Assembly: GCA_963717995.1 (NCBI GenBank)
Contig: CAVQXX010000012.1
Coordinates: 774,371-838,370, forward strand
Origin: an uncultured Bacteroidales bacterium
GTDB taxonomy: Bacteria; Bacteroidota; Bacteroidia; Bacteroidales; UBA10428
DNA length: 64,000 bases
Direction of reading: 5' to 3'
In this document: piece by piece, positions 1 through 64,000 of the stretch
Numbering within the stretch: position 1 is the first letter of the stretch
Layout: each line of letters starts with the position of its first letter
Position numbers and translations under genes: made by a program
Notes under the pieces: model-generated
What the model was told of the DNA's origin: nothing
What the model saw: the letters and a program-made list of their open reading frames with translations, nothing else
Databases searched by the model: none

Positions 1-700
1 ATGGCCTTATGTAAACCCTGATTTCATGGTAAATCTGGCTGTGGAATATCTGACGTTGCCATTGAGCCCATGGCCTGAATTACCCATCCGTGATGACTTC
101 AATGAAAAAGAACTTTCTCCTTACTGGAATTTAATGGCATATCCCTTCTCCAGGGTATATTCACTTACCGACAGGCCAGGATACCTGAGACTTTACGGGA
201 CCGCAAAGCCGGTTATCGAATCAGCACAGGTGTCATTTATCGGAAGGAGACAGGAAGAAATGGCAGGAGAGATTATTGCCGCTATGGAATTTAAACCTCT
301 TGGGCAACATGATGAGGCCGGGTTATCAGTTTACCAGAGCCCCACTTGCCAATATGCCCTTTTCATTACCTTGCGTGGAGGTCAGAAGTATGCCATACTT
401 AGAAAAACAGCAGGTGACATGGTAACAGAATCTTCACCCGTTTGGATTACGACTGACAAAGTATGGCTAAGGATATCATTTGACACAAAGTCATATCATT
501 TTTCTATAGCAGAGCATGAGGGAAACTGGAAAGAGGCGGGTTCGGGACTGGCAAACCTGGTTTCCACTGATGTGGCTGGCACATTTGGCGGTGTAATTAT
601 TGGACCCTACGCAACAGGAAATGGAAGGCCATGCAAAAATCCTGCAGATTTCGACTGGGTGGAATATAAATTTAAAAATATTGAATTGACTGATTTTTAA
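1..700 (+). CDS. 3' part of a GH43-type glycoside hydrolase (C-terminal concanavalin-like beta-sandwich domain); the 5' end lies outside the window
   Basis: The frame of ORF 26..700 stays open back to base 2. LSPYWNLMAYPF..SLTDRPGYLRLYG resembles the domain that follows GH43 beta-xylosidase/arabinofuranosidase propellers. Confidence 0.55.
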   Translation, partial: WPYVNPDFMVNLAVEYLTLPLSPWPELPIRDDFNEKELSPYWNLMAYPFSRVYSLTDRPGYLRLYGTAKPVIESAQVSFIGRRQEEMAGEIIAAMEFKPLGQHDEAGLSVYQSPTCQYALFITLRGGQKYAILRKTAGDMVTESSPVWITTDKVWLRISFDTKSYHFSIAEHEGNWKEAGSGLANLVSTDVAGTFGGVIIGPYATGNGRPCKNPADFDWVEYKFKNIELTDF

Positions 701-776
701 ACTCGGAATTCCTATTGAAATACAATAAACGTATTTCCCGAGCATAATATATTATTATAGTTACTTATACGCTGAT

Positions 777-2942
777 ATGAAATATTTACTCTTTACTTTC
801 CTGATTCTCGCTATGCCTGTTACCGCGCAACAGCCGGTTAATAACCAGGTTTTCAAAGTTACAGGCCATGAACTCTCTGCTTCCCCTGTAAGTTCCCTTT
901 TATACGGCAATTTTATCGAACTCGGATATGGCATCCAGGTGGAATCCATGTGGAGTGAAATGTTCTTTAACCGCAGTTTTGAAAAATTCATGCCTTATCG
1001 TGATATTAACAAAATCTGGTTTGATGTAGTTTATGATGAAAAGGATCTGTCCAAAGGATATGAAAGGGATTGGAGCAAATTTGACTGGTATCATTCGGGA
1101 TATGATCACAACAGCTGGTTTGCAGCCCCGGGAACTCCTCCAAAAGCTTCCATTATTGATGACAGTTCCACATTTATTACTACTACCACACCCCTGAGAA
1201 AAGTGGTGCTTTCGCCTGTAAGGGGCGGCTCCGGCCATGGCGAGCAATGCCTGATGGTAACCAATAATGAGAATACGGAATGGGGTGCAGTGGCGCAGGA
1301 AGGAAAGCTTCTTAAAAAGGGTGAAACCTATCAGTTCCTGGGAATGATAAAATCATCTTCAGGTAAAAAAGAGGCAGAAATCAGGATTTATCAGCAAGGC
1401 AAGTGGGACAATCCGATCTTCACCTTCCCCCTGAAAAATATCGCGGACAGTTTTGCTTTACAGTCCATTTCGTTCGCTAATCCGGCCTATGACGGATATG
1501 TAACATTCAGCCTGTGGATCCCCGGAAAATCTGCCCTGCTCATTGATGATTTCTCCATGAAGCCAATTTCGAATTACTATGGGTGGAGAAATGAAGCTGT
1601 TGAGATATTTAAGCAACTGAATCCGAAGGTGGTTCGTTTTCCCGGCGGGTGTTTTGCCTCCTTCTATGATTGGAAGGAAGGAATAGGACCCTATTCCGAA
1701 AGGATCCCGCGGGATTCCTATTTTTGGGGAGGTCAGAATTACAATGATGTCGGAACGGCTGAATTTGCCATGCTTTGCAAGGCAGCCGGAGCGGAAATGA
1801 GTTATTGCGTAAATGTGTACCATCCTTCCAAGCGGAGGTATGATGTGGATTTCCCCACCTGGCAGGCCGATATGGGAAGGGAATTCGTGAAATTCATGAG
1901 TCTCACTGAGGGTGCGAAATCAGCAGCAGAACTGGTAGCCTATTGTAACCTTCTTTCAGGCAAGCATGCTATGGCTGATCTGAGAATAAAGCATGGTTAT
2001 AAAGAACCTTTTGGAATTAAATACTGGGAATTGGATAATGAGCTTCACCGCTGGTTTGAAGCAGAGGATTATGCATGGGCCGTGGTAGTTTATTCCAAGG
2101 CCATGAAAGCGGTTGACCCGACAATTAAGATCGGCATGTCGTCCTACGGTGATCGTCCCGAAAGGCCATCTTACCATGAAGATATAGATAAAATGCTTGA
2201 AATTGCAGGACCTTATATTGATTTTCTGGCCGACCGCGGGGATGCTGACAAAACTTCCTCGTATATGCTCGGGAAAGTCCGCGCTTATAATAAGTCGCAC
2301 AACACAAGTATAAAATACTGCGATACGGAATGGCTTGCCTATAATACTGAACAAAACCGGGATGCTTATAATATGGCAAACAGGGAGGGAGGAATAACAA
2401 AAAGTTATGCCTTCAGCAAATGGCTGTACGGGATGAACCTGCTAAAGAACTTTATGGCATTTCAGAGGCTGGGTGATGATATGCTGTTTGTAAACTTCAA
2501 CAACCTTGCCAATACTCACAGTCAAAGTGCAATGGAAACGCCTAAAGAGGGTGCCTATCTTACAGCCTCCGGCAGGGCACTTCAATTGCTTTCCAGTTCT
2601 CCGGCTGCCTGGCTGCTCACAATCGAAAACTATAGACCCGGAGCCAACGATGATTACCAGGTGCAGGCTGCCTGGGATATCAACCGGAAAAAACTTGTAT
2701 TGTATGTTTGCAACCGTACGGCTGTTTCCAGAACTGCTGTCTTTGACCTGAGCGATCTCAAAGCGCCTTTTATGAACGCAACAACCAACCGGTTACAGGC
2801 GGATAGCCCGGTGGCCATGAACACGCTATTAAATTCCCAGGCTATAAAAAGAACAACAACAGCAAAAAAAATCAACCTCAAAAAGAACGCATATTCAGTT
2901 GATATACCTGCCTATTCTTTTACCGAGGTAATTTTGCAGTGA
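777..2942 (+). CDS. secreted GH51-like (alpha-L-arabinofuranosidase-type) hydrolase
   Basis: Signal peptide MKYLLFTFLILAMPVTAQQ. VVRFPGGCFASFYDWKEGIGP and KYWELDNELH resemble the GH51 RFPGGNFVS.Y.W.DGIGP and W.LGNE (acid/base Glu) motifs. Confidence 0.55.
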   Translation: MKYLLFTFLILAMPVTAQQPVNNQVFKVTGHELSASPVSSLLYGNFIELGYGIQVESMWSEMFFNRSFEKFMPYRDINKIWFDVVYDEKDLSKGYERDWSKFDWYHSGYDHNSWFAAPGTPPKASIIDDSSTFITTTTPLRKVVLSPVRGGSGHGEQCLMVTNNENTEWGAVAQEGKLLKKGETYQFLGMIKSSSGKKEAEIRIYQQGKWDNPIFTFPLKNIADSFALQSISFANPAYDGYVTFSLWIPGKSALLIDDFSMKPISNYYGWRNEAVEIFKQLNPKVVRFPGGCFASFYDWKEGIGPYSERIPRDSYFWGGQNYNDVGTAEFAMLCKAAGAEMSYCVNVYHPSKRRYDVDFPTWQADMGREFVKFMSLTEGAKSAAELVAYCNLLSGKHAMADLRIKHGYKEPFGIKYWELDNELHRWFEAEDYAWAVVVYSKAMKAVDPTIKIGMSSYGDRPERPSYHEDIDKMLEIAGPYIDFLADRGDADKTSSYMLGKVRAYNKSHNTSIKYCDTEWLAYNTEQNRDAYNMANREGGITKSYAFSKWLYGMNLLKNFMAFQRLGDDMLFVNFNNLANTHSQSAMETPKEGAYLTASGRALQLLSSSPAAWLLTIENYRPGANDDYQVQAAWDINRKKLVLYVCNRTAVSRTAVFDLSDLKAPFMNATTNRLQADSPVAMNTLLNSQAIKRTTTAKKINLKKNAYSVDIPAYSFTEVILQ

Positions 2943-2996
2943 TGGGAGGCGCATATTCAAATACACTAATTCGAAAATTTAATAACAGGAAATTCC

Positions 2997-5363
2997 ATGA
3001 AATCAAAAAACCACCTTCTCATCATTTTCCTTTTCCTGGTATCAGGCATAGTGCCCGGCTGTAAATCAAAACAGGAAAGTGAATTTCCCGATCAGGCAGA
3101 ATTTGCAGCTCCCGAAGCGAAATACAGGGCTTTTGCGGGCCGTGAATTTGACCTGAGAACATTGGATATCAAAAGTGCATTTGACATGATTCATGATTCT
3201 AAAGAAAAGGGATATGGAGGGGTTTTCATCGTCTCAAACAATGCAAATGCAGGTGACCTGGATAAGGATTATATAACGCAGGCAAACCCCCATCTGAGTT
3301 TGGGCGATAAAGGGCTGGTTTATTTAAGCCCTGAATTCCTTAATGTTTATAAGGCCACCGTGGAGGAAGCAAAGAAGTCAGGCATGCAGATTATTATGTA
3401 TGACGACTATGCATTTCCGACAGGCACCGTGGCAGGACAGTTTTATCAGAAGTTCCCTCAATGGATGGCTTCCAGGCTTGATAAGGTGGAAGCCGACAGG
3501 AAAGGTAAGGGTACGATGATGATTACTTTTCCGGAGGGTACGGTTCTTGGCGCAGTATTGATGAACCAGGGTGATAAATCATTAACGGATGTCAGCGATC
3601 AGGTTCAGGGAAGAATACTGAATCTACCGGTTGCCGAAGGAGACTGGAAGCTCATGGGCTTCTATCTGAATCATGAAGAGGTTCTGAAGATCCGTAATCC
3701 CGGAATCATCAATTATATTGAAAAGGAATCGGTTGAGAAGTTCCTTACTATATCTTATGATAAATTTTATGATGCTGTAGGCGAATATTTTGGAACGGTG
3801 ATCCCGATGTCATTTTATGATGAGCCTTCCCTGCATTGGCTTGACGGAAGAATGTGGTCGGCGCAGCTTAATGCAAAATTCACTGAAAAATATGGCGAAT
3901 CACCTATTAAATATTATCCGTCATTATGGTATGATATTGGAGATAAAACTGCGTCAGCCAGAAATGCCCTGCATGGGATCAGGACGGAAATGTACTCTGA
4001 AGCATTTATAAAACAGATCAATGATTGGTGTTCCAACCATAATCTAAAACTATCCGGGCATATGGATCAGGAAGAGATTCCCAATCCAGTGATGAGCAAT
4101 GGGGATTTAATGAAAATTTTTGAATATCAGGATATTCCGGCTGCAGATGATATATTCTTCTGGGGAAGGGCAAACACGGGATATAAAGTTGTTACCTCCG
4201 CTTCCTATAACTATGACAAACCCGTCACATGGGCAGAGACCTATGCTGCCTATGGCGTAATTAATAAGGATACCGCCTACAGGGTTGCGATGGATCAGTA
4301 TGCCATGGGTATCAACATGCAGACTCCTTTTCCGTCCGGGATTGAAGAGAAAATGAGCCTTGACGAAATACAGGAATTCAATAAATTTATTGGCCGAATG
4401 AGCTATATGTTACAGGGCGGCAGACATGTTTCGGATGTAGCCGTATTATACCCAATTGCTTCTGCCATGGCCTATAATGTGTTTAGCGAGGGATGGGAAT
4501 ATGCGTACCTGGGGGGTAAGATGCCAAAGGAATTTGACTATATGTCGGTTGGGGAATATCTTTTTCGGATGCTCAGGATGGACTATACATATTTACATCC
4601 CGAAGTATTCGATGGAAAATGCAAAATTGAAAAAGATGAGATCCACCTGACCAATGCAATCAATGAGGAGAATTATAAGCTCATTATTCTGCCGGGTGGA
4701 TCCACGATCAAGGCAAGCAATGCGGAAAAGCTGCTGGCCTATTATAACCAGGGAGGGAAGATCATTGCTACCAGTATGCTTCCGTATTATTCCGCGGAAT
4801 TTGGTAAGGATGAGGTTGTTCGGAATGCCATGATGAAAATCTTTGGAATTGACAGGGAGACCTTGCTGAATAACAAGTATACAATAAAGGGCAATTTTCT
4901 GAAGAATTCAAATCAACAGGGAGGGAAAGCCTGTTTTCTTCCGAGTCCTGCACCTGTCTTGCTAAATGAAGCAGTTGACCTGTGTGTACCGGTAAGGGAT
5001 GTTACGTTTGGGGAACTTGAGCTGGGAAATCCTTATGAAAAAGTGAGATCAATCAGAAACAAGATTGGAGAAGTAAATTTTATTTTCTTCAACAATGATT
5101 CGATAAAGAATTACCATGGTGCCCTGACATATACACACAAGGTGAAGGACGGGCATGACGTCTATTTTGTTTCCAATTCAACCGAGGAGACTATCAACAC
5201 GAAAGTGCTTTTGCGGGGTAAAAAAGAATTAAGCATATGGGACCCCCAGACTGGCAAATCGCGGAAAATTGAATCGAAACAAATGGTCCGGAACGGGTTC
5301 GACATGACTGAATTCCAGCTTGAACTCAGTGGACCCCAGGCTTTGTTCTTTGTTAGCTTATAA
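2997..5363 (+). CDS. lipoprotein, putative glycoside hydrolase (GH106-like; family uncertain)
   Basis: Lipobox ..GIVPGC. The N-terminal pattern F.APE.KYR...KEKGYGGVFI...YLSPEF...EEAKKSGMQIIMYDDYAFPTG resembles rhamnosidase-type GH106 N-termini. The protein is 788 aa. Confidence 0.4.
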   Translation: MKSKNHLLIIFLFLVSGIVPGCKSKQESEFPDQAEFAAPEAKYRAFAGREFDLRTLDIKSAFDMIHDSKEKGYGGVFIVSNNANAGDLDKDYITQANPHLSLGDKGLVYLSPEFLNVYKATVEEAKKSGMQIIMYDDYAFPTGTVAGQFYQKFPQWMASRLDKVEADRKGKGTMMITFPEGTVLGAVLMNQGDKSLTDVSDQVQGRILNLPVAEGDWKLMGFYLNHEEVLKIRNPGIINYIEKESVEKFLTISYDKFYDAVGEYFGTVIPMSFYDEPSLHWLDGRMWSAQLNAKFTEKYGESPIKYYPSLWYDIGDKTASARNALHGIRTEMYSEAFIKQINDWCSNHNLKLSGHMDQEEIPNPVMSNGDLMKIFEYQDIPAADDIFFWGRANTGYKVVTSASYNYDKPVTWAETYAAYGVINKDTAYRVAMDQYAMGINMQTPFPSGIEEKMSLDEIQEFNKFIGRMSYMLQGGRHVSDVAVLYPIASAMAYNVFSEGWEYAYLGGKMPKEFDYMSVGEYLFRMLRMDYTYLHPEVFDGKCKIEKDEIHLTNAINEENYKLIILPGGSTIKASNAEKLLAYYNQGGKIIATSMLPYYSAEFGKDEVVRNAMMKIFGIDRETLLNNKYTIKGNFLKNSNQQGGKACFLPSPAPVLLNEAVDLCVPVRDVTFGELELGNPYEKVRSIRNKIGEVNFIFFNNDSIKNYHGALTYTHKVKDGHDVYFVSNSTEETINTKVLLRGKKELSIWDPQTGKSRKIESKQMVRNGFDMTEFQLELSGPQALFFVSL

Positions 5364-5374
5364 AAACTACGGCC

Positions 5375-6841
5375 ATGAACATAAAACATAGTGCATTGCA
5401 ACGGAAGGTATTGATTCTTACCTTGATTTCATTTATCATGGTGTCATGCAAAAAAGAAAAGCCCAATGTGGTTTTTATTCTCACCGACCAATGGCGTGCG
5501 TCGGCATTCGGATATACAGGCAACAAAATTGTAAGAACGCCCAATATTGACCGGCTGGCACAGGAATCTGTAAACTTTACCAATGCTGTTTCTGTATGCC
5601 CGGTTTGCACCCCTTACCGGGCTGCACTTCTTACAGGTCGTTATCCTACTTCGACAGGCATGTTTGTGAATGATATTTATCTCCCTTCAGAGGAAGTTTG
5701 CATGGCCGAGATATACCAGCAGGCCGGATATGGCACAGCCTATATTGGCAAGTGGCACCTCGACGGACATGGAAGAGAGGATAATGTTGAACCTGAACGT
5801 CGCCAGGGATTTGAATATTGGAAGGGCCTGGAATGCTCGCATGATTACAACCGGATGCCCTATTATGAAAATGATGACCCTGTAAAAAAATATTGGGAAG
5901 GTTATTCCCCTTTTGCCGAAAGTAAGGATGCCCAACGTTACCTTGAAGAGCATTCAAAAGACAAAAAACCTTTTCTCCTTTTTGTTTCCATGGCTACACC
6001 TCATTTTCCGCATAATTCAGCTCCTCAGGTATATAAGGATATGTATCCCTTACCGGACCTGCAACTGGATCCCAATGTTCCAGATTCACTGAAAGAAATT
6101 GTATTGACTGAATTACAGGGTTATTATGCGCATTGTACAGCAACCGACCAGGCTATCGGGGATTTAATCAACAAGATAAAGTCCCTGGGACTTTCGAAAA
6201 ATACAATCGTAGTATTTACCTCCGATCACGGGGAAATGATGGGTGCGCATGGGCGCCTGCCTTTCCGAAAGCAGCTGGCCTGGGCGGAATCGGCACATAT
6301 TCCGTTTTTGATCAGGTTACCAGGTATGGATAAGGACCAGGCTGCAGGAATCAGTTCACCGCTTACCACTCCGGATATTCTGCCATCGCTATTGGGTTTA
6401 TGCGGTATTAAAATACCAGGAAACATTGAAGGCACTGATCTGTCAGCAATCATTAAAACTCCCTCGACCCAGAAAGACCGTGCAGCCTTATTTATGAGTG
6501 TCTGTCCCTTTGATGTCAATTATCCGGATAAAGAATATCGTGCTATTCGCACAACCCGCTATACCTATGCACGCACTCCTGAAGGACCGTTTATGCTTTT
6601 CGACCATCTGCAGGATCACTGGCAGATGAATAACCTGGCAGATAAGCCCGAAGCATCAGAAATTCAACAGGAACTTGACAACCAGTTAAACAGAGAACTA
6701 TTGAGTATACACGATGAGAATTTTACAACACGTGATGTATATTTGAAGAAATGGGGACTTGAACTGAATAAGGATCATATTATCGAATTTCGGATGATAC
6801 CGGGGCAAAAAAATCCGGTTTACTCCCCAAAACTCCAATAA
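5375..6841 (+). CDS. S1-family sulfatase (Cys-type), lipoprotein
   Basis: Lipobox FIMVSC. PNVVFILTDQ metal-binding start, CTPYRAALLTGRYP (C-x-P-x-R formylglycine motif), GKWHL, FTSDHGE. Confidence 0.9.
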   Translation: MNIKHSALQRKVLILTLISFIMVSCKKEKPNVVFILTDQWRASAFGYTGNKIVRTPNIDRLAQESVNFTNAVSVCPVCTPYRAALLTGRYPTSTGMFVNDIYLPSEEVCMAEIYQQAGYGTAYIGKWHLDGHGREDNVEPERRQGFEYWKGLECSHDYNRMPYYENDDPVKKYWEGYSPFAESKDAQRYLEEHSKDKKPFLLFVSMATPHFPHNSAPQVYKDMYPLPDLQLDPNVPDSLKEIVLTELQGYYAHCTATDQAIGDLINKIKSLGLSKNTIVVFTSDHGEMMGAHGRLPFRKQLAWAESAHIPFLIRLPGMDKDQAAGISSPLTTPDILPSLLGLCGIKIPGNIEGTDLSAIIKTPSTQKDRAALFMSVCPFDVNYPDKEYRAIRTTRYTYARTPEGPFMLFDHLQDHWQMNNLADKPEASEIQQELDNQLNRELLSIHDENFTTRDVYLKKWGLELNKDHIIEFRMIPGQKNPVYSPKLQ

Positions 6842-6866
6842 AGGCCTTGCCAGGAAATACTATAAA

Positions 6867-8261
6867 ATGAAAAAGAAGCCCAATATTCTGATTATTATTG
6901 CTGATCAGCTGAACATTGACAGTTTAGCCGCATATAAGAATCATTTTTCCCATGAAGCCTATGGATGCCATTGGGTAAAGACCCCAAACCTTGACAGGAT
7001 GGTATCACAGGGTTATTCCTTTCTTGAATCTCATAGCTGTAACCCGGTCTGCAGTCCAGCCAGGTCGTGTATTTTTACAGGCAGATACAGCACTGAAACA
7101 GGCATAACCTACAATAATATTGGAATTGATGAGGATGTCCCCAATATGGGACAATGGTTTGAACAGTTCACCGATTACGACCGGGTTTATTGCGGAAAAT
7201 GGCATGCCGGGGGAAAATGGAACTACCCGGATACGGAGGGATCCAGAAAAATTCCCGGATTTGAAACCATGCCGGTAGGGGTTTCCGGTACGGGAGATTT
7301 TAACGATTTCCAGGTATCCGGAGCGCTTCGGGGATATATTCAGAGTCATGATTATGACAAGCCTTTCCTGGCTGTGGCCGGACTTATGAACCCACATGAC
7401 ATTTGTTACTGGACCCAGGGCGATTGGGGGCGCCGGTTGGTTCCTTCAGAGGATTTATTCGGGCTCGGGGATACACTGCCCCCGCTACCGCCCAATTTCA
7501 AATTTGATTTTGAAGATCCTGAACCGGAAATGCAAAGAAATGATCGTTCGGAAATGGAATGGAGAAACTATAATTATGACTATTTGAGGATGGTCGAGAA
7601 GATGGACCAGGATATCGGCAGGTTGCTCGAAGCGGTTAACGGAAGAAAAGATAAGACCCTTGTGATCTTTACATCTGATCACGGGGAAGGGGCCGGTCGT
7701 CACAAGAGGGTTCAGAAATGGCATCCGTTTGAACAATCCATAAAAGTACCGCTGATATTTTATATGCCTGGAATAGTACGAGATCATGTTATTGACCCTG
7801 ATCATATCGTTAATCATTTATCCCTGATGCCCACAGTATGTGATTTTGCGGGCATTCCTTTTCCAAAAGAGTGCCATGCACAAAGCCTTAAGTCATTATT
7901 GACAGATGAAGGAGCTGAAATGGAGCTGGATACGGTCATCGTAGAATTCAGGCACATTGCACGGGTGGTTAGAAAGGGAAGTTTCAAATATGTAAAATAC
8001 TATGCCTATTCAGGCCAGGAAGAAAAACCGTTTATACGAAAATCTGATGGTGAAGCAGAGAAGTTTGTTCCCTGCGTTGGGAGGGAAAGATACAGGGAAA
8101 GTGGAAAACGGTTGCTGTTTAATATTAAGGAGGATCCATGGGAAACCAGGGAATTAAGTAAAAATCCGGATTACAAATTAATTATGGAGGACCTGGAATC
8201 AGTGCTGAGCAAGCAATTTGAGCTGGTCGTGAAGCCGGGTAGCCATTTTGACCGAAATTAA
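6867..8261 (+). CDS. S1-family sulfatase (Cys-type) without a recognisable signal peptide
   Basis: MKKKPNILIIIADQ runs directly into the catalytic core. CSPARSCIFTGRY (C-x-P-x-R), GKWH, FTSDHGE. Confidence 0.85.
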   Translation: MKKKPNILIIIADQLNIDSLAAYKNHFSHEAYGCHWVKTPNLDRMVSQGYSFLESHSCNPVCSPARSCIFTGRYSTETGITYNNIGIDEDVPNMGQWFEQFTDYDRVYCGKWHAGGKWNYPDTEGSRKIPGFETMPVGVSGTGDFNDFQVSGALRGYIQSHDYDKPFLAVAGLMNPHDICYWTQGDWGRRLVPSEDLFGLGDTLPPLPPNFKFDFEDPEPEMQRNDRSEMEWRNYNYDYLRMVEKMDQDIGRLLEAVNGRKDKTLVIFTSDHGEGAGRHKRVQKWHPFEQSIKVPLIFYMPGIVRDHVIDPDHIVNHLSLMPTVCDFAGIPFPKECHAQSLKSLLTDEGAEMELDTVIVEFRHIARVVRKGSFKYVKYYAYSGQEEKPFIRKSDGEAEKFVPCVGRERYRESGKRLLFNIKEDPWETRELSKNPDYKLIMEDLESVLSKQFELVVKPGSHFDRN

Positions 8262-8272
8262 CTCCAAATCCC

Positions 8273-9142
8273 ATGAGCACAAACTTAAACCGGCGCAGAT
8301 TTTTACAAAATACAGGGGTGGGAGCCCTTGGGTTACTTATTCCAAAGCAGCTATTCTCATCTTCATTTGGATTATTATACCACGAAGGGATTAATCCGGG
8401 CAAGGAATTTTCACTCCTTAAAATGGAAAAGATACTGCCGGATTATAAAATTCCTCCGTGCAACAACTTTACTACTGATAAGTTCTGGTTAAGTTATACA
8501 CTTTATAATTTCTACCAGGAACTGGCTTTTAAAGCGGGTTCATTTGAAATTGCAAAGAAGGAGGGTCCATCGCCCTCCTACAAGATCAACTGTTCGCGTA
8601 AGGCAACAGCCGATATTAGCGTTGATAATGAGAATTATACCGGTAAATACAGGGGTAACTACATTTTTAAGGGTGAAATTACTGCCAAAAATGATCTGTT
8701 GGCCAGTCCGGTAAAATGGGAATGTGAAACCAAAATATCGGATGATAGGAATGGTTTGCCCTATTTGAATACCTTGCATCAATGGAAGGGTTCTTTCGAA
8801 AACGGGCAGATTTATTATCATTCAGGTTCACAACATATTGTAAAAACACCGGCAAACAAGGAACTTACCTGGAAATGGGGAATTATTAACCTGGTTCAGA
8901 AAATGGCAGAGCAGTCTGTTCATGAAATTCACTTTTCTGCTTTCGATGAAATGGACATGATCTATGAACATCAATATGCCCGCTTCAGGAAAAAACAACG
9001 GATTGATTGCGGAACATCAAATGAGGAATTCAGTGTTTTCGATGTATTGGGGGATGGTATAATCCCCACCGTATACTGGGTGGACAGTCATTACCGGGTA
9101 ATATTTATAGTAAGCGGAGTTGAAGCCTATGTTTTATCATAA
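8273..9142 (+). CDS. hypothetical protein with twin-arginine signal
   Basis: MSTNLNRRRFLQNTGVGALGLLI is a Tat-type signal. I do not recognise a family for the remaining 289-aa sequence. Confidence 0.5.
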   Translation: MSTNLNRRRFLQNTGVGALGLLIPKQLFSSSFGLLYHEGINPGKEFSLLKMEKILPDYKIPPCNNFTTDKFWLSYTLYNFYQELAFKAGSFEIAKKEGPSPSYKINCSRKATADISVDNENYTGKYRGNYIFKGEITAKNDLLASPVKWECETKISDDRNGLPYLNTLHQWKGSFENGQIYYHSGSQHIVKTPANKELTWKWGIINLVQKMAEQSVHEIHFSAFDEMDMIYEHQYARFRKKQRIDCGTSNEEFSVFDVLGDGIIPTVYWVDSHYRVIFIVSGVEAYVLS

Positions 9143-9160
9143 AAACCAAATATACCTAAC

Positions 9161-11243
9161 ATGAAGACTCTCTTGCTTGTCCTCTCAGCAGTGTTTGCAT
9201 TAACAGCCTGCAACAAAAAACCGGGTACCCCTGATCCCCTGACTGATTCAACTGAAGTTAGGGTTACAATCGAAGTAACCGAAGGTTTCGATATGCCTGT
9301 GCTTACAAAGGGGATGCCCGGGATGGAGGATAATAAATATGGCCTGGAAGGCGGAACCGTAATTCGGCGTCCCGACGGGTATCATCTCTTCTCAGCCGAG
9401 ATGGTGGGAGATCCTCACTGGGTAAAAATGAAACTGGGCCATTGGCTTAGTACCGATGGAAAGAACTGGAAGCGGATCAATACGATATTCGAGTCAAGCG
9501 GTAATTTCACCGGCAGTGATCCAAGGGCAGCCGTGTGGTCGCCCATGCCTTTTTTCAATTCAAAAGAAGATCGGTGGAATTTGTTTTATGTAGGCTATAA
9601 ATCAAAACCCGACAGTGGTGGGATGTGGTTTGGCAATTACGAAGGAAGAATATTCCGGGCCGTGTCCAAAACAAAAGGTTTGGATGGACTCTCCGGCCCT
9701 TATGAGGATGTCAACCTGATTCTGGAACCGGGCAAGGACTCGGACCCCTGGGAAGGCTTGCAGGGTACCGATTCATTTTTTCCTTACCAGGCTTCGGATG
9801 GGAAATTTTACGGTTTTTATGGAAGTGCACAGACACAATACAAGCCTATTCCTGCGTGGCAGATCGGACTTGGCCAGTGCAGAATCACCCGGGGGTCCAT
9901 GGAAGCGTTGCAGTGAGCTGAATCCCATTAACAACGGGCTCTGTTTTACCGAAAATCCGGTGGTTACCAAATTGGATAACGGATTGTTTGTGACCGTTGT
10001 GGATGCAGGTTCTGATTCTTCCAAGCTGGGCCGTTCAGCCTTCGGCTACTTCTGGTCGAGGGATGGCATTCACTGGTCGAAAGAACGCCTTTGCTTCCTT
10101 GAAAACAAGGTTCCAAAATGGTGGAGCTGGATGCGGACTCCTCTTTGCCTTATCAAAGAGAATGACAGCATTTATACCGTATTTCATACGGCATATGATA
10201 AAAACAACTACGGTTCGCTGGGCATGCTTAAAGTGAAAGTCAGGATTGATACCGTAGTCCCTGTCAGATACCTAGACGACAGGTCAACGGCAAAGTACAG
10301 GATGGATGCAGAAGATGTGGGTATTGTACTGCCTTATGGCAATGGTCCTGATTCCTGTGATGCATTAGGGGCGCGTGAAGCGATCATTACAAAGGACAAG
10401 GGTACCTATTACCTGTTTTACGACGGGGCAGGTGCAAAAGGCTGGCTTGCCTGCCTTGCCACAAGCAAAAACCTCGTAACCTGGGAGAAAAAAGGAAAGA
10501 TCATTGATTTCGGAAAAAAAGGTGATCCTGACCAGGCCGGTGCCTGTTCGCCCTGGATTGTGAAGGAGGGCAATACCTGGCACATGTTTTACCTGGGTAC
10601 GCCCAATACCACACCAGCACCTGATTATGTTCCCGTATTTCCATACCTGACCCTTAAAGCCAGAAGTGAAAACATTGAAGGTCCGTGGAAAAAACAGCCG
10701 GGGGTGATCCCGTTCAAACCGGTTAAGAACTCTTTTTATAGCTCAACATGTAGTCCCGGATACATCATCAAACACAACCAGGAGTACCTCATGTATTTCT
10801 CCGCGGCTGACTTTTCAATTAAACGTACACTTTGTATTGCCCGTACGAAAAACCTGGATGCGGCCTGGAAGGTAGATTCAGTGCCCATTGTTCCTCATAA
10901 TGAGCAGATTGAAAATTCGTCCCTGTATTTTGAAGAGGCAAACCAGACATGGTTTCTGTTTACCAACCATATTGCCCTGGATAAGGACGGCGAATATACT
11001 GACGCAATTTGGGTTTACTGGTCTAAAGATCCCGAGAAATGGGATCCGGCGCACAAAGCCATTGTGCTGGACGGAAGCAACTGTAAGTGGTCGCATAGGT
11101 GCATCGGCATGCCAACGGTGGTCAGGTATGGCAGCAAACTCGCCGTTCTTTATGATGCACCAGGCGGGAATAGCGTTAGCCATATGAGGCGCAGTATCGG
11201 CTTAGCTTTCCTGGATCTGCCGCTTCAGGTGCCGGCAGAATAA
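9161..11243 (+). pseudogene. frame-interrupted gene for a lipoprotein with two 5-bladed beta-propeller (GH43/GH32/GH130-clan-like) domains
   Basis: ORFs 9161..9916 and 9798..11243 overlap in frames one apart. Skipping one base near 9872 (ctt g gcc) restores ..PAWQIGLASAESPGGPWKR... Lipobox LTAC. Repeated propeller-type motifs (STDGKNWKR, SRDGIHWSKE, SKNLVTWEKKG). Confidence 0.55.
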
Positions 11244-12689
11244 TTAAGTCGGGATTACCTCGTTGCCTATCCCGTACAACCGGACCGCATTGTTGTGAAG
11301 CAGGTTGGCGCCTATTTGAATAAGTTCCGGGGCAGACAGCTGCAGCTTACGTTGCTGACTGTTCAGTTTTTCCGTCAGGATCTCCCGTGTAAACAGTGAT
11401 GATCCCGCGGCCATTTCTATGCTTGTACAGTCATGCCCCAGCATGATCTTATGACCCGGTACATAATTCATCCACATCTCCAGGGCTTCACTTAAAAAAT
11501 TCGGGCTAAGCACCGGCATCCAGCAGGTATCGATATACATATTGGGCCTGGTTCGGGCTAAATATCCTGCTTCTTTTAAATAAGGCCAGCAGTGGATCAT
11601 TACGATATTCATCTGTGGATATTTTTGTGCCAGGGATTCCAATGGGAGCGGATTTGAATCAGGCAGGTTATTTGTTCCGACATGTACCTGGTGACCCCAA
11701 CGCCTTTCATGTGCCTGTTTACAGCACTCATGCATTACCCAATCCTGGAAAACAATGATTTCAGCTTCATTCAATGCACCACGAAAACGGATTTCAGAAT
11801 CATTCCGGGATTGAAAGCTAAGGGGACGGAAATAAGCCTGCAATTGTTTAATGCCAGTGGTGTTGTGCTTTGAAGCCAGGTCAAATATATTTTGTATGAA
11901 TTTCCTCCACGATCCGGCATCTGCAGGTTCAATGCCGGCAATAGAAGAAAGAGCATCGCGCCTTGGACTTACCTCTTTCCAGAGATCCAGAAGTGGATCA
12001 ATTCTCATGATCGTATGGGTGAAAGAAAGTTCTTCTTTAGCGGAGGCGGAAGATTCTTCCTGTGTATAAAATTCCGGATGAACGGGACGAATCAGTTCTG
12101 AAAATGAAGCTTGTTTCATCGCGTTCCTGTACCAGATGAAAATATTCTGGTAATTCTGATTTATTGCTGTATCCGCTTTCTTCCAGTCCTCCGGTTTGAA
12201 TGATGCAATATCTGTATTATACAGGTGTTTGATACCCCTGCGCAGACATTGAAAAATACCGGTCAACTGAAAGGATTTGAAGCCTGATATGAATTTTTCC
12301 AGCGCTTTGTCAGGATCTGCAATCCACCATTCTCTTTGTGATGAATAACCTTCTGCTTTTGGCAGGGCCTGCAGATCGATACCATTAGACACCATCGTTG
12401 AGCCCATATATGGATCCAGAACAAGGTCCCAGATGGAAGTGGCACGTTGCGGGCGGGCACCTGCGGTGGTATCGGCACGGAATCCTTCCTGGTCTGGTGC
12501 CATACCGATCGACTCAATACTACCCCAGTGTTCATGGGAGCAAAAATTAGGCAGCGTTTCAAGATTAATTTCCGCTGCATGGTTGGCTGTGCTTTTTTTT
12601 ACGAAAGGGGCCGCATGGGCTGTAGCCATGCTTCCTCCGGCCAGTATGCCTGCACCGGCAATGAATTTCCTTCGGTCGATTTTTATCAT
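11244..12689 (-). CDS. Tat-exported amidohydrolase-fold (metal-dependent TIM-barrel hydrolase/isomerase-like) protein
   Basis: MIKIDRRKFIAGAGILAGG..AHA Tat signal. CSHEHWG (H-x-H) near the N-terminus and IMLGHDCTS near the C-terminus fit amidohydrolase_2/uronate-isomerase-like folds. Confidence 0.5.
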   Translation of the reverse strand: MIKIDRRKFIAGAGILAGGSMATAHAAPFVKKSTANHAAEINLETLPNFCSHEHWGSIESIGMAPDQEGFRADTTAGARPQRATSIWDLVLDPYMGSTMVSNGIDLQALPKAEGYSSQREWWIADPDKALEKFISGFKSFQLTGIFQCLRRGIKHLYNTDIASFKPEDWKKADTAINQNYQNIFIWYRNAMKQASFSELIRPVHPEFYTQEESSASAKEELSFTHTIMRIDPLLDLWKEVSPRRDALSSIAGIEPADAGSWRKFIQNIFDLASKHNTTGIKQLQAYFRPLSFQSRNDSEIRFRGALNEAEIIVFQDWVMHECCKQAHERRWGHQVHVGTNNLPDSNPLPLESLAQKYPQMNIVMIHCWPYLKEAGYLARTRPNMYIDTCWMPVLSPNFLSEALEMWMNYVPGHKIMLGHDCTSIEMAAGSSLFTREILTEKLNSQQRKLQLSAPELIQIGANLLHNNAVRLYGIGNEVIPT

Positions 12690-12877
12690 GTTTATTTGTA
12701 ACTTAAAACTGAATAAATGGATTTCTGAAGGATGTTTTTCAAATATACTGGATTTATTAATCCATACCGCGTGATATCTTTGGTCCGGGTCATTTTGTAT
12801 AAAAGGTTTACCATATCCTGTATTGACAGGCAGTTTGAATTCCTGTAATTTTCTTTTTTTAATAACATAAAGAACAA

Positions 12878-14924
12878 GTGAAGAAATTTATGAAAAAATC
12901 CAATGGCCGGATTTTTCTGGTATGTGCCCTGTTTGTATCCATTCATGCTTACGGACAATGCCAGAATCCCATAAATGCCCTGGTAGTGGAGGATGAATTA
13001 TCAGCTCCTGCTTTTTCATCCCTAAAGATAAATGGGGTGCTTGGAGGCAAGATTGACCAGTGCATTCAGAATGGGGTAATGGTTAGAAATTCCTCGCTGT
13101 ATTCTGCTGCCTTTATGAATAAACTCGATGATGGCGGTGGTTTTACCGGTGAATTCTGGGGAAAATGGTTCACTTCTGCCGCCCTGGGTTATGCATATCA
13201 ACCTACAGCTGCCCATAAAGCCATTTTAGATAAAGCTGTATCAGAATTGCTTAAAGCACAGGATGCTGATGGACGCCTGAGCAGCTATTCGCGCGCACAG
13301 GAATTTGGATTCTGGGATATCTGGGGCAGGAAATATGCCATATTGGGACTCATTGCCTATTATGACCAGACAGGAGACAAAAAGGCGCTGAAAGCAGCCT
13401 GCCGTGCTACTGATGCATTGATTGAGATATCCGGCCCGGGCAAAACAAAGCTCACTGAAACCGGTCTTCAGATATTGGGCTCACTTTCGTCGGTTTCAGT
13501 TCTTGAACCAGTTGTACTTGTTTATGAGCGGACGGGGGATAAGAAATATTTTGATTATGCCAATTACCTTGTGAAACTGTGGAGTGAACCGGATGCCTAT
13601 AATCCAAAAGGCCTCCGTTATATTGAGGATGCCATGGCAGGTGTGGATCCTCTTCTCCTGGCTGCTCCAAAGGCCTATGAAATGATGTCGTGCTATGAAG
13701 GCTTATGCGAATTGTACCGCGTTACCGGTGATCCGAAGCTGCTCGATGCAGTGGTTAAATTCGGTAAAAGTGTTCTGAAAAAAGAGATCATGATCGTAGG
13801 TTCCGGGTCAAGTGCGGAATTATGGTGTGATGGCGCCAAACGCCAGACAGAAATGATGGAACAGCCGATGGAAACCTGCGTCACTGCTACCTGGATGAAA
13901 TTGTGCTACCAGTTGTTAAAACTAACCGGAGATCCGTTATGGGCGGATCAGCTTGAAATATCACTATATAATTCCTTGCTGGGTGCTATGTGTGAAAACG
14001 GTGCCTGGTGGGCTTATTATTCACAGCTTGCCGGAGAACGGATGCCAAGTCCGATGCAGGTTCCGGTTTGCCAGTCGAGCTGCTGTGTGGCAAACGGTCC
14101 CCGAGGTCTGCTGATTACGCCCGGATGGTCGGTTATGGGCAGCAAGAATGGACCTTCCATCAACTTATACAGTGCAGGCAGCTGGCAACACAAGCTGGCC
14201 AACGGGAATGTTGTCAGCCTTTTTCAGGAAACCGATTATCCTGTGAATAAAGACATAACTGTAATTGTGGATCCATCCCGGGCGGAGGAATTTACGGTCA
14301 GTCTGAGGATCCCGTGCCTGGAGCCAAAAGACAATACTTACGGTAAACGGAGAGCCTGTCAGCGCTGTTGCCGGTACCTATGCACGTATTCACCGTAAAT
14401 GGAATAAGGGCGACAGGATTCATCTTGAGCTCGACCTTCGCGGGCGGATCCTCCGGGCCCCGGGAAATGTCAATGACATGGCAGTGATGCGGGGACCGGT
14501 TGTACTTGCCCTGGACAGCAGGATGGTTAAAAGTGAGAACTATAATCTATGGCTTCTTCCGGAGGGTACGCAATGGATACACAAAGACGAACTTGGTGGT
14601 CTGACCTACGTACTTCCCAAACCTTGTCTTACCGAAAACGATCCGGTTCAATATATTGAATTAAAAACGGTAACCGACAAACCTGCAAATGTATGGATGG
14701 CCTTTGAAGTGCCCTTTCTTTACCGGTATACGCATTTCTTCGATCATAAGCAGATGAACCTGGTGATGTGTGATTATGCATCTGCCGGAAATCAATACAC
14801 CACAAGTAATCTCTTCAGGGTTTGGCTGCCACAGCCCTTGTATATGAATGATCTGTTTCCTGGAGAAACCTGGCGTATCCTTTATCGCGACAGTGATACA
14901 CGGCCTGGAGTGGTGGGGAACTAA
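12878..14924 (+). pseudogene. GH127 (DUF1680, beta-L-arabinofuranosidase-type) gene with one frame interruption
   Basis: YEGLCELYRVTGDPKLLD, ETCVTATWMKLCYQLLKLTGD and CQSSCCVANGPRGL are GH127-like. ORFs 12878..14398 and 14478..14924 join if one base near 14315 is removed. This restores RIPSWSQKTILTVNGEPVSAVAGTYARIHRKW, colinear with the paralogue at 43.5 kb. Confidence 0.75.
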
Positions 14925-14930
14925 TGAGGA

Positions 14931-14983
14931 GGTGAGTAGGGAGTAGGGAGAAGTGAGTAGGGAGAAAAGAGTAGGAGTGAGAG
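14931..14983. repeat. imperfect heptamer tandem repeat (GAGTAGG-like, 4 copies) directly after the GH127 stop codon
   Basis: ggtGAGTAGGGAGTAGGgagaagtGAGTAGGgagaaaaGAGTAGGagtgagag. Confidence 0.7.
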
Positions 14984-15089
14984 CGCCCCGGAGGGGCAAA
15001 TCTCAATAACCGTGGGTGAAACCCACGGAAAGGGCGAAGCCCGAAGGACCAGGGATAGGGCAATGCCCGATGATATAAAACAGAAACAT

Positions 15090-16937
15090 ATGAAACCTGC
15101 ATATAAATTGAGAGCAACTATCTTACTGACATTTGGCTTACTTTTCCCCGCTCCGGTTCAGTGCCAGATGTCTCAGGTTAACAGTGATTACTGGACTGCC
15201 ACAGATGCGCTTGGACGCAGAACAACACCTTTCAGTGAATCGGGCGCTGTCAGAAAGGATAAATATGTTGGCATATTTTACCTGACATGGCATACTGATT
15301 TTATGGCTGATTTTTCGCCTGTATTGAATATCCGGGAAATCCTCGAAAAATATCCGGATGCTGTCCGCAAAGTTGATCACCCAGCCTGGAGGGGAATTGA
15401 TGGTGGCGTCTTCTGGTGGGATGAACCCTTGTTCGGTTATTATCGCACCACGGATGACTGGATACTTCGCAAGCATGCCGAATTACTGGCTGATGCTGGG
15501 ATTGATGTAATCGTCATGGATGCTACCAATGGAGCAATTACCTATAAATCGGCTTATACCGAATTGCTGAAAGTATGGGAGCAGGCAAGGAAGGACGGGG
15601 TTAAAACGCCCGGCATTGCTTTCATCCTTCCCTTTGCCGCTAATGATTACAGTCTGGCTTCAATAAAGGAACTCTACAGGGATCTTTATAAACCGGGTTT
15701 ACATAAAGATCTTTGGTTTAACTGGAAGGGAAAACCCCTGATCCTTTCCTATTTCGAGATGCTGACCGACGTTCCGGGTGATCCGGCTGAAACTAAGCTA
15801 CGGCGTGATATAAAGGACTTTTTTACCTTCCGGCCTGCACAACCCGATTATGTGAACGGGCCATCAAGAAATGACCAGTGGGCATGGCTTGAAAATTATC
15901 CCCAGCACGGGTATGTGAAAAAACAGGATGGCGGATTTGAAGAAGTCGCCGTTGGCGTCGCACAGAATGCCAATGATTCAAGCGGCGGACACTGGCATGC
16001 CTTCAATGCCCCCGGTACTTTTGGCAGAAGCTATACAAAAGCTCATGGCCAGGACAACAGGCCTGATGCATATTTATATGGACTGAACTTCCAGGAGCAA
16101 TGGGGCAGGGCATTTGAACTGGATCCTGAGCTTGTTTTTATCTGTGAGTGGAATGAATGGGTGGCCGGCCGCTGGCTGACCCTGGATATGCCGATTGGGA
16201 AACCCTATAAGCCTTTTGCATTTGTTGACCTTTATACGGCAGAGAAAAGCCGCGATATCGAAATGGTGAAATCGTGGGGAAACAAGGGAGATGTCTATTA
16301 TCTTCAGATGATCAGCAATATCAGGAAATTCAAGGGAATGAAGGAACAGGAAGCTCCATCGGCGCCCAAATCATTTACAATCGGAAAATTTGAGGGATGG
16401 CAAAATGTGAAACCGGAATTCCTGAGCTACAGGGGAAACACCATGTCAAGAAATCACAAGGGACAGGGCGACAGCCTTGTATATACAAATTATACCGGGC
16501 GAAATGATATTGTGCTTGCCAGGGTTGCACGGGATAAGGATTATGTGTACTTCTATGTGGAAGCGGCAGCCAGTCTGACTCCCATTACCGATCCAAAATG
16601 GATGAGGTTGTTTATTGATACCGACCGGAATAAAAGTACCGGCTGGGAAGGCTATGATCTTGTAATAAACCGTCTCAATCCGGGAAAGACCGCAGTAGTT
16701 GAAAGGAGCGATAAAGATTGGAATTGGATTAAAAAAGGGGAAACAAAATATTCAATCCGCAATAATATGTTGGAATTGAGAATTCCCCGGACATTGATCA
16801 GTGCAAAGAATGGAAAACTCGATTTTGAATTCAAATGGAGCGACAACATGCAGGAAGAAGGAAATATCATGGATTTCTATGTGAATGGTGACGTAGCGCC
16901 GGGGGGGAGGTTTAACTTCGTTTTCAGGGAACCATAG
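15090..16937 (+). CDS. secreted uncharacterised glycoside-hydrolase-like (TIM-barrel-type) protein with C-terminal beta-sandwich; paralogue of 37168..40605
   Basis: The likely start is the ATG at 15090 (MKPAYKLRATILLTFGLLFPAPVQCQ signal). DYWTATDALGR..KYVGIFYLTWH, WWDEPLFGYYRTTDDWILRKHAELLADAGIDVIVMDATNG and KWMRLFIDTDRNKSTGWEGYDLVINR are shared almost verbatim with the 37.2-kb gene. Confidence 0.5.
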   Translation: MKPAYKLRATILLTFGLLFPAPVQCQMSQVNSDYWTATDALGRRTTPFSESGAVRKDKYVGIFYLTWHTDFMADFSPVLNIREILEKYPDAVRKVDHPAWRGIDGGVFWWDEPLFGYYRTTDDWILRKHAELLADAGIDVIVMDATNGAITYKSAYTELLKVWEQARKDGVKTPGIAFILPFAANDYSLASIKELYRDLYKPGLHKDLWFNWKGKPLILSYFEMLTDVPGDPAETKLRRDIKDFFTFRPAQPDYVNGPSRNDQWAWLENYPQHGYVKKQDGGFEEVAVGVAQNANDSSGGHWHAFNAPGTFGRSYTKAHGQDNRPDAYLYGLNFQEQWGRAFELDPELVFICEWNEWVAGRWLTLDMPIGKPYKPFAFVDLYTAEKSRDIEMVKSWGNKGDVYYLQMISNIRKFKGMKEQEAPSAPKSFTIGKFEGWQNVKPEFLSYRGNTMSRNHKGQGDSLVYTNYTGRNDIVLARVARDKDYVYFYVEAAASLTPITDPKWMRLFIDTDRNKSTGWEGYDLVINRLNPGKTAVVERSDKDWNWIKKGETKYSIRNNMLELRIPRTLISAKNGKLDFEFKWSDNMQEEGNIMDFYVNGDVAPGGRFNFVFREP

Positions 16938-16940
16938 CTG

Positions 16941-17030
16941 GAAGAGGGGGTGATGGGGAGACGGAGGGACGGAGAGACGGAGAGAGGGGGAGACGGGGAG
17001 AGGGGGAGATGAGAGGTGAGAGGTGAGGGT
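16941..17030. repeat. purine-only degenerate 6-8-mer repeat tract (GGAGAC/GGAGAG/GAGAGGT) after a stop codon
   Basis: gaagagggggtgatggggagacggagggacggagagacggagagagggggagacggggagagggggagatgagaggtgagaggtgagggt starts 4 nt after the TAG at 16935-16937. Confidence 0.65.
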
Positions 17031-17077
17031 ATTCATAAATGACAGAAAATTAATTAATTATCACTAATATTTATACG

Positions 17078-20000
17078 ATGAAGTTCAATTTCAAATCATT
17101 TTTTCTCCTGTTTTTTATCTCATTCCCGGCCAGATCATTTTCTCAGCAAATATTCATTAATGAAGCTATGTCGCTAAATGCCAGCATTATTTCTGATGAA
17201 GATGGTGCATACAGCAACTGGATTGAATTGTATAATGCGGCCGATGATCCGGTCAACTTGCAGGGATATGGTTTATCCGATGACAAAAGCAACCTGCTGA
17301 AATGGATATTTCCCGCCACCACAATAACTCCCAAATCACATATCCTGATTTTTACCTCTGGAAAGGATCGCAGTGACATCTATTACTGGGAAAATGTAAT
17401 TCATGAAGGAGATCTGTTCAAATATTCGGTGGACAATGACACAGCACAAAATGCCTGGAACGGGATTGAGTTCGATGATTCCACGTGGCCACAGGGTCCC
17501 AGTGGTTTTGGATTTGGCGACATGGACGATTCAACTGCGCTGAATAATGTGAATTCAGTTTTTATAAGGAAAACTTTCTCAGTGGAGGATGTGACCAAAA
17601 TCAAACGGATGATATTGCATATGGATTATGATGATGGTTTTGTGGCTTATCTGAACGGAGTTGAAATTGCACGTGCCAATATAGGAACCGTCGGTGACAG
17701 ACCGGCCTTTAGTGCCGTAGCCAAAACCTCACATGAGGCTGTCATGTATTCGGGTGGAAAACCCGAGGCTTTTATGATAGAGAACATCACATCACTTTTG
17801 CATAATGGCAGCAACCTGCTTGCCATTCAGGTTCACAATACGGGAAGTGGTTCTACTGACATGACAGCCATTCCTTTTCTTTCCCTGGCCCTGGATGCCC
17901 CTGTGCCGGAGCCGAATATCCTGCCGGAATGGTGGAACCTGGCTGATAACAACCTGCACACAAATTTCGATATTAAATCATCGGGAGAATATATTTCATT
18001 GTCAAATCCGGATGGACAAATTTTAGACAGCCTTCACACAATCGTTTTGCCAATCGATAAATCGTATGGTCGGTTTCCCGACGGAATGGATGAATGGTTC
18101 GTAATGAGTAATCCGACCCCCGCCACATCCAACATCGACACGATCAACATGGGATTATGTGAAAAGCCGGTTTTCTCTCTGGCGGCAGGATTTTATCCGG
18201 GCAGCATATCGATATCCCTTTCCACAAATACACCTAATTCATCCCTGTATTATACTTTGGATGGCAAGGAACCCACCAAAGCATCATTACCTTATTCAAC
18301 AGCGATAAATATCAATTCAACAGGTGTGATAAGAGCCCGCTGTTATTCACCGGAAACCAACCCCAGCCTGATAGCGACCGGCACTTACCTTATCAATGAG
18401 CAAAGTACAATGCCTGTGATTTCGCTGACAACTGATCCTTATAATCTGTATGATCCGGATTATGGAATTTTCCTGTACTGGGATCCGTATTATGAATCCA
18501 ACCTGTTTCAGGATTGGGAAAGACCGGTTCATGTTGAATATTATGAAGCAGACGGAACTCCCGGTTTCAGTCTGGATGCCGGCATGAAAGTTCATGGCGG
18601 TCTTACGCGTGGCCAGTCGCAAAAAGCACTGAACATCTATGCCCGGAATGTATATGGAACAAACCAGATAAATTATAGACTTTTTGATGATCTTTCCCAA
18701 ACCACTTACCAGTCCTTTGTTCTTCGTAATGCTGGAAATGATTTTAAATGGACCATTTTCAGGGATGAGCTCATGCATTCACTTATCCGGAATGAGATGG
18801 ACCTTGAACAATCATCTTACAGACCGTCCATCGTATTTCTGAATGGAGCCTATTACGGGATTGAACATGTACGTGAAAAAATAAATGAGAATTTTATTGC
18901 TGCGCACGCAGGGATTGATAAGGATAAAATTGACATGCTTGAATTCATTCCCCATGACAGCAATGTGAAAGTGCTGAAAGGAAAGGTGGATGCCTGGCAG
19001 CAGATGATTGATTATATCACCGCGAATGATCTTGGAGATAGTGCAAATTTTGCTGCAGTGGCTTCCCGGGTAGATATGGAAAATTTCATTTTATATCAAA
19101 TTGCCCAGATATATTTCGATAATGGCGACTGGCCGGGGAACAATATTAAATGGTGGCGTTCGAACAGTCCTGAAGGGAAATGGAGATGGATACTTTTCGA
19201 CACGGATTTCGGTTTCGGTCTTAGTCCCTTTGGAAATGAAACCGGTGATATGCTCCTTCATTACAAGCACAACACACTGGCAACAGCCACTGCTTCTACG
19301 GGAGAAACATGGCCAAATCCGCCGCATTCTACTTTCCTGTTCCGGAATTTGTTGAAGAATAAAAGCTTTAAGGCACAGTTTATCAATACCTTTTGTGATT
19401 ATTTGAATACCGCTTTTCAGGCATCTGTTGTAAAGGATAAAATCAATGCAATGAAAAATGACCTGGCACCTGAAATTCAGCGGCATCATCAGCGTTTTCC
19501 CGAGTCTGCCGGTAACTGGACCAATGACATCCAGGTGATGAGCACATTTGCCGATCTCAGGGTGGATTATGTGTTTACCCACATCAGAGCAAAATTTGCA
19601 TTACAGTCCACAAAGGTTATTTCCCTGGATGTTTCTGATACCAGCCAGGGCAGGATACAGATCAATACTCAGGTATTAAGGAACTATCCCTGGTCGGGAC
19701 AGTATTTCCCGAAAATTCCGATTATGATCACAGCCAGGCCGGAACCGGGTCACCAGTTTACAGGTTGGAATGATGGGAACAAATCCCTGTCAAGAGTTAT
19801 CGACCTTTCGACCGATCAGTCATATACTGCCTATTTTGAAGAAGTCACTGTCAACAATGATTCCGCCATCGTTATAAATGAAATTAATTATAAATCAGCA
19901 GCAAGCCTGGATACAAAGGATTGGATCGAGTTTTACAATAATTCCGGTGTGACAATGGATATTTCCGGATGGTTATTCCGTGATGACGATGACGAGCATG

Positions 20001-20647
20001 CCTATATATTTCCCGAGCCCACTGTAATTCAACCATACAATTATTTCGTTCTTTGCCGCGATGCACAGGCATTTAAACTTCTCAATCCCGATGCAAAACA
20101 TATGACCGGGGATCTCGATTTTAAACTGTCATCAACAGGTGACGTACTACGGCTGTATAACGCCGGCCGCACACTGATTGACAGGGTAGCTTATGGCAGT
20201 ATTACACCCTGGCCCGACCTGACCGGTATGGAAGGATCTACCCTTGAACTGATCGATCCGGGGCTGGATAATGCATTGCCCTTCAACTGGAAGGCCAGCG
20301 GCAAAAAGGGAGGAAGCCCAGTTGCTGTTAATAGTGGCAGTATTGTTACCGGTATAAGGAAACATTATGGGCCGGAATTGTCTTTGACAAACTATCCCAA
20401 TCCATTTCATGAATCGACAACAATTACCTGTCAGCTTTCAGAAAACGCCCGTGTAACCCTGGCTATTATTAATATGATGGGCCAGACGGTCAATATTCTT
20501 GTCAACCGGGACCAGTCAGCAGGGACCTTCGAGGTTGAATGGAACGGAACTGATGCGGCGGGGACGGAATTGCCATCCGGAATCTATATTTTCAGGCTAT
20601 CGACGGAAAAAGTACAAATATCTCGCAGATTGATGTTAATTCGATAA
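17078..20647 (+). CDS. secreted CotH-family (atypical kinase fold) protein with two lamin-tail domains, a CHB_HEX_C-like domain and a T9SS C-terminal sorting domain
   Basis: LTD motifs IFINEAMS..WIELYNAADDPVNLQGYGLSDD and IVINEINY..WIEFYNNSGVTMDISGWLFRDDDD. CotH-like FVLRNAGNDFKWTIFRDELMHSL and YFDNGDWPGNNIKWWR. CTD LTNYPNPFHESTTI...GIYIFRLS. Confidence 0.8.
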   Translation: MKFNFKSFFLLFFISFPARSFSQQIFINEAMSLNASIISDEDGAYSNWIELYNAADDPVNLQGYGLSDDKSNLLKWIFPATTITPKSHILIFTSGKDRSDIYYWENVIHEGDLFKYSVDNDTAQNAWNGIEFDDSTWPQGPSGFGFGDMDDSTALNNVNSVFIRKTFSVEDVTKIKRMILHMDYDDGFVAYLNGVEIARANIGTVGDRPAFSAVAKTSHEAVMYSGGKPEAFMIENITSLLHNGSNLLAIQVHNTGSGSTDMTAIPFLSLALDAPVPEPNILPEWWNLADNNLHTNFDIKSSGEYISLSNPDGQILDSLHTIVLPIDKSYGRFPDGMDEWFVMSNPTPATSNIDTINMGLCEKPVFSLAAGFYPGSISISLSTNTPNSSLYYTLDGKEPTKASLPYSTAININSTGVIRARCYSPETNPSLIATGTYLINEQSTMPVISLTTDPYNLYDPDYGIFLYWDPYYESNLFQDWERPVHVEYYEADGTPGFSLDAGMKVHGGLTRGQSQKALNIYARNVYGTNQINYRLFDDLSQTTYQSFVLRNAGNDFKWTIFRDELMHSLIRNEMDLEQSSYRPSIVFLNGAYYGIEHVREKINENFIAAHAGIDKDKIDMLEFIPHDSNVKVLKGKVDAWQQMIDYITANDLGDSANFAAVASRVDMENFILYQIAQIYFDNGDWPGNNIKWWRSNSPEGKWRWILFDTDFGFGLSPFGNETGDMLLHYKHNTLATATASTGETWPNPPHSTFLFRNLLKNKSFKAQFINTFCDYLNTAFQASVVKDKINAMKNDLAPEIQRHHQRFPESAGNWTNDIQVMSTFADLRVDYVFTHIRAKFALQSTKVISLDVSDTSQGRIQINTQVLRNYPWSGQYFPKIPIMITARPEPGHQFTGWNDGNKSLSRVIDLSTDQSYTAYFEEVTVNNDSAIVINEINYKSAASLDTKDWIEFYNNSGVTMDISGWLFRDDDDEHAYIFPEPTVIQPYNYFVLCRDAQAFKLLNPDAKHMTGDLDFKLSSTGDVLRLYNAGRTLIDRVAYGSITPWPDLTGMEGSTLELIDPGLDNALPFNWKASGKKGGSPVAVNSGSIVTGIRKHYGPELSLTNYPNPFHESTTITCQLSENARVTLAIINMMGQTVNILVNRDQSAGTFEVEWNGTDAAGTELPSGIYIFRLSTEKVQISRRLMLIR

Positions 20648-20672
20648 AAATGAATAACTTAATCTGAATATC

Positions 20673-22073
20673 ATGGATCCATATTCACGACGGGATTTTC
20701 TGAAAACCAGCGGATTGGCTGGTATGGCCTTTGCCACCGGGGCTGGTAAACTGGCTGCTGGTTTAAATGGCAGGGAGAAGCCAATGAATATCCTGTTTTT
20801 CCTGGCTGATGATTTGCGTTGGAACTCCCTGGGATGTGCCGGTAATGAGGTAGTGATCACCCCTGAAATTGACAGGCTGGCAAAGGATGGAATTCGTTTT
20901 GGCAATGCGCGGGTTACTTCATCCATATGCATGGTAAGCAGGGCCTCGATTCTTACGGGACAGCATATGAGCAGGCATGGGATAGACCGTTTTCTCACCC
21001 CCCTTTCAGATGAGGCACTTGAATCCACTTATCCTGCTGTATTGCGGAAGGCAGGGTATCATACCGGTTATGTAGGTAAATATGGAGTTGATCATATTAA
21101 GGAAGGACAATTTGACTTTTACAGGGAATATGAAGGACAGCACTGGATTACCGATGAGAGCGGAAACACGGTGCATGTTACTCAAAAGAACCTGAACGAT
21201 GCACTGACTTTTTTAAACGAGCGGCCGGGTGAAAAACCATTTTGTCTGACAGTCGGATTTTTTGCCACCCATGCAGAAGATAATAACCTGGATCAGTATT
21301 GCTATCAACCCGGGAGCGAGGAATTATTCAAGGATGCTATTATACCTATCCCAGAAACTTCATCGCCTGAATTTTTTGAGAAACTGCCTCCCTTTATCGG
21401 TAGTGAAGAGAATGAGGGTAGAAGGCGCTGGCACTGGCGATTCGATACGCCTGAAAAATACCAGCGTTATATGAAGGCCTATTACAGGATGCTGGCTGAG
21501 CTTGATCATGCGGTTGGCGAAATAGTGGCTGCGTTGAAGAAAGAGGGAGTCTATGAAAACACCCTGATCGTATTTATGGGTGACAACGGATATTTTCAAA
21601 GTGAACACCAGCTTGCGGATAAGTGGTATCCTTATGAAGAATCACTCAGGGTGCCCCTGGTAATTCATGATCCCCGCCTCCCTTCCGGAAAAAGAGGTAT
21701 GGTCAATGATGAATATGTGCTGAACATTGATGTTGCACCCTTTATCCTTGCTGCTGCAGGAAGAAAAGTTCCTGTAGTAATGCAGGGCAGGGATTTCAGT
21801 GAATTATACAATGAAAAAGAAAAGACTGGCTGGCGGCAGGATTTTTATTATGCCCATCCGGTGGTTATTGATGAAAAAAGGATCCCGGCCTCCGAGGCGA
21901 TCATTGCCCGTGATTCAAAATATATCCTTTGGCCAAATTACAATTATGAAGAGTTTTTTGACCTCGAAAAGGATTCAATGGAAAAGACAAACCGGATATC
22001 AGACCCAACTTATGCCAGGAAAATAGAAAACCTGAAAGAAAGGTTCAAAATCCTGAAAGAATCAGCTAAATAA
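20673..22073 (+). CDS. Tat-signal S1-family sulfatase with a variant active-site motif (C-M-V-S-R)
   Basis: MDPYSRRDFLKTSGLAGMAFATGAG. ILFFLADD, SSICMVSRASILTGQH, GKYG, FMGDNG, ELFDLEKD tail. Confidence 0.85.
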   Translation: MDPYSRRDFLKTSGLAGMAFATGAGKLAAGLNGREKPMNILFFLADDLRWNSLGCAGNEVVITPEIDRLAKDGIRFGNARVTSSICMVSRASILTGQHMSRHGIDRFLTPLSDEALESTYPAVLRKAGYHTGYVGKYGVDHIKEGQFDFYREYEGQHWITDESGNTVHVTQKNLNDALTFLNERPGEKPFCLTVGFFATHAEDNNLDQYCYQPGSEELFKDAIIPIPETSSPEFFEKLPPFIGSEENEGRRRWHWRFDTPEKYQRYMKAYYRMLAELDHAVGEIVAALKKEGVYENTLIVFMGDNGYFQSEHQLADKWYPYEESLRVPLVIHDPRLPSGKRGMVNDEYVLNIDVAPFILAAAGRKVPVVMQGRDFSELYNEKEKTGWRQDFYYAHPVVIDEKRIPASEAIIARDSKYILWPNYNYEEFFDLEKDSMEKTNRISDPTYARKIENLKERFKILKESAK

Positions 22074-22113
22074 TCATCGGTATTCCAAAACAATGACCTG
22101 ATTAACAGAAGCA

Positions 22114-23649
22114 ATGAAAGAGAACTATAGCAGACGAAAATTTCTGGAGACAACGGGTATGGGTATTGCAGCCTTATCCCTTTCTCCTGCACTCGCATCC
22201 GGGAAAAAAATGCTTCCTGCAAAGAAGCCCAACCTGGTATTTGTATTTTCTGATCAACAGTCGCGCGACATGGTCGGCTGTTACGGGAATGAGGATATCA
22301 TTACGCCCAACCTGGATAAATTTGCCAGCGAGGGTATCCGTTTTGATCATTGCGTTTCTTCCCAGCCGGTCTGTACCCCGTTCAGGGGTATGCTGCTCAC
22401 CGGTCAGCATCCGCTTTCAAACGGGGCGTATACGAATGACGTGCCATTATTGGCGAATAATGGTAAGTATTTCGGTCATGTTCTCACGGAAGCCGGGTAT
22501 CGCACAGGGTATATTGGCAAATGGCACCTGTTGGGCGGAGATCGCGACAGGCCAGTTCCTCCCGGCAAGATGCGTTATGGCTTTGACGGTACCTTTTTGA
22601 CCAATAACTGCCATGTGGATTTCAGACCCGGGAAGTGCTTTTTCTGGAATGAAAAAAATGAAAAGGAATACTTCAATGAATGGGAGGTATTCGGACAAAC
22701 GCGCCAGGCTTTGGATTTCCTGGATGAATGCAGGGATGATGAACCCTTTGCCCTTTTTGTTTCCTGGCATCCGCCACATGATTGGGGTATCTATACCGAT
22801 GAACTGGTATATAAATATGATACTATTCCTGAATTATCCGGCTTGTATGATCCGCAAAAAATAAAGTTGCGTCCAAGTGTGAAGGATAGTCCGCGTGTCC
22901 GGCAGGCGTATCACGGGTATTATGCCATGGTCAGCGGGGTGGACCAGGCATTTGGACAATTAATGGACAAGCTGAAGGAGAAAGGATTCGATGACAATAC
23001 GATTGTAGTGTACACATCTGACCATGGTGATAACCTGAATTCATACGATTATAAAATTGCCAAGAATCATCCGGAGGACACATCTGCACGGATCCCTTTT
23101 CTGATCAGGTGGCCGGACTCTTTACCCGCTAAACAGGTGAGCAATCTTATAATTAATCCGATGGATATGATGCCAACAGTTCTTGGATTGATGGGCCTGG
23201 ATATTCCAAAGTCGGTCCAGGGGCAAAATCTGTCGGAAGCCATGATCAAACGCAGGGATGACGCAGTAGAGTCAGCACCCATGTTTTTTCTCAGTCCTTC
23301 ATGGCGGGGCGTTTACACTCACGAAGTAACTTATGGAAATGGAGTATTGGACCACTTTGTGGCTGATGACGAGGGCAAGCTCTCCTTTCAGCGTGTGCCT
23401 GTTAAAGTTTTATATGACAGGACCAATGACCCGCACCAGTTGAATAATCTGTATGGAACGCCCGGTGCCGAAGCTCTTCAGAAGAAAATGGAAAAACTTA
23501 CCCGTGATTGGATGGAAAAATTTAACGACCACGGAGCGAGCCCGGAAGAAATAGCACTGGCCTACGGCTATGCTGATGGCAGTTTTCCGGAAGATACAAA
23601 GGACCCCGGATTCAAAGGGAGACCGGTGGATGTGCTAAAAAGTCTGTAG
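22114..23649 (+). CDS. Tat-signal S1-family sulfatase (Cys-type)
   Basis: MKENYSRRKFLETTGMGIAALSLSPALA. LVFVFSDQ, CTPFRGMLLTGQHP, GKWHL, YTSDHGD. Confidence 0.9.
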   Translation: MKENYSRRKFLETTGMGIAALSLSPALASGKKMLPAKKPNLVFVFSDQQSRDMVGCYGNEDIITPNLDKFASEGIRFDHCVSSQPVCTPFRGMLLTGQHPLSNGAYTNDVPLLANNGKYFGHVLTEAGYRTGYIGKWHLLGGDRDRPVPPGKMRYGFDGTFLTNNCHVDFRPGKCFFWNEKNEKEYFNEWEVFGQTRQALDFLDECRDDEPFALFVSWHPPHDWGIYTDELVYKYDTIPELSGLYDPQKIKLRPSVKDSPRVRQAYHGYYAMVSGVDQAFGQLMDKLKEKGFDDNTIVVYTSDHGDNLNSYDYKIAKNHPEDTSARIPFLIRWPDSLPAKQVSNLIINPMDMMPTVLGLMGLDIPKSVQGQNLSEAMIKRRDDAVESAPMFFLSPSWRGVYTHEVTYGNGVLDHFVADDEGKLSFQRVPVKVLYDRTNDPHQLNNLYGTPGAEALQKKMEKLTRDWMEKFNDHGASPEEIALAYGYADGSFPEDTKDPGFKGRPVDVLKSL

Positions 23650-23683
23650 GCTCACTGCTCTTATAACTTCCATATTCGACAAT

Positions 23684-23757
23684 CGGTATTCCTTGTTCGG
23701 TGTTATTTGGACCAAAACAACACCGAACAAGGAACACCGAATAATGAATTTCGAAGA
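23684..23757. repeat. copy A of a repeated intergenic inverted-repeat element
   Basis: A 21-nt arm cggtattccttgttcggtgtt pairs with aacaccgaacaaggaacaccg (1 mismatch, 14-nt loop). The 39-mer AACACCGAACAAGGAACACCGAATAATGAATTTCGAAGA is 36/39 identical to 56557-56595. Confidence 0.65.
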
Positions 23758-23990
23758 TCTTACTGGTTTTTTCATGGACAGCCGGGTTAAAGATCCCGAT
23801 GGAGCTTTATACAATCTGAAAACGGACCCGGATGAAAAAAAAATGTGTAACTTCATCCGGAATTTCAATGCATTATTGATGATTTGATTAATCTGGCGCA
23901 GGATTGGACTGCAGGTACAAACATATTAATCAATTAGTGAAGTGTGCTTTTTTCAGAATTCAGTTATGTAAAAATTACAATAACTCAGGT

Positions 23991-24086
23991 GTCATTTTAT
24001 ATATATAAATGCCTAAAAAGTATAAAAGAAATATCTGAAAAGAATTATTTTTGATAGATTAAAGTCTTAAACTTGTAATAACAACT
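23991..24086 (+). promoter_or_regulatory. conserved upstream blocks of TBDR module A, including a candidate Bacteroidetes -7 box
   Basis: The 32-nt block GTCATTTTATATATATAAATGCCTAAAAAGTA and the block TCTTAAACTTGTAATAACAACT both recur upstream of the second TBDR with the same 74-nt spacing. TAAACTTG is one mismatch from the TAnnTTTG -7 consensus. Confidence 0.45.
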
Positions 24087-24167
24087 TATTGGCAGTAATC
24101 AGTAATACATCTTAATCAAATGTTAACACTAAAACACTAATTATTCTAAATATAAAAAAAGTGTAAG

Positions 24168-27100
24168 ATGAGATCACTCAGGATATTAAAAAAGTCTGTT
24201 ATTGCTGTTCTGATCTGTTTGTCAGGTTTGGCTTCTGCTTATGGCTCAGGTACATTACAGGGAAGGATTACAAGCACCGAAGGCGAGCCATTACCTTTTG
24301 CCAATATTGTAATTACCCATAAGATTGAGGGTGGGCAAAGGATTGAGTTGAAATCTCAAATTGGTGCTGTTACAGACTTGGATGGTTATTTTGTTATTTC
24401 ATCATTGTCAGCAGGGAAATTTGTTGTTCATGTGATATATATAGGTTATGAGGCGCAGGAGTTTGAAGTAGCTATCGAGAATAATCAGAGCTTTACTCTG
24501 AATGCAGTTCTGGCAAGTAAAAGCACAAACCTGGAAGAAGTTGTTATAAGCGCCCAGTCAAAAGGTCAGATGGCTGCAATAAATCAGCAACTTGCGGCCA
24601 TATCCATTAAGAATGTTGTTTCTACCGATAGAATTCAGAATAACCCTGACGCCAACGCAGCCGAATCAATAGGTCGTTTACCCGGAGTTTCTGTAACAAG
24701 GTCGGGAGGTGAAGCCAGTGATATTGTAATCAGGGGAATGGCTCCCGAATACAATAAAGTATTATTGAACGGGATTGAAATTCCTTCCAATAAGGGGACC
24801 AGCAGAAATGCCAACTTAAGTGGAATATCACAGTCTTCTTTGCAGGGTATTGAAGTATACAAATCACTTACTCCTGATATGGACGCAAATTCAGTGTCAG
24901 GTACTGTTAATATGTTGTTACAGACGGCTCCCAGCGGACTGCATAGCAGTTTAACGGTACAGGGGGGCTATAATAATCAGAATAACGACTGGAAAAACTA
25001 TAAAATATTTGGGGAAATAAGTAATCGCTTTTTTGAAGACAAACTGGGTGTGAGTTTTGGTGCGAGCGTTGAAAGGGTCAATCGCAGTACTCAGACGCTG
25101 TCTGCCGGTTATTCCATTGAGTCCAATAATGCCCCGGCCGGGGAGTTTGAACCCATGTATGTAAATAATGTCAATTTAAATGATATCAGTAACATCATTC
25201 ATAGAAGTTCGGGCACACTCGTATTTGACTACCGTTTTTCACCTAAATCAACTATTCAGTTTTCCAATTTCTTTTCCTATAATCCCACTGACAATTTTAG
25301 CATGAGCAAAAGTTTTGCTCCGAAAAGTGGGGTTGGGTATAATACGAATCAGGCAAAAGGCGATGGGTACATTTATTCCGGAGCTGTTATCGGCAAACAT
25401 ACGCTGGGAATAATTCAGCTGGATTATGGAACAGCATATTCATTATCAAATAGTCATAGTAAAAGTATTGCTATGAATGTTTTCAATCCATTTGGATTCA
25501 ATCCGGAAGACGGGACACAGGAAAAAAGAAGCCTTCCATTGGTTGAGATACTTAGTTTGGCCAATGACGAGCCTACCCCTGAAAATTTAAAGAATTTTGG
25601 TTTATATGGCCCCGGGTCAGATGGTGAAGATTGGATGGATGAAAAACAATTTGATGCACATGCAGATGTTACAGTGCCATTTAAACTGACAGATTTTATC
25701 AGCGGAAAAGTAAAAGCTGGCGGGCAATACAAGCACAAAAACAGAAGTCACAATGCGGATTACAAGGTTTATGGAGGGCCGCCGTTTCATAAGCTTATTT
25801 CAGGGATTCAGCAAACAGGTGACGGAATTGACTGGGCATTGCCCTGGGTATCACTTAATACCCAACAAGCTGTTACTATGGAAAACATATATGTGGAAGA
25901 CAATAGTAAATTCCTTCAGGGAACTGAATACAGTTTTGGATGGGTTCCGGATATAAACAGATTAAATGAGGTTTATAACTGGTGGCAGGACATAACCGGT
26001 TATTATCTCGGACTTGGAGGAACTGCATGGCAGCCGATATTTGGTCAGGAAAGAATGATCAGTTATTATGATTTGCGTCAAAGTGTAGTTAATGACAATT
26101 CGGTTGCTGAAGATTATTATGCAGGTTATGCAATGGCTGAAATCAGCATAGGTAAGAAAGTTGATTTTATACCCGGGGTCCGCTACGAGAACATGAAGGA
26201 TGATATGACCGGTTGGTTTGTTCAGCGTGCATTGGATGAGGGAATCAGATTACCCGGATATGAAACTTCAGCTTCCCAGCAAAACGGACATTTTTTCCCG
26301 ATGGTTCACCTGAAAGTAAAACCTATAAAATGGGCGACTCTCCAATTCTCTTATACTCAAACAATACATCGTCCGGACTATAATTCAATTATTCCATTTG
26401 AATACCTGGAAAATGGTTTGAAACCATTCTCCTATACCTATGGAAATCCTGATCTAAAGCCCGAGTTATGGACCAATTATGATGTAATGCTCTCGATTTT
26501 TAATAATAAAATCGGATTGCTTTCACTGAATGGTTTTTATAAAACAGTTCAGGATAAAATCTGGTACCGGTCATGGATGAGGGTCACTAGTGATCCTGTT
26601 GTATCCACCTTTGCCAGCAATGACGAGGTACTTGTTGGCTCATGGTACAATAATGAGTATAATTCAACTGTAAAAGGCTTTGAAATAGAATGGCAGACGG
26701 ATTTCCGGTTTTTACCATCACCTTTTAATCTATTTTCATTAACGGCAAATTATTCGATTCTGAAGAACGAGACAACTTATCCTTTTTCTGAGGTAAATAT
26801 TATACAAACAGGTACCACATCCGCTGGAAGACCAATCTTTGAGAAGGTCCGGAGCGATTCGACATTTACCGGAATGATGATTAATCAGCCCAAGTCCCTG
26901 GCCAATGTTTCGCTTGGGTTCAGCTATAAAAAATTTGATATCTATGTATCATTCCAGTATATAGGAGCCATACTCACCAATAGAGCCGTTCAGGAGGAAT
27001 TTGACAATTATAAAAATGCGTTCTACAGGTGGGGGCTGCAGGGCAAGCTGGGACTTCCTGTAAAAGGACTGGAGTTGTTATTCAATGTAGCAAATCTAAA

Positions 27101-27200
27101 TAATATCCAGGAAAAACAATATAACAGGGGTGATAGCCGGCCAACCTATGTGGAAAGTTATGGCTGGACGGCAGATCTTGGAATCAGATATTCATTTTAG
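24168..27200 (+). CDS. TonB-dependent outer-membrane receptor with N-terminal carboxypeptidase-regulatory-like domain (apparently not SusC/RagA-type)
   Basis: Signal peptide. GRITSTEGEPLPFANIVI (CarbopepD_reg-like), plug NPDANAAESIGRLPGVSVTRSGGEASDIVIRGM, a long beta-barrel and a terminal ..DLGIRYSF. Confidence 0.9.
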   Translation: MRSLRILKKSVIAVLICLSGLASAYGSGTLQGRITSTEGEPLPFANIVITHKIEGGQRIELKSQIGAVTDLDGYFVISSLSAGKFVVHVIYIGYEAQEFEVAIENNQSFTLNAVLASKSTNLEEVVISAQSKGQMAAINQQLAAISIKNVVSTDRIQNNPDANAAESIGRLPGVSVTRSGGEASDIVIRGMAPEYNKVLLNGIEIPSNKGTSRNANLSGISQSSLQGIEVYKSLTPDMDANSVSGTVNMLLQTAPSGLHSSLTVQGGYNNQNNDWKNYKIFGEISNRFFEDKLGVSFGASVERVNRSTQTLSAGYSIESNNAPAGEFEPMYVNNVNLNDISNIIHRSSGTLVFDYRFSPKSTIQFSNFFSYNPTDNFSMSKSFAPKSGVGYNTNQAKGDGYIYSGAVIGKHTLGIIQLDYGTAYSLSNSHSKSIAMNVFNPFGFNPEDGTQEKRSLPLVEILSLANDEPTPENLKNFGLYGPGSDGEDWMDEKQFDAHADVTVPFKLTDFISGKVKAGGQYKHKNRSHNADYKVYGGPPFHKLISGIQQTGDGIDWALPWVSLNTQQAVTMENIYVEDNSKFLQGTEYSFGWVPDINRLNEVYNWWQDITGYYLGLGGTAWQPIFGQERMISYYDLRQSVVNDNSVAEDYYAGYAMAEISIGKKVDFIPGVRYENMKDDMTGWFVQRALDEGIRLPGYETSASQQNGHFFPMVHLKVKPIKWATLQFSYTQTIHRPDYNSIIPFEYLENGLKPFSYTYGNPDLKPELWTNYDVMLSIFNNKIGLLSLNGFYKTVQDKIWYRSWMRVTSDPVVSTFASNDEVLVGSWYNNEYNSTVKGFEIEWQTDFRFLPSPFNLFSLTANYSILKNETTYPFSEVNIIQTGTTSAGRPIFEKVRSDSTFTGMMINQPKSLANVSLGFSYKKFDIYVSFQYIGAILTNRAVQEEFDNYKNAFYRWGLQGKLGLPVKGLELLFNVANLNNIQEKQYNRGDSRPTYVESYGWTADLGIRYSF

Positions 27201-27339
27201 AATGACCATTCAAATTATTTCACATATGAATTACGGATTTTTTAACCTTTTTGAGAATAACTAATGATAAGATTTATATAGAGTTCATTATAACAGTTGA
27301 TACAATCTTTTCTATTTACTAAACTAAATCAATTTAAAC

Positions 27340-29508
27340 ATGAGAAAACTTAACTTTATTAGTATTATTGGGACCGCTTTACTGGGTCTGAGTAGTATTT
27401 CCTTTGCACAGGATACCCTTGTGGTAGCACCTGGACTTGGGACTTTAAATGCGGCTATTCTCGAGAATGGCGACGCTAAAATTTACAAGCTCGAAGCTGG
27501 TGCCTGGTACGGTCTGGATGCTATTATTGAAGCTGGTCCGGAATTGTCGGGACTGCAGATTATTGGTGAAAAAACGGATGGCCTTCCTGCCGTTATCCAG
27601 GTAGGAAATGCACAGGACGGATCTGTTTTTCCCAGTCTGTTCAATTTATTTACCAACCTGACACTTAAAAATGTATTTCTTGCCGATCAGGATTTTTCAG
27701 GGACTATCGGGACTACGGTTATGAATTTTAATGCTGCAGTTCGCGTTGTCGTTGACAATTGTGTTATTGATCCGGCAGGTATTAACTACACTTTTGGAGG
27801 TGGAGCTACGGGTGACCACTCCAAGCTGTATCTGACCAACAGTCAGATCTTTCGCAATGGCTATATCAGCTCGCCTAATGATGGTGGCTGGATTCAAGGT
27901 CAGCAATTGGATACACTCTGGGTAGAGAATAATACATTTGTTTCTTCAGGACAGGACTTTCTTGCACGTGGTTTTCACAGTCAGCCGACCAATGGATTTA
28001 TCTGGATAAACCATAACACTATTCTGTGGCATGATGTATGGATCAAAAAGTCATACAATGACCCGAATTTCTTTTTTACCAACAACCTGATGGTGGATCC
28101 AAGCATATATGCACAGATGTATACATGGGGACAATTCTTCCCTGATTACAGACTGGGTAATACCATGCTTAGCCTTACCAGTACTGATACAATGCAGGTT
28201 GATGATGGTAACGGTTCATTCATGAATGAAACCTTGCCTTCTGAAAGAACAATGTTCTGGCAGCGGAACCTTCAGTACAATTCGCCCCAGTTAAAAAGCC
28301 TGATAACAAATGCAAAGACTAAATATGGCGGAGATTTGTATCTCATACCCATGCTTTGGGATGAGAATACTCCTACGGATTATGCCGGGATACCTGTAGT
28401 ATCTCCTGCTGATTCAAGCAGAGAAAACAGGATATTGAACGATGATACAAACTGGCCCAATATGAAATACAATCATAATATGTATGATATTGACCCTCAA
28501 TGGGAAGATGCCAGGATTACAAATATGGAGGATAGTGTGGGTACTTTTATAAACGGATGGTTTGGCAAATTTGTATATGGAGACCCTGAAATTGATGCAA
28601 ACGCACTTCCAGGTTACAATTGGGATATTGACAATTGGAATGGTGTTTCAATGGCTGAATACCCGCAAACATGGCCACGTTTTAATGGTGTCTACACAAA
28701 TGCTGAATTGTTAACTGCTTCTACTGAAGGTCTTCCGTTGGGTGACCTGAACTGGTTCCCTGAAAATAAAGCAAAATGGGAAGCTGAAAAAGAGATGATC
28801 ATGGAACACATCTTAGCGCTGAATGAAGATCAATATGCAATTACGACAAGCAATACTGTTGTTGATATTATTGTTGCCAGTCCCGATCATGAAACACTCG
28901 AAGCTGCTGTCATAGCTGCTGAACTGGCTGATGATCTGTCAGCTGAGGGTCCCTTTACCGTATTTGCCCCCACGGACGATGCATTCGCTGCTCTTCCCGC
29001 AGGTACACTGGATGACCTGCTCGCAGATCCGACCGGCGACCTGGCCGACATACTCCTGTACCATGTGGTAAGCGGAAAGGTCATGTCAGCTGATCTCTCC
29101 GACGGTCAGACGGCCACTACACTGCTGGGTAAAGACATTACCGTGACCATCAATGGCGACGGCGTTTTCATCAATGATGCCAAGGTTACTGTAGCAGATA
29201 TAGAAGCAGATAATGGCGTTGTACATGTTATTGATGCTGTATTGATTCCATCCGCTGCAACAGGACTTCCGGGTAATATTGCTGATTCAAAAAAACTCAG
29301 TGTATATCCCAACCCGGCAAGTGACATTCTGAACGTGAAAGGATCCAAAAATGCTGACGTAACGATCATGAACATTGATGGACGCGTGGTTAGAAGTGCA
29401 AAGAATGTATCAAGTGTGAATATTTCTGATCTTGACAATGGTCTGTATTCAGTTACCATTAAAGAAGGAAATAAGGTTTCACAACAAAAGGTGATTATCG
29501 CCAGATAA
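27340..29508 (+). CDS. T9SS-sorted surface protein: N-terminal beta-helix-like domain, FAS1 (fasciclin) domain and type-A C-terminal sorting domain
   Basis: Signal peptide. Repetitive V.NC.I/L.NN.F segments. FAS1 motifs [55 protein letters not shown]...[13 protein letters not shown]. Confidence 0.7.
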
Positions 29509-29531
29509 GCACATGAATTACAAATGATCAG

Positions 29532-29612
29532 TTTTAACGAAGTGCAATAAGCACTTCGTTAAAAGAGTAATGGTGAAAAGGAGAGTATATGATTTAGATA
29601 CTCTCCTTTTTT
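29532..29612 (+). terminator. two hairpins after module A; the second is followed by a T-run (intrinsic terminator)
   Basis: TTTTAACGAAGTGC-aataa-GCACTTCGTTAAAA, then AAAGGAGAGTAT-9 nt-ATACTCTCCTTTTTT. Confidence 0.6.
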
Positions 29613-29626
29613 CTTTATGGCACCAG

Positions 29627-29722
29627 GTCATTTTATATATATAAATGCCTAAAAAGTACAAAAGAAACCGCTAAAAAAAATTGATTGGCTTAAATTTAAA
29701 TCTTAAACTTGTTATAACAACT
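29627..29722 (+). promoter_or_regulatory. conserved upstream blocks of TBDR module B (duplicate of 23991-24086)
   Basis: The same 32-nt block and TCTTAAACTTGTTATAACAACT, with block starts again 74 nt apart, lie 84 nt upstream of the ATG at 29806. Confidence 0.45.
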
Positions 29723-29805
29723 ATGCAGGAATGCATGGTGGATAAATAATATTTGCATCGGCCCATTACAAAAACAGATAATAAGTTCATTTACCCCTTT
29801 CAAAA

Positions 29806-32778
29806 ATGAAAAAAACATTTTCACTGCTTGTTCTTATCATGCTCTGTTCTGCTTCACTCCTTTTTGGTCAGAATAAATCCCAGGTAAGGGTTAACGGGAA
29901 AGTAGCTGATGCAGTCACCGGAGAAGTTTTACCGGGAGTGAATATATTGGTGCAGGGAACCTTAACAGGTACCGTAACCGGGGTGGATGGCAGGTATTCA
30001 GTTCTTGTAAATGGCTCAGAATCAGTTCTGGTATATTCCTTTATCGGGTATGTGTCACAGACGGTAACTGTTGGCACACAATCGGCTATTGATATTGAGT
30101 TGAGTCCTGACGTTCAGACCTTAGGGGAAGTAGTGATCACGGCCCAGGGGAGAGGACAGAAGCAGGCAGTTCAGCAGCAGATCAATTCCAATACGATAAA
30201 GAATGTGGTAGCGCCTGACCGCTTGCAGGAGAATCCCGATGCAAATGCCACAGAGGCCATTGGCCGTTTGCCAGGTATTTCGGTCATACGATCGGGTGGC
30301 GAGGGCACCGGCCTCATGATCCGTGGTCTTGAACCGCGGTATGCTTCGGTTTCGCTGAACGGGGTACAAATGGCTTCAACGAGCGGGGAGAACCGGGGTA
30401 CGAACATCAGCGGAATTTCGCAGTATGCCTTGCAGGGGGTTGAGGTTTACAAATCGCTGACAGCGGATATGGAAGCGAATTCAGTGGCAGGATCAGTTAA
30501 CCTGAAGCTGCGGGAAGCACCCCAGCATTTTCACGTAAATTTAATGGCACAGGGGGGATATAACCAGTTGAACGATTACTGGGGCAATTATAAGCTATTG
30601 GGTGAAGTCAGCAACCGTTTCCTGAATGATAAGCTCGGGGTATTGGTTTCGGTGAATGCCGAAAGGGTTAACCGGAGCATCCAGACCATGAGTGCCGGGT
30701 ATGGAATAGATGGCAGCGATCCGGAAGGGGACATATTGCTGAATAGTGTAAACCTGAACAATAATACTTCGATCATCTACAGGAAATCGCTGTTGTTATC
30801 GGTTGATTTTAAGGTATCACCAGGTACCACATTGATGTTATACGGCATGTATAACAACGCGAAGAATGACTATGAACGCCAGTCGAAGAACTACGGTGTG
30901 ACCGGGGCCGGATCTGTGGGATATTCATTCGAGACCCGTCCGGACAATAAAAACAATATTTTACAGACAGCCTTGAGCGGTGAATCTAAAATAAAATTCC
31001 TCAACATTAAGGCAGATTACGGGATTGCATATTCCCTGGGTAATGCCAATAATACGGGTTCAAAAAACTGGAACTTCAATTTCGATAATGTAGCCTCCTC
31101 TGCAATTACGGATATTGAGCATAGAAAAATGGATCCGACAGAGATTGTCCCTTTGTTCACTGATGATCCAAGTAAGCTCAATGACTGCTATCTGACCGGA
31201 TTAGGAGTAACTGAAAGCAAAACTGACGACAGGAACATCCATACTTATCTGAATGTTTCGGTACCTTTTAAAATAGGAGAGCTGATAAGCGGGAATGTTA
31301 AATTCGGAGGAATATACCGGGTAAAAAACAGGACAAGGGATGATCAGGTTGGCGGTCAGAATGTGGGAGCAAACCAGTTTTTACCCAGGATTCTTCAGGA
31401 TTCACTGGACTGGGTTGTGATCGATGACATTCCCCGTTTATTGGCTGTTGGGCTGGAAGGGGAAGAAGTTGACAATTTTCTGAACGGAGATTACAATTAT
31501 GGAACTACTTTTAACATTGACCGGTTGAACCAGCTCTCAAACACTTGGACTGAAGTATCGGATTACGCTTATTCACTCGGACCGAGTTACTATCTTCCCC
31601 TTGTGGGGGAAGTCGCAAAGCTCGGTTATTCTCAAAATGTGGCCGGATGCATGCTGAATGACCAGGATATCCGGGAAACCTACGTGGCGGGTTATATCAT
31701 GCCGGAGTTCAATATCACCAAGTATGTAATGTTCATGCCCGGATTCAGGTATGAAAAAACAAATGACGATATGAAGGGATATTATGCATTGCCTCCGCAG
31801 TATCCTCCTCCTGTTTCTGCTCCGGTCCCGGGAGATTCCACATCAGCTTCGCGATCAGATCAGTTCTTCCTGCCGATGATCCATCTGAGGATAAAACCGA
31901 CAGATAAGTTTTATGCACATTTCTCATATACGAAAACATTGAGCCGTCCAGATTTCAATGGCATCTCACCAAACTATTACGTAAATACCGGTTGGGCACC
32001 GTTTACCTACACGGCTAACAATCCGGAATTAAATCCCGAACTCTGGACCAGTTACGATGCACAGTTTACCTTCCACGGGGACAAGATCGGACTGTTTTCG
32101 GTCACCGGTTTTTACAAAACAGTGGACGATAAAATATGGCAAAGATCCTATCAACGTATCAGAGGTGACGAAATCATTGATCCGTTCCCGGATAATGCAG
32201 TGGTGAATGTGACAATATGGGAGAACCATCCCTATACCGCTTTTGTTGAAGGTGTGGAACTTGAGTGGCAGACGTCGTTTTATTATTTGCCAAAGCCTTT
32301 TAGCTTTTTTACCCTGTATGCCAATTATACCTATACACATTCGGAAACAACCTATCCATATACTGACATCAGAAGCGTTGTTCCTCCCGGAGGCGGACGT
32401 CCGGTTTCCGTGAGAGTCGATTCTACCACAAAGGGCCCGATGCTTTATCAACCACAGCAAATAGCCAACGTTTCTCTTGGGTTTAACTACAAGGGATTTA
32501 ATGCATGGCTTTCCTACCAGTATAATGGTTTGATCTATACCGGGAAAAACTACCGGGGTGCTCCCAGACTGGATTCACAAAAGGAACACTTTAACCGATG
32601 GGATCTTCAGCTGACACAGAAATTCAGGATCGCCAAATTGAGTGGATTCGAGGTAATCGCCAATATTGCAAACATCTCCAATTTCACAGAATCACAAAGA
32701 CTCAGGGGTGATCCACGGCTCACCTACCAAGAAAAATTTGGCTTGACGGCTGACCTTGGAGTAAGATATCGATTTTAA
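29806..32778 (+). CDS. TonB-dependent outer-membrane receptor, paralogue of 24168..27200
   Basis: GKVADAVTGEVLPGVNILVQGT, NPDANATEAIGRLPGISVIRSGGEGTGLMIRGL, terminal ..DLGVRYRF. Colinear with the first receptor. Confidence 0.9.
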   Translation: MKKTFSLLVLIMLCSASLLFGQNKSQVRVNGKVADAVTGEVLPGVNILVQGTLTGTVTGVDGRYSVLVNGSESVLVYSFIGYVSQTVTVGTQSAIDIELSPDVQTLGEVVITAQGRGQKQAVQQQINSNTIKNVVAPDRLQENPDANATEAIGRLPGISVIRSGGEGTGLMIRGLEPRYASVSLNGVQMASTSGENRGTNISGISQYALQGVEVYKSLTADMEANSVAGSVNLKLREAPQHFHVNLMAQGGYNQLNDYWGNYKLLGEVSNRFLNDKLGVLVSVNAERVNRSIQTMSAGYGIDGSDPEGDILLNSVNLNNNTSIIYRKSLLLSVDFKVSPGTTLMLYGMYNNAKNDYERQSKNYGVTGAGSVGYSFETRPDNKNNILQTALSGESKIKFLNIKADYGIAYSLGNANNTGSKNWNFNFDNVASSAITDIEHRKMDPTEIVPLFTDDPSKLNDCYLTGLGVTESKTDDRNIHTYLNVSVPFKIGELISGNVKFGGIYRVKNRTRDDQVGGQNVGANQFLPRILQDSLDWVVIDDIPRLLAVGLEGEEVDNFLNGDYNYGTTFNIDRLNQLSNTWTEVSDYAYSLGPSYYLPLVGEVAKLGYSQNVAGCMLNDQDIRETYVAGYIMPEFNITKYVMFMPGFRYEKTNDDMKGYYALPPQYPPPVSAPVPGDSTSASRSDQFFLPMIHLRIKPTDKFYAHFSYTKTLSRPDFNGISPNYYVNTGWAPFTYTANNPELNPELWTSYDAQFTFHGDKIGLFSVTGFYKTVDDKIWQRSYQRIRGDEIIDPFPDNAVVNVTIWENHPYTAFVEGVELEWQTSFYYLPKPFSFFTLYANYTYTHSETTYPYTDIRSVVPPGGGRPVSVRVDSTTKGPMLYQPQQIANVSLGFNYKGFNAWLSYQYNGLIYTGKNYRGAPRLDSQKEHFNRWDLQLTQKFRIAKLSGFEVIANIANISNFTESQRLRGDPRLTYQEKFGLTADLGVRYRF

Positions 32779-32905
32779 TTTATAACTTAGTAACTGAAAA
32801 AATTAGTTTATTACTAACCCTACTAAAAGAAAGGAGAGAAATTACACCTAACAATCCAAATGAAATTATTAACTTTTCTATTAATACTAATTTAAATCTA
32901 TTACG

Positions 32906-35103
32906 ATGAGAAAATTTTACATGATTGCTTTACTAGCTTTCTTGTTCATCGGGAACACAATTGCCCAGGATGTCCTGGTGGTTGAACCCGGTTTAGGAAC
33001 ATTGAATGCTGCTGTTCTCGCCAATGGTGGCGATAAGATTTATGAACTTACCGCCGGTGAGTGGTACGGTTTGGACGCACCGATCGAAAACGTTGATTAT
33101 CATTTACAGATTATTGGCAGCGCACCTGCTGAAGCAGGTGGAAAGCCAGCAACGCTGCAAACAGGTTCCGATGTTAATGGTGCTGTTTTTAGCAAGATGT
33201 TCGATTCAAAGGGTGACATAACCCTCAAGAACATTTTCATTGTCAATGCAGACCTTAACGCCCAGGTTGGATTTGAATGTCTGGTAGAAAGTAAAATGGA
33301 TGCCCGCATTGTCGTTGATAATTGCGTATTTCATCCTTCCTGCGTTGGACAGGGTGTAACCGGTTCAGGTGGAGGCAATAAATGTTATTTTACCAACAAC
33401 CAGGTTGTTGACCATGGTCATATGCTGAGCCCGAATGACGGTCACTTCTTTAATTTCTCCAATACTGCAGCCGGCAAAGGTTTTGATTCCTTGTGGGTTG
33501 AAAACAATACTTTTGTTTGTATGGGTATGAACGTGTTTCAGGGAAGTTTTGGCGACATGGTAAATAACGTAGTGGCTTTCAACCACAATACCTTCGTTTT
33601 TGCCAAGAGCCAGATTGACTGGACAACCAAAAAAATGGAAGAATACTGGACAAACAACCTGATGTTCGATCTCCAGGTTGATCCTTACGCAAATAACTGG
33701 CAGCCTATGCCGGGTGGAGACCCCAGTATGCCCAAGCCTAACCTCATTTACGCAGATACCCTGACTGATGAGGTCATGCCTTCCACACGCCCGAATTTCG
33801 TGGAATATAATGCACTTTACAGAGCACAGGGTTTCTATGACCTGGTTGACCGAGATGAACGTATTCTGTAAAGAACAGGATCCTCCACTCCCGGGTGTTT
33901 ACCTGTATCCTTTGGTTTGGCCCCGTGACACCCTGAATAGCAGGGAAGCACAGATGTTTGGCAGTACGGATTTTCCGAAATTTAAATTTGGCAATTATAT
34001 CGCTGATGTTGATCCCCAGTGGACTGATCAGGCAATTTATGAACATGAGACTTTGTTTATTGAGTGGGCAAGTCCTGCAAATTATGTTCACGCACTTGGA
34101 CAACCTTCAGACAAATTATCCTCCCGCAACAGAGTGGGCACAGTATTGGTGGATACCAAGCGGTGACCTTTCCGATAACAGCGTATGGCCTTTATTTGAC
34201 GGAACCTATACCAATGAGCAGTATCTGAAGGGTTCGATAGAGAGAAATGTTCCTCTCGGTGACCTGAACTGGTGGCCGGAAGCAAAAGCTGCATGGGAAC
34301 TCAAGAAAGCTGATGTATGGGCACACATTCAGGCTGGTAACGAAAGCCAGATTGACATTGGATATGGTGAACCTCTTGCTCCTGCAGTATTCCCGGTTGA
34401 CTTTGAAGCCGAAACGGATGCAGTATGGGAGATTTTTGGCAACGGTACCGCTGGTCCTGCTGATCTCACAATTATAGACAATCCGGATAAATCAGGAATC
34501 AATACCTCCGATAAAGTAGCGAAATTCATTGTTAATGATGACGCAGATCCATGGGCAGGTACATATTCAGATTCATATCCTACCATTGAATTTACCGAAG
34601 CTAATCATATGATTACCATGATGGTATGGAAATCAGGTACCGATCCGGTTGGAATCAAGGTCGAATCACCTGCAAATGGTGGCGCTGTAACGGAAGTTAA
34701 AATTCCGGTTACCCTGACAGAAGAATGGGAATTGGTTACGGCTGACTTTAGTGCCGTCATCGGATTTAACTATGACAGACTTACGATATTCCCTGATTTT
34801 CCTGAAACCAGAACCGCTGGTGCTACAGTTTACATTGATAATATCGCCCTGGCTGCGGCTACCGGTGTTGTGGATGTAAAAGCAGAAGGTTTATTTGTAT
34901 ATCCGAACCCCACAAGTGACGTTTTGAGCGTAAAGGGTGGCAAAAATGCTGACATCACCATTATGAACATTGACGGCCGCGTGGTAAGAAGCGTAAGGAA
35001 TGTATCTTCTGTAAATGTTTCTGATCTTGCCAAAGGCTTGTATTCAGTAACTATTCAGTCAGGTAAGGAAGTTTCTACACAGAAGGTTGTTATTTCCAGG
35101 TAA
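32906..35103 (+). pseudogene. frame-interrupted paralogue of 27340..29508: beta-helix-like domain, CBM-like beta-sandwich (in place of FAS1) and T9SS sorting domain
   Basis: ORFs 32906..33871, 33768..34166 and 33958..35103 lie in successive +1 frames (shifts near 33851 and ~34100) and are colinear with the 722-aa paralogue ([21 protein letters not shown].., ..DVDPQWTDQAI.., ..VPLGDLNWWPEAKAAWE..). CTD LFVYPNPTSDVLSV...GLYSVTIQSGKEV. Confidence 0.65.
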
Positions 35104-35183
35104 GTGTAGAATTTGTATTGATTGATTTTATGGAGTGAAAAAACATTTATGTTTTAACCACTTATCAAATTGATTTATTGTGA

Positions 35184-35226
35184 AAAGGAGAGGAATTATT
35201 TATTGATGACTCTCCTTTTCCTTTTT
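35184..35226 (+). terminator. hairpin plus T-rich tail after module B
   Basis: AAAGGAGAG-17 nt-CTCTCCTTTTCCTTTTT has the same AAAGGAGAG/CTCTCCTTT stem sequence as the module A terminator. Confidence 0.55.
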
Positions 35227-35316
35227 ATATATAAGATCTTTTCTGTTGCAGCCAGATCGCTGCTATACAATGAACCTTTTTCAAAAGGCACTTTCACTGC
35301 ATAACCTAAGACTATT

Positions 35317-37134
35317 ATGAAATTAACCTCATTATTCCGGCTGACCGTGGCTTGTAGCATCATTCTCGGATGCCTTGCCTGTAAAGGGAAATTATCAAAA
35401 GAATCCATCACTATAAAAACGGACAAGGATTCAATTTCCATGGGCCATTCCATCATTGTGACTGCCCATATTAATTTTAAAGCAGGGGAATCCCCTAAAG
35501 ACATTTTATTACTGCCCTATGTGAATCAACGCCGGTGGGGCTCACATGAGCGTCCGGATTCGAATGGAAATGCAACCTTTCTTCTCCCGCTGCCCAATCC
35601 GGGCAATCATGATATTCAGGTTATTGCCGTCAAAGCAGATCCCAATAACTGGATGGGTTCATCCAATATGCAATATCTGGTAGCAGGAAGCATTATGCCT
35701 GCGTCGGACAGTATATCCAATGTGTGCAAAGTGAATGTCAAACGCAGAATTATGCCTGCCGCAGCTGAAAACGGACATCTTTTCTGTGTTCAGTGGGAAT
35801 CCTGGTTCATACCGGGCCCAGGTTTATTTTCATCAGCGGAGGCAATACCTGTGGTTGGTATTTATGACTCCTATAATGAGGACGTAATAAGGCAACATGT
35901 ATTGTGGTTCATGGATCTGGGTGTAAACTTTATTATGCCCGACTGGTCAAATCATATCTGGGCAAAAAAGCACTGGAACGAAATTGAAGGCGGTGCACGT
36001 TCCATAGTACATGCCACCACCGTATTTCTTGAGGTACTGGCAAAAATGCGTGATGAGGGAATCGATGTGCCGAAAGTGGCGCTCATGCCCGGTATCAGCA
36101 ACGGACCCCCGGCTACTATGGTCGCATTAAATGAACAACTGGAATGGATATACCAGAATTATGTTTTGAATCCAAGATTCAAAGGCCTTTTTCAGGAGTT
36201 TGAAGGTAAACCATTGATGATAATCCTCGATACGGGTGCCCTGGGCAGCAAAAAAGGAACTGCCAAATCCGCTTTCAGGGTTCCCTTCTTTAAGCAAACA
36301 CTTGCTATGAGTGAAACTGAACTGGATGCATTTCGCAGAGCCCAGGGACCGGTTGACGATTCCCATTTTACAATCCGATGGATGTCGTCCCAGAATCAAA
36401 TTACACGGCATCATGAACTGGGTTTCTGGTCATGGATGGATGGTTCTCTTGAACCCATGGTCACCTATAAGGACGGAAAACCGGAAGCTATTACGGTAAC
36501 AAATGCTTTTTTCGAGCCGTTGGGCTGGACTGCCCCCAATACATGGGGCAAAAGAGGCGGTACAACCTATATTGAATCATTCAAATTTGCGCTAAAGTCA
36601 AAACCACAGGTCATATTCCTGCATCAGTTCAATGAATTTGCCGGTCAACCTGAAGGCCACGGCCTGGGTGAAAATCATGAGATATACCTTGATGAACACA
36701 GTATGGAGTTTAGTGATGACTTTGAACCGGTTTCCTTAACCGCACCCGGTTTACGCGACAAAACAGGCGGATGGGGCTTTTATTATCTGAATATGACCAA
36801 AGCCTTAATGGATATATTTAATGAAAAGGATATGAATAGTACTGTTATGGCTGCGAATATCAGTGAAAAAACAGATCAGTCCGTTAAGATCACCTGGTCA
36901 GTGATTGGCAAAGACCCGGCAAATTATACAGTCTCTATAGGTGACAAAGTTTTGTTTAAGGATTTGACCGGTGTGACTTGTGAAATTCCCGTTAAGGAAT
37001 TATCCAAAGGCCAGAATATGGTTACAATTACAGCCAACGGTGTGAATACCCGTTACAAACTGTCGAAAACGGAAATGGACCAGGTTTCAGACACTCCTTT
37101 ACCGGTAGAAGTAAAACTTTCAGTTAACCTATAG
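35317..37134 (+). CDS. lipoprotein, uncharacterised glycoside-hydrolase-like TIM-barrel protein (distant relative of 15090 and 37168)
   Basis: Lipobox LGCLAC. GIYDSYNEDVIRQHVLWFMDLGVNFIMPDWSNH, FEGKPLMIILD and IFLHQFNEFAG follow the same order of motifs as the two larger paralogues. Confidence 0.45.
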   Translation: MKLTSLFRLTVACSIILGCLACKGKLSKESITIKTDKDSISMGHSIIVTAHINFKAGESPKDILLLPYVNQRRWGSHERPDSNGNATFLLPLPNPGNHDIQVIAVKADPNNWMGSSNMQYLVAGSIMPASDSISNVCKVNVKRRIMPAAAENGHLFCVQWESWFIPGPGLFSSAEAIPVVGIYDSYNEDVIRQHVLWFMDLGVNFIMPDWSNHIWAKKHWNEIEGGARSIVHATTVFLEVLAKMRDEGIDVPKVALMPGISNGPPATMVALNEQLEWIYQNYVLNPRFKGLFQEFEGKPLMIILDTGALGSKKGTAKSAFRVPFFKQTLAMSETELDAFRRAQGPVDDSHFTIRWMSSQNQITRHHELGFWSWMDGSLEPMVTYKDGKPEAITVTNAFFEPLGWTAPNTWGKRGGTTYIESFKFALKSKPQVIFLHQFNEFAGQPEGHGLGENHEIYLDEHSMEFSDDFEPVSLTAPGLRDKTGGWGFYYLNMTKALMDIFNEKDMNSTVMAANISEKTDQSVKITWSVIGKDPANYTVSIGDKVLFKDLTGVTCEIPVKELSKGQNMVTITANGVNTRYKLSKTEMDQVSDTPLPVEVKLSVNL

Positions 37135-37167
37135 AAAAATATTTACACCACATAAATCCCATTGATT

Positions 37168-40100
37168 ATGAGCAAGCGTTCTGTAGCCCGAAGTTTATTT
37201 TTTGCTGTTTTTATTTTTGCTTCCATAACCGGATTTTCTCAGGACTGGAATATTACCAGTGACCGATGGACTGCCACGGACGGCCTTGGCCGGAAGTTAC
37301 CTGACGTCAGCCAGACGGGATCTGCAAAAAATGACAAGTATATTGCCATGTTTTATTGGACATGGCATACGGATGGTAACGCTTATTTTTCTCCGGTTAT
37401 GAATATTACCGAAATCCTGGAACAATACCCTGAGGCGGCTACAGATAAAGATCATCCGGCCTGGCAGGGCATATCCCCGGGGGTATTCTGGTGGGATGAG
37501 CCCTTATTCGGCTATTACAGGACCTCTGATGAATGGATTCTAAGAAAGCACGCTGAAATGCTGGCAGATGCCGGCGTGGATGTTGTCTTTTTCGATTGTA
37601 CAAACGGGAGCCTAACCTGGAGAACCTCTTATACTGTATTGTTCCAGGTCTGGGATCAGGCCAGGAAAGACGGTGTTAAAACACCCCAGATTGCCTTTTT
37701 GCTTCCATTCAGCGCAGGATCCAATTCAATGGCATCCATGTATCAATTATACACTGAGATTTATCAACCCGGTTTATATGAGGACCTGTGGTTCAAATGG
37801 AAAGGCAAGCCTTTGATCATGTCCTATCCTGAGAGTCTGGTAGCCCAAACCGGAAATTTTGCCGGATTGAAGTTTACGGCCACTGCCCCTTTTTATGCAA
37901 TTAATGCTTCTTGTCCCAGCTACAATAATAATGTGGGTAATATGACTTTCAGCTTATACAAATGGAATACGAATTATGCTACCAGTGTATCAGGAACTCC
38001 TGTAGCGGAGAAGACCTATGTTAACTTCAACGATAATCAAAAACTCGAATTGACATTTGATGTCCAGGAGGCGGGTGATTATGTGTGGGAATTAAGCAAT
38101 GGGACCGAAGATGTGGGAGTATGGAAGTGGACTGACAGCAATGATCCTGCTGTTAGTTTTTACGCAGGAAGCCAGGTGGCCGGAAATTACGAAAGTGAGA
38201 TTTCGTATGATCCGCAAATTGTTTTTACCCCTCTTACGACAGGAACCAATCATACTCCGGTTGCAGTTACGAGTTCGGCTGATCAGGAAACTGTTAATGC
38301 CATAAAGGAGTTTTTCACATTCCGTCCCGGACAACCTGATTATGTAAACGGACCCAGCCGGAATGATCAGTGGGGATGGCTTGAAAACTATCCGCAACAC
38401 GGATTTGCTCCAAAACCAGGAGGCGGATATGAGGAGGTTACAGTCGGTGTTGCCCAGAATGCCTCCGATGCCAGTGGCGGCCATGCATCCGGTTTTAATA
38501 CCCCGCTTACCTATGGCAGGAGTTACACAAAAGCAGCGGGACAGGATACACGCCCGGAAGCCTATTTAAAAGGACTTAATTTCCAGGAACAATGGGGTCG
38601 TGCATTTGAACTGGATCCCGACCTTGTATTTATTACCGGGTGGAACGAATGGATTGCCGGACGCCATTTTGACTGGGATGTGCAGCCATTTGCCTTTGTT
38701 GATGAGTACAGTGCTGAGAAAAGCCGGGATATTGAACCGGTCAAATCCTGGGGCAATAAAGGCGATGTTTATTACATGCAGCTTGTCAGCAATATTCGTA
38801 GGTTTAAAGGGATGCAGAGCCCCGATACCGCTTCCGGTTCAAAAACCATAGTGATGGATGATCTGGCCGGCTGGACTGATGTAATGCCGGAATACCTGTC
38901 CTATAAAGGAAATACTTTGCACCGGAATCATGCCGGCCAGGGTACTGAACTGGTGTATACAAATACAACCGGAAGGAATGATATAACAGGCGCGAAGGTT
39001 GCCAGGGATTCAGATTACCTCTATTTCTACGTTGAAACCGCCGATGACCTAACCGACAAGACCGATCCGAAATGGATGCGCCTATTCATTGACATTGATC
39101 GCAATAAAACCACCGGCTGGGAAGGATATGATTTTGTCATAAACCGCCTGAATCCGGATGATTCCGCCTATGTGGAAAAAAGTGTGAGTTCCTGGAACTG
39201 GAATACGGCCGGCAAGGCAGCCTACTCGGTAAACGGAAAAACGCTGGTTGTTAAAGTAAAACGGTCGGTTTTCAACCTGTCTGCCGAAATGGGAATCGAC
39301 GTTGAATTCAAATGGAGCGATAATATGCAGGATGAAGGCAACATCATGGATTTTTATGAGAACGGTGATGTAGCCCCCGGAGCAAGGTTTAACTATGTGT
39401 ATAAGGTGGAATGGTCGGATGACCGGTACCGTAATGCGGAATATCCCGAAGGCATCAACCAGGGTATCCGGTTTGACCAGTATGAGGGTGAATTTGATAC
39501 AATTCCCACCTTTTTTGAGCAGAAGATTATACTTACCGGCTTCCCGTCTGATTTTGATATTCCGGTTCAAACGGCATCCAATTTCGGATTACGGTATACC
39601 GGATTCATTGAGGTTCCTGTAAAGGATGCCTACACCTTTACGCTCAATACAGACCTGGATGCCAAATTCTACATTGGCAATACGCTGGTAGTTTCAGCAG
39701 ATGCGGTTGGCGGAGAAGCGAGCGGTATCATCAGGCTGATGCCCGGGAAACACCCTGTAACGTTAGATTACATTACAAGGGCAGAAAACACAAAACTGCT
39801 GAATATTGAAATAGCCGGTTCGGGACAGGAAAAGAGCAAGGTATCTCCTTCCATGCTGTTTAAGTACAATCAGGCGCCTTCCGTTTCAATTTCTTTTAAT
39901 GCCACCCAGAACTACTTCAGTACGTTCGATACGGCAGCCATCGTTCGTTCGGCGGATCCGGACGGATCGGTTGAAAACGTGAAGGTGTATGACAATGATG
40001 AGCTTATTGCACAGGAGGCTGCGGAGGAAATAGCAGTTAAAAATCTTACTGTGGGCGACCACTCTTTGTCGGCCACGGTGCAGGATACTGACGGGGTACT

Positions 40101-40605
40101 TTCCGAATCCAATATATTGAGCTTTACGGTTAAATCCGCCATACCGTTACCGGGATCAATTACCGTGGAAGACTTCAGAAAGGGAAAGGGTGTTTCAATT
40201 ACCAACTCCACAGATAGTGACGGCGGCAAGAACATCAAGGTAGCTTATGGCTTTGTGGATTACCCTGTAAATGTTAGCGCGTCAGGAAACTATCATTTCA
40301 AGTTCCGTGTTCCGGCAGCCAGTGGAACTAAAATGGTTATTATAAAGGCCAATGGTGAAGAGGTTGCCACTGTAGATGTGGGGAATACAGGAACCGCAGA
40401 ACCATGGTACGATGTTGAAACGGATATCCCTTTAACATCCGGAAACCAGATTTTACGTTTTGATTTTGAAGGCATCGTAACCGTGCACAGGATAGAGATC
40501 ACCTTCATGCCTACCAGCGTAATAACCGGGACTGAAAATGCCATTGTTGTCATGCCCAATCCTTCATCCGCAGAATTTGTAATTCATACTCAAAATCCAG
40601 ACTGA
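37168..40605 (+). CDS. large secreted multidomain protein: hydrolase-like TIM-barrel module (paralogue of 15090), PA14 domain, Ig-like repeat, CBM6/35-like domain; its T9SS sorting domain is out of frame
   Basis: Signal peptide. DRWTATDGLGR..KYIAMFYWTWH, WWDEPLFGYYRTSDEWILRKHAEMLADAGVDVVFFDCTNG. PA14-like FGLRYTGFIEVPVKDAYTFTLNTDLDAKFYIG. The ORF stops inside ..PNPSSAEFVIHTQNPD*. Confidence 0.6.
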   Translation: MSKRSVARSLFFAVFIFASITGFSQDWNITSDRWTATDGLGRKLPDVSQTGSAKNDKYIAMFYWTWHTDGNAYFSPVMNITEILEQYPEAATDKDHPAWQGISPGVFWWDEPLFGYYRTSDEWILRKHAEMLADAGVDVVFFDCTNGSLTWRTSYTVLFQVWDQARKDGVKTPQIAFLLPFSAGSNSMASMYQLYTEIYQPGLYEDLWFKWKGKPLIMSYPESLVAQTGNFAGLKFTATAPFYAINASCPSYNNNVGNMTFSLYKWNTNYATSVSGTPVAEKTYVNFNDNQKLELTFDVQEAGDYVWELSNGTEDVGVWKWTDSNDPAVSFYAGSQVAGNYESEISYDPQIVFTPLTTGTNHTPVAVTSSADQETVNAIKEFFTFRPGQPDYVNGPSRNDQWGWLENYPQHGFAPKPGGGYEEVTVGVAQNASDASGGHASGFNTPLTYGRSYTKAAGQDTRPEAYLKGLNFQEQWGRAFELDPDLVFITGWNEWIAGRHFDWDVQPFAFVDEYSAEKSRDIEPVKSWGNKGDVYYMQLVSNIRRFKGMQSPDTASGSKTIVMDDLAGWTDVMPEYLSYKGNTLHRNHAGQGTELVYTNTTGRNDITGAKVARDSDYLYFYVETADDLTDKTDPKWMRLFIDIDRNKTTGWEGYDFVINRLNPDDSAYVEKSVSSWNWNTAGKAAYSVNGKTLVVKVKRSVFNLSAEMGIDVEFKWSDNMQDEGNIMDFYENGDVAPGARFNYVYKVEWSDDRYRNAEYPEGINQGIRFDQYEGEFDTIPTFFEQKIILTGFPSDFDIPVQTASNFGLRYTGFIEVPVKDAYTFTLNTDLDAKFYIGNTLVVSADAVGGEASGIIRLMPGKHPVTLDYITRAENTKLLNIEIAGSGQEKSKVSPSMLFKYNQAPSVSISFNATQNYFSTFDTAAIVRSADPDGSVENVKVYDNDELIAQEAAEEIAVKNLTVGDHSLSATVQDTDGVLSESNILSFTVKSAIPLPGSITVEDFRKGKGVSITNSTDSDGGKNIKVAYGFVDYPVNVSASGNYHFKFRVPAASGTKMVIIKANGEEVATVDVGNTGTAEPWYDVETDIPLTSGNQILRFDFEGIVTVHRIEITFMPTSVITGTENAIVVMPNPSSAEFVIHTQNPD

Positions 40606-40774
40606 CAGGCTTGAATTGTATGATCTGCTGGGCCAGCTAACAGAACTGCAGCCCATCAGAAATGGTTCCACCACAAGCAGGATCGGATCTGACCTGCAAC
40701 CGGGCATTTATTTGCTGGTTGTGAAAAGCAGCGACGGTTCCAAAAAAGCTATCAAACTGGTAAAGAGAAAATAA
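40595..40774 (+). other. remainder of the T9SS C-terminal sorting domain of the preceding gene, displaced into the +1 frame
   Basis: The next frame reads ..DRLELYDLLGQLTELQPIRNGSTTSRIGSDLQPGIYLLVVKSSDGSKKAIKLVKRK*, a canonical CTD ending. The local sequence ccaGACTGACagg contains a short direct repeat at the break. Confidence 0.65.
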
Positions 40775-40790
40775 TTAATACATAGACAGC

Positions 40791-42077
40791 ATGAAAACAG
40801 ATTTATCTTTATTGAAAAAGAGCATCCTGCTTTTGTCAGTTGCTTTCGTTTTCTCACAATGTCAGACAGTTCAGAAAAAGAATATCGAAACAGGGATTCC
40901 GATATTATCCATGACCACGTGTCCTGATCTGCCCCTGGATGGGTGGGAACGAAACTATAAAACAGCGTTTGAAGGATTCATGCATGCCTATAATCCATGC
41001 ATTGTTGAAGTACCCGATAGCGCCTATCCGTATCGTATGTGGTTTTTCGGATGGATAGTGGATATTGGTAACACGGATATTGCAGGCATGGATGCCATCT
41101 ATTTCGCCAGGGGAAAAGATCTGGATACCTGGGAAGTCTACTGTAAAGACGGAAGCTGGGATGCAAACAAAATAAACACCAAATGGGCATCCGTTTTGTA
41201 TGCTTCCACTGATTCGGTGAATAATTACTACGATACCTTTCATGCCGGGGATCCTTCGGTAGTTTATAAGGATGGGATGTATTATATGGCCTATAGTGCC
41301 ACATCCAAAGCATTTACTGATCCAAACAGCAAGGAACCGATTGAACCTCCTGAATTTTCGAACAAGGATATTGCAGGATATCCCTCGCACATGATCCAGT
41401 GTGTGAACGGGGCAACATCTGCCGATGGAATTCACTGGACGAAGACTCGACAAACCATTGCTTATCGCAGCGGTGGACAACAAATATCCGCCTGATCCTT
41501 CTCCTACGCGGATCGGTGATTTTCATCGTCCCTGTCTTCGCTGGGATGATGAAGCCGGAAACTGGAGGCTCTATTTTGATTATTACAATGCAGCTAACCC
41601 CGGTCTTTACATGGGTCTGGCTTTAAATAAAGGAGATTTCAGAACAGGCAAGTTTGAATTTGCTCATCCCCTGGAAAAACCCTTGCTGGATCGGATGGCC
41701 AAATCCTGAAGTGGTGAAAATCGGATCGTGTTATTATGCCTTTTCAGATGCCCCGGGATATACCAAATCAACAGCGCCTGCAGGGAAAAAAATTGAATGC
41801 GGGCTGGCAGGGAAGGCAGATCCGCATGGCCAAATCAGCTGATGGGATCACATGGGAAAAAATGTACTTTTTTGATCCGGATCCTGGTATTGATGCGAAT
41901 CAGATACCCCAGGCACTGGTAACCTACCGTGAAGGAAAATGGTGGCTGTATGTTTTTTATGCCACCCAGGTTGGATGGCGAAAGGGAGAGAAAAAGTATC
42001 CGTTCTTCAGGGAGAACGATTATAACTGGTTTTACGATCAGATCAGGTATATGCGTCAGGAAATTAAAACTCAGTAG
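40791..42077 (+). pseudogene. degraded gene for a secreted beta-propeller-type glycoside-hydrolase-like protein (three +1 frame changes)
   Basis: ORFs 40791..41495, 41425..41709, 41654..41842 and 41736..42077 lie in frames 0,1,2,0. They read through as one protein (..SADGIHWTKT/DKPLLIAAVDNKYP.., ..EKPLL/DGWPNPEVVKIGSCYYAFSDAPGY/..RQIRMAKSADGITWEK..). The first break is near 41448. Confidence 0.5.
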
Positions 42078-42091
42078 AAAGAACTTTGTCA

Positions 42092-43945
42092 ATGAAAAAA
42101 TCCGGGATTCTTATTTTTGTTTGTATTGCCCTCTCTGCATGCCGTCCTTCATCGAAGGTAACGGATCAGTTTACTCCTTTAAAGCGCCAATTCAATTCAT
42201 TTCACAGGTTATTTTGAAGATTATATTCAGAACTCTATCAGTCATTGGAACAAAGGAGTGGTTCCCTATGCCGGATTTGTTGAAAAATTCAGATCAGGCA
42301 GGGAATTCTTTGCACAGGGTGAGATGTGGGGAAAGGCTATGCGGTCGGGATGCATGTTCTACCGGTATACACAGGATCCTGAACTGAAGAATATCCTTCA
42401 GGCTTCAGTAAATGATCTGCTTAGTACAAAAAGGGAAAATGGCAGTATCAGTTGTTCGCCGGTTTCTCAGCAACCGGATGGCCCGGGAGGAGATCTGTGG
42501 GAACGGAAATATGTTTGCTGGGCCTGGATGAATATTATATGCAGGTGGATCAGGATCCCGAGGTATTGAAGGCCATGATAGATGAGGCGGATTGCCTGGT
42601 CGACCAGATCGGTCCGTCACCCAAAGGTTCCGATAACTGATCAGGGTTGGAGTCCCAATCATATAGAATCAGGCACGTTCTTGAACCGATTATGCGGTTG
42701 TATAATCTTACAAAAGATCAAGGTATCTTGATTTTGCCCGGTATATCGTTGAGGTGGCAGGGGGTGCAAAAGGCTATCAGATTATTGAAGATGCGTACAA
42801 TAATATTGTTCCCGAAAAGATAGGCGGAGTTTATCCGAAGGCCTATGAAATGATGTCCTTGTTTGAAGGACTGGTGGAATACTATCGTGTGACGGGTAAC
42901 GATCATTGGAAGACTGCAGTTTGAAAATCTTTATCATAATATTATAACCCATGAGATCACCCTCATCGGAAACGGAGGAGGAGATCAGCCTTACCATCCT
43001 CCGGTAATGGGGGAGGCATGGGATAATACTGCCCTTGAACAGACAAATCCTGATATGAGCCGGATGATGGAAACCTGTGTTGGCGTTACCTGGCTGAAGT
43101 TTTGCTCCCAGATACTCCGCCTGAACGGAGATCCGCTGGCTGTGGATATGATCGAAAAATATGCCTACAATGGATTGACAGGTGCAATGAAACCTGCCGG
43201 AGACGGCTTCAGCTATGTAAACCTGCTGAATGGTGTAAAAACAAATCCGGAAGGGTGGGGAGGAATTGTAAACGGGGTTTATGTTACCTGCTGCAATTTA
43301 AACGGTCCTATGGGATTGGCTTATTTGCCCTTCGTGGCGGTTATGAATTCCAATAAGGGACCGGTGATAAATCTTTATAATGCGGCTGTGGCAACGGCCC
43401 AGACACCGGAAGGCAAGGATGTTAAACTGGAGATTAAATCGGATTTTCCGTTATCGGGAAAAGTTACGGTACGTGTAACACCACAAAAACCAGGGAAATT
43501 CAGCATCAGGTTAAGGATCCCTTCATGGAGCAAGGATACTATTCTGACAATAAATGGAGAACCGGTGCATGCTTTGGCCGGCACATATGCAGACATAAAC
43601 CGAAAATGGACTTGCGGAGATCAGATTGAGCTATTGCTGGATATGCGATGCCGTGTGATGGATGCACCAAAAGGGAGTAACCGGAAAGGTGATCATTTTC
43701 AGGCCCTGTTAATGGGACCCGTGGTTTTGGCCCGGGACGAAAACATCGATCCTGATTTTAACAAGCCCGTTACGATTATTTCAAAAGATGGTTATGTGGA
43801 TATTAAAAGTGAAACACCCTCCTTAAAACAACAAAAATGCAATTTCTTGTTCCCACAACAGATGGCATGATCCATATGACAGACTATGCTTCGGTAGACA
43901 GTTGGATCGGGAAAAAGGATTTGTACCTGGATTCCTGAAAAATAA
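42092..43945 (+). pseudogene. heavily degraded second GH127 (DUF1680) gene, at least seven frame changes
   Basis: Lipoprotein start MKKSGILIFVCIALSAC. The segments ..NSIHFTGYFEDYIQNSISHWNKGVVPYAGFVEKFR.., ..LLGLDEYYMQVDQDPEVLKAM.., ..KAYEMMSLFEGLVEYYRVTGNDHW.., ..METCVGVTWLKFCSQILRLNGD.. and ..CCNLNGPMGL.. are colinear with 12878..14924 but spread over alternating frames. The 3' end is approximate. Confidence 0.7.
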
Positions 43946-43958
43946 ATAACTCACTACT

Positions 43959-45399
43959 ATGAAACAGTTTGTTTTGGTTTTGGCTTGCATTTTGGCAGCA
44001 TCATGCGGTTTCCGGTCAAAAACAATTTTGTATACCGCTCCTGAATCGGAATTAAAATCAAATGATTTTGAGATGCTTGTCGAGGGCAAACCGGCATTTA
44101 TTTACCAGGCAAGGGTATCAAGGTTACCGGTCAACCAGGTATGGCCCGGATACCAGCGACCATTAAGCCAGACTGAAATTGCCTCATTTGCCTATTTCGA
44201 CCTGAATGGAAAAACGGAAATAGTGATCACTTCACATAAAAAAATCGAAACACTCGACATCAGGCCGAAGGAATATGGCATTATACCTACTGTTGAAGGC
44301 AACACTATTAAATTGACGATATCCAAGCCATGCCAGTTCGTGGTGGAGGTCAATGGTTATCATCATGCCCTGCACATTTTTGCCAATCCGGTAGAAGATT
44401 TCAAAATTGATAAACAGGATCCCAAGGTTCATTATTTCGGTCCGGGTGTTCATGAGGCAGGTGTTATCAGGCTGAACAGCAACGAGACTGTTTTCATCGA
44501 TGGTGGTGCTATTGTTTACGGTGTGATTGTGAGTGAAAACACCCGGAACATAAGAATTACATGGGAGGGGCATACTGGATGCCAGCAAAATTGCCCGCGA
44601 TGAAGCGCCCAATATGATATATCTGAAAAATGTTGTCAATGCGAACATAAGCGGCATTATTCTCCGTGATCCGCATATTTGGACTGTCCTTCCCGGTCTC
44701 TGTGACAGTGTGACAATTGATAATATCAAACTGATCGGATTGTGGCGATACAATTCCGATGGAATTGACATTGTGAACAGCCGGAATGTAACCATCAAAA
44801 ATAGCTTTGTCCGGGCCTTTGATGATAATATTGCAATAAAGGGACTCAATGGAGCTTATGATAAAGAACATAACATCATTGAAAACATTACAGTTGATAA
44901 TTGCGTACTGTGGAATGACTGGGGAAGGCCCATTGAACTTGGCCTGGAGACCGTTGTGGATACAATGAGGAATATTTCATTCACCCATTGCCAGGTACCC
45001 CATTTTACCTGGATTGCCATTGATATTCAGAACGGGGACAGGGGATACGTTAAAAATGTCCGTTTTGAAGATATATGCATTGAGGATCCTATTCTTGACA
45101 GCATTACCATCGGGACCACCCCGATGGATAAAAACGAACTGGGCAAGACCATTGAATTGATCATAAAAGGATTTAACATGTGGACAACTGATACAATCAG
45201 AGGAAATATCAGCAATATTCATTTTAACAATATACGTTATAACAGTACCAATCCCACATTTATTAATTTTGTGGGATATGACAGTACCCACCTCGTTCAA
45301 AATATTTATATCAAAGACTACTTTATAAATGGTAAAAAGGTAACAGACCAGTCCTCTGTCCGGAAGAACGGATTCGTGAAGAATGTTTATCTGGAATAG
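43959..45399 (+). pseudogene. frame-interrupted lipoprotein gene, GH28-like right-handed beta-helix glycosidase
   Basis: Lipobox LAASC. ORFs 43959..44603 and 44614..45399 join if one base near 44562 is skipped (..NIRIT/GRGILDASKIARDE..). YNSDGIDIVNSRNVTIKNSFVRAFDDNIAIKG resembles the GH28 NTDGID / G.DD.IAIK motifs. Confidence 0.5.
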
Positions 45400-45450
45400 G
45401 GACTTAGGACAAGCAGGAATAAATCCCGTAGACAGTATCTATCCTGAAAC

Positions 45451-45554
45451 CCCTAAGCCCCTAAGCCCCTAAGCCCCTAAGCCCCTAAGCCCCTAAGCCC
45501 CTAAGCCCCTAAGCCCCTAAGCCCCTAAGCCCCTAAGCCCCTAAGCCCCTAATC
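45451..45554. repeat. perfect octamer tandem repeat (CCCTAAGC)x12 plus one variant unit; (GGGGCTTA)n on the minus strand
   Basis: Read directly from the sequence. The last (variant) unit CCCTAATC contains the TAG stop codon of the minus-strand gene 45549..46049. Confidence 0.95.
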
Positions 45555-46049
45555 CGTCACCAGATCCAGCTTCAGACTGGTATCCTTGTCAATTCTGAAG
45601 TCATCAGAAGCTGCGGCTACCTTTCCGTTCAGCATATTTACGCTGGCATCAAAACTTAAGGTTCTGGTGTGACCCTGCATAGTGAGCTCGCCTTCAATCT
45701 TATGAGTGAATTTAATATCTCCCTGTTCTGTTCTGGTTACGGGTAATTTGGTTACTTTTTTTATCTCAAACCGGGCTTTGGAATCCTTGTTATTCATAGA
45801 AATGAGATCAATTGTAAATGAGCCGCCTTTAATCTCATTATTATCAAGTACCAATTCCCCGCCTGTGAGTTTTGCAGAGCCAGTGTGTTCTCCGCCAGTT
45901 ATTTCGCCGGTCAGTTGTATTTTGCTATCCACCAAACTGATATTCACTTTATGTTCCGGAGATGAATTTTTCCCGGGCAGTGCAGCTATCGAAACCAGGG
46001 ATATCAGTATTAAAAATCCAGTAACGGAAGCAAGAAATGCTTTTTTCAT
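45549..46049 (-). CDS. YceI-like periplasmic (lipid/polyisoprenoid-binding fold) protein
   Basis: The likely start is MKKAFLASVTGFLILISLVSIAA (ATG at 46049). GELTMQGHTRTLSF resembles the YceI G.LT..GVT motif. Confidence 0.6.
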   Translation of the reverse strand: MKKAFLASVTGFLILISLVSIAALPGKNSSPEHKVNISLVDSKIQLTGEITGGEHTGSAKLTGGELVLDNNEIKGGSFTIDLISMNNKDSKARFEIKKVTKLPVTRTEQGDIKFTHKIEGELTMQGHTRTLSFDASVNMLNGKVAAASDDFRIDKDTSLKLDLVTD

Positions 46050-46102
46050 GTCAATTCCTTTCATTTGTTTAATTAAACATGAGATAAAAACGCACAAAAA
46101 TG

Positions 46103-46122
46103 ATGCCTGTATATGCAGGCAT
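46103..46122 (-). terminator. weak hairpin with T-rich tail between the Trx::TrxR and YceI-like genes
   Basis: The minus strand reads ATGCCTG-catata-CAGGCAT followed by CATTTTTGTGCGTTTTT. Confidence 0.3.
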
Positions 46123-46155
46123 AAATATTTAACAAATTATTAACAAAAGCGCAGC

Positions 46156-47427
46156 CTAATTATCCAGCTCCTTCGTAATATTTATTGCAGCAATTGTCCC
46201 GTCAGCAATGGCTGTTGTGATCTGCCTGTATTTCTTGCTTCTTACATCGCCTACGGCATATATTCCATCCACGCTGGTATGCATATCCTCATCCGTTTTT
46301 ATGTATCCCCAGTTATCAATCTCCAGTTTTCCACCCAACATATCTACGTTAGGTTTTAAACCCACAAATATAAAGACACCGTCGACAGACAGTTCTTTCA
46401 TTTTACCCGATCCCAGATCCTGCACTGTAACAATCATCTTTTCTCCTTTTCGGGTGAAAGATCTGGGTTCATGACGGAACAAAACCTCAACCCGGGGATT
46501 GGCCAGCAATTTTTCCTGGGCTTGTTTATTAGCCTGGAATTTTTCAAATTGATGCACAACCGTTAATTTGGAAGCAAACCGCGTGATAAATTCCGCTTCT
46601 TCAACGGCAGAATTGCCTCCTCCGATGACCATCACTTCTTTATCACCATAATATTTGGCATCGCAGGTGGCACAATAGGATATACCATTTCCTTTAAACT
46701 CCTTTTCCCCGGGAACATTCAGATAATTGGGAGAGGTACCGGTGGCAACTATGATCTTTTTTGCCATGACTGTTTCATACTCATCAATTACAATCTCCTT
46801 TTTCTCAAGGTCAACCCTCGTGACATCAACGGCAACCTTAAATTCGCTTCCGCATTTTTTGGTCTGTTCCGACATGTTATGTGAAAGGAGGTAGCCAGGT
46901 TGCGGTTCAATAAAACCAGGATAATTAGATACCTGGTGTGTGAGACTGACATGTCCGCCGGGCAAACCCGTGTCAATCAATACCGTATTTATGCGTGCCT
47001 GGCAAAGATATAATCCGGCTGTAAGTCCACCCGGTCCGCTGCCGATAATTGCCACATCATAACATGAAGTAAATGGTTTCAGATCTTTTTTCAGCACGGA
47101 TACCCTCTCAGCAGATATCATGGCATTCAGGTTATGCATGATCTCCGAACGTTTGATACCTCCGGACAAGCGGATACCAGTTTCCTTGCCCTTCTCAAAG
47201 AATATCAGGGTGGGTGAACTGAAGACGCCAAGGCGTTCTGCCAGGTCCCGGTTTTTTTGCCTGAATACTTTTACAAACCGGATATCACTGCCATAAATAG
47301 CAGCCAGAGATTCAAACTTGGGAGCCAGTGCTTCACACGGGGGGCATTCATTGGAATAAAAATCGAGGACGACTTTGTCAGCCTGCAATACCTCGGTTTC
47401 GAATTCGGCGGTGGTGATTTCTTTCAT
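46156..47427 (-). CDS. thioredoxin-domain / thioredoxin-reductase fusion protein (Trx N-terminal, TrxR C-terminal)
   Basis: Residues ~1-105 form a Trx fold with C28-P-P-C31. These are followed by YDVAIIGSGPGGLTAGLY (FAD), CATCDAKYY (redox CxxC), VIGGGNSAVEEA (NADPH) and AVGDV. Confidence 0.85.
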   Translation of the reverse strand: MKEITTAEFETEVLQADKVVLDFYSNECPPCEALAPKFESLAAIYGSDIRFVKVFRQKNRDLAERLGVFSSPTLIFFEKGKETGIRLSGGIKRSEIMHNLNAMISAERVSVLKKDLKPFTSCYDVAIIGSGPGGLTAGLYLCQARINTVLIDTGLPGGHVSLTHQVSNYPGFIEPQPGYLLSHNMSEQTKKCGSEFKVAVDVTRVDLEKKEIVIDEYETVMAKKIIVATGTSPNYLNVPGEKEFKGNGISYCATCDAKYYGDKEVMVIGGGNSAVEEAEFITRFASKLTVVHQFEKFQANKQAQEKLLANPRVEVLFRHEPRSFTRKGEKMIVTVQDLGSGKMKELSVDGVFIFVGLKPNVDMLGGKLEIDNWGYIKTDEDMHTSVDGIYAVGDVRSKKYRQITTAIADGTIAAINITKELDN

Positions 47428-47540
47428 AGGATTATTGTTTCTATATTTTGGAATGATATTTTAGTACCGTATGCCCTCCTGGCAAACGGGGAACGGTAAG
47501 TCTATTCTTTTCTACAATACCTAATGCGTTCCGCGCAAAA

Positions 47541-47575
47541 AATCGTAAATCGTAAATCGTAAATCGTAAATCGCA
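47541..47575. repeat. heptamer tandem repeat (AATCGTA)x4 plus one variant (AATCGCA)
   Basis: Read directly from the sequence. It lies 10 nt downstream (minus strand) of the radical SAM stop codon. Confidence 0.9.
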
Positions 47576-47584
47576 AATACACAT

Positions 47585-48904
47585 CTATTCTGTCTCTTCC
47601 TCTATATGCCCGTAAAGGGCAATCCCCAGTTCAAGTAATTCTTTTACCGGCCTGCAATCGGGTGCATGCAGTTCTTTTTCACGGTTGTATGCCACACTGG
47701 CACAACCTCCCCCACATGCCAGCCTCAGGTTGCAATTTGCACATGCCTTGATGGTGAGCACATCGCGTTGTTGCCATTTTTCGATCAATTCGGGGATAAG
47801 TTCCACATGCGGATAAAAGGTGCCCAGTTCTTCTCCAGGTTTTCCCACGGTAGCTGTGCATGAATATATTTTACCTGTGAAGTCAAACGCCCATTCGGTT
47901 TTACACCCTGGACAGGAATCAAAAAGCGGCTCGGGTAATTCGCCGTTCTCAAATAAGAATTTTGAAACGGAATAAGCAGGTTTATGAAATTCCAGAATTT
48001 CGGGATGGCCAAGAATAAGATTATACAGATCTTTGTAAAGGTCGATACGGGAATAAAGCCTTGACTGCTGCGACTGACAATAGTGCAATTCATAATTCCG
48101 CCCCAGTTGGGTTTTAAAATCCGGAGAACTTGTCCATCCCCTGCCGATTGCAAATCCGGCAAGTTCAGGTAATGCATTAATGTTGTCCCTGTCAAGAACT
48201 ACCCGGAGGTTTACCGGTAATCCTGCAGCGAGTGCAGTGTCAATTCCCTTTACGATAGATGAAAATGTTCCGTCTCCGTTCCGGAGGGGTCGGCGCTGGT
48301 TGTGAATGACTTCCGGCCCATCAAGTGTTACCTGTATTTCCCTTATTCTATATGATGAAAGAAGGGGGATATATGATTCAAGATGATAGCCATTTGTAAC
48401 GATGGCCAGATCGAGGTTATTATCTGCACACCCGGTGAGAAAGCGTTCAACGGATTTCCGGTGGTTTATGCCATCCAGCAAGGGTTCTCCGCCAAACAAG
48501 GTGACATATTTGCGTCGGTTTTGAAAATGCTCCCTGATGTATCGAAAAAATGCCCTGGTAATTTCAGGTTCATTTTCCCTGCCATTTTGCATATATCCGT
48601 CCTGATAGCAATAGGAACAGTTGAAATTGCAGGTATAGGACGGAACATAGAAAAGCTGGATCTCATCATTTTCACGGGCATCCAGAAAATCAAGATATTT
48701 CAGGCGAAATTGCCTGTCCTCTTCCTTTCGGTCAACTACATATCCTTTGTCAATATATGCTTGGTCAGCAATTACTTCCTTCGCAAGAAAGCGTTTTGCT
48801 TCGGAAGGAGTAAGAATATCCGCATTTCCTGACAGGATATTGACAATAAAATATTCTTCAGAATGATGAATTGCAGAAAAAATATTGTGTTGGGATAATT
48901 CCAT
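47585..48904 (-). CDS. radical SAM enzyme with C-terminal SPASM domain and ~90-aa N-terminal extension (peptide-maturase architecture)
   Basis: C92-NFN-C96-SY-C99 (CX3CX2C), TLFGGEPLL. SPASM signature C..GKIYSC ... CANCNLRLACGGGC ... DC. Confidence 0.9.
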   Translation of the reverse strand: MELSQHNIFSAIHHSEEYFIVNILSGNADILTPSEAKRFLAKEVIADQAYIDKGYVVDRKEEDRQFRLKYLDFLDARENDEIQLFYVPSYTCNFNCSYCYQDGYMQNGRENEPEITRAFFRYIREHFQNRRKYVTLFGGEPLLDGINHRKSVERFLTGCADNNLDLAIVTNGYHLESYIPLLSSYRIREIQVTLDGPEVIHNQRRPLRNGDGTFSSIVKGIDTALAAGLPVNLRVVLDRDNINALPELAGFAIGRGWTSSPDFKTQLGRNYELHYCQSQQSRLYSRIDLYKDLYNLILGHPEILEFHKPAYSVSKFLFENGELPEPLFDSCPGCKTEWAFDFTGKIYSCTATVGKPGEELGTFYPHVELIPELIEKWQQRDVLTIKACANCNLRLACGGGCASVAYNREKELHAPDCRPVKELLELGIALYGHIEEETE

Positions 48905-48910
48905 AATGTT

Positions 48911-48939
48911 TGACAGGTGATTATTAATATCACTTGTCA
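48911..48939 (-). promoter_or_regulatory. hairpin between the small ORF and the radical SAM gene (possible attenuator or processing site)
   Basis: The minus strand reads TGACAAGTGAT-attaata-ATCACCTGTCA (11-bp stem, one A/C mismatch) in the 55-nt spacer. Confidence 0.4.
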
Positions 48940-48959
48940 GTTATTGGAGCCAATAATAT

Positions 48960-49058
48960 TTAGTCGTGGCAGCCTGCAACAATTTTAGAGTTCTTGGCAC
49001 AACATTGTGCAACTTTCTTTTTTGATACCTGGTTTTTCTTTTTGGTTAAAGATTTCAT
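48960..49058 (-). CDS. unannotated 32-aa Cys-containing small ORF (candidate precursor or substrate peptide)
   Basis: Hand translation gives MKSLTKKKNQVSKKKVAQCCAKNSKIVAGCHD*. The ATG lies 14 nt after the methyltransferase stop, and the TAA lies 55 nt before the radical SAM start, on the same strand. Confidence 0.45.
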   Translation of the reverse strand: MKSLTKKKNQVSKKKVAQCCAKNSKIVAGCHD

Positions 49059-49072
49059 AAGATCATCAATTT

Positions 49073-49732
49073 TTAAGAACAACAACAATTACCTTCTTTC
49101 ATTCCGAAAATGGTAAAGCTTGCTACTTCTGCCTTACCTTTTGTATAGGGTTCGCTTTCTTCAAGTACTTCAATACTGTCAAAACCTGCATTAACCAGTG
49201 TTTTCATATATTCATCCCGGGTTACTGAACCAGCCCAGCATTCTGAAACGGCTACCGGATCATTCTTATATTCCTCAGGAACAGGAGAAGTGGCATAAAT
49301 ATCACTTACTACAAATCTACCTCCTTTTTTCAGAATTCGATACACTTCATTCCAAACTTTTTGCTTATCAGAGATATGATTTATTGTACAATTGGAGATT
49401 ACCAGGTCGGCTACATTATCATCCAGGTTGATGGTTTCAAGATCGGAATGGATAAAATTCACATTGGCAATGCCCAGTTTGGCAGCATTAGTCCTGGCTT
49501 TCCCAAGCATGCCTTCCGAGACATCCACACCAATGGCAAATCCGTTTTCACCCACTTCTTCAGCCATGCGCAAAACATCCGTTCCCCTTCCACTGCCCAG
49601 GTCAACACAAAACTCACCCTGTTTAGGCTTCCCGAATTTGCTGGCACCTCCACAAGAAAGACAACAGGAATCTTCAGCCAGGGCTGAATAACGGAAGTTA
49701 ATCGAAGAAGTATCCATATTGAAATTTGACAC
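49073..49732 (-). CDS. short ArsM-like (arsenite-methyltransferase-type) class I SAM methyltransferase with Cys-rich termini
   Basis: SCCLSCGG (C23,C24,C27), VDLGSGRGTDV (motif I), VISNC115, SEC165 (the same 50-residue spacing as the As(III)-binding Cys pair of ArsM). The protein ends in ..GNCCCS and is only 219 aa. The start is GTG at 49732 or ATG at 49717. Confidence 0.7.
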   Translation of the reverse strand: MSNFNMDTSSINFRYSALAEDSCCLSCGGASKFGKPKQGEFCVDLGSGRGTDVLRMAEEVGENGFAIGVDVSEGMLGKARTNAAKLGIANVNFIHSDLETINLDDNVADLVISNCTINHISDKQKVWNEVYRILKKGGRFVVSDIYATSPVPEEYKNDPVAVSECWAGSVTRDEYMKTLVNAGFDSIEVLEESEPYTKGKAEVASFTIFGMKEGNCCCS

Positions 49733-49797
49733 AAATATATAAAAATCTAAATATGTATATACGAATATTTTATTTAGAATGTTTCCAAATTAACGGA

Positions 49798-51153
49798 TTA
49801 GAAGGTCATGGTAAACACCGTTTCAACCTCGGGTTCGGAATGGGCGGAGATAGTTCCATTATGCAGGCGCATGATCTGTTTGGACAGGCTCAATCCGATT
49901 CCGGAGCCGGAGGGTTTTGTGGTGAAAAAGGGAATGAAAATTTTGTCAAGCACATCTTTAAGAATACCGGTACCGTTGTCGATTACCTGCAGGGTGACCC
50001 GCCCCCTCTTGTTCGTAAAGCCAAGTAACTGTATTTTCCCGCCTGGACGGCCAATAAGGGCATGCAGCGAGTTCTTCAGCAGGTTGATCAGCACCTGTTC
50101 AATCAGTTGATCGTCAGCTGTAAACTCAAGATCGGCAGGTTCCACGCTAACTATAAACTCAAATCCGTGCCGCTTGATTTCTTCCTCCATCAGTTTTTCA
50201 ATGTTTGTAAAAAGCTCCTTCACAGAGCATTGTATGAAATTGGGCTTGGGTATCCGTGTGAGATTCCGGTATGTGTTTACAAAGTGTAAAAGGCCCGTAC
50301 TTCGCTTATTAATGGTTTGAAGCGCCTCCTGAATTTCTGAAACTGATTCCTTATCAATATGGAGTTCTTCACCGTTTCCTTCAGCCACCATGCCTTTAAG
50401 CATCAGATCGAGTGTGGATGACAGGGAGGCAATGGGGGTGATTGAATTCATGATTTCATGGGTCAGAACCCGGATAAGCTTCTGCCAGGCTTCTGTTTCC
50501 TGTTCTTCAAGCACATTCTGGATATCCTTTATGGTTACAAGATAAATGAGCTTGTCCTTTACCTTGATGGTGGACGCATAAATTGCGAGCTGCAGGATAT
50601 CATCATCGTATTGTACTTTCACCAGCTTGTTTTCCCCCGGCTTGATCCCAAGCAAGGTTGCAACAAGTTCCGGGCTAAGACTTTCAAGTGACTTGATATT
50701 TTTTATACTGGCCAGCTGAAACAGCTTTTTGGCCGTTTTATTGATCAGTTCTATGTTCCCGTCCCCGCTGTATGCAATGACACTTACATCAATATTCTGA
50801 ACGATGGTTTGCAGGTAATGAAAACTCTCTTCCTTTTCCGCCCTAACTTTCTGGAAATCTTGCATTACTTCATTAAATGCCCTGTTCAGCTCATTAAATG
50901 TGCCGCCCATGCTTTCTATCTGAAATGATCTTGTAAACTCCGAAAACCGTATTGATTCAAGAAAGCTGGTCAGTTCCCGGTTCGTTTTATCCAGGTACCT
51001 GATTAATGAAGCGATTTCAAATATGACAGCCACTGTCACTATGACAGGGACAATGAAGTACTTTGATTGTATAAAATAGGCAATCAGGCCAATTGACACG
51101 GCCAAAACGATGACGCGGAATATGATATTTAATCTGTAATTTTTAAAACCCAT
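49798..51153 (-). CDS. membrane sensor histidine kinase (NtrB/AtoS-like)
   Basis: Two N-terminal TM segments, H-box LTHEIMNSITPI, HATPase G-box GSGIGLSLSKQI. It overlaps the upstream regulator gene by 11 nt. Confidence 0.85.
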   Translation of the reverse strand: MGFKNYRLNIIFRVIVLAVSIGLIAYFIQSKYFIVPVIVTVAVIFEIASLIRYLDKTNRELTSFLESIRFSEFTRSFQIESMGGTFNELNRAFNEVMQDFQKVRAEKEESFHYLQTIVQNIDVSVIAYSGDGNIELINKTAKKLFQLASIKNIKSLESLSPELVATLLGIKPGENKLVKVQYDDDILQLAIYASTIKVKDKLIYLVTIKDIQNVLEEQETEAWQKLIRVLTHEIMNSITPIASLSSTLDLMLKGMVAEGNGEELHIDKESVSEIQEALQTINKRSTGLLHFVNTYRNLTRIPKPNFIQCSVKELFTNIEKLMEEEIKRHGFEFIVSVEPADLEFTADDQLIEQVLINLLKNSLHALIGRPGGKIQLLGFTNKRGRVTLQVIDNGTGILKDVLDKIFIPFFTTKPSGSGIGLSLSKQIMRLHNGTISAHSEPEVETVFTMTF

Positions 51154-52528
51154 ATTTTTCCATCCTCCGGTACAACGACGTTCTGGTTAGTCCAAGTTCC
51201 TGAGCTGCCTGGGAGATGTTGCCCTGATTTTGTTTCATTACCTTTTCAATAACCCTTCTTTCAATTTCATCGAGGTTAAAGGTGTCAAACTCCAGGTCAC
51301 CTGATTTTTTGCGGGGGGTGGATAAGATAAAATCCTCGGGTTCAAGAGATGGTGTTTCAGTCATGATCACAGCCCGTTCGATGGCATGCTGCAATTCCCT
51401 TACATTCCCGGGCCATCCGTAATGCATCAGTTTTTTGTAGGCAGCAGCAGTAATACCGCGTAAGGATTTTCTGTATTTTTTTGAATAGATCTTCAGGAAA
51501 TGGGTAGATAGTAATTCAATATCGTCCCCTCTGTCACGAAGAGGCGGGAGATGAACCTCCACTGTATTGATACGGTACAGTAAGTCCTGACGGAACAGGT
51601 TAGTGCTTACGGATTCATACAAGTCACTGTTCGTTGCGCAGATGAGCCTGACATCAACAGCAACCGGTCGGTTTGCACCCACGCGGGTTACTTCGTGCCT
51701 TTCAATCACGGTGAGTATTTTCGATTGCATGGCAAGTGGCAGATTTCCGATTTCATCAAGAAACAGTGTGCCCCTGGATGCAATCTCAAACCGTCCCGGT
51801 TTTTCTTTTTTGGCGTCGGTAAAAGCCCCTTTTTCATGTCCAAACAGTTCACTTTCAAACAGGGTATCGCTCAATGATCCAAGGTCGACACTGATAAAAA
51901 CTTCATCACGGCGCGGAGAATTGCGGTGCAGCGCCCGCGCAACCAATTCCTTTCCTGTTCCGTTCTCGCCCAGGATCAGGACGTTGGCATCGGTCTGGGC
52001 AACTTTTTTGATCGTGGTGAATACTTCCTGCATTTTAGTGGAATTGCCAATAAAATCAACGAATGGCTGATCCATGACGGCACTGATTTCCTTCTGCTTG
52101 GCTCGCAGTTCATTGGCTTCAAGTCGCGACCTCCTCAGTTTAATGGATGAAGAAATTGTGGCAAGTAATTTCTCGTTTTGCCACGGTTTCAGCACAAAAT
52201 CCGTAGCCCCTGATTTAATGGCCTTGACTGCCCTTTCTGCATCACCATATGCCGTAATGAATACAACTACAGCCTGGGAATCTATTTCAAGTATCCTGCC
52301 AAGCCAGTCAAATCCTTCCTGGCCACTGATCGCATCCTTGTTGAAATTCATGTCCAGCAGGATCATGTCGAAATATTCCTTTGTCAGGATCTCGGGAAGC
52401 TTTTCCGGATTATTCAACGTGGTAAGTTTCTCCACGTGGGGTTTTAACAGCAATTTTAACGCGAATAATATATCTTCGTTATCATCAACTGCCAGAATAT
52501 TGCCAATTTTTTCACTCATGGGTTGCAT
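51143..52528 (-). CDS. sigma54-dependent response regulator (NtrC family)
   Basis: Receiver domain (ILAVDDNEDI..MILLDMNF), AAA+ GENGTGKELVARALH, ESELFGHEKGAFTDA (GAFTGA-type loop), C-terminal HTH AAQELGLTRTSLYRRMEKYG. Confidence 0.9.
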   Translation of the reverse strand: MQPMSEKIGNILAVDDNEDILFALKLLLKPHVEKLTTLNNPEKLPEILTKEYFDMILLDMNFNKDAISGQEGFDWLGRILEIDSQAVVVFITAYGDAERAVKAIKSGATDFVLKPWQNEKLLATISSSIKLRRSRLEANELRAKQKEISAVMDQPFVDFIGNSTKMQEVFTTIKKVAQTDANVLILGENGTGKELVARALHRNSPRRDEVFISVDLGSLSDTLFESELFGHEKGAFTDAKKEKPGRFEIASRGTLFLDEIGNLPLAMQSKILTVIERHEVTRVGANRPVAVDVRLICATNSDLYESVSTNLFRQDLLYRINTVEVHLPPLRDRGDDIELLSTHFLKIYSKKYRKSLRGITAAAYKKLMHYGWPGNVRELQHAIERAVIMTETPSLEPEDFILSTPRKKSGDLEFDTFNLDEIERRVIEKVMKQNQGNISQAAQELGLTRTSLYRRMEKYGF

Positions 52529-52763
52529 GGATTTACATTGTATAACAAATGTAGATAATTACTTTGAAAATCGGACGGACTACAAACGCTTTCTGTTAGC
52601 AAGTTTTAACCTGATAGAAAGTGTCCGGTTCCGTACTGATTGTGTTTCATTTTTGTACATAATATCTGGAATATATTATTCGAAATATTTAACAAATATC
52701 CTGATTTTAAGTAGTATATTAATAATGGCATAATTAATGTTAAATTTATATAGCATTTAATTT

Positions 52764-54056
52764 TTGATTCAAAGATATATCATTGCATTTATGGACGGAA
52801 TGGATCGCAAAATCGAACAAAAAGGACTGAAGAAAAAACATATTTGGATTGGAATTGGCGGCTTGATTTTCATTTTAGTCATTTTACAGCTCATATTCGG
52901 AGACAAAAGTTCAAAACTCAATGTAGAACAGGATAAAATAGCCATTGGGGATGTAATTGCAGATAAGTACCAGGATTATATTTCAGTGAACGGAACGGTT
53001 GAACCCATCAAAACGGTTTATCTTGATGCCGTTGAATCGGGCAGGGTAGAGGAAAAGCTTATAGAAGAGGGAACGCGGGTGAAAAAGGGTGACGTGATTC
53101 TTAAACTCAGCAATGATAATCTGTTGCTCGATATATCAGGTAATGAAGCAGATGTTGCCAGGGCTGTGAATGATCTGAAAAGTGCCAGGACCGGTCTTGA
53201 AAATCAGAATCTGCAAACCCTTTCCACCATTCTGCAACTAAAATATTCCCTTAAGAAACTGGAAAGACAATATCAGAATAACCAAAAACTGATCGCGCAG
53301 AATCTGATTTCCAAAGAAGAATTTGAATATTCAAAGGAACAATTCGAAGAGACAAGTATGCAATTGGAGTTACAGAAACAAAAATATGAACGTGATTCCA
53401 TCTATACCAGAACTCGTATTGCCGCCGACCAGTCTTCAATTGAACGGATGCAGAAGAACCTGGTTCTAACACAGCACCGGTTGGATAATCTCGATATAAA
53501 AGCTCCTGTTGACGGTGAACTGGCAATGCTTAATCCTGAGATAGGAGAGGTGATCAGTTATGGATCACGGATCGGTACAATCAATATTCTCGATTCCTAT
53601 AAAATGCATGTGCTTATTGATGAACATTATATAACAAGGATATCACGCGGCCTGCCGGCAGATTTCGATTTTGCCGGTGAAAAGAACACCATGAAAATTG
53701 TTAAAATTTATCCCGAGGTCAGCAATGGTACTTTTGCTGTCGACATGCAATTTACAAGCGAAATACCTACCCAGATCAGGATCGGCCAGACGGCACGTAT
53801 TCACCTGGAACTGGGTGAATCGGAAGATGCACTTTTGCTTCCGAAAGGAGGCTTTTATCAAAGCACCGGAGGACAGTGGGTATTCGTGGTGGATAAGTCC
53901 GGTGATTTCGCTTACCGCCGTAAAATCCGACTGGGCCGTCAGAACCCGAGGTATTACGAAGTACTGGAAGGTCTCGCAAAAGGTGAACAAGTAATCATCT
54001 CGGATTATGAAAATTTTGGTGATGCTGATAAACTGATTCTTAAAAATAATAATTAG
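52764..54056 (+). CDS. membrane-fusion (HlyD/MacA-type periplasmic adaptor) protein
   Basis: N-terminal TM segment IWIGIGGLIFILVILQLIF, long coiled-coil segment, beta-barrel C-terminus. The likely ATG lies a few codons inside the tracked ORF. Confidence 0.8.
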   Translation: MIQRYIIAFMDGMDRKIEQKGLKKKHIWIGIGGLIFILVILQLIFGDKSSKLNVEQDKIAIGDVIADKYQDYISVNGTVEPIKTVYLDAVESGRVEEKLIEEGTRVKKGDVILKLSNDNLLLDISGNEADVARAVNDLKSARTGLENQNLQTLSTILQLKYSLKKLERQYQNNQKLIAQNLISKEEFEYSKEQFEETSMQLELQKQKYERDSIYTRTRIAADQSSIERMQKNLVLTQHRLDNLDIKAPVDGELAMLNPEIGEVISYGSRIGTINILDSYKMHVLIDEHYITRISRGLPADFDFAGEKNTMKIVKIYPEVSNGTFAVDMQFTSEIPTQIRIGQTARIHLELGESEDALLLPKGGFYQSTGGQWVFVVDKSGDFAYRRKIRLGRQNPRYYEVLEGLAKGEQVIISDYENFGDADKLILKNNN

Positions 54057-54084
54057 GTAGTATTAACACAAAAACCTCCCCCTT

Positions 54085-54768
54085 ATGATTAAAACAATTG
54101 ACCTTGTAAAAGTATTCCGCACAGATGAAGTGGAAACCACAGCTCTCAACAAAGTAAATATCACCGTTGAAAAAGGTGAATTTGTAGCCATCATGGGTCC
54201 TTCCGGTTGCGGTAAATCTACCCTGCTGAATATCCTTGGTTTGCTCGATACTCCAACTGGCGGCCAATACGTTTTTAACGGTGAAGAGGTGGCAAAGTAT
54301 AAAGAAAAACAAAGGACCAATCTCAGAAAAGGAAATATTGGTTTCGTTTTTCAGAGTTTCAATCTTATTGATGAACTTACCGTGTATGAAAACGTAGAAC
54401 TGCCCTTGTTGTATTTGAAGGTTTCATCCGGCGACAGACGCAAGAAGGTGAATGATGTGCTTGAAAGGATGAAAATTTCACATCGCAAAAAACATTTTCC
54501 CCAGCAGTTATCAGGTGGTCAGCAACAACGCGTGGCTATTGCCAGGGCCGTTGTAACAAGGCCTCAGCTAATACTTGCGGATGAGCCCACTGGCAATCTT
54601 GATTCAGCCAATGGTGAAGAGGTAATGAACCTGCTCACTGAATTAAATAATGAAGGCACTACAATCATCATGGTAACTCACTCACCCTCGGATGCTGACA
54701 AGGCTCACCGCATTGTTCAGTTGTTCGATGGTCATATTGTTACAGAAAACATCAGGCAAATACTATAA
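54085..54768 (+). CDS. ABC transporter ATP-binding protein (MacB/LolD-type)
   Basis: Walker A GPSGCGKSTLLN, signature LSGGQQQRVAIARA, Walker B ILADEPTGNLD. Confidence 0.9.
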   Translation: MIKTIDLVKVFRTDEVETTALNKVNITVEKGEFVAIMGPSGCGKSTLLNILGLLDTPTGGQYVFNGEEVAKYKEKQRTNLRKGNIGFVFQSFNLIDELTVYENVELPLLYLKVSSGDRRKKVNDVLERMKISHRKKHFPQQLSGGQQQRVAIARAVVTRPQLILADEPTGNLDSANGEEVMNLLTELNNEGTTIIMVTHSPSDADKAHRIVQLFDGHIVTENIRQIL

Positions 54769-54779
54769 ATTGAAAAGCC

Positions 54780-55076
54780 ATGAAAGAGATCTGTATTCCT
54801 ATACCCTATCTGAAAGATAATGATGTAGCTGAAGTAGAGGTAGTTGTTGCTGGCAAAAAAATCAAATACGACTTCAGGGTAGAATCCTTCCCCTGGGAAG
54901 TGGAAAATGAGTTTTCATACCTCGCTGATCCGCTCGAACGATCTTTGGCACGGATTTACAAGCTAAAAAATGCTATCGAAGGATACAGCAAGGACTGGGA
55001 ACTGATTCAGATTTTTAATCCCAATGAAAATGCAGATCATATTCATGTATTATACCGAAAAAAGTTAAAAACATAA
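54780..55076 (+). CDS. 98-aa hypothetical soluble protein at the position where FtsX-type permease genes are normally found
   Basis: Intact ORF tightly packed between the ATPase and TolC-like genes. No TM segment is visible and I do not recognise a family. Confidence 0.45.
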   Translation: MKEICIPIPYLKDNDVAEVEVVVAGKKIKYDFRVESFPWEVENEFSYLADPLERSLARIYKLKNAIEGYSKDWELIQIFNPNENADHIHVLYRKKLKT

Positions 55077-55097
55077 TTCCATTATTTTAAATACACT

Positions 55098-56453
55098 ATG
55101 AACCCCATGAAAAAAGCTATCCTGTTTTTGTGCTTTCTGTCAACCCTGGGTCTTGCACCCGTTAAAGCACAAAAAGTCTGGTCGTTGGAGGAATGTATCA
55201 GTTATGCTCTCGAAAACAACCTGCAGATCAAACGGCAGGAAGGTAATGTAGAGTATAATAAAAACAATATGAACCAGAGTTATTACAACATGTTGCCAAA
55301 TGCCAACGGCCAGATCAACCAGGGCTGGAATTCAGGGCAAACATTTGACTATTTTTCGAGTCAGTATACAAACCAGAATTACTGGTCCAGTAATTGGGGT
55401 CTCAATAGTAATATATTACTTTTCAATGGATTCCAGACCTGGAATAACATTGCAAGGTCCAAATATAACTTTTTGAAGAGCCAATCAGATCTGGATAAAT
55501 CAAAGAATGATATTTCCACCCAGCTGGCCCTTGGGTATCTCCAGGTATTGTTTACCATGGAACTTCTTGATGTGGCAAAAAGCAAGCTTGAAGTGACATC
55601 ACTGCAAGCCGAGAGAACCCGCAAAATGCTTGAAGTGGGTAATGTTGCCCAGGGTGAATTTTTGCAGATAAAGGCGCAGGAATCAAATGACAAAACAGCC
55701 CTCATCAATGCTCAGAACAACCTGGAAATCGCCTATCTGAATCTCACCCAGATGCTCGATCTTGATTCCGTGAAGGGTTTTGAAATTGTTATACCTGAGA
55801 ATATTGAAGTTGAGATGCTTTCGCCGGTAGCTTCAGTGCAGGATATATTTACCGTCGCACTGACCACAATGCCTCAAATTAAAAGCGCTGAATATTCCCT
55901 TAAAAGTGCTGAAAAGGAACTTAGCATGTCGTGGGGACAGCTCAGTCCGACTTTTAACCTGAACGGAGGGCTCAATACTTTCTATTCGCAGATTGCTCCT
56001 GATCCGTTGAATCCCGAAGCAGGCGCACCGGCTTTCAATAAGCAGTTTAAGACCAATTTCAATAAACAGGTCGGCCTTGGTGTCTCTATACCTCTTTTTA
56101 ACCGGATGCAGGTGAAAACCAGTATCAGTAATTCGAGACTGCAGGTATCTGACTTTAAAATCCAGCTCGACCAGGCGAAACTTGCCCTTTATAAAGAAGT
56201 GCAGCAGGCACAGGCAGATGCGACCGCCGCGCAGGAAAAATATTATTCCAGCGTTGATGCGGTAAAGTACAACGAGGAAGCTTTCAAGTATACAAGCCAG
56301 AAACTTGAAGTGGGACTGGTGAATTCGGTGGATTATAATGTTGCGCAGAATAATTTAATTAGTGCTACATCATCCATGTTGCAGGCCAAATATGAGTATA
56401 TATTTAAGCTGAAAATCCTTGATCTTTATATGGGAAAACCAATTGTGTTGTAA
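55098..56453 (+). CDS. TolC-family outer-membrane efflux protein
   Basis: Signal peptide. LEECISYALENNLQIK start and two repeated coiled/barrel halves typical of OEP/TolC proteins. Confidence 0.85.
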   Translation: MNPMKKAILFLCFLSTLGLAPVKAQKVWSLEECISYALENNLQIKRQEGNVEYNKNNMNQSYYNMLPNANGQINQGWNSGQTFDYFSSQYTNQNYWSSNWGLNSNILLFNGFQTWNNIARSKYNFLKSQSDLDKSKNDISTQLALGYLQVLFTMELLDVAKSKLEVTSLQAERTRKMLEVGNVAQGEFLQIKAQESNDKTALINAQNNLEIAYLNLTQMLDLDSVKGFEIVIPENIEVEMLSPVASVQDIFTVALTTMPQIKSAEYSLKSAEKELSMSWGQLSPTFNLNGGLNTFYSQIAPDPLNPEAGAPAFNKQFKTNFNKQVGLGVSIPLFNRMQVKTSISNSRLQVSDFKIQLDQAKLALYKEVQQAQADATAAQEKYYSSVDAVKYNEEAFKYTSQKLEVGLVNSVDYNVAQNNLISATSSMLQAKYEYIFKLKILDLYMGKPIVL

Positions 56454-56472
56454 TAATGGGGTTAGGTAGTGG

Positions 56473-56501
56473 GCCCGGTCCAGTGGACCGGGCTTTTTTT
56501 T
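56473..56501 (+). terminator. intrinsic terminator of the efflux operon
   Basis: GCCCGGTCC-agt-GGACCGGGC followed by eight T. Confidence 0.8.
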
Positions 56502-56556
56502 ACTTTCCCGGAGTGAATACTATTATTTCCGGACAACGCGTGAGGTAAATCAAAAT

Positions 56557-56696
56557 AACACTGAACAAGGAACACTGAATAGTGAATTTCGAAGACGCTT
56601 CTTTCAAATTAGAATAATTCCTAAATAAGGTGAATATCTTCATAATTCATAATTCATAATTCATAATTTGCCCTACGGTGTTCCTTGTTCAGTGTT
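56557..56696. repeat. copy B of the repeated inverted-repeat element, enclosing a (CATAATT)x4 heptamer array
   Basis: Arms AACACTGAACAAGGAACAC (56557-56575) and GTGTTCCTTGTTCAGTGTT (56678-56696) are perfect complements. The heptamer array lies at 56641-56668. Confidence 0.65.
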
Positions 56697-56786
56697 TATT
56701 ACTATTTTAGTAAATATGATCTTTTTTTTACGATTGAGCATTTCACTTTTAGTTTTAGTCTTTTAGTTTTTAATTTATACTAGCTT

Positions 56787-58118
56787 ATGTCCCTTCTCTA
56801 TGGTCTAAGCCTCATCCTCTCCGGAATAATAGTCATCATCATCCTCACCTCCTGGCTCAGATTGCATGCGTTTCTTTCCCTGTTCCTGGTGTCACTTGCC
56901 ATGGCACTTCTTGTTGTTCCATTGGCCGACATTGTGCCGCTTCTGAAAAAAGGATTTGGCGATACAATGGCTTCCATCGGACTGATCATCATTTTTGGCG
57001 CCATCATTGGTGTAACTCTTGATCATACCGGAGCAACGATCAGTATGGCTAATTTCATCCTTGAAAAAACAGGGAAGAGGAATGCTCCGGCAGCAATATC
57101 CATTACCGGATTCATTACCGGACTACCCATTTTTTGTGATTCCGGATTTATAGTACTCAGCGGGTTGAACCGGTCGCTTACTGTAAAAAGCAGATCAAAC
57201 CCGGTATTCATGTCCACTATACTGGGCTGTTCGCTCTATTCTGTTCATTGTTTGATACCTCCCCATCCCGGAGCCACAGCAGCGGCCGGGATAATCGGGG
57301 CAAATATCGGCGAGCTTGTGCTCATTGGTATTGCTGTGGCAATTCCCACTGCATTGGCCGGATATTTCTGGGCGCGGCTCCTTACCCGGCGGGCGGGCAC
57401 CGAATCAGTCGAAGACACTCCATCGGGGGGTTACCCACCCCGACGGGGTGTCCCGAATGCAGGAATGTCTTTTATGCCCATCCTGGTGCCTTTGCTTCTG
57501 ATCACAGGGAAATCCATTTCCAATTTTCTGTTTCCCGGATCACAAGCTGGTCCGGCATTGATAATCGGCTTATTGGGTGAACCAGTCATGGCCCTGATGA
57601 TTGGTATGTTCTTGTCATTCCTGTTATTGCCCGGCTTTAATCGCAAAACGGTCAACCATGTGATCACTGCCTCCGTCGAAAAGGCCGGACCGATCATAAT
57701 CATCACTGCGGCAGGCGGAATTTTTGGCGCGGTGATCAAAGCCACCGGTGTGGGGGAGCAGGCTGGCTCATGGCTGGCGGGTACCGGACTGGGCCTGCTC
57801 ATCCCGTTTCTGATTACATCCATTCTAAAAACAGCACAGGGATCATCTACCGTTGCCATAATCACAGCTGCTTCTATTATGGCCTCTGTCACAGATAGTA
57901 TGGGCTTTTCGGGGGAGACAGGAAAGCTACTGATCATGCTATCAATGGGAGCCGGATCAATGATGGTTTCCCATGCAAATGATTCCTACTTCTGGGTGAT
58001 CACAAATTTTTCAGAAATTGATTCCGGGGATACACTGAAGGTATATTCCACAGCCACCATTGTTATGGCCTTTACTGCCCTTGCAATGGTATATGGGTTA
58101 TCTCTTTTCCTGCTTTAA
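56787..58118 (+). CDS. GntP-family (gluconate:H+ symporter-type) permease
   Basis: A 443-aa polytopic membrane protein. The N-terminal pattern ..GFGDTMASIGLIIIFGAIIGVTLDHTGAT..ITGLPIFCDSGFIVL is GntP-like. Confidence 0.7.
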   Translation: MSLLYGLSLILSGIIVIIILTSWLRLHAFLSLFLVSLAMALLVVPLADIVPLLKKGFGDTMASIGLIIIFGAIIGVTLDHTGATISMANFILEKTGKRNAPAAISITGFITGLPIFCDSGFIVLSGLNRSLTVKSRSNPVFMSTILGCSLYSVHCLIPPHPGATAAAGIIGANIGELVLIGIAVAIPTALAGYFWARLLTRRAGTESVEDTPSGGYPPRRGVPNAGMSFMPILVPLLLITGKSISNFLFPGSQAGPALIIGLLGEPVMALMIGMFLSFLLLPGFNRKTVNHVITASVEKAGPIIIITAAGGIFGAVIKATGVGEQAGSWLAGTGLGLLIPFLITSILKTAQGSSTVAIITAASIMASVTDSMGFSGETGKLLIMLSMGAGSMMVSHANDSYFWVITNFSEIDSGDTLKVYSTATIVMAFTALAMVYGLSLFLL

Positions 58119-58805
58119 TGAAGGATCATGAGGATTAAAAGATGTCCATAACGTATCTTCCGGCGGAGTATCAGCAGTGATGACCTTTTCTTCTTTGGAT
58201 ACCGGATGGATAAACCTTATTTCCCGGGCATGAAGGCTGATGCCTCCATCCGCATTGGAACGGGGAAAACCATATTTCAGGTCCCCCTTGATCGGGCAGC
58301 CTATAAAGGACAACTGCGACCTTATCTGGTGGTGTCTTCCTGTTTCAAGATTAATTTCTAACAAAAAGTAATTGTCCGATTTTCCGATAATACGGTAGCT
58401 TAAAGCCGCTTCCTTTGAATCGGGTTTGGCTGTTTCGCTGCTATAAGATTTGTTCTGTTTTGTATTCCGGACAATATAGTGGACCAGCCTGTCAGAATCC
58501 TTAGGTGGCCGGTTTTTTACGATAGCCCAATAGGTTTTTTTCATTTCTCCGTCCCGAAACATTTTCGAAAGACGGCTAAGTGATTTGCTGGTGCGTGCGA
58601 ATAACACAACCCCGGTTACAGGCCTGTCGAGCCGGTGAACAACGCCCAGGAATACCTCACCTGGTTTATTGTATTTATCCTTTACATATTGCTTTATCTT
58701 GTTATCAAGTGACAGATCACCTGTAACATCCTTCTGAACCAGGTCATGTTGCGTTTTATTCACAGCAATGATATGGTTGTCTTCGTAAATTATCCTAAGA
58801 TCCAA
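58098..58805 (-). CDS. RluA-family pseudouridine synthase
   Basis: IIYEDNHIIAVNK, catalytic HRLDRPVTGVVLFART. Its 3' end overlaps the GntP gene by 21 nt (convergent). The tracked start is TTG. Confidence 0.85.
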   Translation of the reverse strand: MDLRIIYEDNHIIAVNKTQHDLVQKDVTGDLSLDNKIKQYVKDKYNKPGEVFLGVVHRLDRPVTGVVLFARTSKSLSRLSKMFRDGEMKKTYWAIVKNRPPKDSDRLVHYIVRNTKQNKSYSSETAKPDSKEAALSYRIIGKSDNYFLLEINLETGRHHQIRSQLSFIGCPIKGDLKYGFPRSNADGGISLHAREIRFIHPVSKEEKVITADTPPEDTLWTSFNPHDPSLKQEKR

Positions 58806-58963
58806 TGTGCTAATATGCTAATGTGCTAATGTGCTAATGTGCTTAATAAGTCATGCAGTCATGCAGTCATGCAGTCTATTTCTCCAAAGAAGTATCTCCT
58901 TACTCCTTACTCCTTACTACGGGATTTTTCTTCCTAGTCCCTAGTCCCCAGTCCCTCGTCCCT
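58804..58963. repeat. intergenic spacer built largely from four different short tandem arrays
   Basis: (AATGTGCT)x5 at 58804-58843; (TCATGCAG)x3 at 58851-58876; (CTCCTTA)x3 at 58896-58916; (CTAGTCC-like, GGGACNN on the minus strand)x4 at 58934-58963. Confidence 0.9.
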
Positions 58964-59783
58964 AATACTGCTCCTTCTCATTCGGGAATTCAAGATTCTT
59001 TATGTCATCCACATAATTGGAGACAGCTTTTGTTATTTCCTGATACAAATTATGGTAACGTCTCAGAAAACGCGGGGAAAAATCCTGGGTGATACCCAGC
59101 ATATCATGCAGAACCAGCACCTGACCATCCACATGGCGCCCGGCCCCAATTCCGATAATGGGGATTTTTATTTCCTGGGCAACCTGTGCTCCAAGTCTTG
59201 CCGGAATTTTTTCAAGTACAATCGAGAAACATCCTGTTTCTTCAAGACAATGTGCATCTTCAACCAATTTTCCTGCTTCCTCATCGTCCCTGGCTCTCAC
59301 TACAAATGTTCCGAATTTATGTATCGATTGGGGGGTGAGACCCAAATGCCCCATTACGGGGATGCCGGCGGACAGAATACGGGTGATGGATTCCTGAATT
59401 TCCCTGCCACCTTCAAGCTTGACTGAACTGGCACCTGTTTCTTTCATGATGCGGATGGCTGAATTGAGGGCCTCCTTTGAATTACCCTGGTATGATCCGA
59501 AAGGCATGTCTACAATGACAAGTGCCCTTTCCACTGCCCGCACTACGGAGGCGGCATGGTAAATCATTTCATCCAGCGTAATGGGAATGGTCGTTTCATG
59601 GCCGGCCATTACATTGGAGGCTGAATCACCTACAAGGATCACATCAATTCCGGCTCTGTCAATGATCTTGGCCATTGAATAGTCATAAGCTGTCAACATG
59701 GAGATTTTTTCACCCCTGGATTTCATTTCCTGCAATACATGGGTGGTAATTCTTTTTGGCTTTTCGGCTGATGCAACTGACAT
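58962..59783 (-). CDS. panB: 3-methyl-2-oxobutanoate hydroxymethyltransferase
   Basis: [37 protein letters not shown] and [10 protein letters not shown]. The likely start MSVASAEK is at 59783 (273 aa) rather than the tracked upstream Met. Confidence 0.9.
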
Positions 59784-60050
59784 GACAATGTAAATTAGGT
59801 TAGTGGATGCAAAGGTTATAAATAAACACGGATTAATCAATATGGCAGTCATTCAAACCGGTATGTGACACCAATAAAAAAAATGACAGATTTCGCATAT
59901 TTTAACTGTCGTTTTGTCATTGCCGGGAGAAATGGGCGAGACAGTTGCCTATTTATAGAAGGCAATTATGTCATAGGATTGAATTGGCATAATCCTTGAC
60001 TATCATCTTGGCAATAAAAGATGAATATTAACCAACTTAATAAAAATAGC

Positions 60051-61976
60051 ATGAGCAAAATAATAGGAATTGATCTGGGGACGACCAATTCATGCGTTGC
60101 AGTAATGGAAGGTAATGAACCGGTTGTAATTCCCAACAGTGAAGGTAAGCGTACAACTCCTTCAATGGTGGCTTTTTTGGATAATGGTGAGCGCAAAGTT
60201 GGAGATCCGGCCAAACGCCAGGCTATTACCAATCCCACTAAAACTGTTTCTTCCATAAAACGTTTCATGGGAGAAACATTTGATAAAGTCACAAAAGAAA
60301 TTAATCGTGTACCCTATAAGGTAATCAAGGGTGACAATAATACACCGCGTGTCATGATTGATGACCGCAAATTTACCCCGCAGGAGATTTCAGCGTTGAT
60401 CCTGCAGAAGATGAAAAAAACTGCCGAGGACTACCTGGGTCATGAAGTGACCGAGGCTGTTATTACGGTTCCGGCCTATTTCAGCGATTCACAGCGCCAG
60501 GCTACAAAGGAAGCCGGTGAGATCGCAGGTTTGAAAGTTAGAAGGATTATCAATGAACCAACAGCTGCTTCCCTGGCATATGGCCTCGACAAGAAGCATC
60601 ACGATATGAAAATTGCCGTGTATGACCTGGGTGGTGGTACATTTGATATCAGCATCCTTGAACTGGGCGATGGCGTGTTTGAGGTAAAATCCACCAATGG
60701 AGATACCCATCTTGGTGGTGATGATTTTGACCAGTGTATTATTGATTGGCTGGCAGAAGAATTCAAGAAAGACGAAGGAATTGACCTGAAGCGCGATCCG
60801 ATGGCTCTGCAGAGACTAAAGGAAGCTGCTGAAAAGGCAAAGATCGAACTCTCCAGTTCATCGCAGACTGAGATCAACCTGCCCTATATTATGCCGGTTG
60901 ACGGGATACCCAAGCATCTTGTTAAAACGCTTACCCGTGCCAAATTTGAAAGTCTGATTGACACGCTGGTTCAGGCAACTGTTGAACCTTGCCGTAAGGC
61001 ATTGAAAGACGCTGGACTGAATGCATCAGATATCAGTGAAGTTATTCTGGTAGGTGGTTCAACGCGTATTCCGGTTATCCAGGATGTGGTTGAGAAGTTT
61101 TTCAACCGCAAACCTTCCAAGGGCGTAAACCCCGATGAAGTGGTTGCAGTAGGTGCTGCCATCCAGGGCGGAGTTTTAACTGGTGAAGTAAAGGATATCC
61201 TGTTGCTCGATGTTACACCACTTTCACTGGGTATTGAAACCATGGGCGGTGTGGCAACCAGGTTGATCGAATCCAACACGACAATCCCTTCCAAGAAATC
61301 GGAAACCTTCACAACGGCTTCAGATAATCAGCCTTCTGTTGAGATACATGTTCTACAGGGAGAACGTCCTATGGCAGCCGACAACAAGACCATCGGCCGT
61401 TTCCATCTTGATGGCATCCCGCCTGCACCCAGGGGCATACCTCAGATTGAAGTAAGTTTCGACATAGATGCCAATGGTATTCTCCACGTATCCGCCAAGG
61501 ATAAGGGAACCGGAAAGCAGCAGAGTATACGTATTGAAGCATCATCAGGACTGACGAGCGATGAAATCGAAAAGATGAAACGCGAAGCCAAGGAAAATGA
61601 AGCAAGGGATAAGGAGCAGCGTGAACGCGTTGACAAGATGAATGCAGCAGACAGTCTTATTTTCCAGACGGAAAAACAGCTGAAGGAATTTGGTGACAAG
61701 CTTCCTGCCGATAAGAAAGGCCCGATTGAACAGGCACTCACAAAGCTGAAAGATGCTCACAAGAGCCAGGACCTGGCTTCGGTGGAGAAAGCAACGGCTG
61801 AATTGAATACCGTTTGGCAGGCCGCTTCAGAGGAATTATATAAAAATAGCCAGCAGCAAGGTCAACAGGGTCCGTCTGGCGAACAGACTGCTGATGCAGG
61901 TCCATCAGCCGGTCCTCAATCTGATCCGAAAAAAGATGACCAGGTTACTGATGTGGATTTTGAAGAGGTGAAGTAA
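60051..61976 (+). CDS. dnaK: molecular chaperone DnaK (Hsp70)
   Basis: [43 protein letters not shown]-terminal ..DVDFEEVK. Confidence 0.97.
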
Positions 61977-61979
61977 ATA

Positions 61980-62007
61980 GGGACAAGGGACGAGGGACAA
62001 GGGACAA
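61980..62007. repeat. heptamer repeat (GGGACRA)x4 starting 4 nt after the dnaK stop codon
   Basis: GGGACAAGGGACGAGGGACAAGGGACAA. It fits the G3-N4-G3-N4-G3-N4-G3 pattern. Confidence 0.9.
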
Positions 62008-62044
62008 TTCACTGGTTCAAAATTATAATGGAAATAGATAAGTA

Positions 62045-62080
62045 AAGCCCCAGCGGTTATCAAAACTGCTGGGGCTTTTT
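62045..62080 (+). terminator. intrinsic terminator of dnaK
   Basis: AAGCCCCAGC-13 nt-GCTGGGGCTT followed by TTT. Confidence 0.8.
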
Positions 62081-62121
62081 AATTGCCATTTCTTCTTATA
62101 TTTATTCGAAAATTTGCCTTT

Positions 62122-63601
62122 ATGAAGTATTTGATGATTATTAGCCTTGTATGGCTTACAAACGCTGCATGCTTTTCCCAGAGCCAGCCACCTCAAATCG
62201 AAAGCTGGATTACCAATCCGGATCGTTCCATGTTGTTTACCCGTCAGACTGATCTTGTCACATTCACCGATAAAAATTCCGGACGTGGAACGGCTATTGT
62301 TATTGATGACACACATCAATTACAACCCATCGATGGTTTCGGATTTGCCTTAACAGGTGGGAGTGCCGAACTTTTAATGAAGATGGAACCTGCAGCGCGC
62401 AAAACAATCTTAAACGAGTTGTTTGCCACAACCGGTATAAGTATTGGAGTTAGTTACCTGCGTTTGAGCATTGGGGCTTCCGACCTGAATAGCTTTGTCT
62501 TTTCGTACGATGATCTGGCCCAGGGCGAAACCGATACTGATTTGAAGAAATTCAGCCTGGCCCAGGATCTGAAAGACATAATTCCGGTTATGAAAGAAAT
62601 CCTATCGATCAATCCGGATATACTTATTTTGGGTTCGCCGTGGTCGGCTCCGGCATGGATGAAAACCCAGTTCGACGTTCGCGGCGGAAAACTTAATAAA
62701 GAATATTATCCGGTTTATGCCCGCTATTTTGTGAAATACATTCAGGAAATGGGTAAACAGGGAATCCGTATTGATGCGATCACTGTTCAGAACGAACCGC
62801 TAAATTCCCGCAATACCCCGAGTATGCCTTGGTCTGAACAGGATCAGGCTGAATTCATAAAATTGCATTTGGGCCCTGCATTCGATCAGAATGGCATAAA
62901 AACCAAGATCATACTTTTCGATCACAATACCGATCGTCCCGACTATCCTTTATGGGCATTGAGCGATCCGGAAGTAGCAAAATATGTCGATGGAACCGGA
63001 TTCCATAATTATGTTGGCGACATGCAGGGAATGAGCCTTGTACATTTGGCGCGTCCCGATAAAAATTTGTATTTCACCGAACAAATGGTAACCGAACGTC
63101 CGGGAGGAACCGAGATAAATATTACCAATCCGGTAAAACGACTTATTTTGGGAGCAACCCAGAACTGGAGCAGAAATGTGATTTTATGGAACCTTGCTGC
63201 CGATCCGTTGAACGATCCACACACCGATAATGGTGGCTGTTCAATGTGTCAGGGAGCCATTACCATTGACGGAAACGCAGGTTCTCCGGAATCTGGCTTA
63301 TTATACCATAGCTCATGCCTCCAAATTTGTTCGTCCGGGTTCGGTTCGGATTACTTCAACCACTCGTGGCGATAAAACGGTTAATCTTTACGAAGACGAA
63401 CAAAGGCCCGGAGCATACCGCGCAGCTTTAAACGAGAATACTGATGTTTTGCCCAATGTCGCATTTAAAACACCGGAAGGGAAAATTGTGCTGATTGTTG
63501 TGAACGATACCTGGTTAGCCAACTCATTTAAAATTCAGTATAAAGGGCAGTTTGCTAATCTGAAACTGAATCCTGGTGCTGTCGGAACATTTGTCTGGTA
63601 A
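62122..63601 (+). pseudogene. GH30-family glycosidase gene with one frame interruption
   Basis: Signal MKYLMIISLVWLTNAACFSQ. IDGFGFALTGGSAELL, GSPWSAPAWMK, ITVQNEP. ORFs 62083..63375 and 63230..63601 join near 63277 (..GAITIDGN/..QVLRNLAYYTIAHASKFVRPGSVRI). Confidence 0.7.
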
Positions 63602-63662
63602 TTCTTGCAGTTACTATGTCTGATGTTCATTTAATAAGCTTATTAAATTCTATGTTTTTCGT

Positions 63663-64000
63663 ATGAAAAAATATGCTTTGCTGGTGGTTTGTTTAATCAC
63701 TCTCGTCTTTGTTGGCGTTTATTGTCAGAATAACCCGGCTGGTTTCAGTACTTCAGGATGGTGGAAACCTGCCGGTCCAAAGTTCTCTCCGGTGGTAAAT
63801 GCCGATCGGACGATTACTTTCCGGCTCAAGGCACCTGATGCCAAAAAAGTTTCGTTGCTTTTTGATGAATGGGATGTTATTGACCGACCGATGAAAATAG
63901 ATTCTGAAGGTGTTTGGAGCATTACCATTGGGCCGGTTAAACCACGTTTGTACCAGTATGTATTTTTAGTTGACGGCGTGAAGATGGTGGATATGGCTAA
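63663..64000 (+). CDS. 5' part of a secreted esterase-type protein (N-terminal Ig-like/CBM48-like domain); continues beyond the window
   Basis: Not in the ORF track because there is no stop in the window. MKKYALLVVCLITLVFVGVYCQ signal. TITFRLKAPDAKKVSLLFDEW..MKIDSEGVWSITIGPVKPRLYQYVFLVDGVKMVD matches the N-terminal domain of CE1-type and enterochelin-esterase-like proteins. Confidence 0.5.
   Translation, partial: MKKYALLVVCLITLVFVGVYCQNNPAGFSTSGWWKPAGPKFSPVVNADRTITFRLKAPDAKKVSLLFDEWDVIDRPMKIDSEGVWSITIGPVKPRLYQYVFLVDGVKMVDMA

Follow-up and report, generated by a model that had tools for sequence, protein, structure and literature searches.

Among the closest described counterparts of the locus analysed here are the SusC/SusD (RagA/RagB) systems of Bacteroidota polysaccharide utilisation loci (PULs), in which a transporter gene is followed by the gene for a surface protein within CAZyme/sulfatase loci. 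The transporter, of about 1000 aa, combines a plug and a large barrel with a carboxypeptidase-regulatory-like domain at its N-terminus, whereas SusD is a TPR-like, alpha-helical protein exported as a lipoprotein. Several diverged paralogous pairs occur per genome, the two genes of a pair diverge together, and LacI, AraC and hybrid two-component regulators are found close by. Our locus is organized in the same way. However, its receptors fail the SusC/RagA model and pass TIGR01782, its partner proteins are predicted beta-helices that lack a lipobox and take the type IX secretion (T9SS) route, and no SusD gene is present in the window (the whole 64-kb stretch of DNA that was analysed).

By curated score the receptors belong to the TIGR01782 'TonB-Xanth-Caul' subfamily of TonB-dependent receptors (TBDRs). 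To our knowledge, no surface partner has been described for the TIGR01782-class receptors of Proteobacteria, and we know of no T9SS-sorted partner in the proteobacterial TIGR01782/CUT systems. Unlike the receptors of those systems, the ones described here have a Bacteroidota-type N-terminal domain and almost invariably precede a T9SS-sorted partner dedicated to them. In placing receptors among CAZymes without SusD, the CUT loci of Xanthomonas, Caulobacter and marine Gammaproteobacteria resemble the present locus (reviewed in PMC13543919), and the same review mentions no surface partner for the TIGR01782-class proteobacterial receptors.

Classical-type transporters fed by an adjacently encoded extracellular or surface protein include XusA-XusB and BtuB-BtuG of B. 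thetaiotaomicron, HasR-HasA and TbpA-TbpB. However, XusB, BtuG, HasA and TbpB are lipoproteins or secreted hemophores for siderophores, cobalamin, haem or transferrin and are neither T9SS cargo nor beta-helices, whereas the context here is glycan degradation. The T9SS also exports surface or extracellular components of glycan loci in F. johnsoniae (ChiA) and in the cellulose system of Cytophaga hutchinsonii, but that cargo consists of recognised enzymes with no fixed pairing with a receptor clade. The F. johnsoniae chitin locus still uses SusC/SusD-like pairs.

Organization of the two modules

The initial annotation had described two consecutive modules, and this is borne out by seven repeat families that recur between them at a spacing of 5.52-5.64 kb. 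The modules are colinear, about 5.6 kb long (23991-29612 and 29627-35226), and consist of a 96-nt upstream block, a TBDR of about 1000 aa, a T9SS-sorted beta-helix protein and a hairpin terminator, in that order (Table 1). However, their description as tandemly duplicated overstates the relationship, since identity between the modules is only 41% for the TBDRs and 35% for the partner N-domains, and the pairs fall in different old clades. They are old paralogous pairs that did not arise by recent tandem duplication. Their alike 3' ends (T9SS sorting domain and terminator) are the product of a swap or conversion of the 3' module in the lineage of the window.

Table 1. Coordinates of the features of the two modules and of the gene that follows them
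Feature	Position	Strand	Description
Upstream block, module 1	23991..24086	+	Conserved 96 nt; palindrome TTTATATATATAAA and TAAACTTG motif
TonB-dependent receptor 1	24168..27200	+	1010 aa; signal peptide, carboxypeptidase-regulatory-like N-terminal domain, plug, beta-barrel
Partner 1	27340..29508	+	722 aa; Sec signal peptide, beta-helix and C-terminal subdomain, fasciclin, T9SS type A sorting domain
Partner 1 beta-helix and C-terminal subdomain	27403-28839	+	Predicted by AF2, Foldseek
Partner 1 FAS1/fasciclin domain	28885-29250	+	Pfam
Partner 1 T9SS type A C-terminal sorting domain (Por_Secre_tail)	29302-29505	+	Pfam, NCBIfam
Intrinsic terminator hairpin, module 1	29572..29620	+	Stem AAAAGGAGAGUAU...AUACUCUCCUUUU, then U tract
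Upstream block, module 2	29627..29722	+	83% identical to module 1 block
TonB-dependent receptor 2	29806..32778	+	990 aa; architecture as receptor 1, 41% identity to it
Partner 2	32906..35103	+	About 731 aa after repair; three-frame tblastn alignment to partner 1 and to the intact L002 orthologue
Partner 2 CBM-like beta-sandwich	about 34330-34900	+	PDB 8qx6, E 3.5e-6
Intrinsic terminator hairpin, module 2	35182..35227	+	Stem GAAAAGGAGAG...CUCUCCUUUUC, then U tract
Predicted lipoprotein	35317..37134	+	605 aa, family not assigned; signal sequence ...ILGCLAC; 3' of module 2

The conserved upstream blocks and the common terminator stem noted earlier were both recovered. The blocks are 83% identical overall and 100% identical over their first 32 nt, and none of 100 shuffled windows gave any match. 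In the relatives L001 and L002 the block is conserved 5' of both receptor types, while the flanking leader sequence differs. Its TAAACTTG motif resembles the Bacteroidota -7 element, and the block is a putative shared operator/promoter. The terminators have the stem AAAGGAGAG/CTCTCCTTT in common, with folding energies of -18.5 kcal/mol (z -4.78) in module 1 and -20.1 kcal/mol (z -4.71) in module 2. A shared upstream block together with a terminator for each module fits co-regulated two-gene operons.

Both receptors exceed the NCBIfam cutoff of 310 bits for TIGR01782 (324 bits for receptor 1 and 321 bits for receptor 2), and neither passes TIGR04056 (SusC/RagA): receptor 1 has no match at E <= 0.01, and receptor 2 reaches 92 bits against a cutoff of 368, in the N-terminal domain only. 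In other loci, 37 of 37 partner-adjacent receptors match TIGR01782; SusC/RagA matches among such receptors are weak, and the matching stretch is the N-terminal domain in the window receptor where shown. Receptor 1 has the Pfam domains CarbopepD_reg_2, Plug and TonB_dep_Rec_b-barrel, and its AF2 model (pLDDT 86.7) finds its best structural matches in classical transporters, including HasR, TbpA and XusA, with no SusC chain in the best 50. These model scores uphold the earlier view that the receptors are closer to the carbohydrate TBDRs of Xanthomonas and Caulobacter than to SusC/RagA, and assign them by sequence model to the TIGR01782 class.

The locus had also been said to lack a SusD-like gene, and a Pfam scan of the roughly 45 principal ORFs in the 64-kb window indeed found no SusD-family match; the gaps between these ORFs are all too small for a 500-aa gene. 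The predicted lipoprotein encoded 3' of module 2, both here and in L002, gave no match in Pfam (even at E <= 10), NCBIfam or PDB sequence searches. It is without SusD likeness and may be an accessory component. T9SS sorting domains are carried by other proteins of the locus as well, namely a CotH/lamin-tail protein and the L002 orthologue of a CBM6/PA14 protein.

Recurrence of the pair and its glycan context

Well over a hundred of the loci sampled from Bacteroidota and Ignavibacteria carry the receptor/partner pair, and not the usual SusC/SusD. Among loci that were chosen by similarity to the window proteins and are phylogenetically related, 59 partner genes have 3.3 kb or more of sequence upstream; in 49 of these a receptor gene of this type ends less than 500 bp upstream on the same strand, and 7 more have one within 3.5 kb. 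Conversely, a partner gene lies adjacent downstream of 48 of 52 receptor genes (those with at least 1.5 kb downstream), an adjacency still seen where receptors share as little as 30% and partners as little as 20% identity. For 54 pairs, the distance matrix of the receptors correlates with that of the partners at Pearson r = 0.93, a value reached in 0 of 2000 Mantel permutations, and the clusters agree with an adjusted Rand index of 0.82-0.88. In L002, which is closely related to the window, one pair belongs to one matched clade and the second pair to another. In other genomes the partner is almost always linked to this type of receptor, contrary to the refuting case named in the initial annotation, a partner never linked to TBDR genes. 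Orphan partner genes with no receptor nearby occur in L013, L018 and L026/L087, and these count against a role of the pair in capture and import.

Genes for GH78/GH106 rhamnosidases, rhamnose catabolism and sulfatases are over-represented around the pair. Of 71 flanking genes sampled, 12 have GH78, 6 have GH106 and 5 have sulfatase, and SusD is absent from the 25 commonest families among them. Genes for rhamnose catabolism or transport (RhaA, RhaT, rhaM) adjoin the pair in L003, L085 and L168, and GH78 rhamnosidases lie beside it in L003 and L086. LacI, AraC and hybrid two-component regulators occur near the pairs.

The partner family and alternative readings

The signal peptide of partner 1 has no lipobox cysteine. 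The N-terminal 480 aa of the partner, which no Pfam or NCBIfam model covers, had been called beta-helix-like, and the high-confidence AF2 model (pLDDT 94.8) agrees: a right-handed beta-helix is followed by a C-terminal subdomain. Foldseek places PL6 alginate lyases first (E 8e-5 to 6e-4, probability 1.0), ahead of pectate lyases, RbmB and phage depolymerases. PL6 lyases (alginate lyase, chondroitinase B) are likewise right-handed parallel beta-helices; however, with TM-scores of 0.31-0.46 and 12-18% identity, the model suggests only a distant resemblance. None of 76 sampled family members matched the Pfam chondroitinase-B/PL6 or pectate-lyase models at E <= 0.05, and weak matches were limited to the general Beta_helix model (2/76) and DUF4957 (2/76). 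A phmmer search of 1.84 billion representative proteins with the N-domain returned 339 clusters at E <= 1e-3; the N-domain has more than 340 homologues and defines an unannotated family. A T9SS sorting domain is present in 74 of the 76 members, and variable domains (fasciclin, CBM-like sandwich, discoidin) may be inserted before it, of which fasciclin is a rare addition and not a general feature. Across the superfamily, conservation lies mainly in an Asn ladder, aromatics and a WP...Y...PxGDLNW motif, which sits outside the beta-helix groove in the C-terminal subdomain, a conserved part of about 185 aa that PL6 lyases do not have. H204, D170, Y28, Y36 and Y431 are also conserved. The superfamily-wide conserved residues include no Lys/Arg catalytic pair, and R340 is not retained in the wider family.

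It is possible, if on balance doubtful, that the partner is an enzyme, namely an endo-acting polysaccharide lyase or hydrolase from a new family, exported by the T9SS, that would cleave the polymer on or close to the cell surface and leave import of the products to the adjacent receptor; the pair would still be coupled, with a catalytic partner like SusG. The best structural matches favor this, as do the receptor-less copies and the CBM-like and discoidin accessory domains, which are typical of secreted CAZymes, and the five conserved residues named above could make a His/Tyr-type catalytic center. These closest folds and conserved residues also count against a role in capture. However, the structural matches have low TM-scores and identities, no PL6 or pectate-lyase sequence model matches, the Lys/Arg pair and acidic Ca2+ site of PL6 lack conserved counterparts, R340 is not kept, and the most conserved motif lies outside the groove. 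Lyase pathways normally include an unsaturated-uronyl hydrolase (GH88/GH105), but no convincing one was found in the 64-kb window, where the sole GH88 match is weak, sub-threshold and inside a GH127 gene, and neither family is among the 25 commonest neighbor families. Far less probable still is that adjacency reflects co-regulation only, the partner being an adhesin or other T9SS cargo with no transport role and the receptor acting alone like the Xanthomonas/Caulobacter carbohydrate TBDRs. Although the proteobacterial TIGR01782-class receptors without a described surface partner, the fasciclin adhesion domain of partner 1 and the orphan partner genes would suit such an arrangement, fasciclin is rare in the family, and immediate same-strand adjacency holds in 83-92% of testable loci, down to 20-30% identity. 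The closely matching clusters and distance matrices (r 0.93) are hard to explain without a joint function.

A separate question is whether module 2 is intact. The partner of about 720 aa attributed to each module is correct for partner 1, but partner 2 is split by two +1 indels, one close to 33847 and one close to 34110, so that it reads through frame 2 (32906-33871), frame 3 (about 33846-34109) and frame 1 (about 34114-35103). Its domain order is beta-helix family N-domain, CBM-like beta-sandwich and T9SS sorting domain (Por_Secre_tail). Relative to the intact 568-aa orthologue in L002, the first two segments are 85-89% identical and the third, which runs into an accessory domain absent from L002, is 67% identical; the sorting domain is 71% identical. 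Real frameshifts would make module 2 defective in this sequence and would count against capture and import by the pair. Two GH127 genes are also frameshifted, and a GH28 gene and a GH43-like gene look split, so real pseudogenisation of module 2 and maybe more of the locus, with only module 1 functional, has to be considered, but we regard it as unlikely. All examined disruptions are single-site frame changes within otherwise well-conserved coding sequence, with no in-frame stops or deletions found; identity of partner 2 to its orthologue is 85-89% on both sides of the first shift; and one shift sits in an A-run (gacAAAtta). Moreover, closely related MAG contigs (contig_NNNN) are split elsewhere (TBDR2 in L001/L005, TBDR1 and partner 1 in L017), and the splitting of different genes in related contigs is characteristic of long-read assemblies with consensus indel errors. 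The frameshifts are probably assembly indels.

A candidate route for glycan capture and import

With moderate confidence, we interpret the module as a conserved SusD-independent outer-membrane pair for glycan capture and import. The basis is the gene order, domain families, fold, two-way pairing, co-divergence, absence of SusD and rhamnose/sulfatase context, with the comparisons between genomes carrying the most weight. The central proposal of the initial annotation, that the receptor works with a T9SS-sorted beta-helix protein instead of SusD, is thus favored by the TIGR01782 class of the receptors, the lack of SusD in the window, the linkage and the co-divergence. Each module would form a two-gene uptake unit, driven by a regulated promoter of a type common to both modules and closed by a terminator of its own. 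Of the two genes, the first encodes a TIGR01782-class TonB-dependent transporter with a Bacteroidota-style N-terminal carboxypeptidase-like domain, and the second a protein predicted to be exported via Sec and then the T9SS, which is expected to be tethered to the cell surface once its C-terminal sorting domain has been removed. Type A sorting domains are no guarantee of anchoring; certain T9SS cargo proteins end up in the medium.

At the surface, the beta-helix and C-terminal subdomain would capture, and perhaps bind rather than cleave, a rhamnose-rich glycan, here probably sulfated, and would pass oligosaccharides to the transporter, possibly by direct contact. The variable domains that precede the sorting signal would add adhesion or binding; their placement, separating the conserved module from the anchor, speaks against a fixed lid geometry like that of SusD. 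The partner would take the role of SusD or of another surface glycan-binding lipoprotein in classical PULs, and the pair looks like an undescribed route for the capture and import of complex sugars.

Organization and history of the two modules

Repeat analysis of the window resolved 23991-35226 of the plus strand into two colinear units, with seven repeat families that all recur at a spacing of 5.52-5.64 kb. Each unit consists of a non-coding upstream block, a gene for a TonB-dependent receptor (TBDR1 or TBDR2), a gap of 127-139 nt, a gene for a beta-helix partner protein with a type IX secretion system (T9SS) sorting domain, and a terminal hairpin in which the stem AAAGGAGAG/CTCTCCTTT is followed by a U tract. 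A terminator consensus scan missed both hairpins; when folded directly instead, they gave -18.5 and -20.1 kcal/mol (z about -4.7). The initial annotation had described two modules, each with an upstream block, a receptor of ~1000 aa, a secreted partner and a terminator of the same stem, and the ORFs, repeats and folds largely agree with it. It had also assigned a secreted partner of ~720 aa to each module without noting any frameshift. Partner 1 is intact, but partner 2 passes from frame 2 into frame 3 near 33847 and from there into frame 1 near 34110.

Coordinates of the modules and of other features in the window
Feature	Position	Strand	Size	Remark
CAZyme genes split by frame changes	9161-11243; 12878-14924; 41929-43870; 43959-45399			Indel-type disruptions only
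ORF	15012-16937		641 aa	No Pfam or NCBIfam match
CotH protein	17078-20647		1189 aa	CotH kinase-like, two lamin-tail, chitobiase C-terminal-like and T9SS sorting domains
Palindromic element, first site	23667-23756			Intergenic, inverted pair
Probable sulfatase gene remnant	23760-23900			Non-coding
Module 1	23991-29612	+
Upstream block, module 1	23991-24086	+	96 nt	Non-coding; 83% identity to module 2 block
TBDR1	24168-27200	+	1010 aa
Partner 1	27340-29508	+	722 aa	Intact
Module 2	29627-35226	+
Upstream block, module 2	29627-29722	+	96 nt	Non-coding; 83% identity to module 1 block
TBDR2	29806-32778	+	990 aa
ORF, predicted lipoprotein	35317-37134		605 aa	No Pfam, NCBIfam or PDB sequence match
Radical-SAM gene	47585-48904	-
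Palindromic element, second site	56557-56696			Intergenic, inverted pair

The first two frame segments of partner 2 are 85-89% identical to an intact 568-aa orthologue in L002, a contig closely related to the window. The third segment is 67% identical and runs into an accessory domain missing from L002, and the sorting domain is 71% identical. Several CAZyme genes of the window are split in a similar manner: one GH127 gene shifts frame at 14314/14316, a second GH127 gene is spread over three frames, and there are apparent splits in a GH28 gene and in a GH43-like gene. Since other window genes are affected in this way, by indel-type disruptions only, and since different genes are the split ones in closely related MAG contigs, we think that most frameshifts in the window are probably long-read consensus indel errors rather than decay.

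The first 32 nt of the two upstream blocks (23991-24022 and 29627-29658) are identical, GTCATTTTATATATATAAATGCCTAAAAAGTA, and contain the palindrome TTTATATATATAAA. This 32-mer has no further copy in the window and was absent from 100 of 100 shuffles. The block also precedes both receptor types in L002 and in a second close relative, L001, with differing leaders 3' of it. Such conservation upstream of the receptors fits a shared operator/promoter, and the 32-nt sequence with its palindrome is likely an operator bound by some regulator; none of the genes in the 45-kb locus was recognised as one. Because an Rfam search of the whole window matched no family, the block does not belong to the known RNA elements. 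A sigma-70 consensus scan was uninformative, being unsuited to Bacteroidota promoters.

The modules had been described as tandem duplicates, a description that needs revision: the receptors are only 41% identical and the N-terminal domains of the partners only 35%, so the modules are, on these identities, old paralogues. A recent tandem duplication is ruled out by the same values and by the placement of the L002 pairs in different matched clades. More alike between the modules are the upstream block, the sorting domain (73-77% nt, 66% aa) and the terminator stem. This likeness at the 3' end is not ancestral, since partner 1 of L002 and of a further related locus, L007, has a sorting domain and a terminator of quite another kind. 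In the window, both elements of partner 1 (29302-29620) are of the partner-2 type, and the 3' end of the gene is 73% identical to that of the window's partner 2 vs. 56-57% to orthologous partner 1 ends. The end of partner 1 thus resembles partner 2 and not its own orthologues, which argues that the partner genes exchanged a 3' module, by a swap or by gene conversion, in the lineage of the window. Accessory domains come and go in the same 3' region; a fasciclin domain is found in the window's partner 1 and not in L002, and a CBM-like domain in its partner 2 and not in L002 or L007. In L001 and L002 a DUF4838 gene lies between the modules, which is absent from the window (29509-29806).

Receptors and partner proteins

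By Pfam, both receptors carry CarbopepD_reg_2 (a carboxypeptidase-regulatory-like N-terminal domain), Plug and TonB_dep_Rec_b-barrel, and an AF2 model of TBDR1 (67-sequence alignment, pLDDT 86.7) consists of an N-terminal beta-sandwich, a plug and a barrel. TBDR1 has no match to the SusC/RagA model TIGR04056 at E <= 0.01, and TBDR2 reaches 92.4 bits over residues 28-174 (the N-terminal domain) only, below the curated whole-protein cutoff of 368.25 bits. Against TIGR01782 (TonB-Xanth-Caul, cutoff 310 bits), TBDR1 and TBDR2 score 324.0 and 321.2 bits, a small margin, and cover positions 1-868 and 3-868 of the 868 in the model. TIGR01782 is also matched by 37/37 related partner-adjacent receptors tested, whose matches to TIGR04056 are weak (best E 1.6e-32). 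By curated cutoff, then, neither receptor is a SusC/RagA protein and both are assigned to TIGR01782, as the initial annotation had guessed. The best structural matches of the TBDR1 model are classical transporters (PhuR, PfeA, HasR, FecA, TbpA and B. thetaiotaomicron XusA), with no SusC chain in the best 50. Some relatives of the receptors (P0283, P0297, P0326 and others) possess an additional STN domain (PF07660), usually a sign of signalling across the envelope to an anti-sigma/ECF sigma pair, so that some receptors in the clade may also be transducers.

Partner 1 begins with a Sec-type signal peptide that has neither cysteine nor lipobox; a 480-aa region, a FAS1 (fasciclin) domain and, at the C-terminus, the sorting domain of T9SS type A cargo follow. 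The hydrophobic N-termini of the partners end in AQD. The sorting domain (TIGR04183/PF18962, cutoffs 23 and 27) scores 48.3 and 53.4 bits in partner 1 and 48.8 and 53.0 bits in partner 2, and is present in 74/76 sampled members of the partner family. By sorting domain and Sec signal peptide, the partners are predicted T9SS type A cargo; the window itself holds no T9SS machinery genes. The fasciclin domain of partner 1 (residues 516-637; PF02469, 130.7 bits vs. a cutoff of 22) matches PDB structures of TGFBIp and periostin FAS1 domains and occurs, among relatives with full-length matches, only in the three closest (P0001, P0003 and P0005) rather than being family-wide. Partner 2, whose N-terminal region is 35% identical to that of partner 1 over 332 aa, has a CBM-like beta-sandwich (PDB 8qx6, E 3.5e-6) between this region and the sorting domain.

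The N-terminal ~480 aa of the partners (the N-domain) match no Pfam or NCBIfam model, in the case of Pfam even at E <= 10. DUF4957 was considered and rejected as the family of this domain, given that only 2/76 members match it, one of them weakly (E 0.0018). Single-sequence and profile searches of the PDB with the partner returned the fasciclin and T9SS sorting domains only. The AF2 model of the N-domain of partner 1 (76-sequence alignment, pLDDT 94.8, pTM 0.94) upholds the beta-helix-like character first attributed to it: residues ~4-292 form a right-handed beta-helix and residues 295-479 a mixed helical subdomain. The alpha-helical TPR-like fold, lipobox cysteine and Pfam match of a SusD are all absent from the partner, which therefore is not a member of the SusD family, yet may work like a SusD. 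The N-domain retrieves more than 340 proteins, and a phmmer search of 1.84 billion representative proteins (50% identity clusters) gave 339 clusters at E <= 1e-3. Typical members have ~590 aa and consist of the N-domain followed by the sorting domain, to which fasciclin, discoidin or Fib_succ_major domains are added in rare variants.

Linkage of receptor and partner and their glycan context

A partner-seeded scan that took one genome for each GTDB species turned up at least 507 stretches that encode a relative, and 80 loci were kept. The carrier MAGs are labelled Bacteroidales, Paludibacter, Draconibacterium, Cyclobacteriaceae, Roseivirgaceae, Ignavibacteria or Melioribacter. Upstream sequence of at least 3.3 kb was available for 59 partner genes; 49 of them are preceded on the same strand by a receptor of this type that ends under 500 bp away, 7 have one within 3.5 kb, and 3 have none. 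In the reverse direction, a metagenome scan seeded with the receptor alignment placed a partner-family ORF immediately downstream of 48/52 receptor genes with at least 1.5 kb of downstream sequence, within 2.5 kb in 2 and nowhere in 2. The co-occurrence survey proposed earlier thus finds the pair linked in both directions. From receptor to partner, the linkage persists down to ~30% receptor identity and ~20% partner identity.

Receptor and partner distance matrices of 54 adjacent pairs are correlated at Pearson r = 0.93, a value reached in 0/2000 Mantel permutations, although shared species phylogeny inflates correlations of this kind. Independent clusterings of receptors and partners agree with an adjusted Rand index of 0.82-0.88. 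The window's module 1 and the module-2 type (taken from L002) belong to different matched clades. This placement of two pairs from one locus shows that receptor and partner are duplicated together and diverge together; a single genome can contain several diverged copies of the pair. At the level of sequence, conserved linkage and co-divergence strongly support the idea of a SusD-independent design of receptor and partner.

Orphan partner-family genes with no receptor within 8 kb upstream were also seen (L013, L018 and L026/L087). That of L087 adjoins a sulfatase, a Pel9A-like beta-helix protein and, on the other strand, an arabinofuranosidase gene. Some bins carry labels implausible for T9SS/TBDR carriers, namely Caldisericaceae (L024), Candidatus Micrarchaeota archaeon (L062) and a "Chitinophaga pinensis" MAG (L010/L036/L040), which are probably binning or naming errors.

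The absence of SusD from the 45-kb locus, asserted from the start, is confirmed by Pfam, which found no member of the family in the ~45 principal ORFs of the window, and the genes leave no space for a further one of 500 aa. In 71 genes that flank related pairs, the 25 commonest families likewise include no SusD, and none is listed in any of the annotated neighbourhoods examined. The two large unannotated ORFs (605 and 641 aa) were considered as a hidden SusD and rejected, as neither has a SusD match; the 605-aa gene follows module 2 in L002 too.

The locus (1-45.4 kb) encodes GH43-type, arabinofuranosidase-like, GH106-like, GH127 and GH28 enzymes, four sulfatases, a CotH/lamin-tail T9SS protein, a CBM6/PA14 protein and several family-less ORFs. 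Pfam-annotated neighbourhoods of more distant partner relatives, from JGI, ENA and Logan assemblies, repeatedly contain rhamnose genes: the L-rhamnose catabolism or transport genes RhaA, RhaT and rhaM, with or without FGGY kinase, aldolase and LUD genes, adjoin the pair in three loci (L003, L085, L168), GH78 rhamnosidases flank it in two (L003, L086), and LacI regulators lie directly upstream in two (L085, L086). A census of the 71 flanking genes in genome loci counted GH78 (12), GH106 (6), sulfatase, AraC, PA14 and T9SS sorting domain (5 each), CBM6 and LacI (4 each) and hybrid two-component sensors (3). This context points to rhamnose-rich glycans as the putative substrates of the pair, and a sulfated, rhamnose-containing polysaccharide is a reasonable guess for the locus in the window. 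On a 4.6-Mb MAG contig (L168, 11351-18411), receptor and partner lie directly 3' of a complete rhamnose catabolic operon and are followed by two more T9SS-sorted proteins (937 and 670 aa).

Other features of the locus deserve mention. The CotH protein, an odd component for a glycan locus, keeps its position in L001 and L002. There, a radical-SAM/SPASM gene (probably a sulfatase maturase) lies between the CotH gene and the first sulfatase; it is absent from this place in the window (20647-20673), which has a radical-SAM gene elsewhere. A palindromic element with arms AACACCGAACAAGGAACACCGA, present as inverted pairs at two intergenic sites and without a match in any shuffle, looks like a small REP- or MITE-type repeat. 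Between a sulfatase gene and module 1, a non-coding stretch can be translated into the C-terminus of a sulfatase (LYNLKTDPDEKKNV ... HPEF.IIDDLINLAQDW), with a break at an A9 tract, and is probably what remains of a gene.

Role of the partner and comparison with known systems

The partner might cleave glycan as a lyase or serve in its capture and hand-over. With its right-handed parallel beta-helix, the N-domain shares the fold of PL6 lyases. Its nearest Foldseek matches are PL6 alginate lyases (7o77, 7dmk and 5gkd; E 8e-5 to 6e-4, probability 1.0), ahead of pectate lyases and phage depolymerases, although the likeness to PL6 is only distant (TM 0.31-0.46, 12-18% identity). The Pfam chondroitinase-B/PL6 model was matched neither by eight diverse partner-family proteins at E <= 10 nor by 76 members at E <= 0.05. 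In a superfamily alignment of 101 sequences reaching down to 20% identity, the residues at least 90% conserved comprise an asparagine ladder (N146, N176, N205, N227, N228 and N289), the aromatics Y28, Y36, W424, Y431 and W451, D170, H204, and the motif P445-x-G-D-L-N-W in the C-terminal subdomain. D170, H204 and D448 are the only charged or ionisable residues among them; no Lys or Arg is conserved to this degree and no PL6-type acidic cluster appears in the alignment. R340 is invariant among closer relatives and lost in the wider family. A convincing GH88/GH105 gene was found neither in the window nor among the commonest neighbour families.

We favour capture and hand-over over lyase activity because PL6-type conserved residues and convincing GH88/GH105 genes are lacking and because the motif is invariant across glycan contexts. 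Such invariance would fit an interaction that is always the same, for example with the receptor. With lower probability, the partner could instead be an enzyme with a His/Tyr-type catalytic site. Extending the capture reading, we would suggest, tentatively and with more doubt than confidence, that the partner is a structural subunit: it would dock to the extracellular side of the TIGR01782-class transporter through its invariant WP...PxGDLNW subdomain and a conserved helical loop insert of the receptor, and the two would form a second type of glycan 'utilisome', unrecognised until now, with an evolution parallel to that of SusCD and a spread through Bacteroidota and Ignavibacteriota.

The closest functional likeness of the unit is the SusC/SusD pair, but both defining features, a SusC/RagA score and a SusD gene, are wanting. 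The receptors do share with SusC the N-terminal carboxypeptidase-regulatory-like domain, the plug and the 22-strand barrel, which is insufficient for membership. They belong to the same subfamily as the receptors of the carbohydrate (CUT) loci of Xanthomonas and Caulobacter, systems for which we know of no surface partner. Bacteroidota do have TonB-dependent transporters with surface partners other than SusD, such as XusA-XusB and BtuB-BtuG, where the partners are lipoproteins for small ligands. CAZymes exported by the T9SS are known in Flavobacterium and Cytophaga, to our knowledge with no fixed pairing to one receptor clade. The unit would be a variant of glycan uptake by a TonB-dependent transporter with a surface partner, in which the biochemical role of the partner and its complex with the receptor are putative.

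Glycan utilisation loci of Bacteroidota are found and counted by means of the SusC/SusD pair. The present analysis points to another conserved pair, made up of a TIGR01782-class transporter and a family-less, T9SS-sorted beta-helix protein. In a 2026 review of glycoside transporters, SusC/D is still the hallmark of PULs in Bacteroidota, and the T9SS is nowhere mentioned (PMC13543919). The pair is undescribed in the open-access literature searched, an absence that is no proof of novelty. If the docking reading is true, the gene pair would be a new marker for many polysaccharide utilisation loci that PUL prediction based on SusC/SusD cannot see, and the receptor would be the first outer-membrane transporter whose partner comes via the type IX secretion system. 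If the two proteins work together, PUL predictors miss loci of this type, the T9SS acquires a direct role in nutrient import, a large family of 'T9SS type A sorting domain-containing protein' entries acquires a function, and an uptake route for rhamnose-rich (here sulfated) glycans in sediments and soils becomes testable.

Follow-up and report, generated by a model that had tools for sequence, protein, structure and literature searches.

In this study, we show that a 32-codon ORF on the minus strand of a 64,000-nt stretch of DNA from an uncultured Bacteroidales bacterium (hereafter, the window) is a real gene, the conservation of which goes far beyond chance. We consider it probable (roughly 65%) that this gene is translated and provides the substrate peptide of the adjacent CteB-like radical SAM (rSAM)/SPASM enzyme within a self-contained four-gene cassette. 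The best reading of the peptide family is that it is a new one, RiPP-like and of housekeeping character, and by analogy with known systems the peptide probably receives Cys-derived cross-links.

The family is widespread. When we queried 5.8 billion protein clusters with a peptide alignment, the peptide clusters numbered at least 1472; the rSAM enzyme is carried by 545 species-level genomes. A full-text literature search yielded no description of the peptide or of its cassette, and a comparison of the peptide with the Pfam and NCBIfam models gave zero matches, even at E <= 10. The cassette marks an undescribed modified-peptide system, covered neither by the protein-family models nor by the curated maturase families or the literature searched. 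It may offer a tractable entry into the purpose of "housekeeping" radical SAM-modified Cys peptides like SCIFF, and into whether the ArsM-like enzymes of anaerobes act on peptide-presented substrates. Since Spirochaeta isovalerica (GCA_014207565.1) is a cultured carrier, experiments are feasible.

The small ORF and its neighbors

The original prediction had described a 32-aa minus-strand ORF, and the frame indeed reads from ATG to TAA with the sequence given there. Translation also confirmed its composition, i.e., 7 Lys among the first 15 residues, a CC pair, and GCHD. Its start is 14 nt past the methyltransferase stop (49073), and the rSAM start (48904) follows 55 nt after its end (Table 1). 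Since positions 44000-54000 (10 kb) are overlapped by 132 ORFs that reach 20 aa or more, a 32-codon ORF by itself is at chance level. The exact peptide occurs among the gene calls of public assemblies, where its label is only "hypothetical protein." We rejected P0250, a 437-aa member of the peptide's 90% cluster, as a natural fusion; it is an unrelated multi-pass membrane protein and a clustering artefact.

Table 1. Features of the cassette and its spacer in the window
Feature	Position	Strand	Details
Thioredoxin-thioredoxin reductase (Trx-TrxR) fusion	46156..47427	-	CPPC and CATC motifs
rSAM/SPASM enzyme, 439 aa	47585..48904	-	Predicted N-terminal RRE-like domain; CX3CX2C (C92/96/99); full SPASM cysteine set
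Pair of stem-loops within the 55-nt spacer that separates peptide stop and rSAM start	48911..48956	-	Larger one: TGACAAGTGAT-loop-ATCACCTGTCA
Probable precursor/substrate peptide gene, 32 codons	48960..49058	-	Encodes MKSLTKKKNQVSKKKVAQCCAKNSKIVAGCHD; stop TAA at 48960-48962
C-terminal core, 16 residues	48963..49010	-	A-Q-C-C-A-K-x-S-x4-G-C-H-D; 11 invariant residues
Leader part, 16 aa	49011..49058	-	Conserved M-K-S-L-x-K-K-K head, then Lys-rich variable linker (alignment)
Compact ArsM-like SAM methyltransferase, 214 aa from ATG 49717	49073..49717	-	Cys-rich C-terminal tail

The peptide gene evolves as a protein-coding sequence

The peptide is encoded directly upstream of the rSAM gene at 77 of the 80 homologous loci, with exactly one copy at each carrying locus. 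Two of the remaining three loci are contigs that end upstream, and hence, where upstream sequence is available, 77 of 78 loci have the peptide. The loci belong to Bacteroidota, Ignavibacteriota, Spirochaetota, Myxococcota, Elusimicrobia, Firmicutes, and others, and the invariant core residues are common to bacteria of at least five phyla. This bears out the claim that the ORF occupies a precursor position upstream of a SPASM maturase, as do the predicted RRE-like domain of that maturase and its structural proximity to CteB (see below).

The consensus consists of M-K-S-L-I-K-K-K, a variable linker, and A-Q-C-C-A-K-x-S-x4-G-C-H-D followed by the stop codon. The leader has a median length of 15 aa with K+R = 6, and it is presumed to be a recognition sequence that would bind the RRE-like domain. 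Across 74 distinct nucleotide versions, 11 residues are invariant, and these belong only to C-H-D, CC, K, S, A, Q, and G. All of the best-scoring 120 among the 1472 peptide clusters end in AQCCAK.S....GCHD, and the C-terminal Asp is a free terminus in every homologue. Of the ranthipeptide-like spacings that had been suggested, C-x-D thus stands, as C-H-D is invariant, whereas C-x2-N does not hold as a donor/acceptor pair, the position in question being N, T, V, I, L, H, or Q among homologues.

In the peptide frame, pS is 0.85 (saturated) and pN is 0.134, giving a pN/pS of 0.16; the corresponding ratios out of frame are 2.06 and 1.27. Codons 2-8 likewise have a pS of 0.85, with a pN of 0.275. 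The invariant residues use every Ala codon, both Cys codons, and Ser codons of both the TCN and AGY types, and the homologues terminate with all three stop codons. In addition, an AGGAGG-type Shine-Dalgarno site precedes the peptide ATG or GTG at 44 of 75 loci. Of the other 31, in which no site scored, nearly all belong to Bacteroidota, a phylum not reliant on Shine-Dalgarno sites; lineages that do use such sites have one here. At orthologous loci, where conservation had been proposed as the check, the ORF is accordingly intact and evolves as a protein, with start codons and Shine-Dalgarno sites present. Short ORFs are plentiful and a stem-loop adjoins this one, as might be expected of a chance ORF or of an RNA or DNA element behind the conservation. 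Yet saturated synonymous sites alongside 11 invariant residues, Ser encoded by both TCN and AGY, pN/pS above 1 in shifted frames, and a conserved start codon with its Shine-Dalgarno site leave such an explanation a vanishingly small probability, and we regard it as refuted by the synteny at 77 of 80 loci, the codon statistics, and the conserved translation signals.

The cassette is conserved across phyla

The gene order, comprising the ArsM-like methyltransferase, the peptide, the rSAM/SPASM enzyme, and the Trx-TrxR fusion, is shared by loci from Bacteroidota, Ignavibacteriota, Spirochaetota, Myxococcota, Elusimicrobia, and Firmicutes. In S. isovalerica and other genomes, the four genes stand amid unrelated housekeeping genes. 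The Trx-TrxR gene is part of the cassette at about 75 of 80 loci. At four loci (L026, L033, L040, and L045), TrxR has been relocated upstream of the methyltransferase, so the linkage survives rearrangement, and two loci (L001 and L049) are without TrxR. One locus (L039) has the rSAM and TrxR genes with neither the methyltransferase nor the peptide nearby.

Among the 80 loci and the Pfam-annotated contexts, we found no recurrent peptidase or transporter/exporter, and no recurrent arsR, arsC, acr3, arsB, arsA, or arsD. No immunity genes accompany the cassette, and no dependent oxidoreductase family was found adjoining it. As for regulators, a MarR-type protein recurs, and so, within Bacteroidales alone, does a sigma-54 two-component pair. 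We rejected the latter as part of the system, as it occurs with the cassette only in closely related Bacteroidales loci (L001-L019); more likely, it belongs with the divergent HlyD/ABC/OEP operon, which lies near the cassette in the clade of the window but not in other phyla.

The rSAM enzyme resembles maturases of Cys-rich peptides

C92/96/99, C276, C331, C349, C388, C391, C397, C401, and C417 are conserved in at least 71 of 72 rSAM homologues. Beyond CX3CX2C, the conserved Cys thus number eight or nine, arranged as in SPASM domains. The best NCBIfam matches of the enzyme are all maturases for Cys-rich peptides, namely CefB (144 bits; cut-off, 600; alignment covering residues 1-431, its full length), TIGR04463 (118/525), Clo7bot (109/600), DynA, and PapB (93/340); the SCIFF maturase model gave 76 bits (cut-off, 425) and the MftC model 61 bits. 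The enzyme reaches no curated NCBIfam maturase cut-off, and because its scores fall far below every one of them, the reaction type is not transferable by homology.

The AF2 model of the enzyme has a pLDDT of 89, and its N-terminal domain, modeled at a pLDDT around 95, consists of three strands and a helix (beta3-alpha). The top Foldseek match is CteB (5why/5wgg), aligned over the full length with an E value of 7e-19, followed by SuiB, anSME, and ChlB, with PqqE ranking 33rd; among solved structures, CteB is the nearest in sequence as well as in fold. The full-length alignments with two RRE-bearing enzymes, CteB and SuiB, suggest that the N-terminal domain is RRE-like. The identity of the enzyme between phyla is 56-60%, which is unusually high for maturases of antibiotic-type RiPPs and typical of cofactor pathways. 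As for the hallmarks of a RiPP precursor, we found a short co-directional ORF conserved with the maturase, CX3CX2C plus SPASM cysteines for two auxiliary clusters, and, by predicted fold, an RRE in the maturase, whereas a leader peptidase and/or exporter was not among the genes that recur in the 80 loci and annotated contexts.

The methyltransferase is ArsM-like

The methyltransferase start is extended to a GTG at 49732 in the ORF list. Its DLGSGxG SAM-binding motif is invariant, and the Cys clusters that had been noticed at both of its ends are present (C23/C24/C27 and C216-218), with a Cys-rich C-terminal tail on most homologues. Foldseek placed ArsM/AS3MT structures in all of the top 13 positions, with TM scores of 0.73-0.79 normalized to the query and, for 8 of these 13, an rmsd of 2.5-2.8 Å over about 200 columns. 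The C-terminal domain of ArsM is absent from the protein, and its score with the ArsM model NF008823 is 190 bits, under the cut-off of 263.

In the alignment to 4fr0 and 4kw7, C27/C115/C165 coincide with CmArsM C72/C174/C224, which, from the structural literature on ArsM, we take to be the As(III) ligands. C23 and C24 stand 3-4 residues before C27, and this alignment begins only at CmArsM C72; they may be equivalent to CmArsM C44, the fourth catalytic Cys, which forms a disulfide with C72.

Proposed pathway and related systems

We propose that the cassette would be transcribed from its own promoter, with a stem-loop past the peptide gene possibly raising the level of the peptide message over those of the enzymes. 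The MKSLxKKK head of the Lys-rich leader would then dock on the N-terminal RRE-like domain, as the predicted fold suggests, and the rSAM enzyme would abstract an H atom from the core AQCCAKxSxxxxGCHD. One or more cross-links would follow; judging from CteB and PapB, these would most probably be thioethers that connect the invariant cysteines with an invariant acceptor, for instance, the C-terminal Asp. The methyltransferase and Trx-TrxR presumably work on the same peptide; the former may methylate the peptide or a Cys-held thiophilic atom, and the latter may keep thiols reduced. Given a core invariant across phyla and the lack of a conserved protease or exporter, the product probably remains intracellular and keeps its leader, in a conserved physiological role like that of SCIFF or cofactor-type RiPPs and not as an antibiotic. 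Taken with the ArsM-type methyltransferase, its arsenic-ligand cysteines intact, and the dedicated thioredoxin system, these features suggest a conserved intracellular function in anaerobes.

The SCIFF/CteB system (Tte1186; a ranthipeptide) similarly has a short Cys peptide encoded directly upstream of an RRE-rSAM-SPASM gene, with CteB being the nearest solved structure to our enzyme. Within a large taxon, the SCIFF peptide shows high conservation, and no dedicated protease or exporter is known for it. However, SCIFF has six Cys in about 45 residues compared with three in 31-32 here, there is no sequence similarity or NCBIfam SCIFF match even at E <= 10, and our rSAM enzyme falls far short of the SCIFF maturase cut-off. 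Moreover, SCIFF loci lack the ArsM-like methyltransferase and Trx-TrxR partners and belong to Clostridia, whereas the cassette is found in several Gram-negative phyla. PapB, which forms the Cys-X3-Asp thioethers of freyrasin-type ranthipeptides, is also an rSAM/SPASM enzyme acting on Cys/Asp motifs, comparable to the invariant terminal Cys-His-Asp, and it is among the NCBIfam matches, albeit below its cut-off. Our peptide differs from its substrates in having a single C-x-D instead of repeated C-X3-D and an invariant core. The CefA/CefB "Cys-every-fifth" family (NF038107) is the best-scoring curated one for the rSAM enzyme and aligns over its full length, although well under the cut-off, and the peptide does not have Cys at every fifth residue; to our knowledge, both that system and the present cassette are uncharacterized systems acting on Cys-rich peptides.

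Alternative explanations

Conservation of the ligand cysteines in at least 64 of the 69 methyltransferase homologues (64-65) suggests a metalloid rather than a peptide as the substrate of that enzyme, in line with ArsM/AS3MT being its top 13 fold matches. The three Cys of the peptide could thus form an S3 site for As(III), or for Sb(III), Se, or Te, the bound atom being methylated by the ArsM-like enzyme, the catalytic disulfide re-reduced by Trx-TrxR, and the chelating shape fixed, or a carbon-metalloid bond forged, by the rSAM enzyme. In this case, the peptide would serve anaerobic metalloid methylation as a carrier or scaffold, or it would provide the backbone for a product that contains arsenic. 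The Trx-TrxR fusion would provide the kind of reductant that ArsM requires in vitro, and the biosynthesis of arsenosugars (ArsS) and of arsinothricin (ArsL) likewise combines an ArsM enzyme, with its As(III)-ligand cysteines, and an rSAM enzyme. A CC pair with a third Cys is an arrangement able to bind As(III), as in ArsD (Cys12-Cys13-Cys18), but ArsD, with about 120 residues, is a folded protein, whereas our peptide has 32 aa with a CC-x10-C spacing, no similarity to any Pfam or NCBIfam family, and no arsA partner. We regard this explanation as conceivable but unlikely: no ars gene recurs among the 80 loci or the annotated contexts, the recurring regulators are the MarR-type protein and the Bacteroidales-only sigma-54 pair, and the methyltransferase is below the cut-offs not only of the ArsM model but also of the organoarsenical-pathway models NF038099 (77/400) and NF040538 (106/500). 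Unlike ArsS or ArsL, the rSAM enzyme has the RRE-SPASM architecture of a peptide maturase, with a ribosomal peptide encoded between the two genes, and the cassette occurs in very many anaerobes with no evident link to arsenic-rich sites. It seems improbable to us that the metalloid becomes part of a peptide-bound organo-metalloid, with CC...C chelating an As(III)-like atom, the ArsM-like enzyme methylating it, the fused Trx-TrxR recycling the disulfide of that enzyme, and the rSAM enzyme joining a carbon radical of the peptide to the metalloid or the thiolates. If true, Bacteroidota, Spirochaetota, Ignavibacteriota, and Myxococcota would make the first ribosomal peptide to contain arsenic, or else a peptide cofactor devoted to the anaerobic methylation of metalloids.

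In RiPPs, it is usually the core that varies. The invariant core and variable linker of our peptide, which count against the preferred reading, suit a cofactor, a carrier, or a small functional protein as well as they do a cross-linked RiPP. As a precursor similar to PqqA or MftA, the peptide would have its GCHD, perhaps along with CC, cross-linked by the rSAM enzyme and methylated, and a housekeeping peptidase would excise a redox-active or metal-binding molecule, unless it were used while peptide attached. An invariant C-terminus with the free terminal Asp, an rSAM enzyme 56-60% identical between phyla, a single gene copy, and linked redox enzymes in the absence of immunity and export genes all speak for this. 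Mycofactocin (MftA/MftC) and PQQ (PqqA/PqqE) also have small peptides with invariant C-terminal residues, rSAM/SPASM enzymes that recognize the substrate via an RRE, strong cross-phylum conservation, an intracellular role, and no immunity genes. In contrast to those pathways, the cassette has no peptidase, flavoenzyme, or glycosyltransferase partners or further conserved tailoring enzyme, no dependent oxidoreductase family adjoins it, the core is Cys-rich, and MftC and PqqE are distant matches. The conserved block of 16 residues is also longer than known cofactor precursors need, and we find such a fate of the peptide rather improbable. The core invariance would equally fit an unmodified stand-alone Cys protein, i.e., a thiol buffer, metallochaperone, or methyltransferase regulator, with the rSAM substrate elsewhere, for instance, in the Cys-rich C-terminal tail carried by most methyltransferase homologues; L039, which retains rSAM and TrxR with no peptide nearby, is consistent with this. 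We deem it very unlikely in view of the peptide gene lying directly upstream of the rSAM gene at 77 of 78 loci, the predicted leader-binding type of domain in the enzyme, and the MKSLxKKK motif, which is separate from the core and looks like a recognition sequence.

Spacer stem-loops and promoter searches

The spacer between the peptide and rSAM genes folds with -12.7 kcal/mol (z = -4.3 versus shuffles). A stem-loop with z < -2 was found at this spacer in 47 of the 67 folded loci, often followed by a U-run, and it may act as an attenuator or stabilizer; such a structure fits the way precursor-type genes are expressed. For the peptide gene, a generic scan across the window turned up neither a convincing sigma-70 promoter nor a convincing intrinsic terminator. 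The adjacent sigma-54 regulator prompted us to look for a sigma-54 promoter upstream of the methyltransferase as well; TGGCAC-N5-TTGC-like sites showed no excess over chance, with zero in the 49733-49797 spacer. Separately, we note that this spacer holds TATATTTG, which resembles a Bacteroidota -7 box.

Conservation of the peptide gene

Since short ORFs of peptide size are commonplace (a 10-kb span of the window is overlapped by 132 ORFs with 20 aa or more), we built the case for the 32-codon ORF with three Cys on comparative evidence. The ORF and its neighbours are listed in the table below, and the exact window peptide is contained in public gene calls. Genes for a two-component pair, a histidine kinase with a sigma-54 response regulator, lie upstream of the cassette, which comprises an ArsM-like methyltransferase, the peptide, the rSAM/SPASM enzyme and a thioredoxin-thioredoxin reductase (Trx-TrxR) fusion. 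The start of the methyltransferase is GTG 49732 in the ORF list and ATG 49717 in homologues and in a public 214-aa entry that matches exactly; a stretch similar to the Bacteroidota -7 promoter box, TATATTTG, spans 49732-49739.

Features of the window and of related loci (L handles) fetched around rSAM homologues from other genomes
Feature	Position	Strand	Remarks
Methyltransferase, 214/219 aa	49073..49717/49732	minus	stop 14 nt ahead of peptide ATG
Peptide gene	48960..49058	minus	ATG...TAA; encodes MKSLTKKKNQVSKKKVAQCCAKNSKIVAGCHD
rSAM enzyme, 439 aa	47585..48904	minus	begins 55 nt past peptide stop
Trx-TrxR fusion	46156..47427	minus	ORF and family matches
YceI-like protein	45549..46097	minus	ORF and family matches
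HlyD/ABC ATPase/outer-membrane efflux operon	52764-56453	plus	
MarR-family gene (L021, L024, L032, L038, L042, L047, L048, L053-L056, L077)	about -1300 from rSAM start		
DUF1847 gene (L029, L063, L078)	+1300..+1900 from rSAM start		
DUF1847 gene (L025, L031, L038, L053, L074)	+2640..+3360 from rSAM start		

Scanning one genome per species uncovered 545 stretches with rSAM relatives, and we compared the best 80 (rSAM 56-94% identical to that of the window), i.e., 33 loci from Bacteroidota, 18 from Spirochaetota including Brevinematales, 12 from Ignavibacteriota, 12 from Myxococcota/"delta proteobacteria," 1 each from Elusimicrobia, Syntrophomonadaceae, and Chitinivibrionales, and 2 unclassified. 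Of the 80 loci, 77 have an ORF ending in AQCCAK-x-S-x4-GCHD-stop immediately ahead of the rSAM gene, with exactly one copy per locus. Two of the three loci counted without it (L061 and L070) are truncated on the upstream side; the only true absence is that in L039 (Ignavibacteriales), which likewise lacks the methyltransferase, and both genes may lie elsewhere in the same genome. At L039 3604-6308, an MFS-type transporter precedes the rSAM and Trx-TrxR genes in their place.

The last 17 codons occur in 74 distinct nucleotide versions, compared with 11 invariant residues. Ala and Cys appear in every possible codon (four and two, respectively), Ser as TCN as well as AGY, and the stop in each of its three forms. 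In frame, pS for this core is 0.85 and pN 0.134, and shifting the frame yields pN/pS ratios of 2.06 and 1.27; the leader head (codons 2-8) is likewise constrained (pN 0.275, pS 0.85). The peptide starts with M/V-K-S-L (GTG in seven loci), and 44 of 75 loci have an AGGAGG-type Shine-Dalgarno sequence ahead of the start. Nearly all of the other 31, in which none was scored, are Bacteroidota whose leaders are rich in A/T, as would be expected of this phylum. In addition, a profile search of 5.8 billion protein clusters matched 1472, the best 120 of which all carry AQCCAK.S....GCHD at the C-terminus, are unnamed or called "hypothetical protein" throughout, and have zero Pfam domains. One apparent fusion (P0250, a 437-aa multi-pass membrane protein from a public collection that falls in the peptide's 90%-identity cluster) was rejected as a clustering artefact.

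Collectively, presence across loci, selection, translation signals, family size, and public records indicate, at the level of sequence comparison, that the ORF is a real gene under purifying selection. The original prediction had made the case hinge on conservation at orthologous loci, and a GCHD-type ORF is indeed intact upstream of rSAM in 77/80 loci, with protein-like selection. Conservation, codon-level selection, and translation signals exclude both an RNA element and a chance ORF, to which we assign essentially no probability.

The peptide (30-43 aa) has a conserved head, M-K-S-L-(I/T/V)-(K/R)-K-K, a Lys-rich linker of varying sequence and length, and an invariant tail of 16 residues. 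The C-x-D spacing that had been singled out is upheld, C-H-D being invariant at the extreme C-terminus; the proposed C-x2-N pair is lost among homologues, where the N site varies (N/T/V/I/L/H/Q). Some Myxococcota leaders (L028, L035, L043, L062, L064, and L065) are longer and carry an extra CC(A/E/T)P ~10 residues ahead of AQCCAK, e.g., QQCCEPAADQKVAQCCAK, making five Cys in total.

Composition of the cassette

The rSAM enzyme contains CX3CX2C (C92/96/99) and a SPASM set (C276, C331, C349, C388-x2-C391-x5-C397-x3-C401, and C417), both kept in 71 or more of 72 homologues. The top-scoring NCBIfam models, without exception, describe maturases that act on Cys-rich peptides (CefB 144 bits, TIGR04463 118, Clo7bot 109, DynA 96, PapB 93, and SCIFF maturase 76), the curated cut-offs all lying far above these scores. 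CteB, the SCIFF maturase, is the nearest solved structure by sequence and also the top, full-length Foldseek match (E 7e-19; then SuiB, anSME, and ChlB) of an AlphaFold2 model (pLDDT 89.3) with an RRE-type N-terminal domain of three strands and a helix.

Methyltransferase C27, C115, and C165 align with C72, C174, and C224 of CmArsM and are retained in 64-65 of 69 homologues; C23, C24, and C42 are conserved as well, and in most homologues the C-terminal tail is rich in Cys. The 13 best structural matches of its model (pLDDT 85.8) are ArsM/AS3MT; it lacks the C-terminal domain of ArsM, scores 190 against an NCBIfam ArsM cut-off of 263, and has homologues inconsistently named in public sources (arsenite methyltransferase, UbiE, methyltransferase domain protein). 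The reductase carries CPPC (thioredoxin) and CATC (reductase) motifs.

A tblastn analysis with the window proteins revealed the order methyltransferase, peptide, rSAM, Trx-TrxR in ~75 of 80 loci, in every phylum. The reductase is relocated upstream of the methyltransferase, still linked, in L026, L033, L040, and L045, and is absent from L001 (the closest relative, rSAM 94% identical) and L049, and is thus non-essential or provided in trans. In L001, a YceI gene directly follows the rSAM gene. Clustering of all locus ORFs found no other gene in more than 23 of the 80 loci and no recurrent peptidase, exporter, or ars gene. A MarR-type gene, a candidate regulator, lies immediately upstream of the methyltransferase in the same direction in 12 loci, all non-Bacteroidota, and a Cys-rich DUF1847 protein, encoded inside the cassette or directly after the rSAM/reductase gene in 8 loci and close by in another 4, may be an optional fifth component. 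The four genes are surrounded by unrelated housekeeping genes in cultured Spirochaeta isovalerica as well as on long contigs from metagenomes.

A stable stem-loop, often backed by a U-run, follows the peptide stop in 47 of 67 loci whose spacer was folded (window's 55-nt spacer, -12.7 kcal/mol, z = -4.3); in the nearest Bacteroidales the spacer is just 4-14 nt. Such stem-loops commonly lift precursor mRNA above enzyme mRNA in RiPP operons, and by analogy this one would do the same here. An AAATCGT x 5.6 heptamer array (47540-47578) stands right behind the rSAM stop in the 157-nt spacer before Trx-TrxR; two related Bacteroidales loci, L013 and L018, have similar simple repeats in spacers ahead of the peptide gene.

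Proposed role of the peptide

Judged by codon patterns and conservation, our data show a translated, strongly constrained small gene, obligately linked to a CteB-like peptide maturase with a putative leader-binding-type domain and linked also to a methyltransferase of ArsM type and a thioredoxin system. From this constraint and linkage, and from the lack of export and proteolysis genes, we infer that the rSAM enzyme takes the peptide as its substrate (probability roughly 0.65). The enzyme would recognise the MKSLxKKK head and cross-link the invariant core, most likely through thioethers from Cys, by analogy with CteB and PapB (a freyrasin-type ranthipeptide maturase), with the invariant C-terminal Asp as an obvious acceptor candidate. 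Core invariance, 56-60% maturase identity across phyla, and the lack of an exporter suggest a conserved intracellular role, being less like antibiotic RiPPs than like SCIFF and cofactor-type RiPPs (mycofactocin, PQQ); that the peptide is itself a cofactor precursor appears improbable.

The CC...C triad could also present a thiophilic metalloid for ArsM-type chemistry, with which the intact putative As(III)-ligand Cys, the Cys-rich methyltransferase tail, and the dedicated Trx-TrxR fit; however, ars genes and arsenic regulators are unlinked to the cassette, and we consider such a carrier rather unlikely, if less so than a cofactor precursor. This role overlaps with that of an rSAM substrate, as a modified peptide could bind a metalloid as well. 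An unmodified small protein would be very surprising.

The system most alike in working is SCIFF/CteB, but the cassette falls below every curated membership threshold tested, that of the SCIFF maturase included; neither Pfam nor NCBIfam contains a model for the peptide. Described ranthipeptide, sactipeptide, and cofactor systems differ in their gene partners. Searching the full text of the literature, also for the peptide motifs, returned nothing relevant, although most subscription journals lie outside the coverage and an earlier description is thus possible. We class the system as a Cys peptide putatively modified by an rSAM/SPASM enzyme and encoded in a cassette whose combination with an ArsM-like enzyme and a thioredoxin system is without precedent.

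Surroundings in the window

The two-component pair and YceI co-occur with the cassette only in closely related Bacteroidales; the pair is 80-100% identical in L001-L019 and missing beside the cassettes of other phyla. Within 49798-56453, the minus-strand kinase and regulator genes stand opposite the divergent efflux operon, which they probably serve rather than the peptide cassette. Probable glycoside-hydrolase gene remnants occupy 43007-45399, including a GH127 fragment (43007-43870) that matches only the catalytic-domain end and the middle domain, and a GH28-like gene broken into a pair of neighbouring ORFs (43959-44603 and 44614-45399), which points to a frameshift or pseudogene. A perfect tandem array of CCCCTAAG x 12.9 (45450-45552) lies in the spacer that separates the GH28-like ORF from the YceI-like gene.
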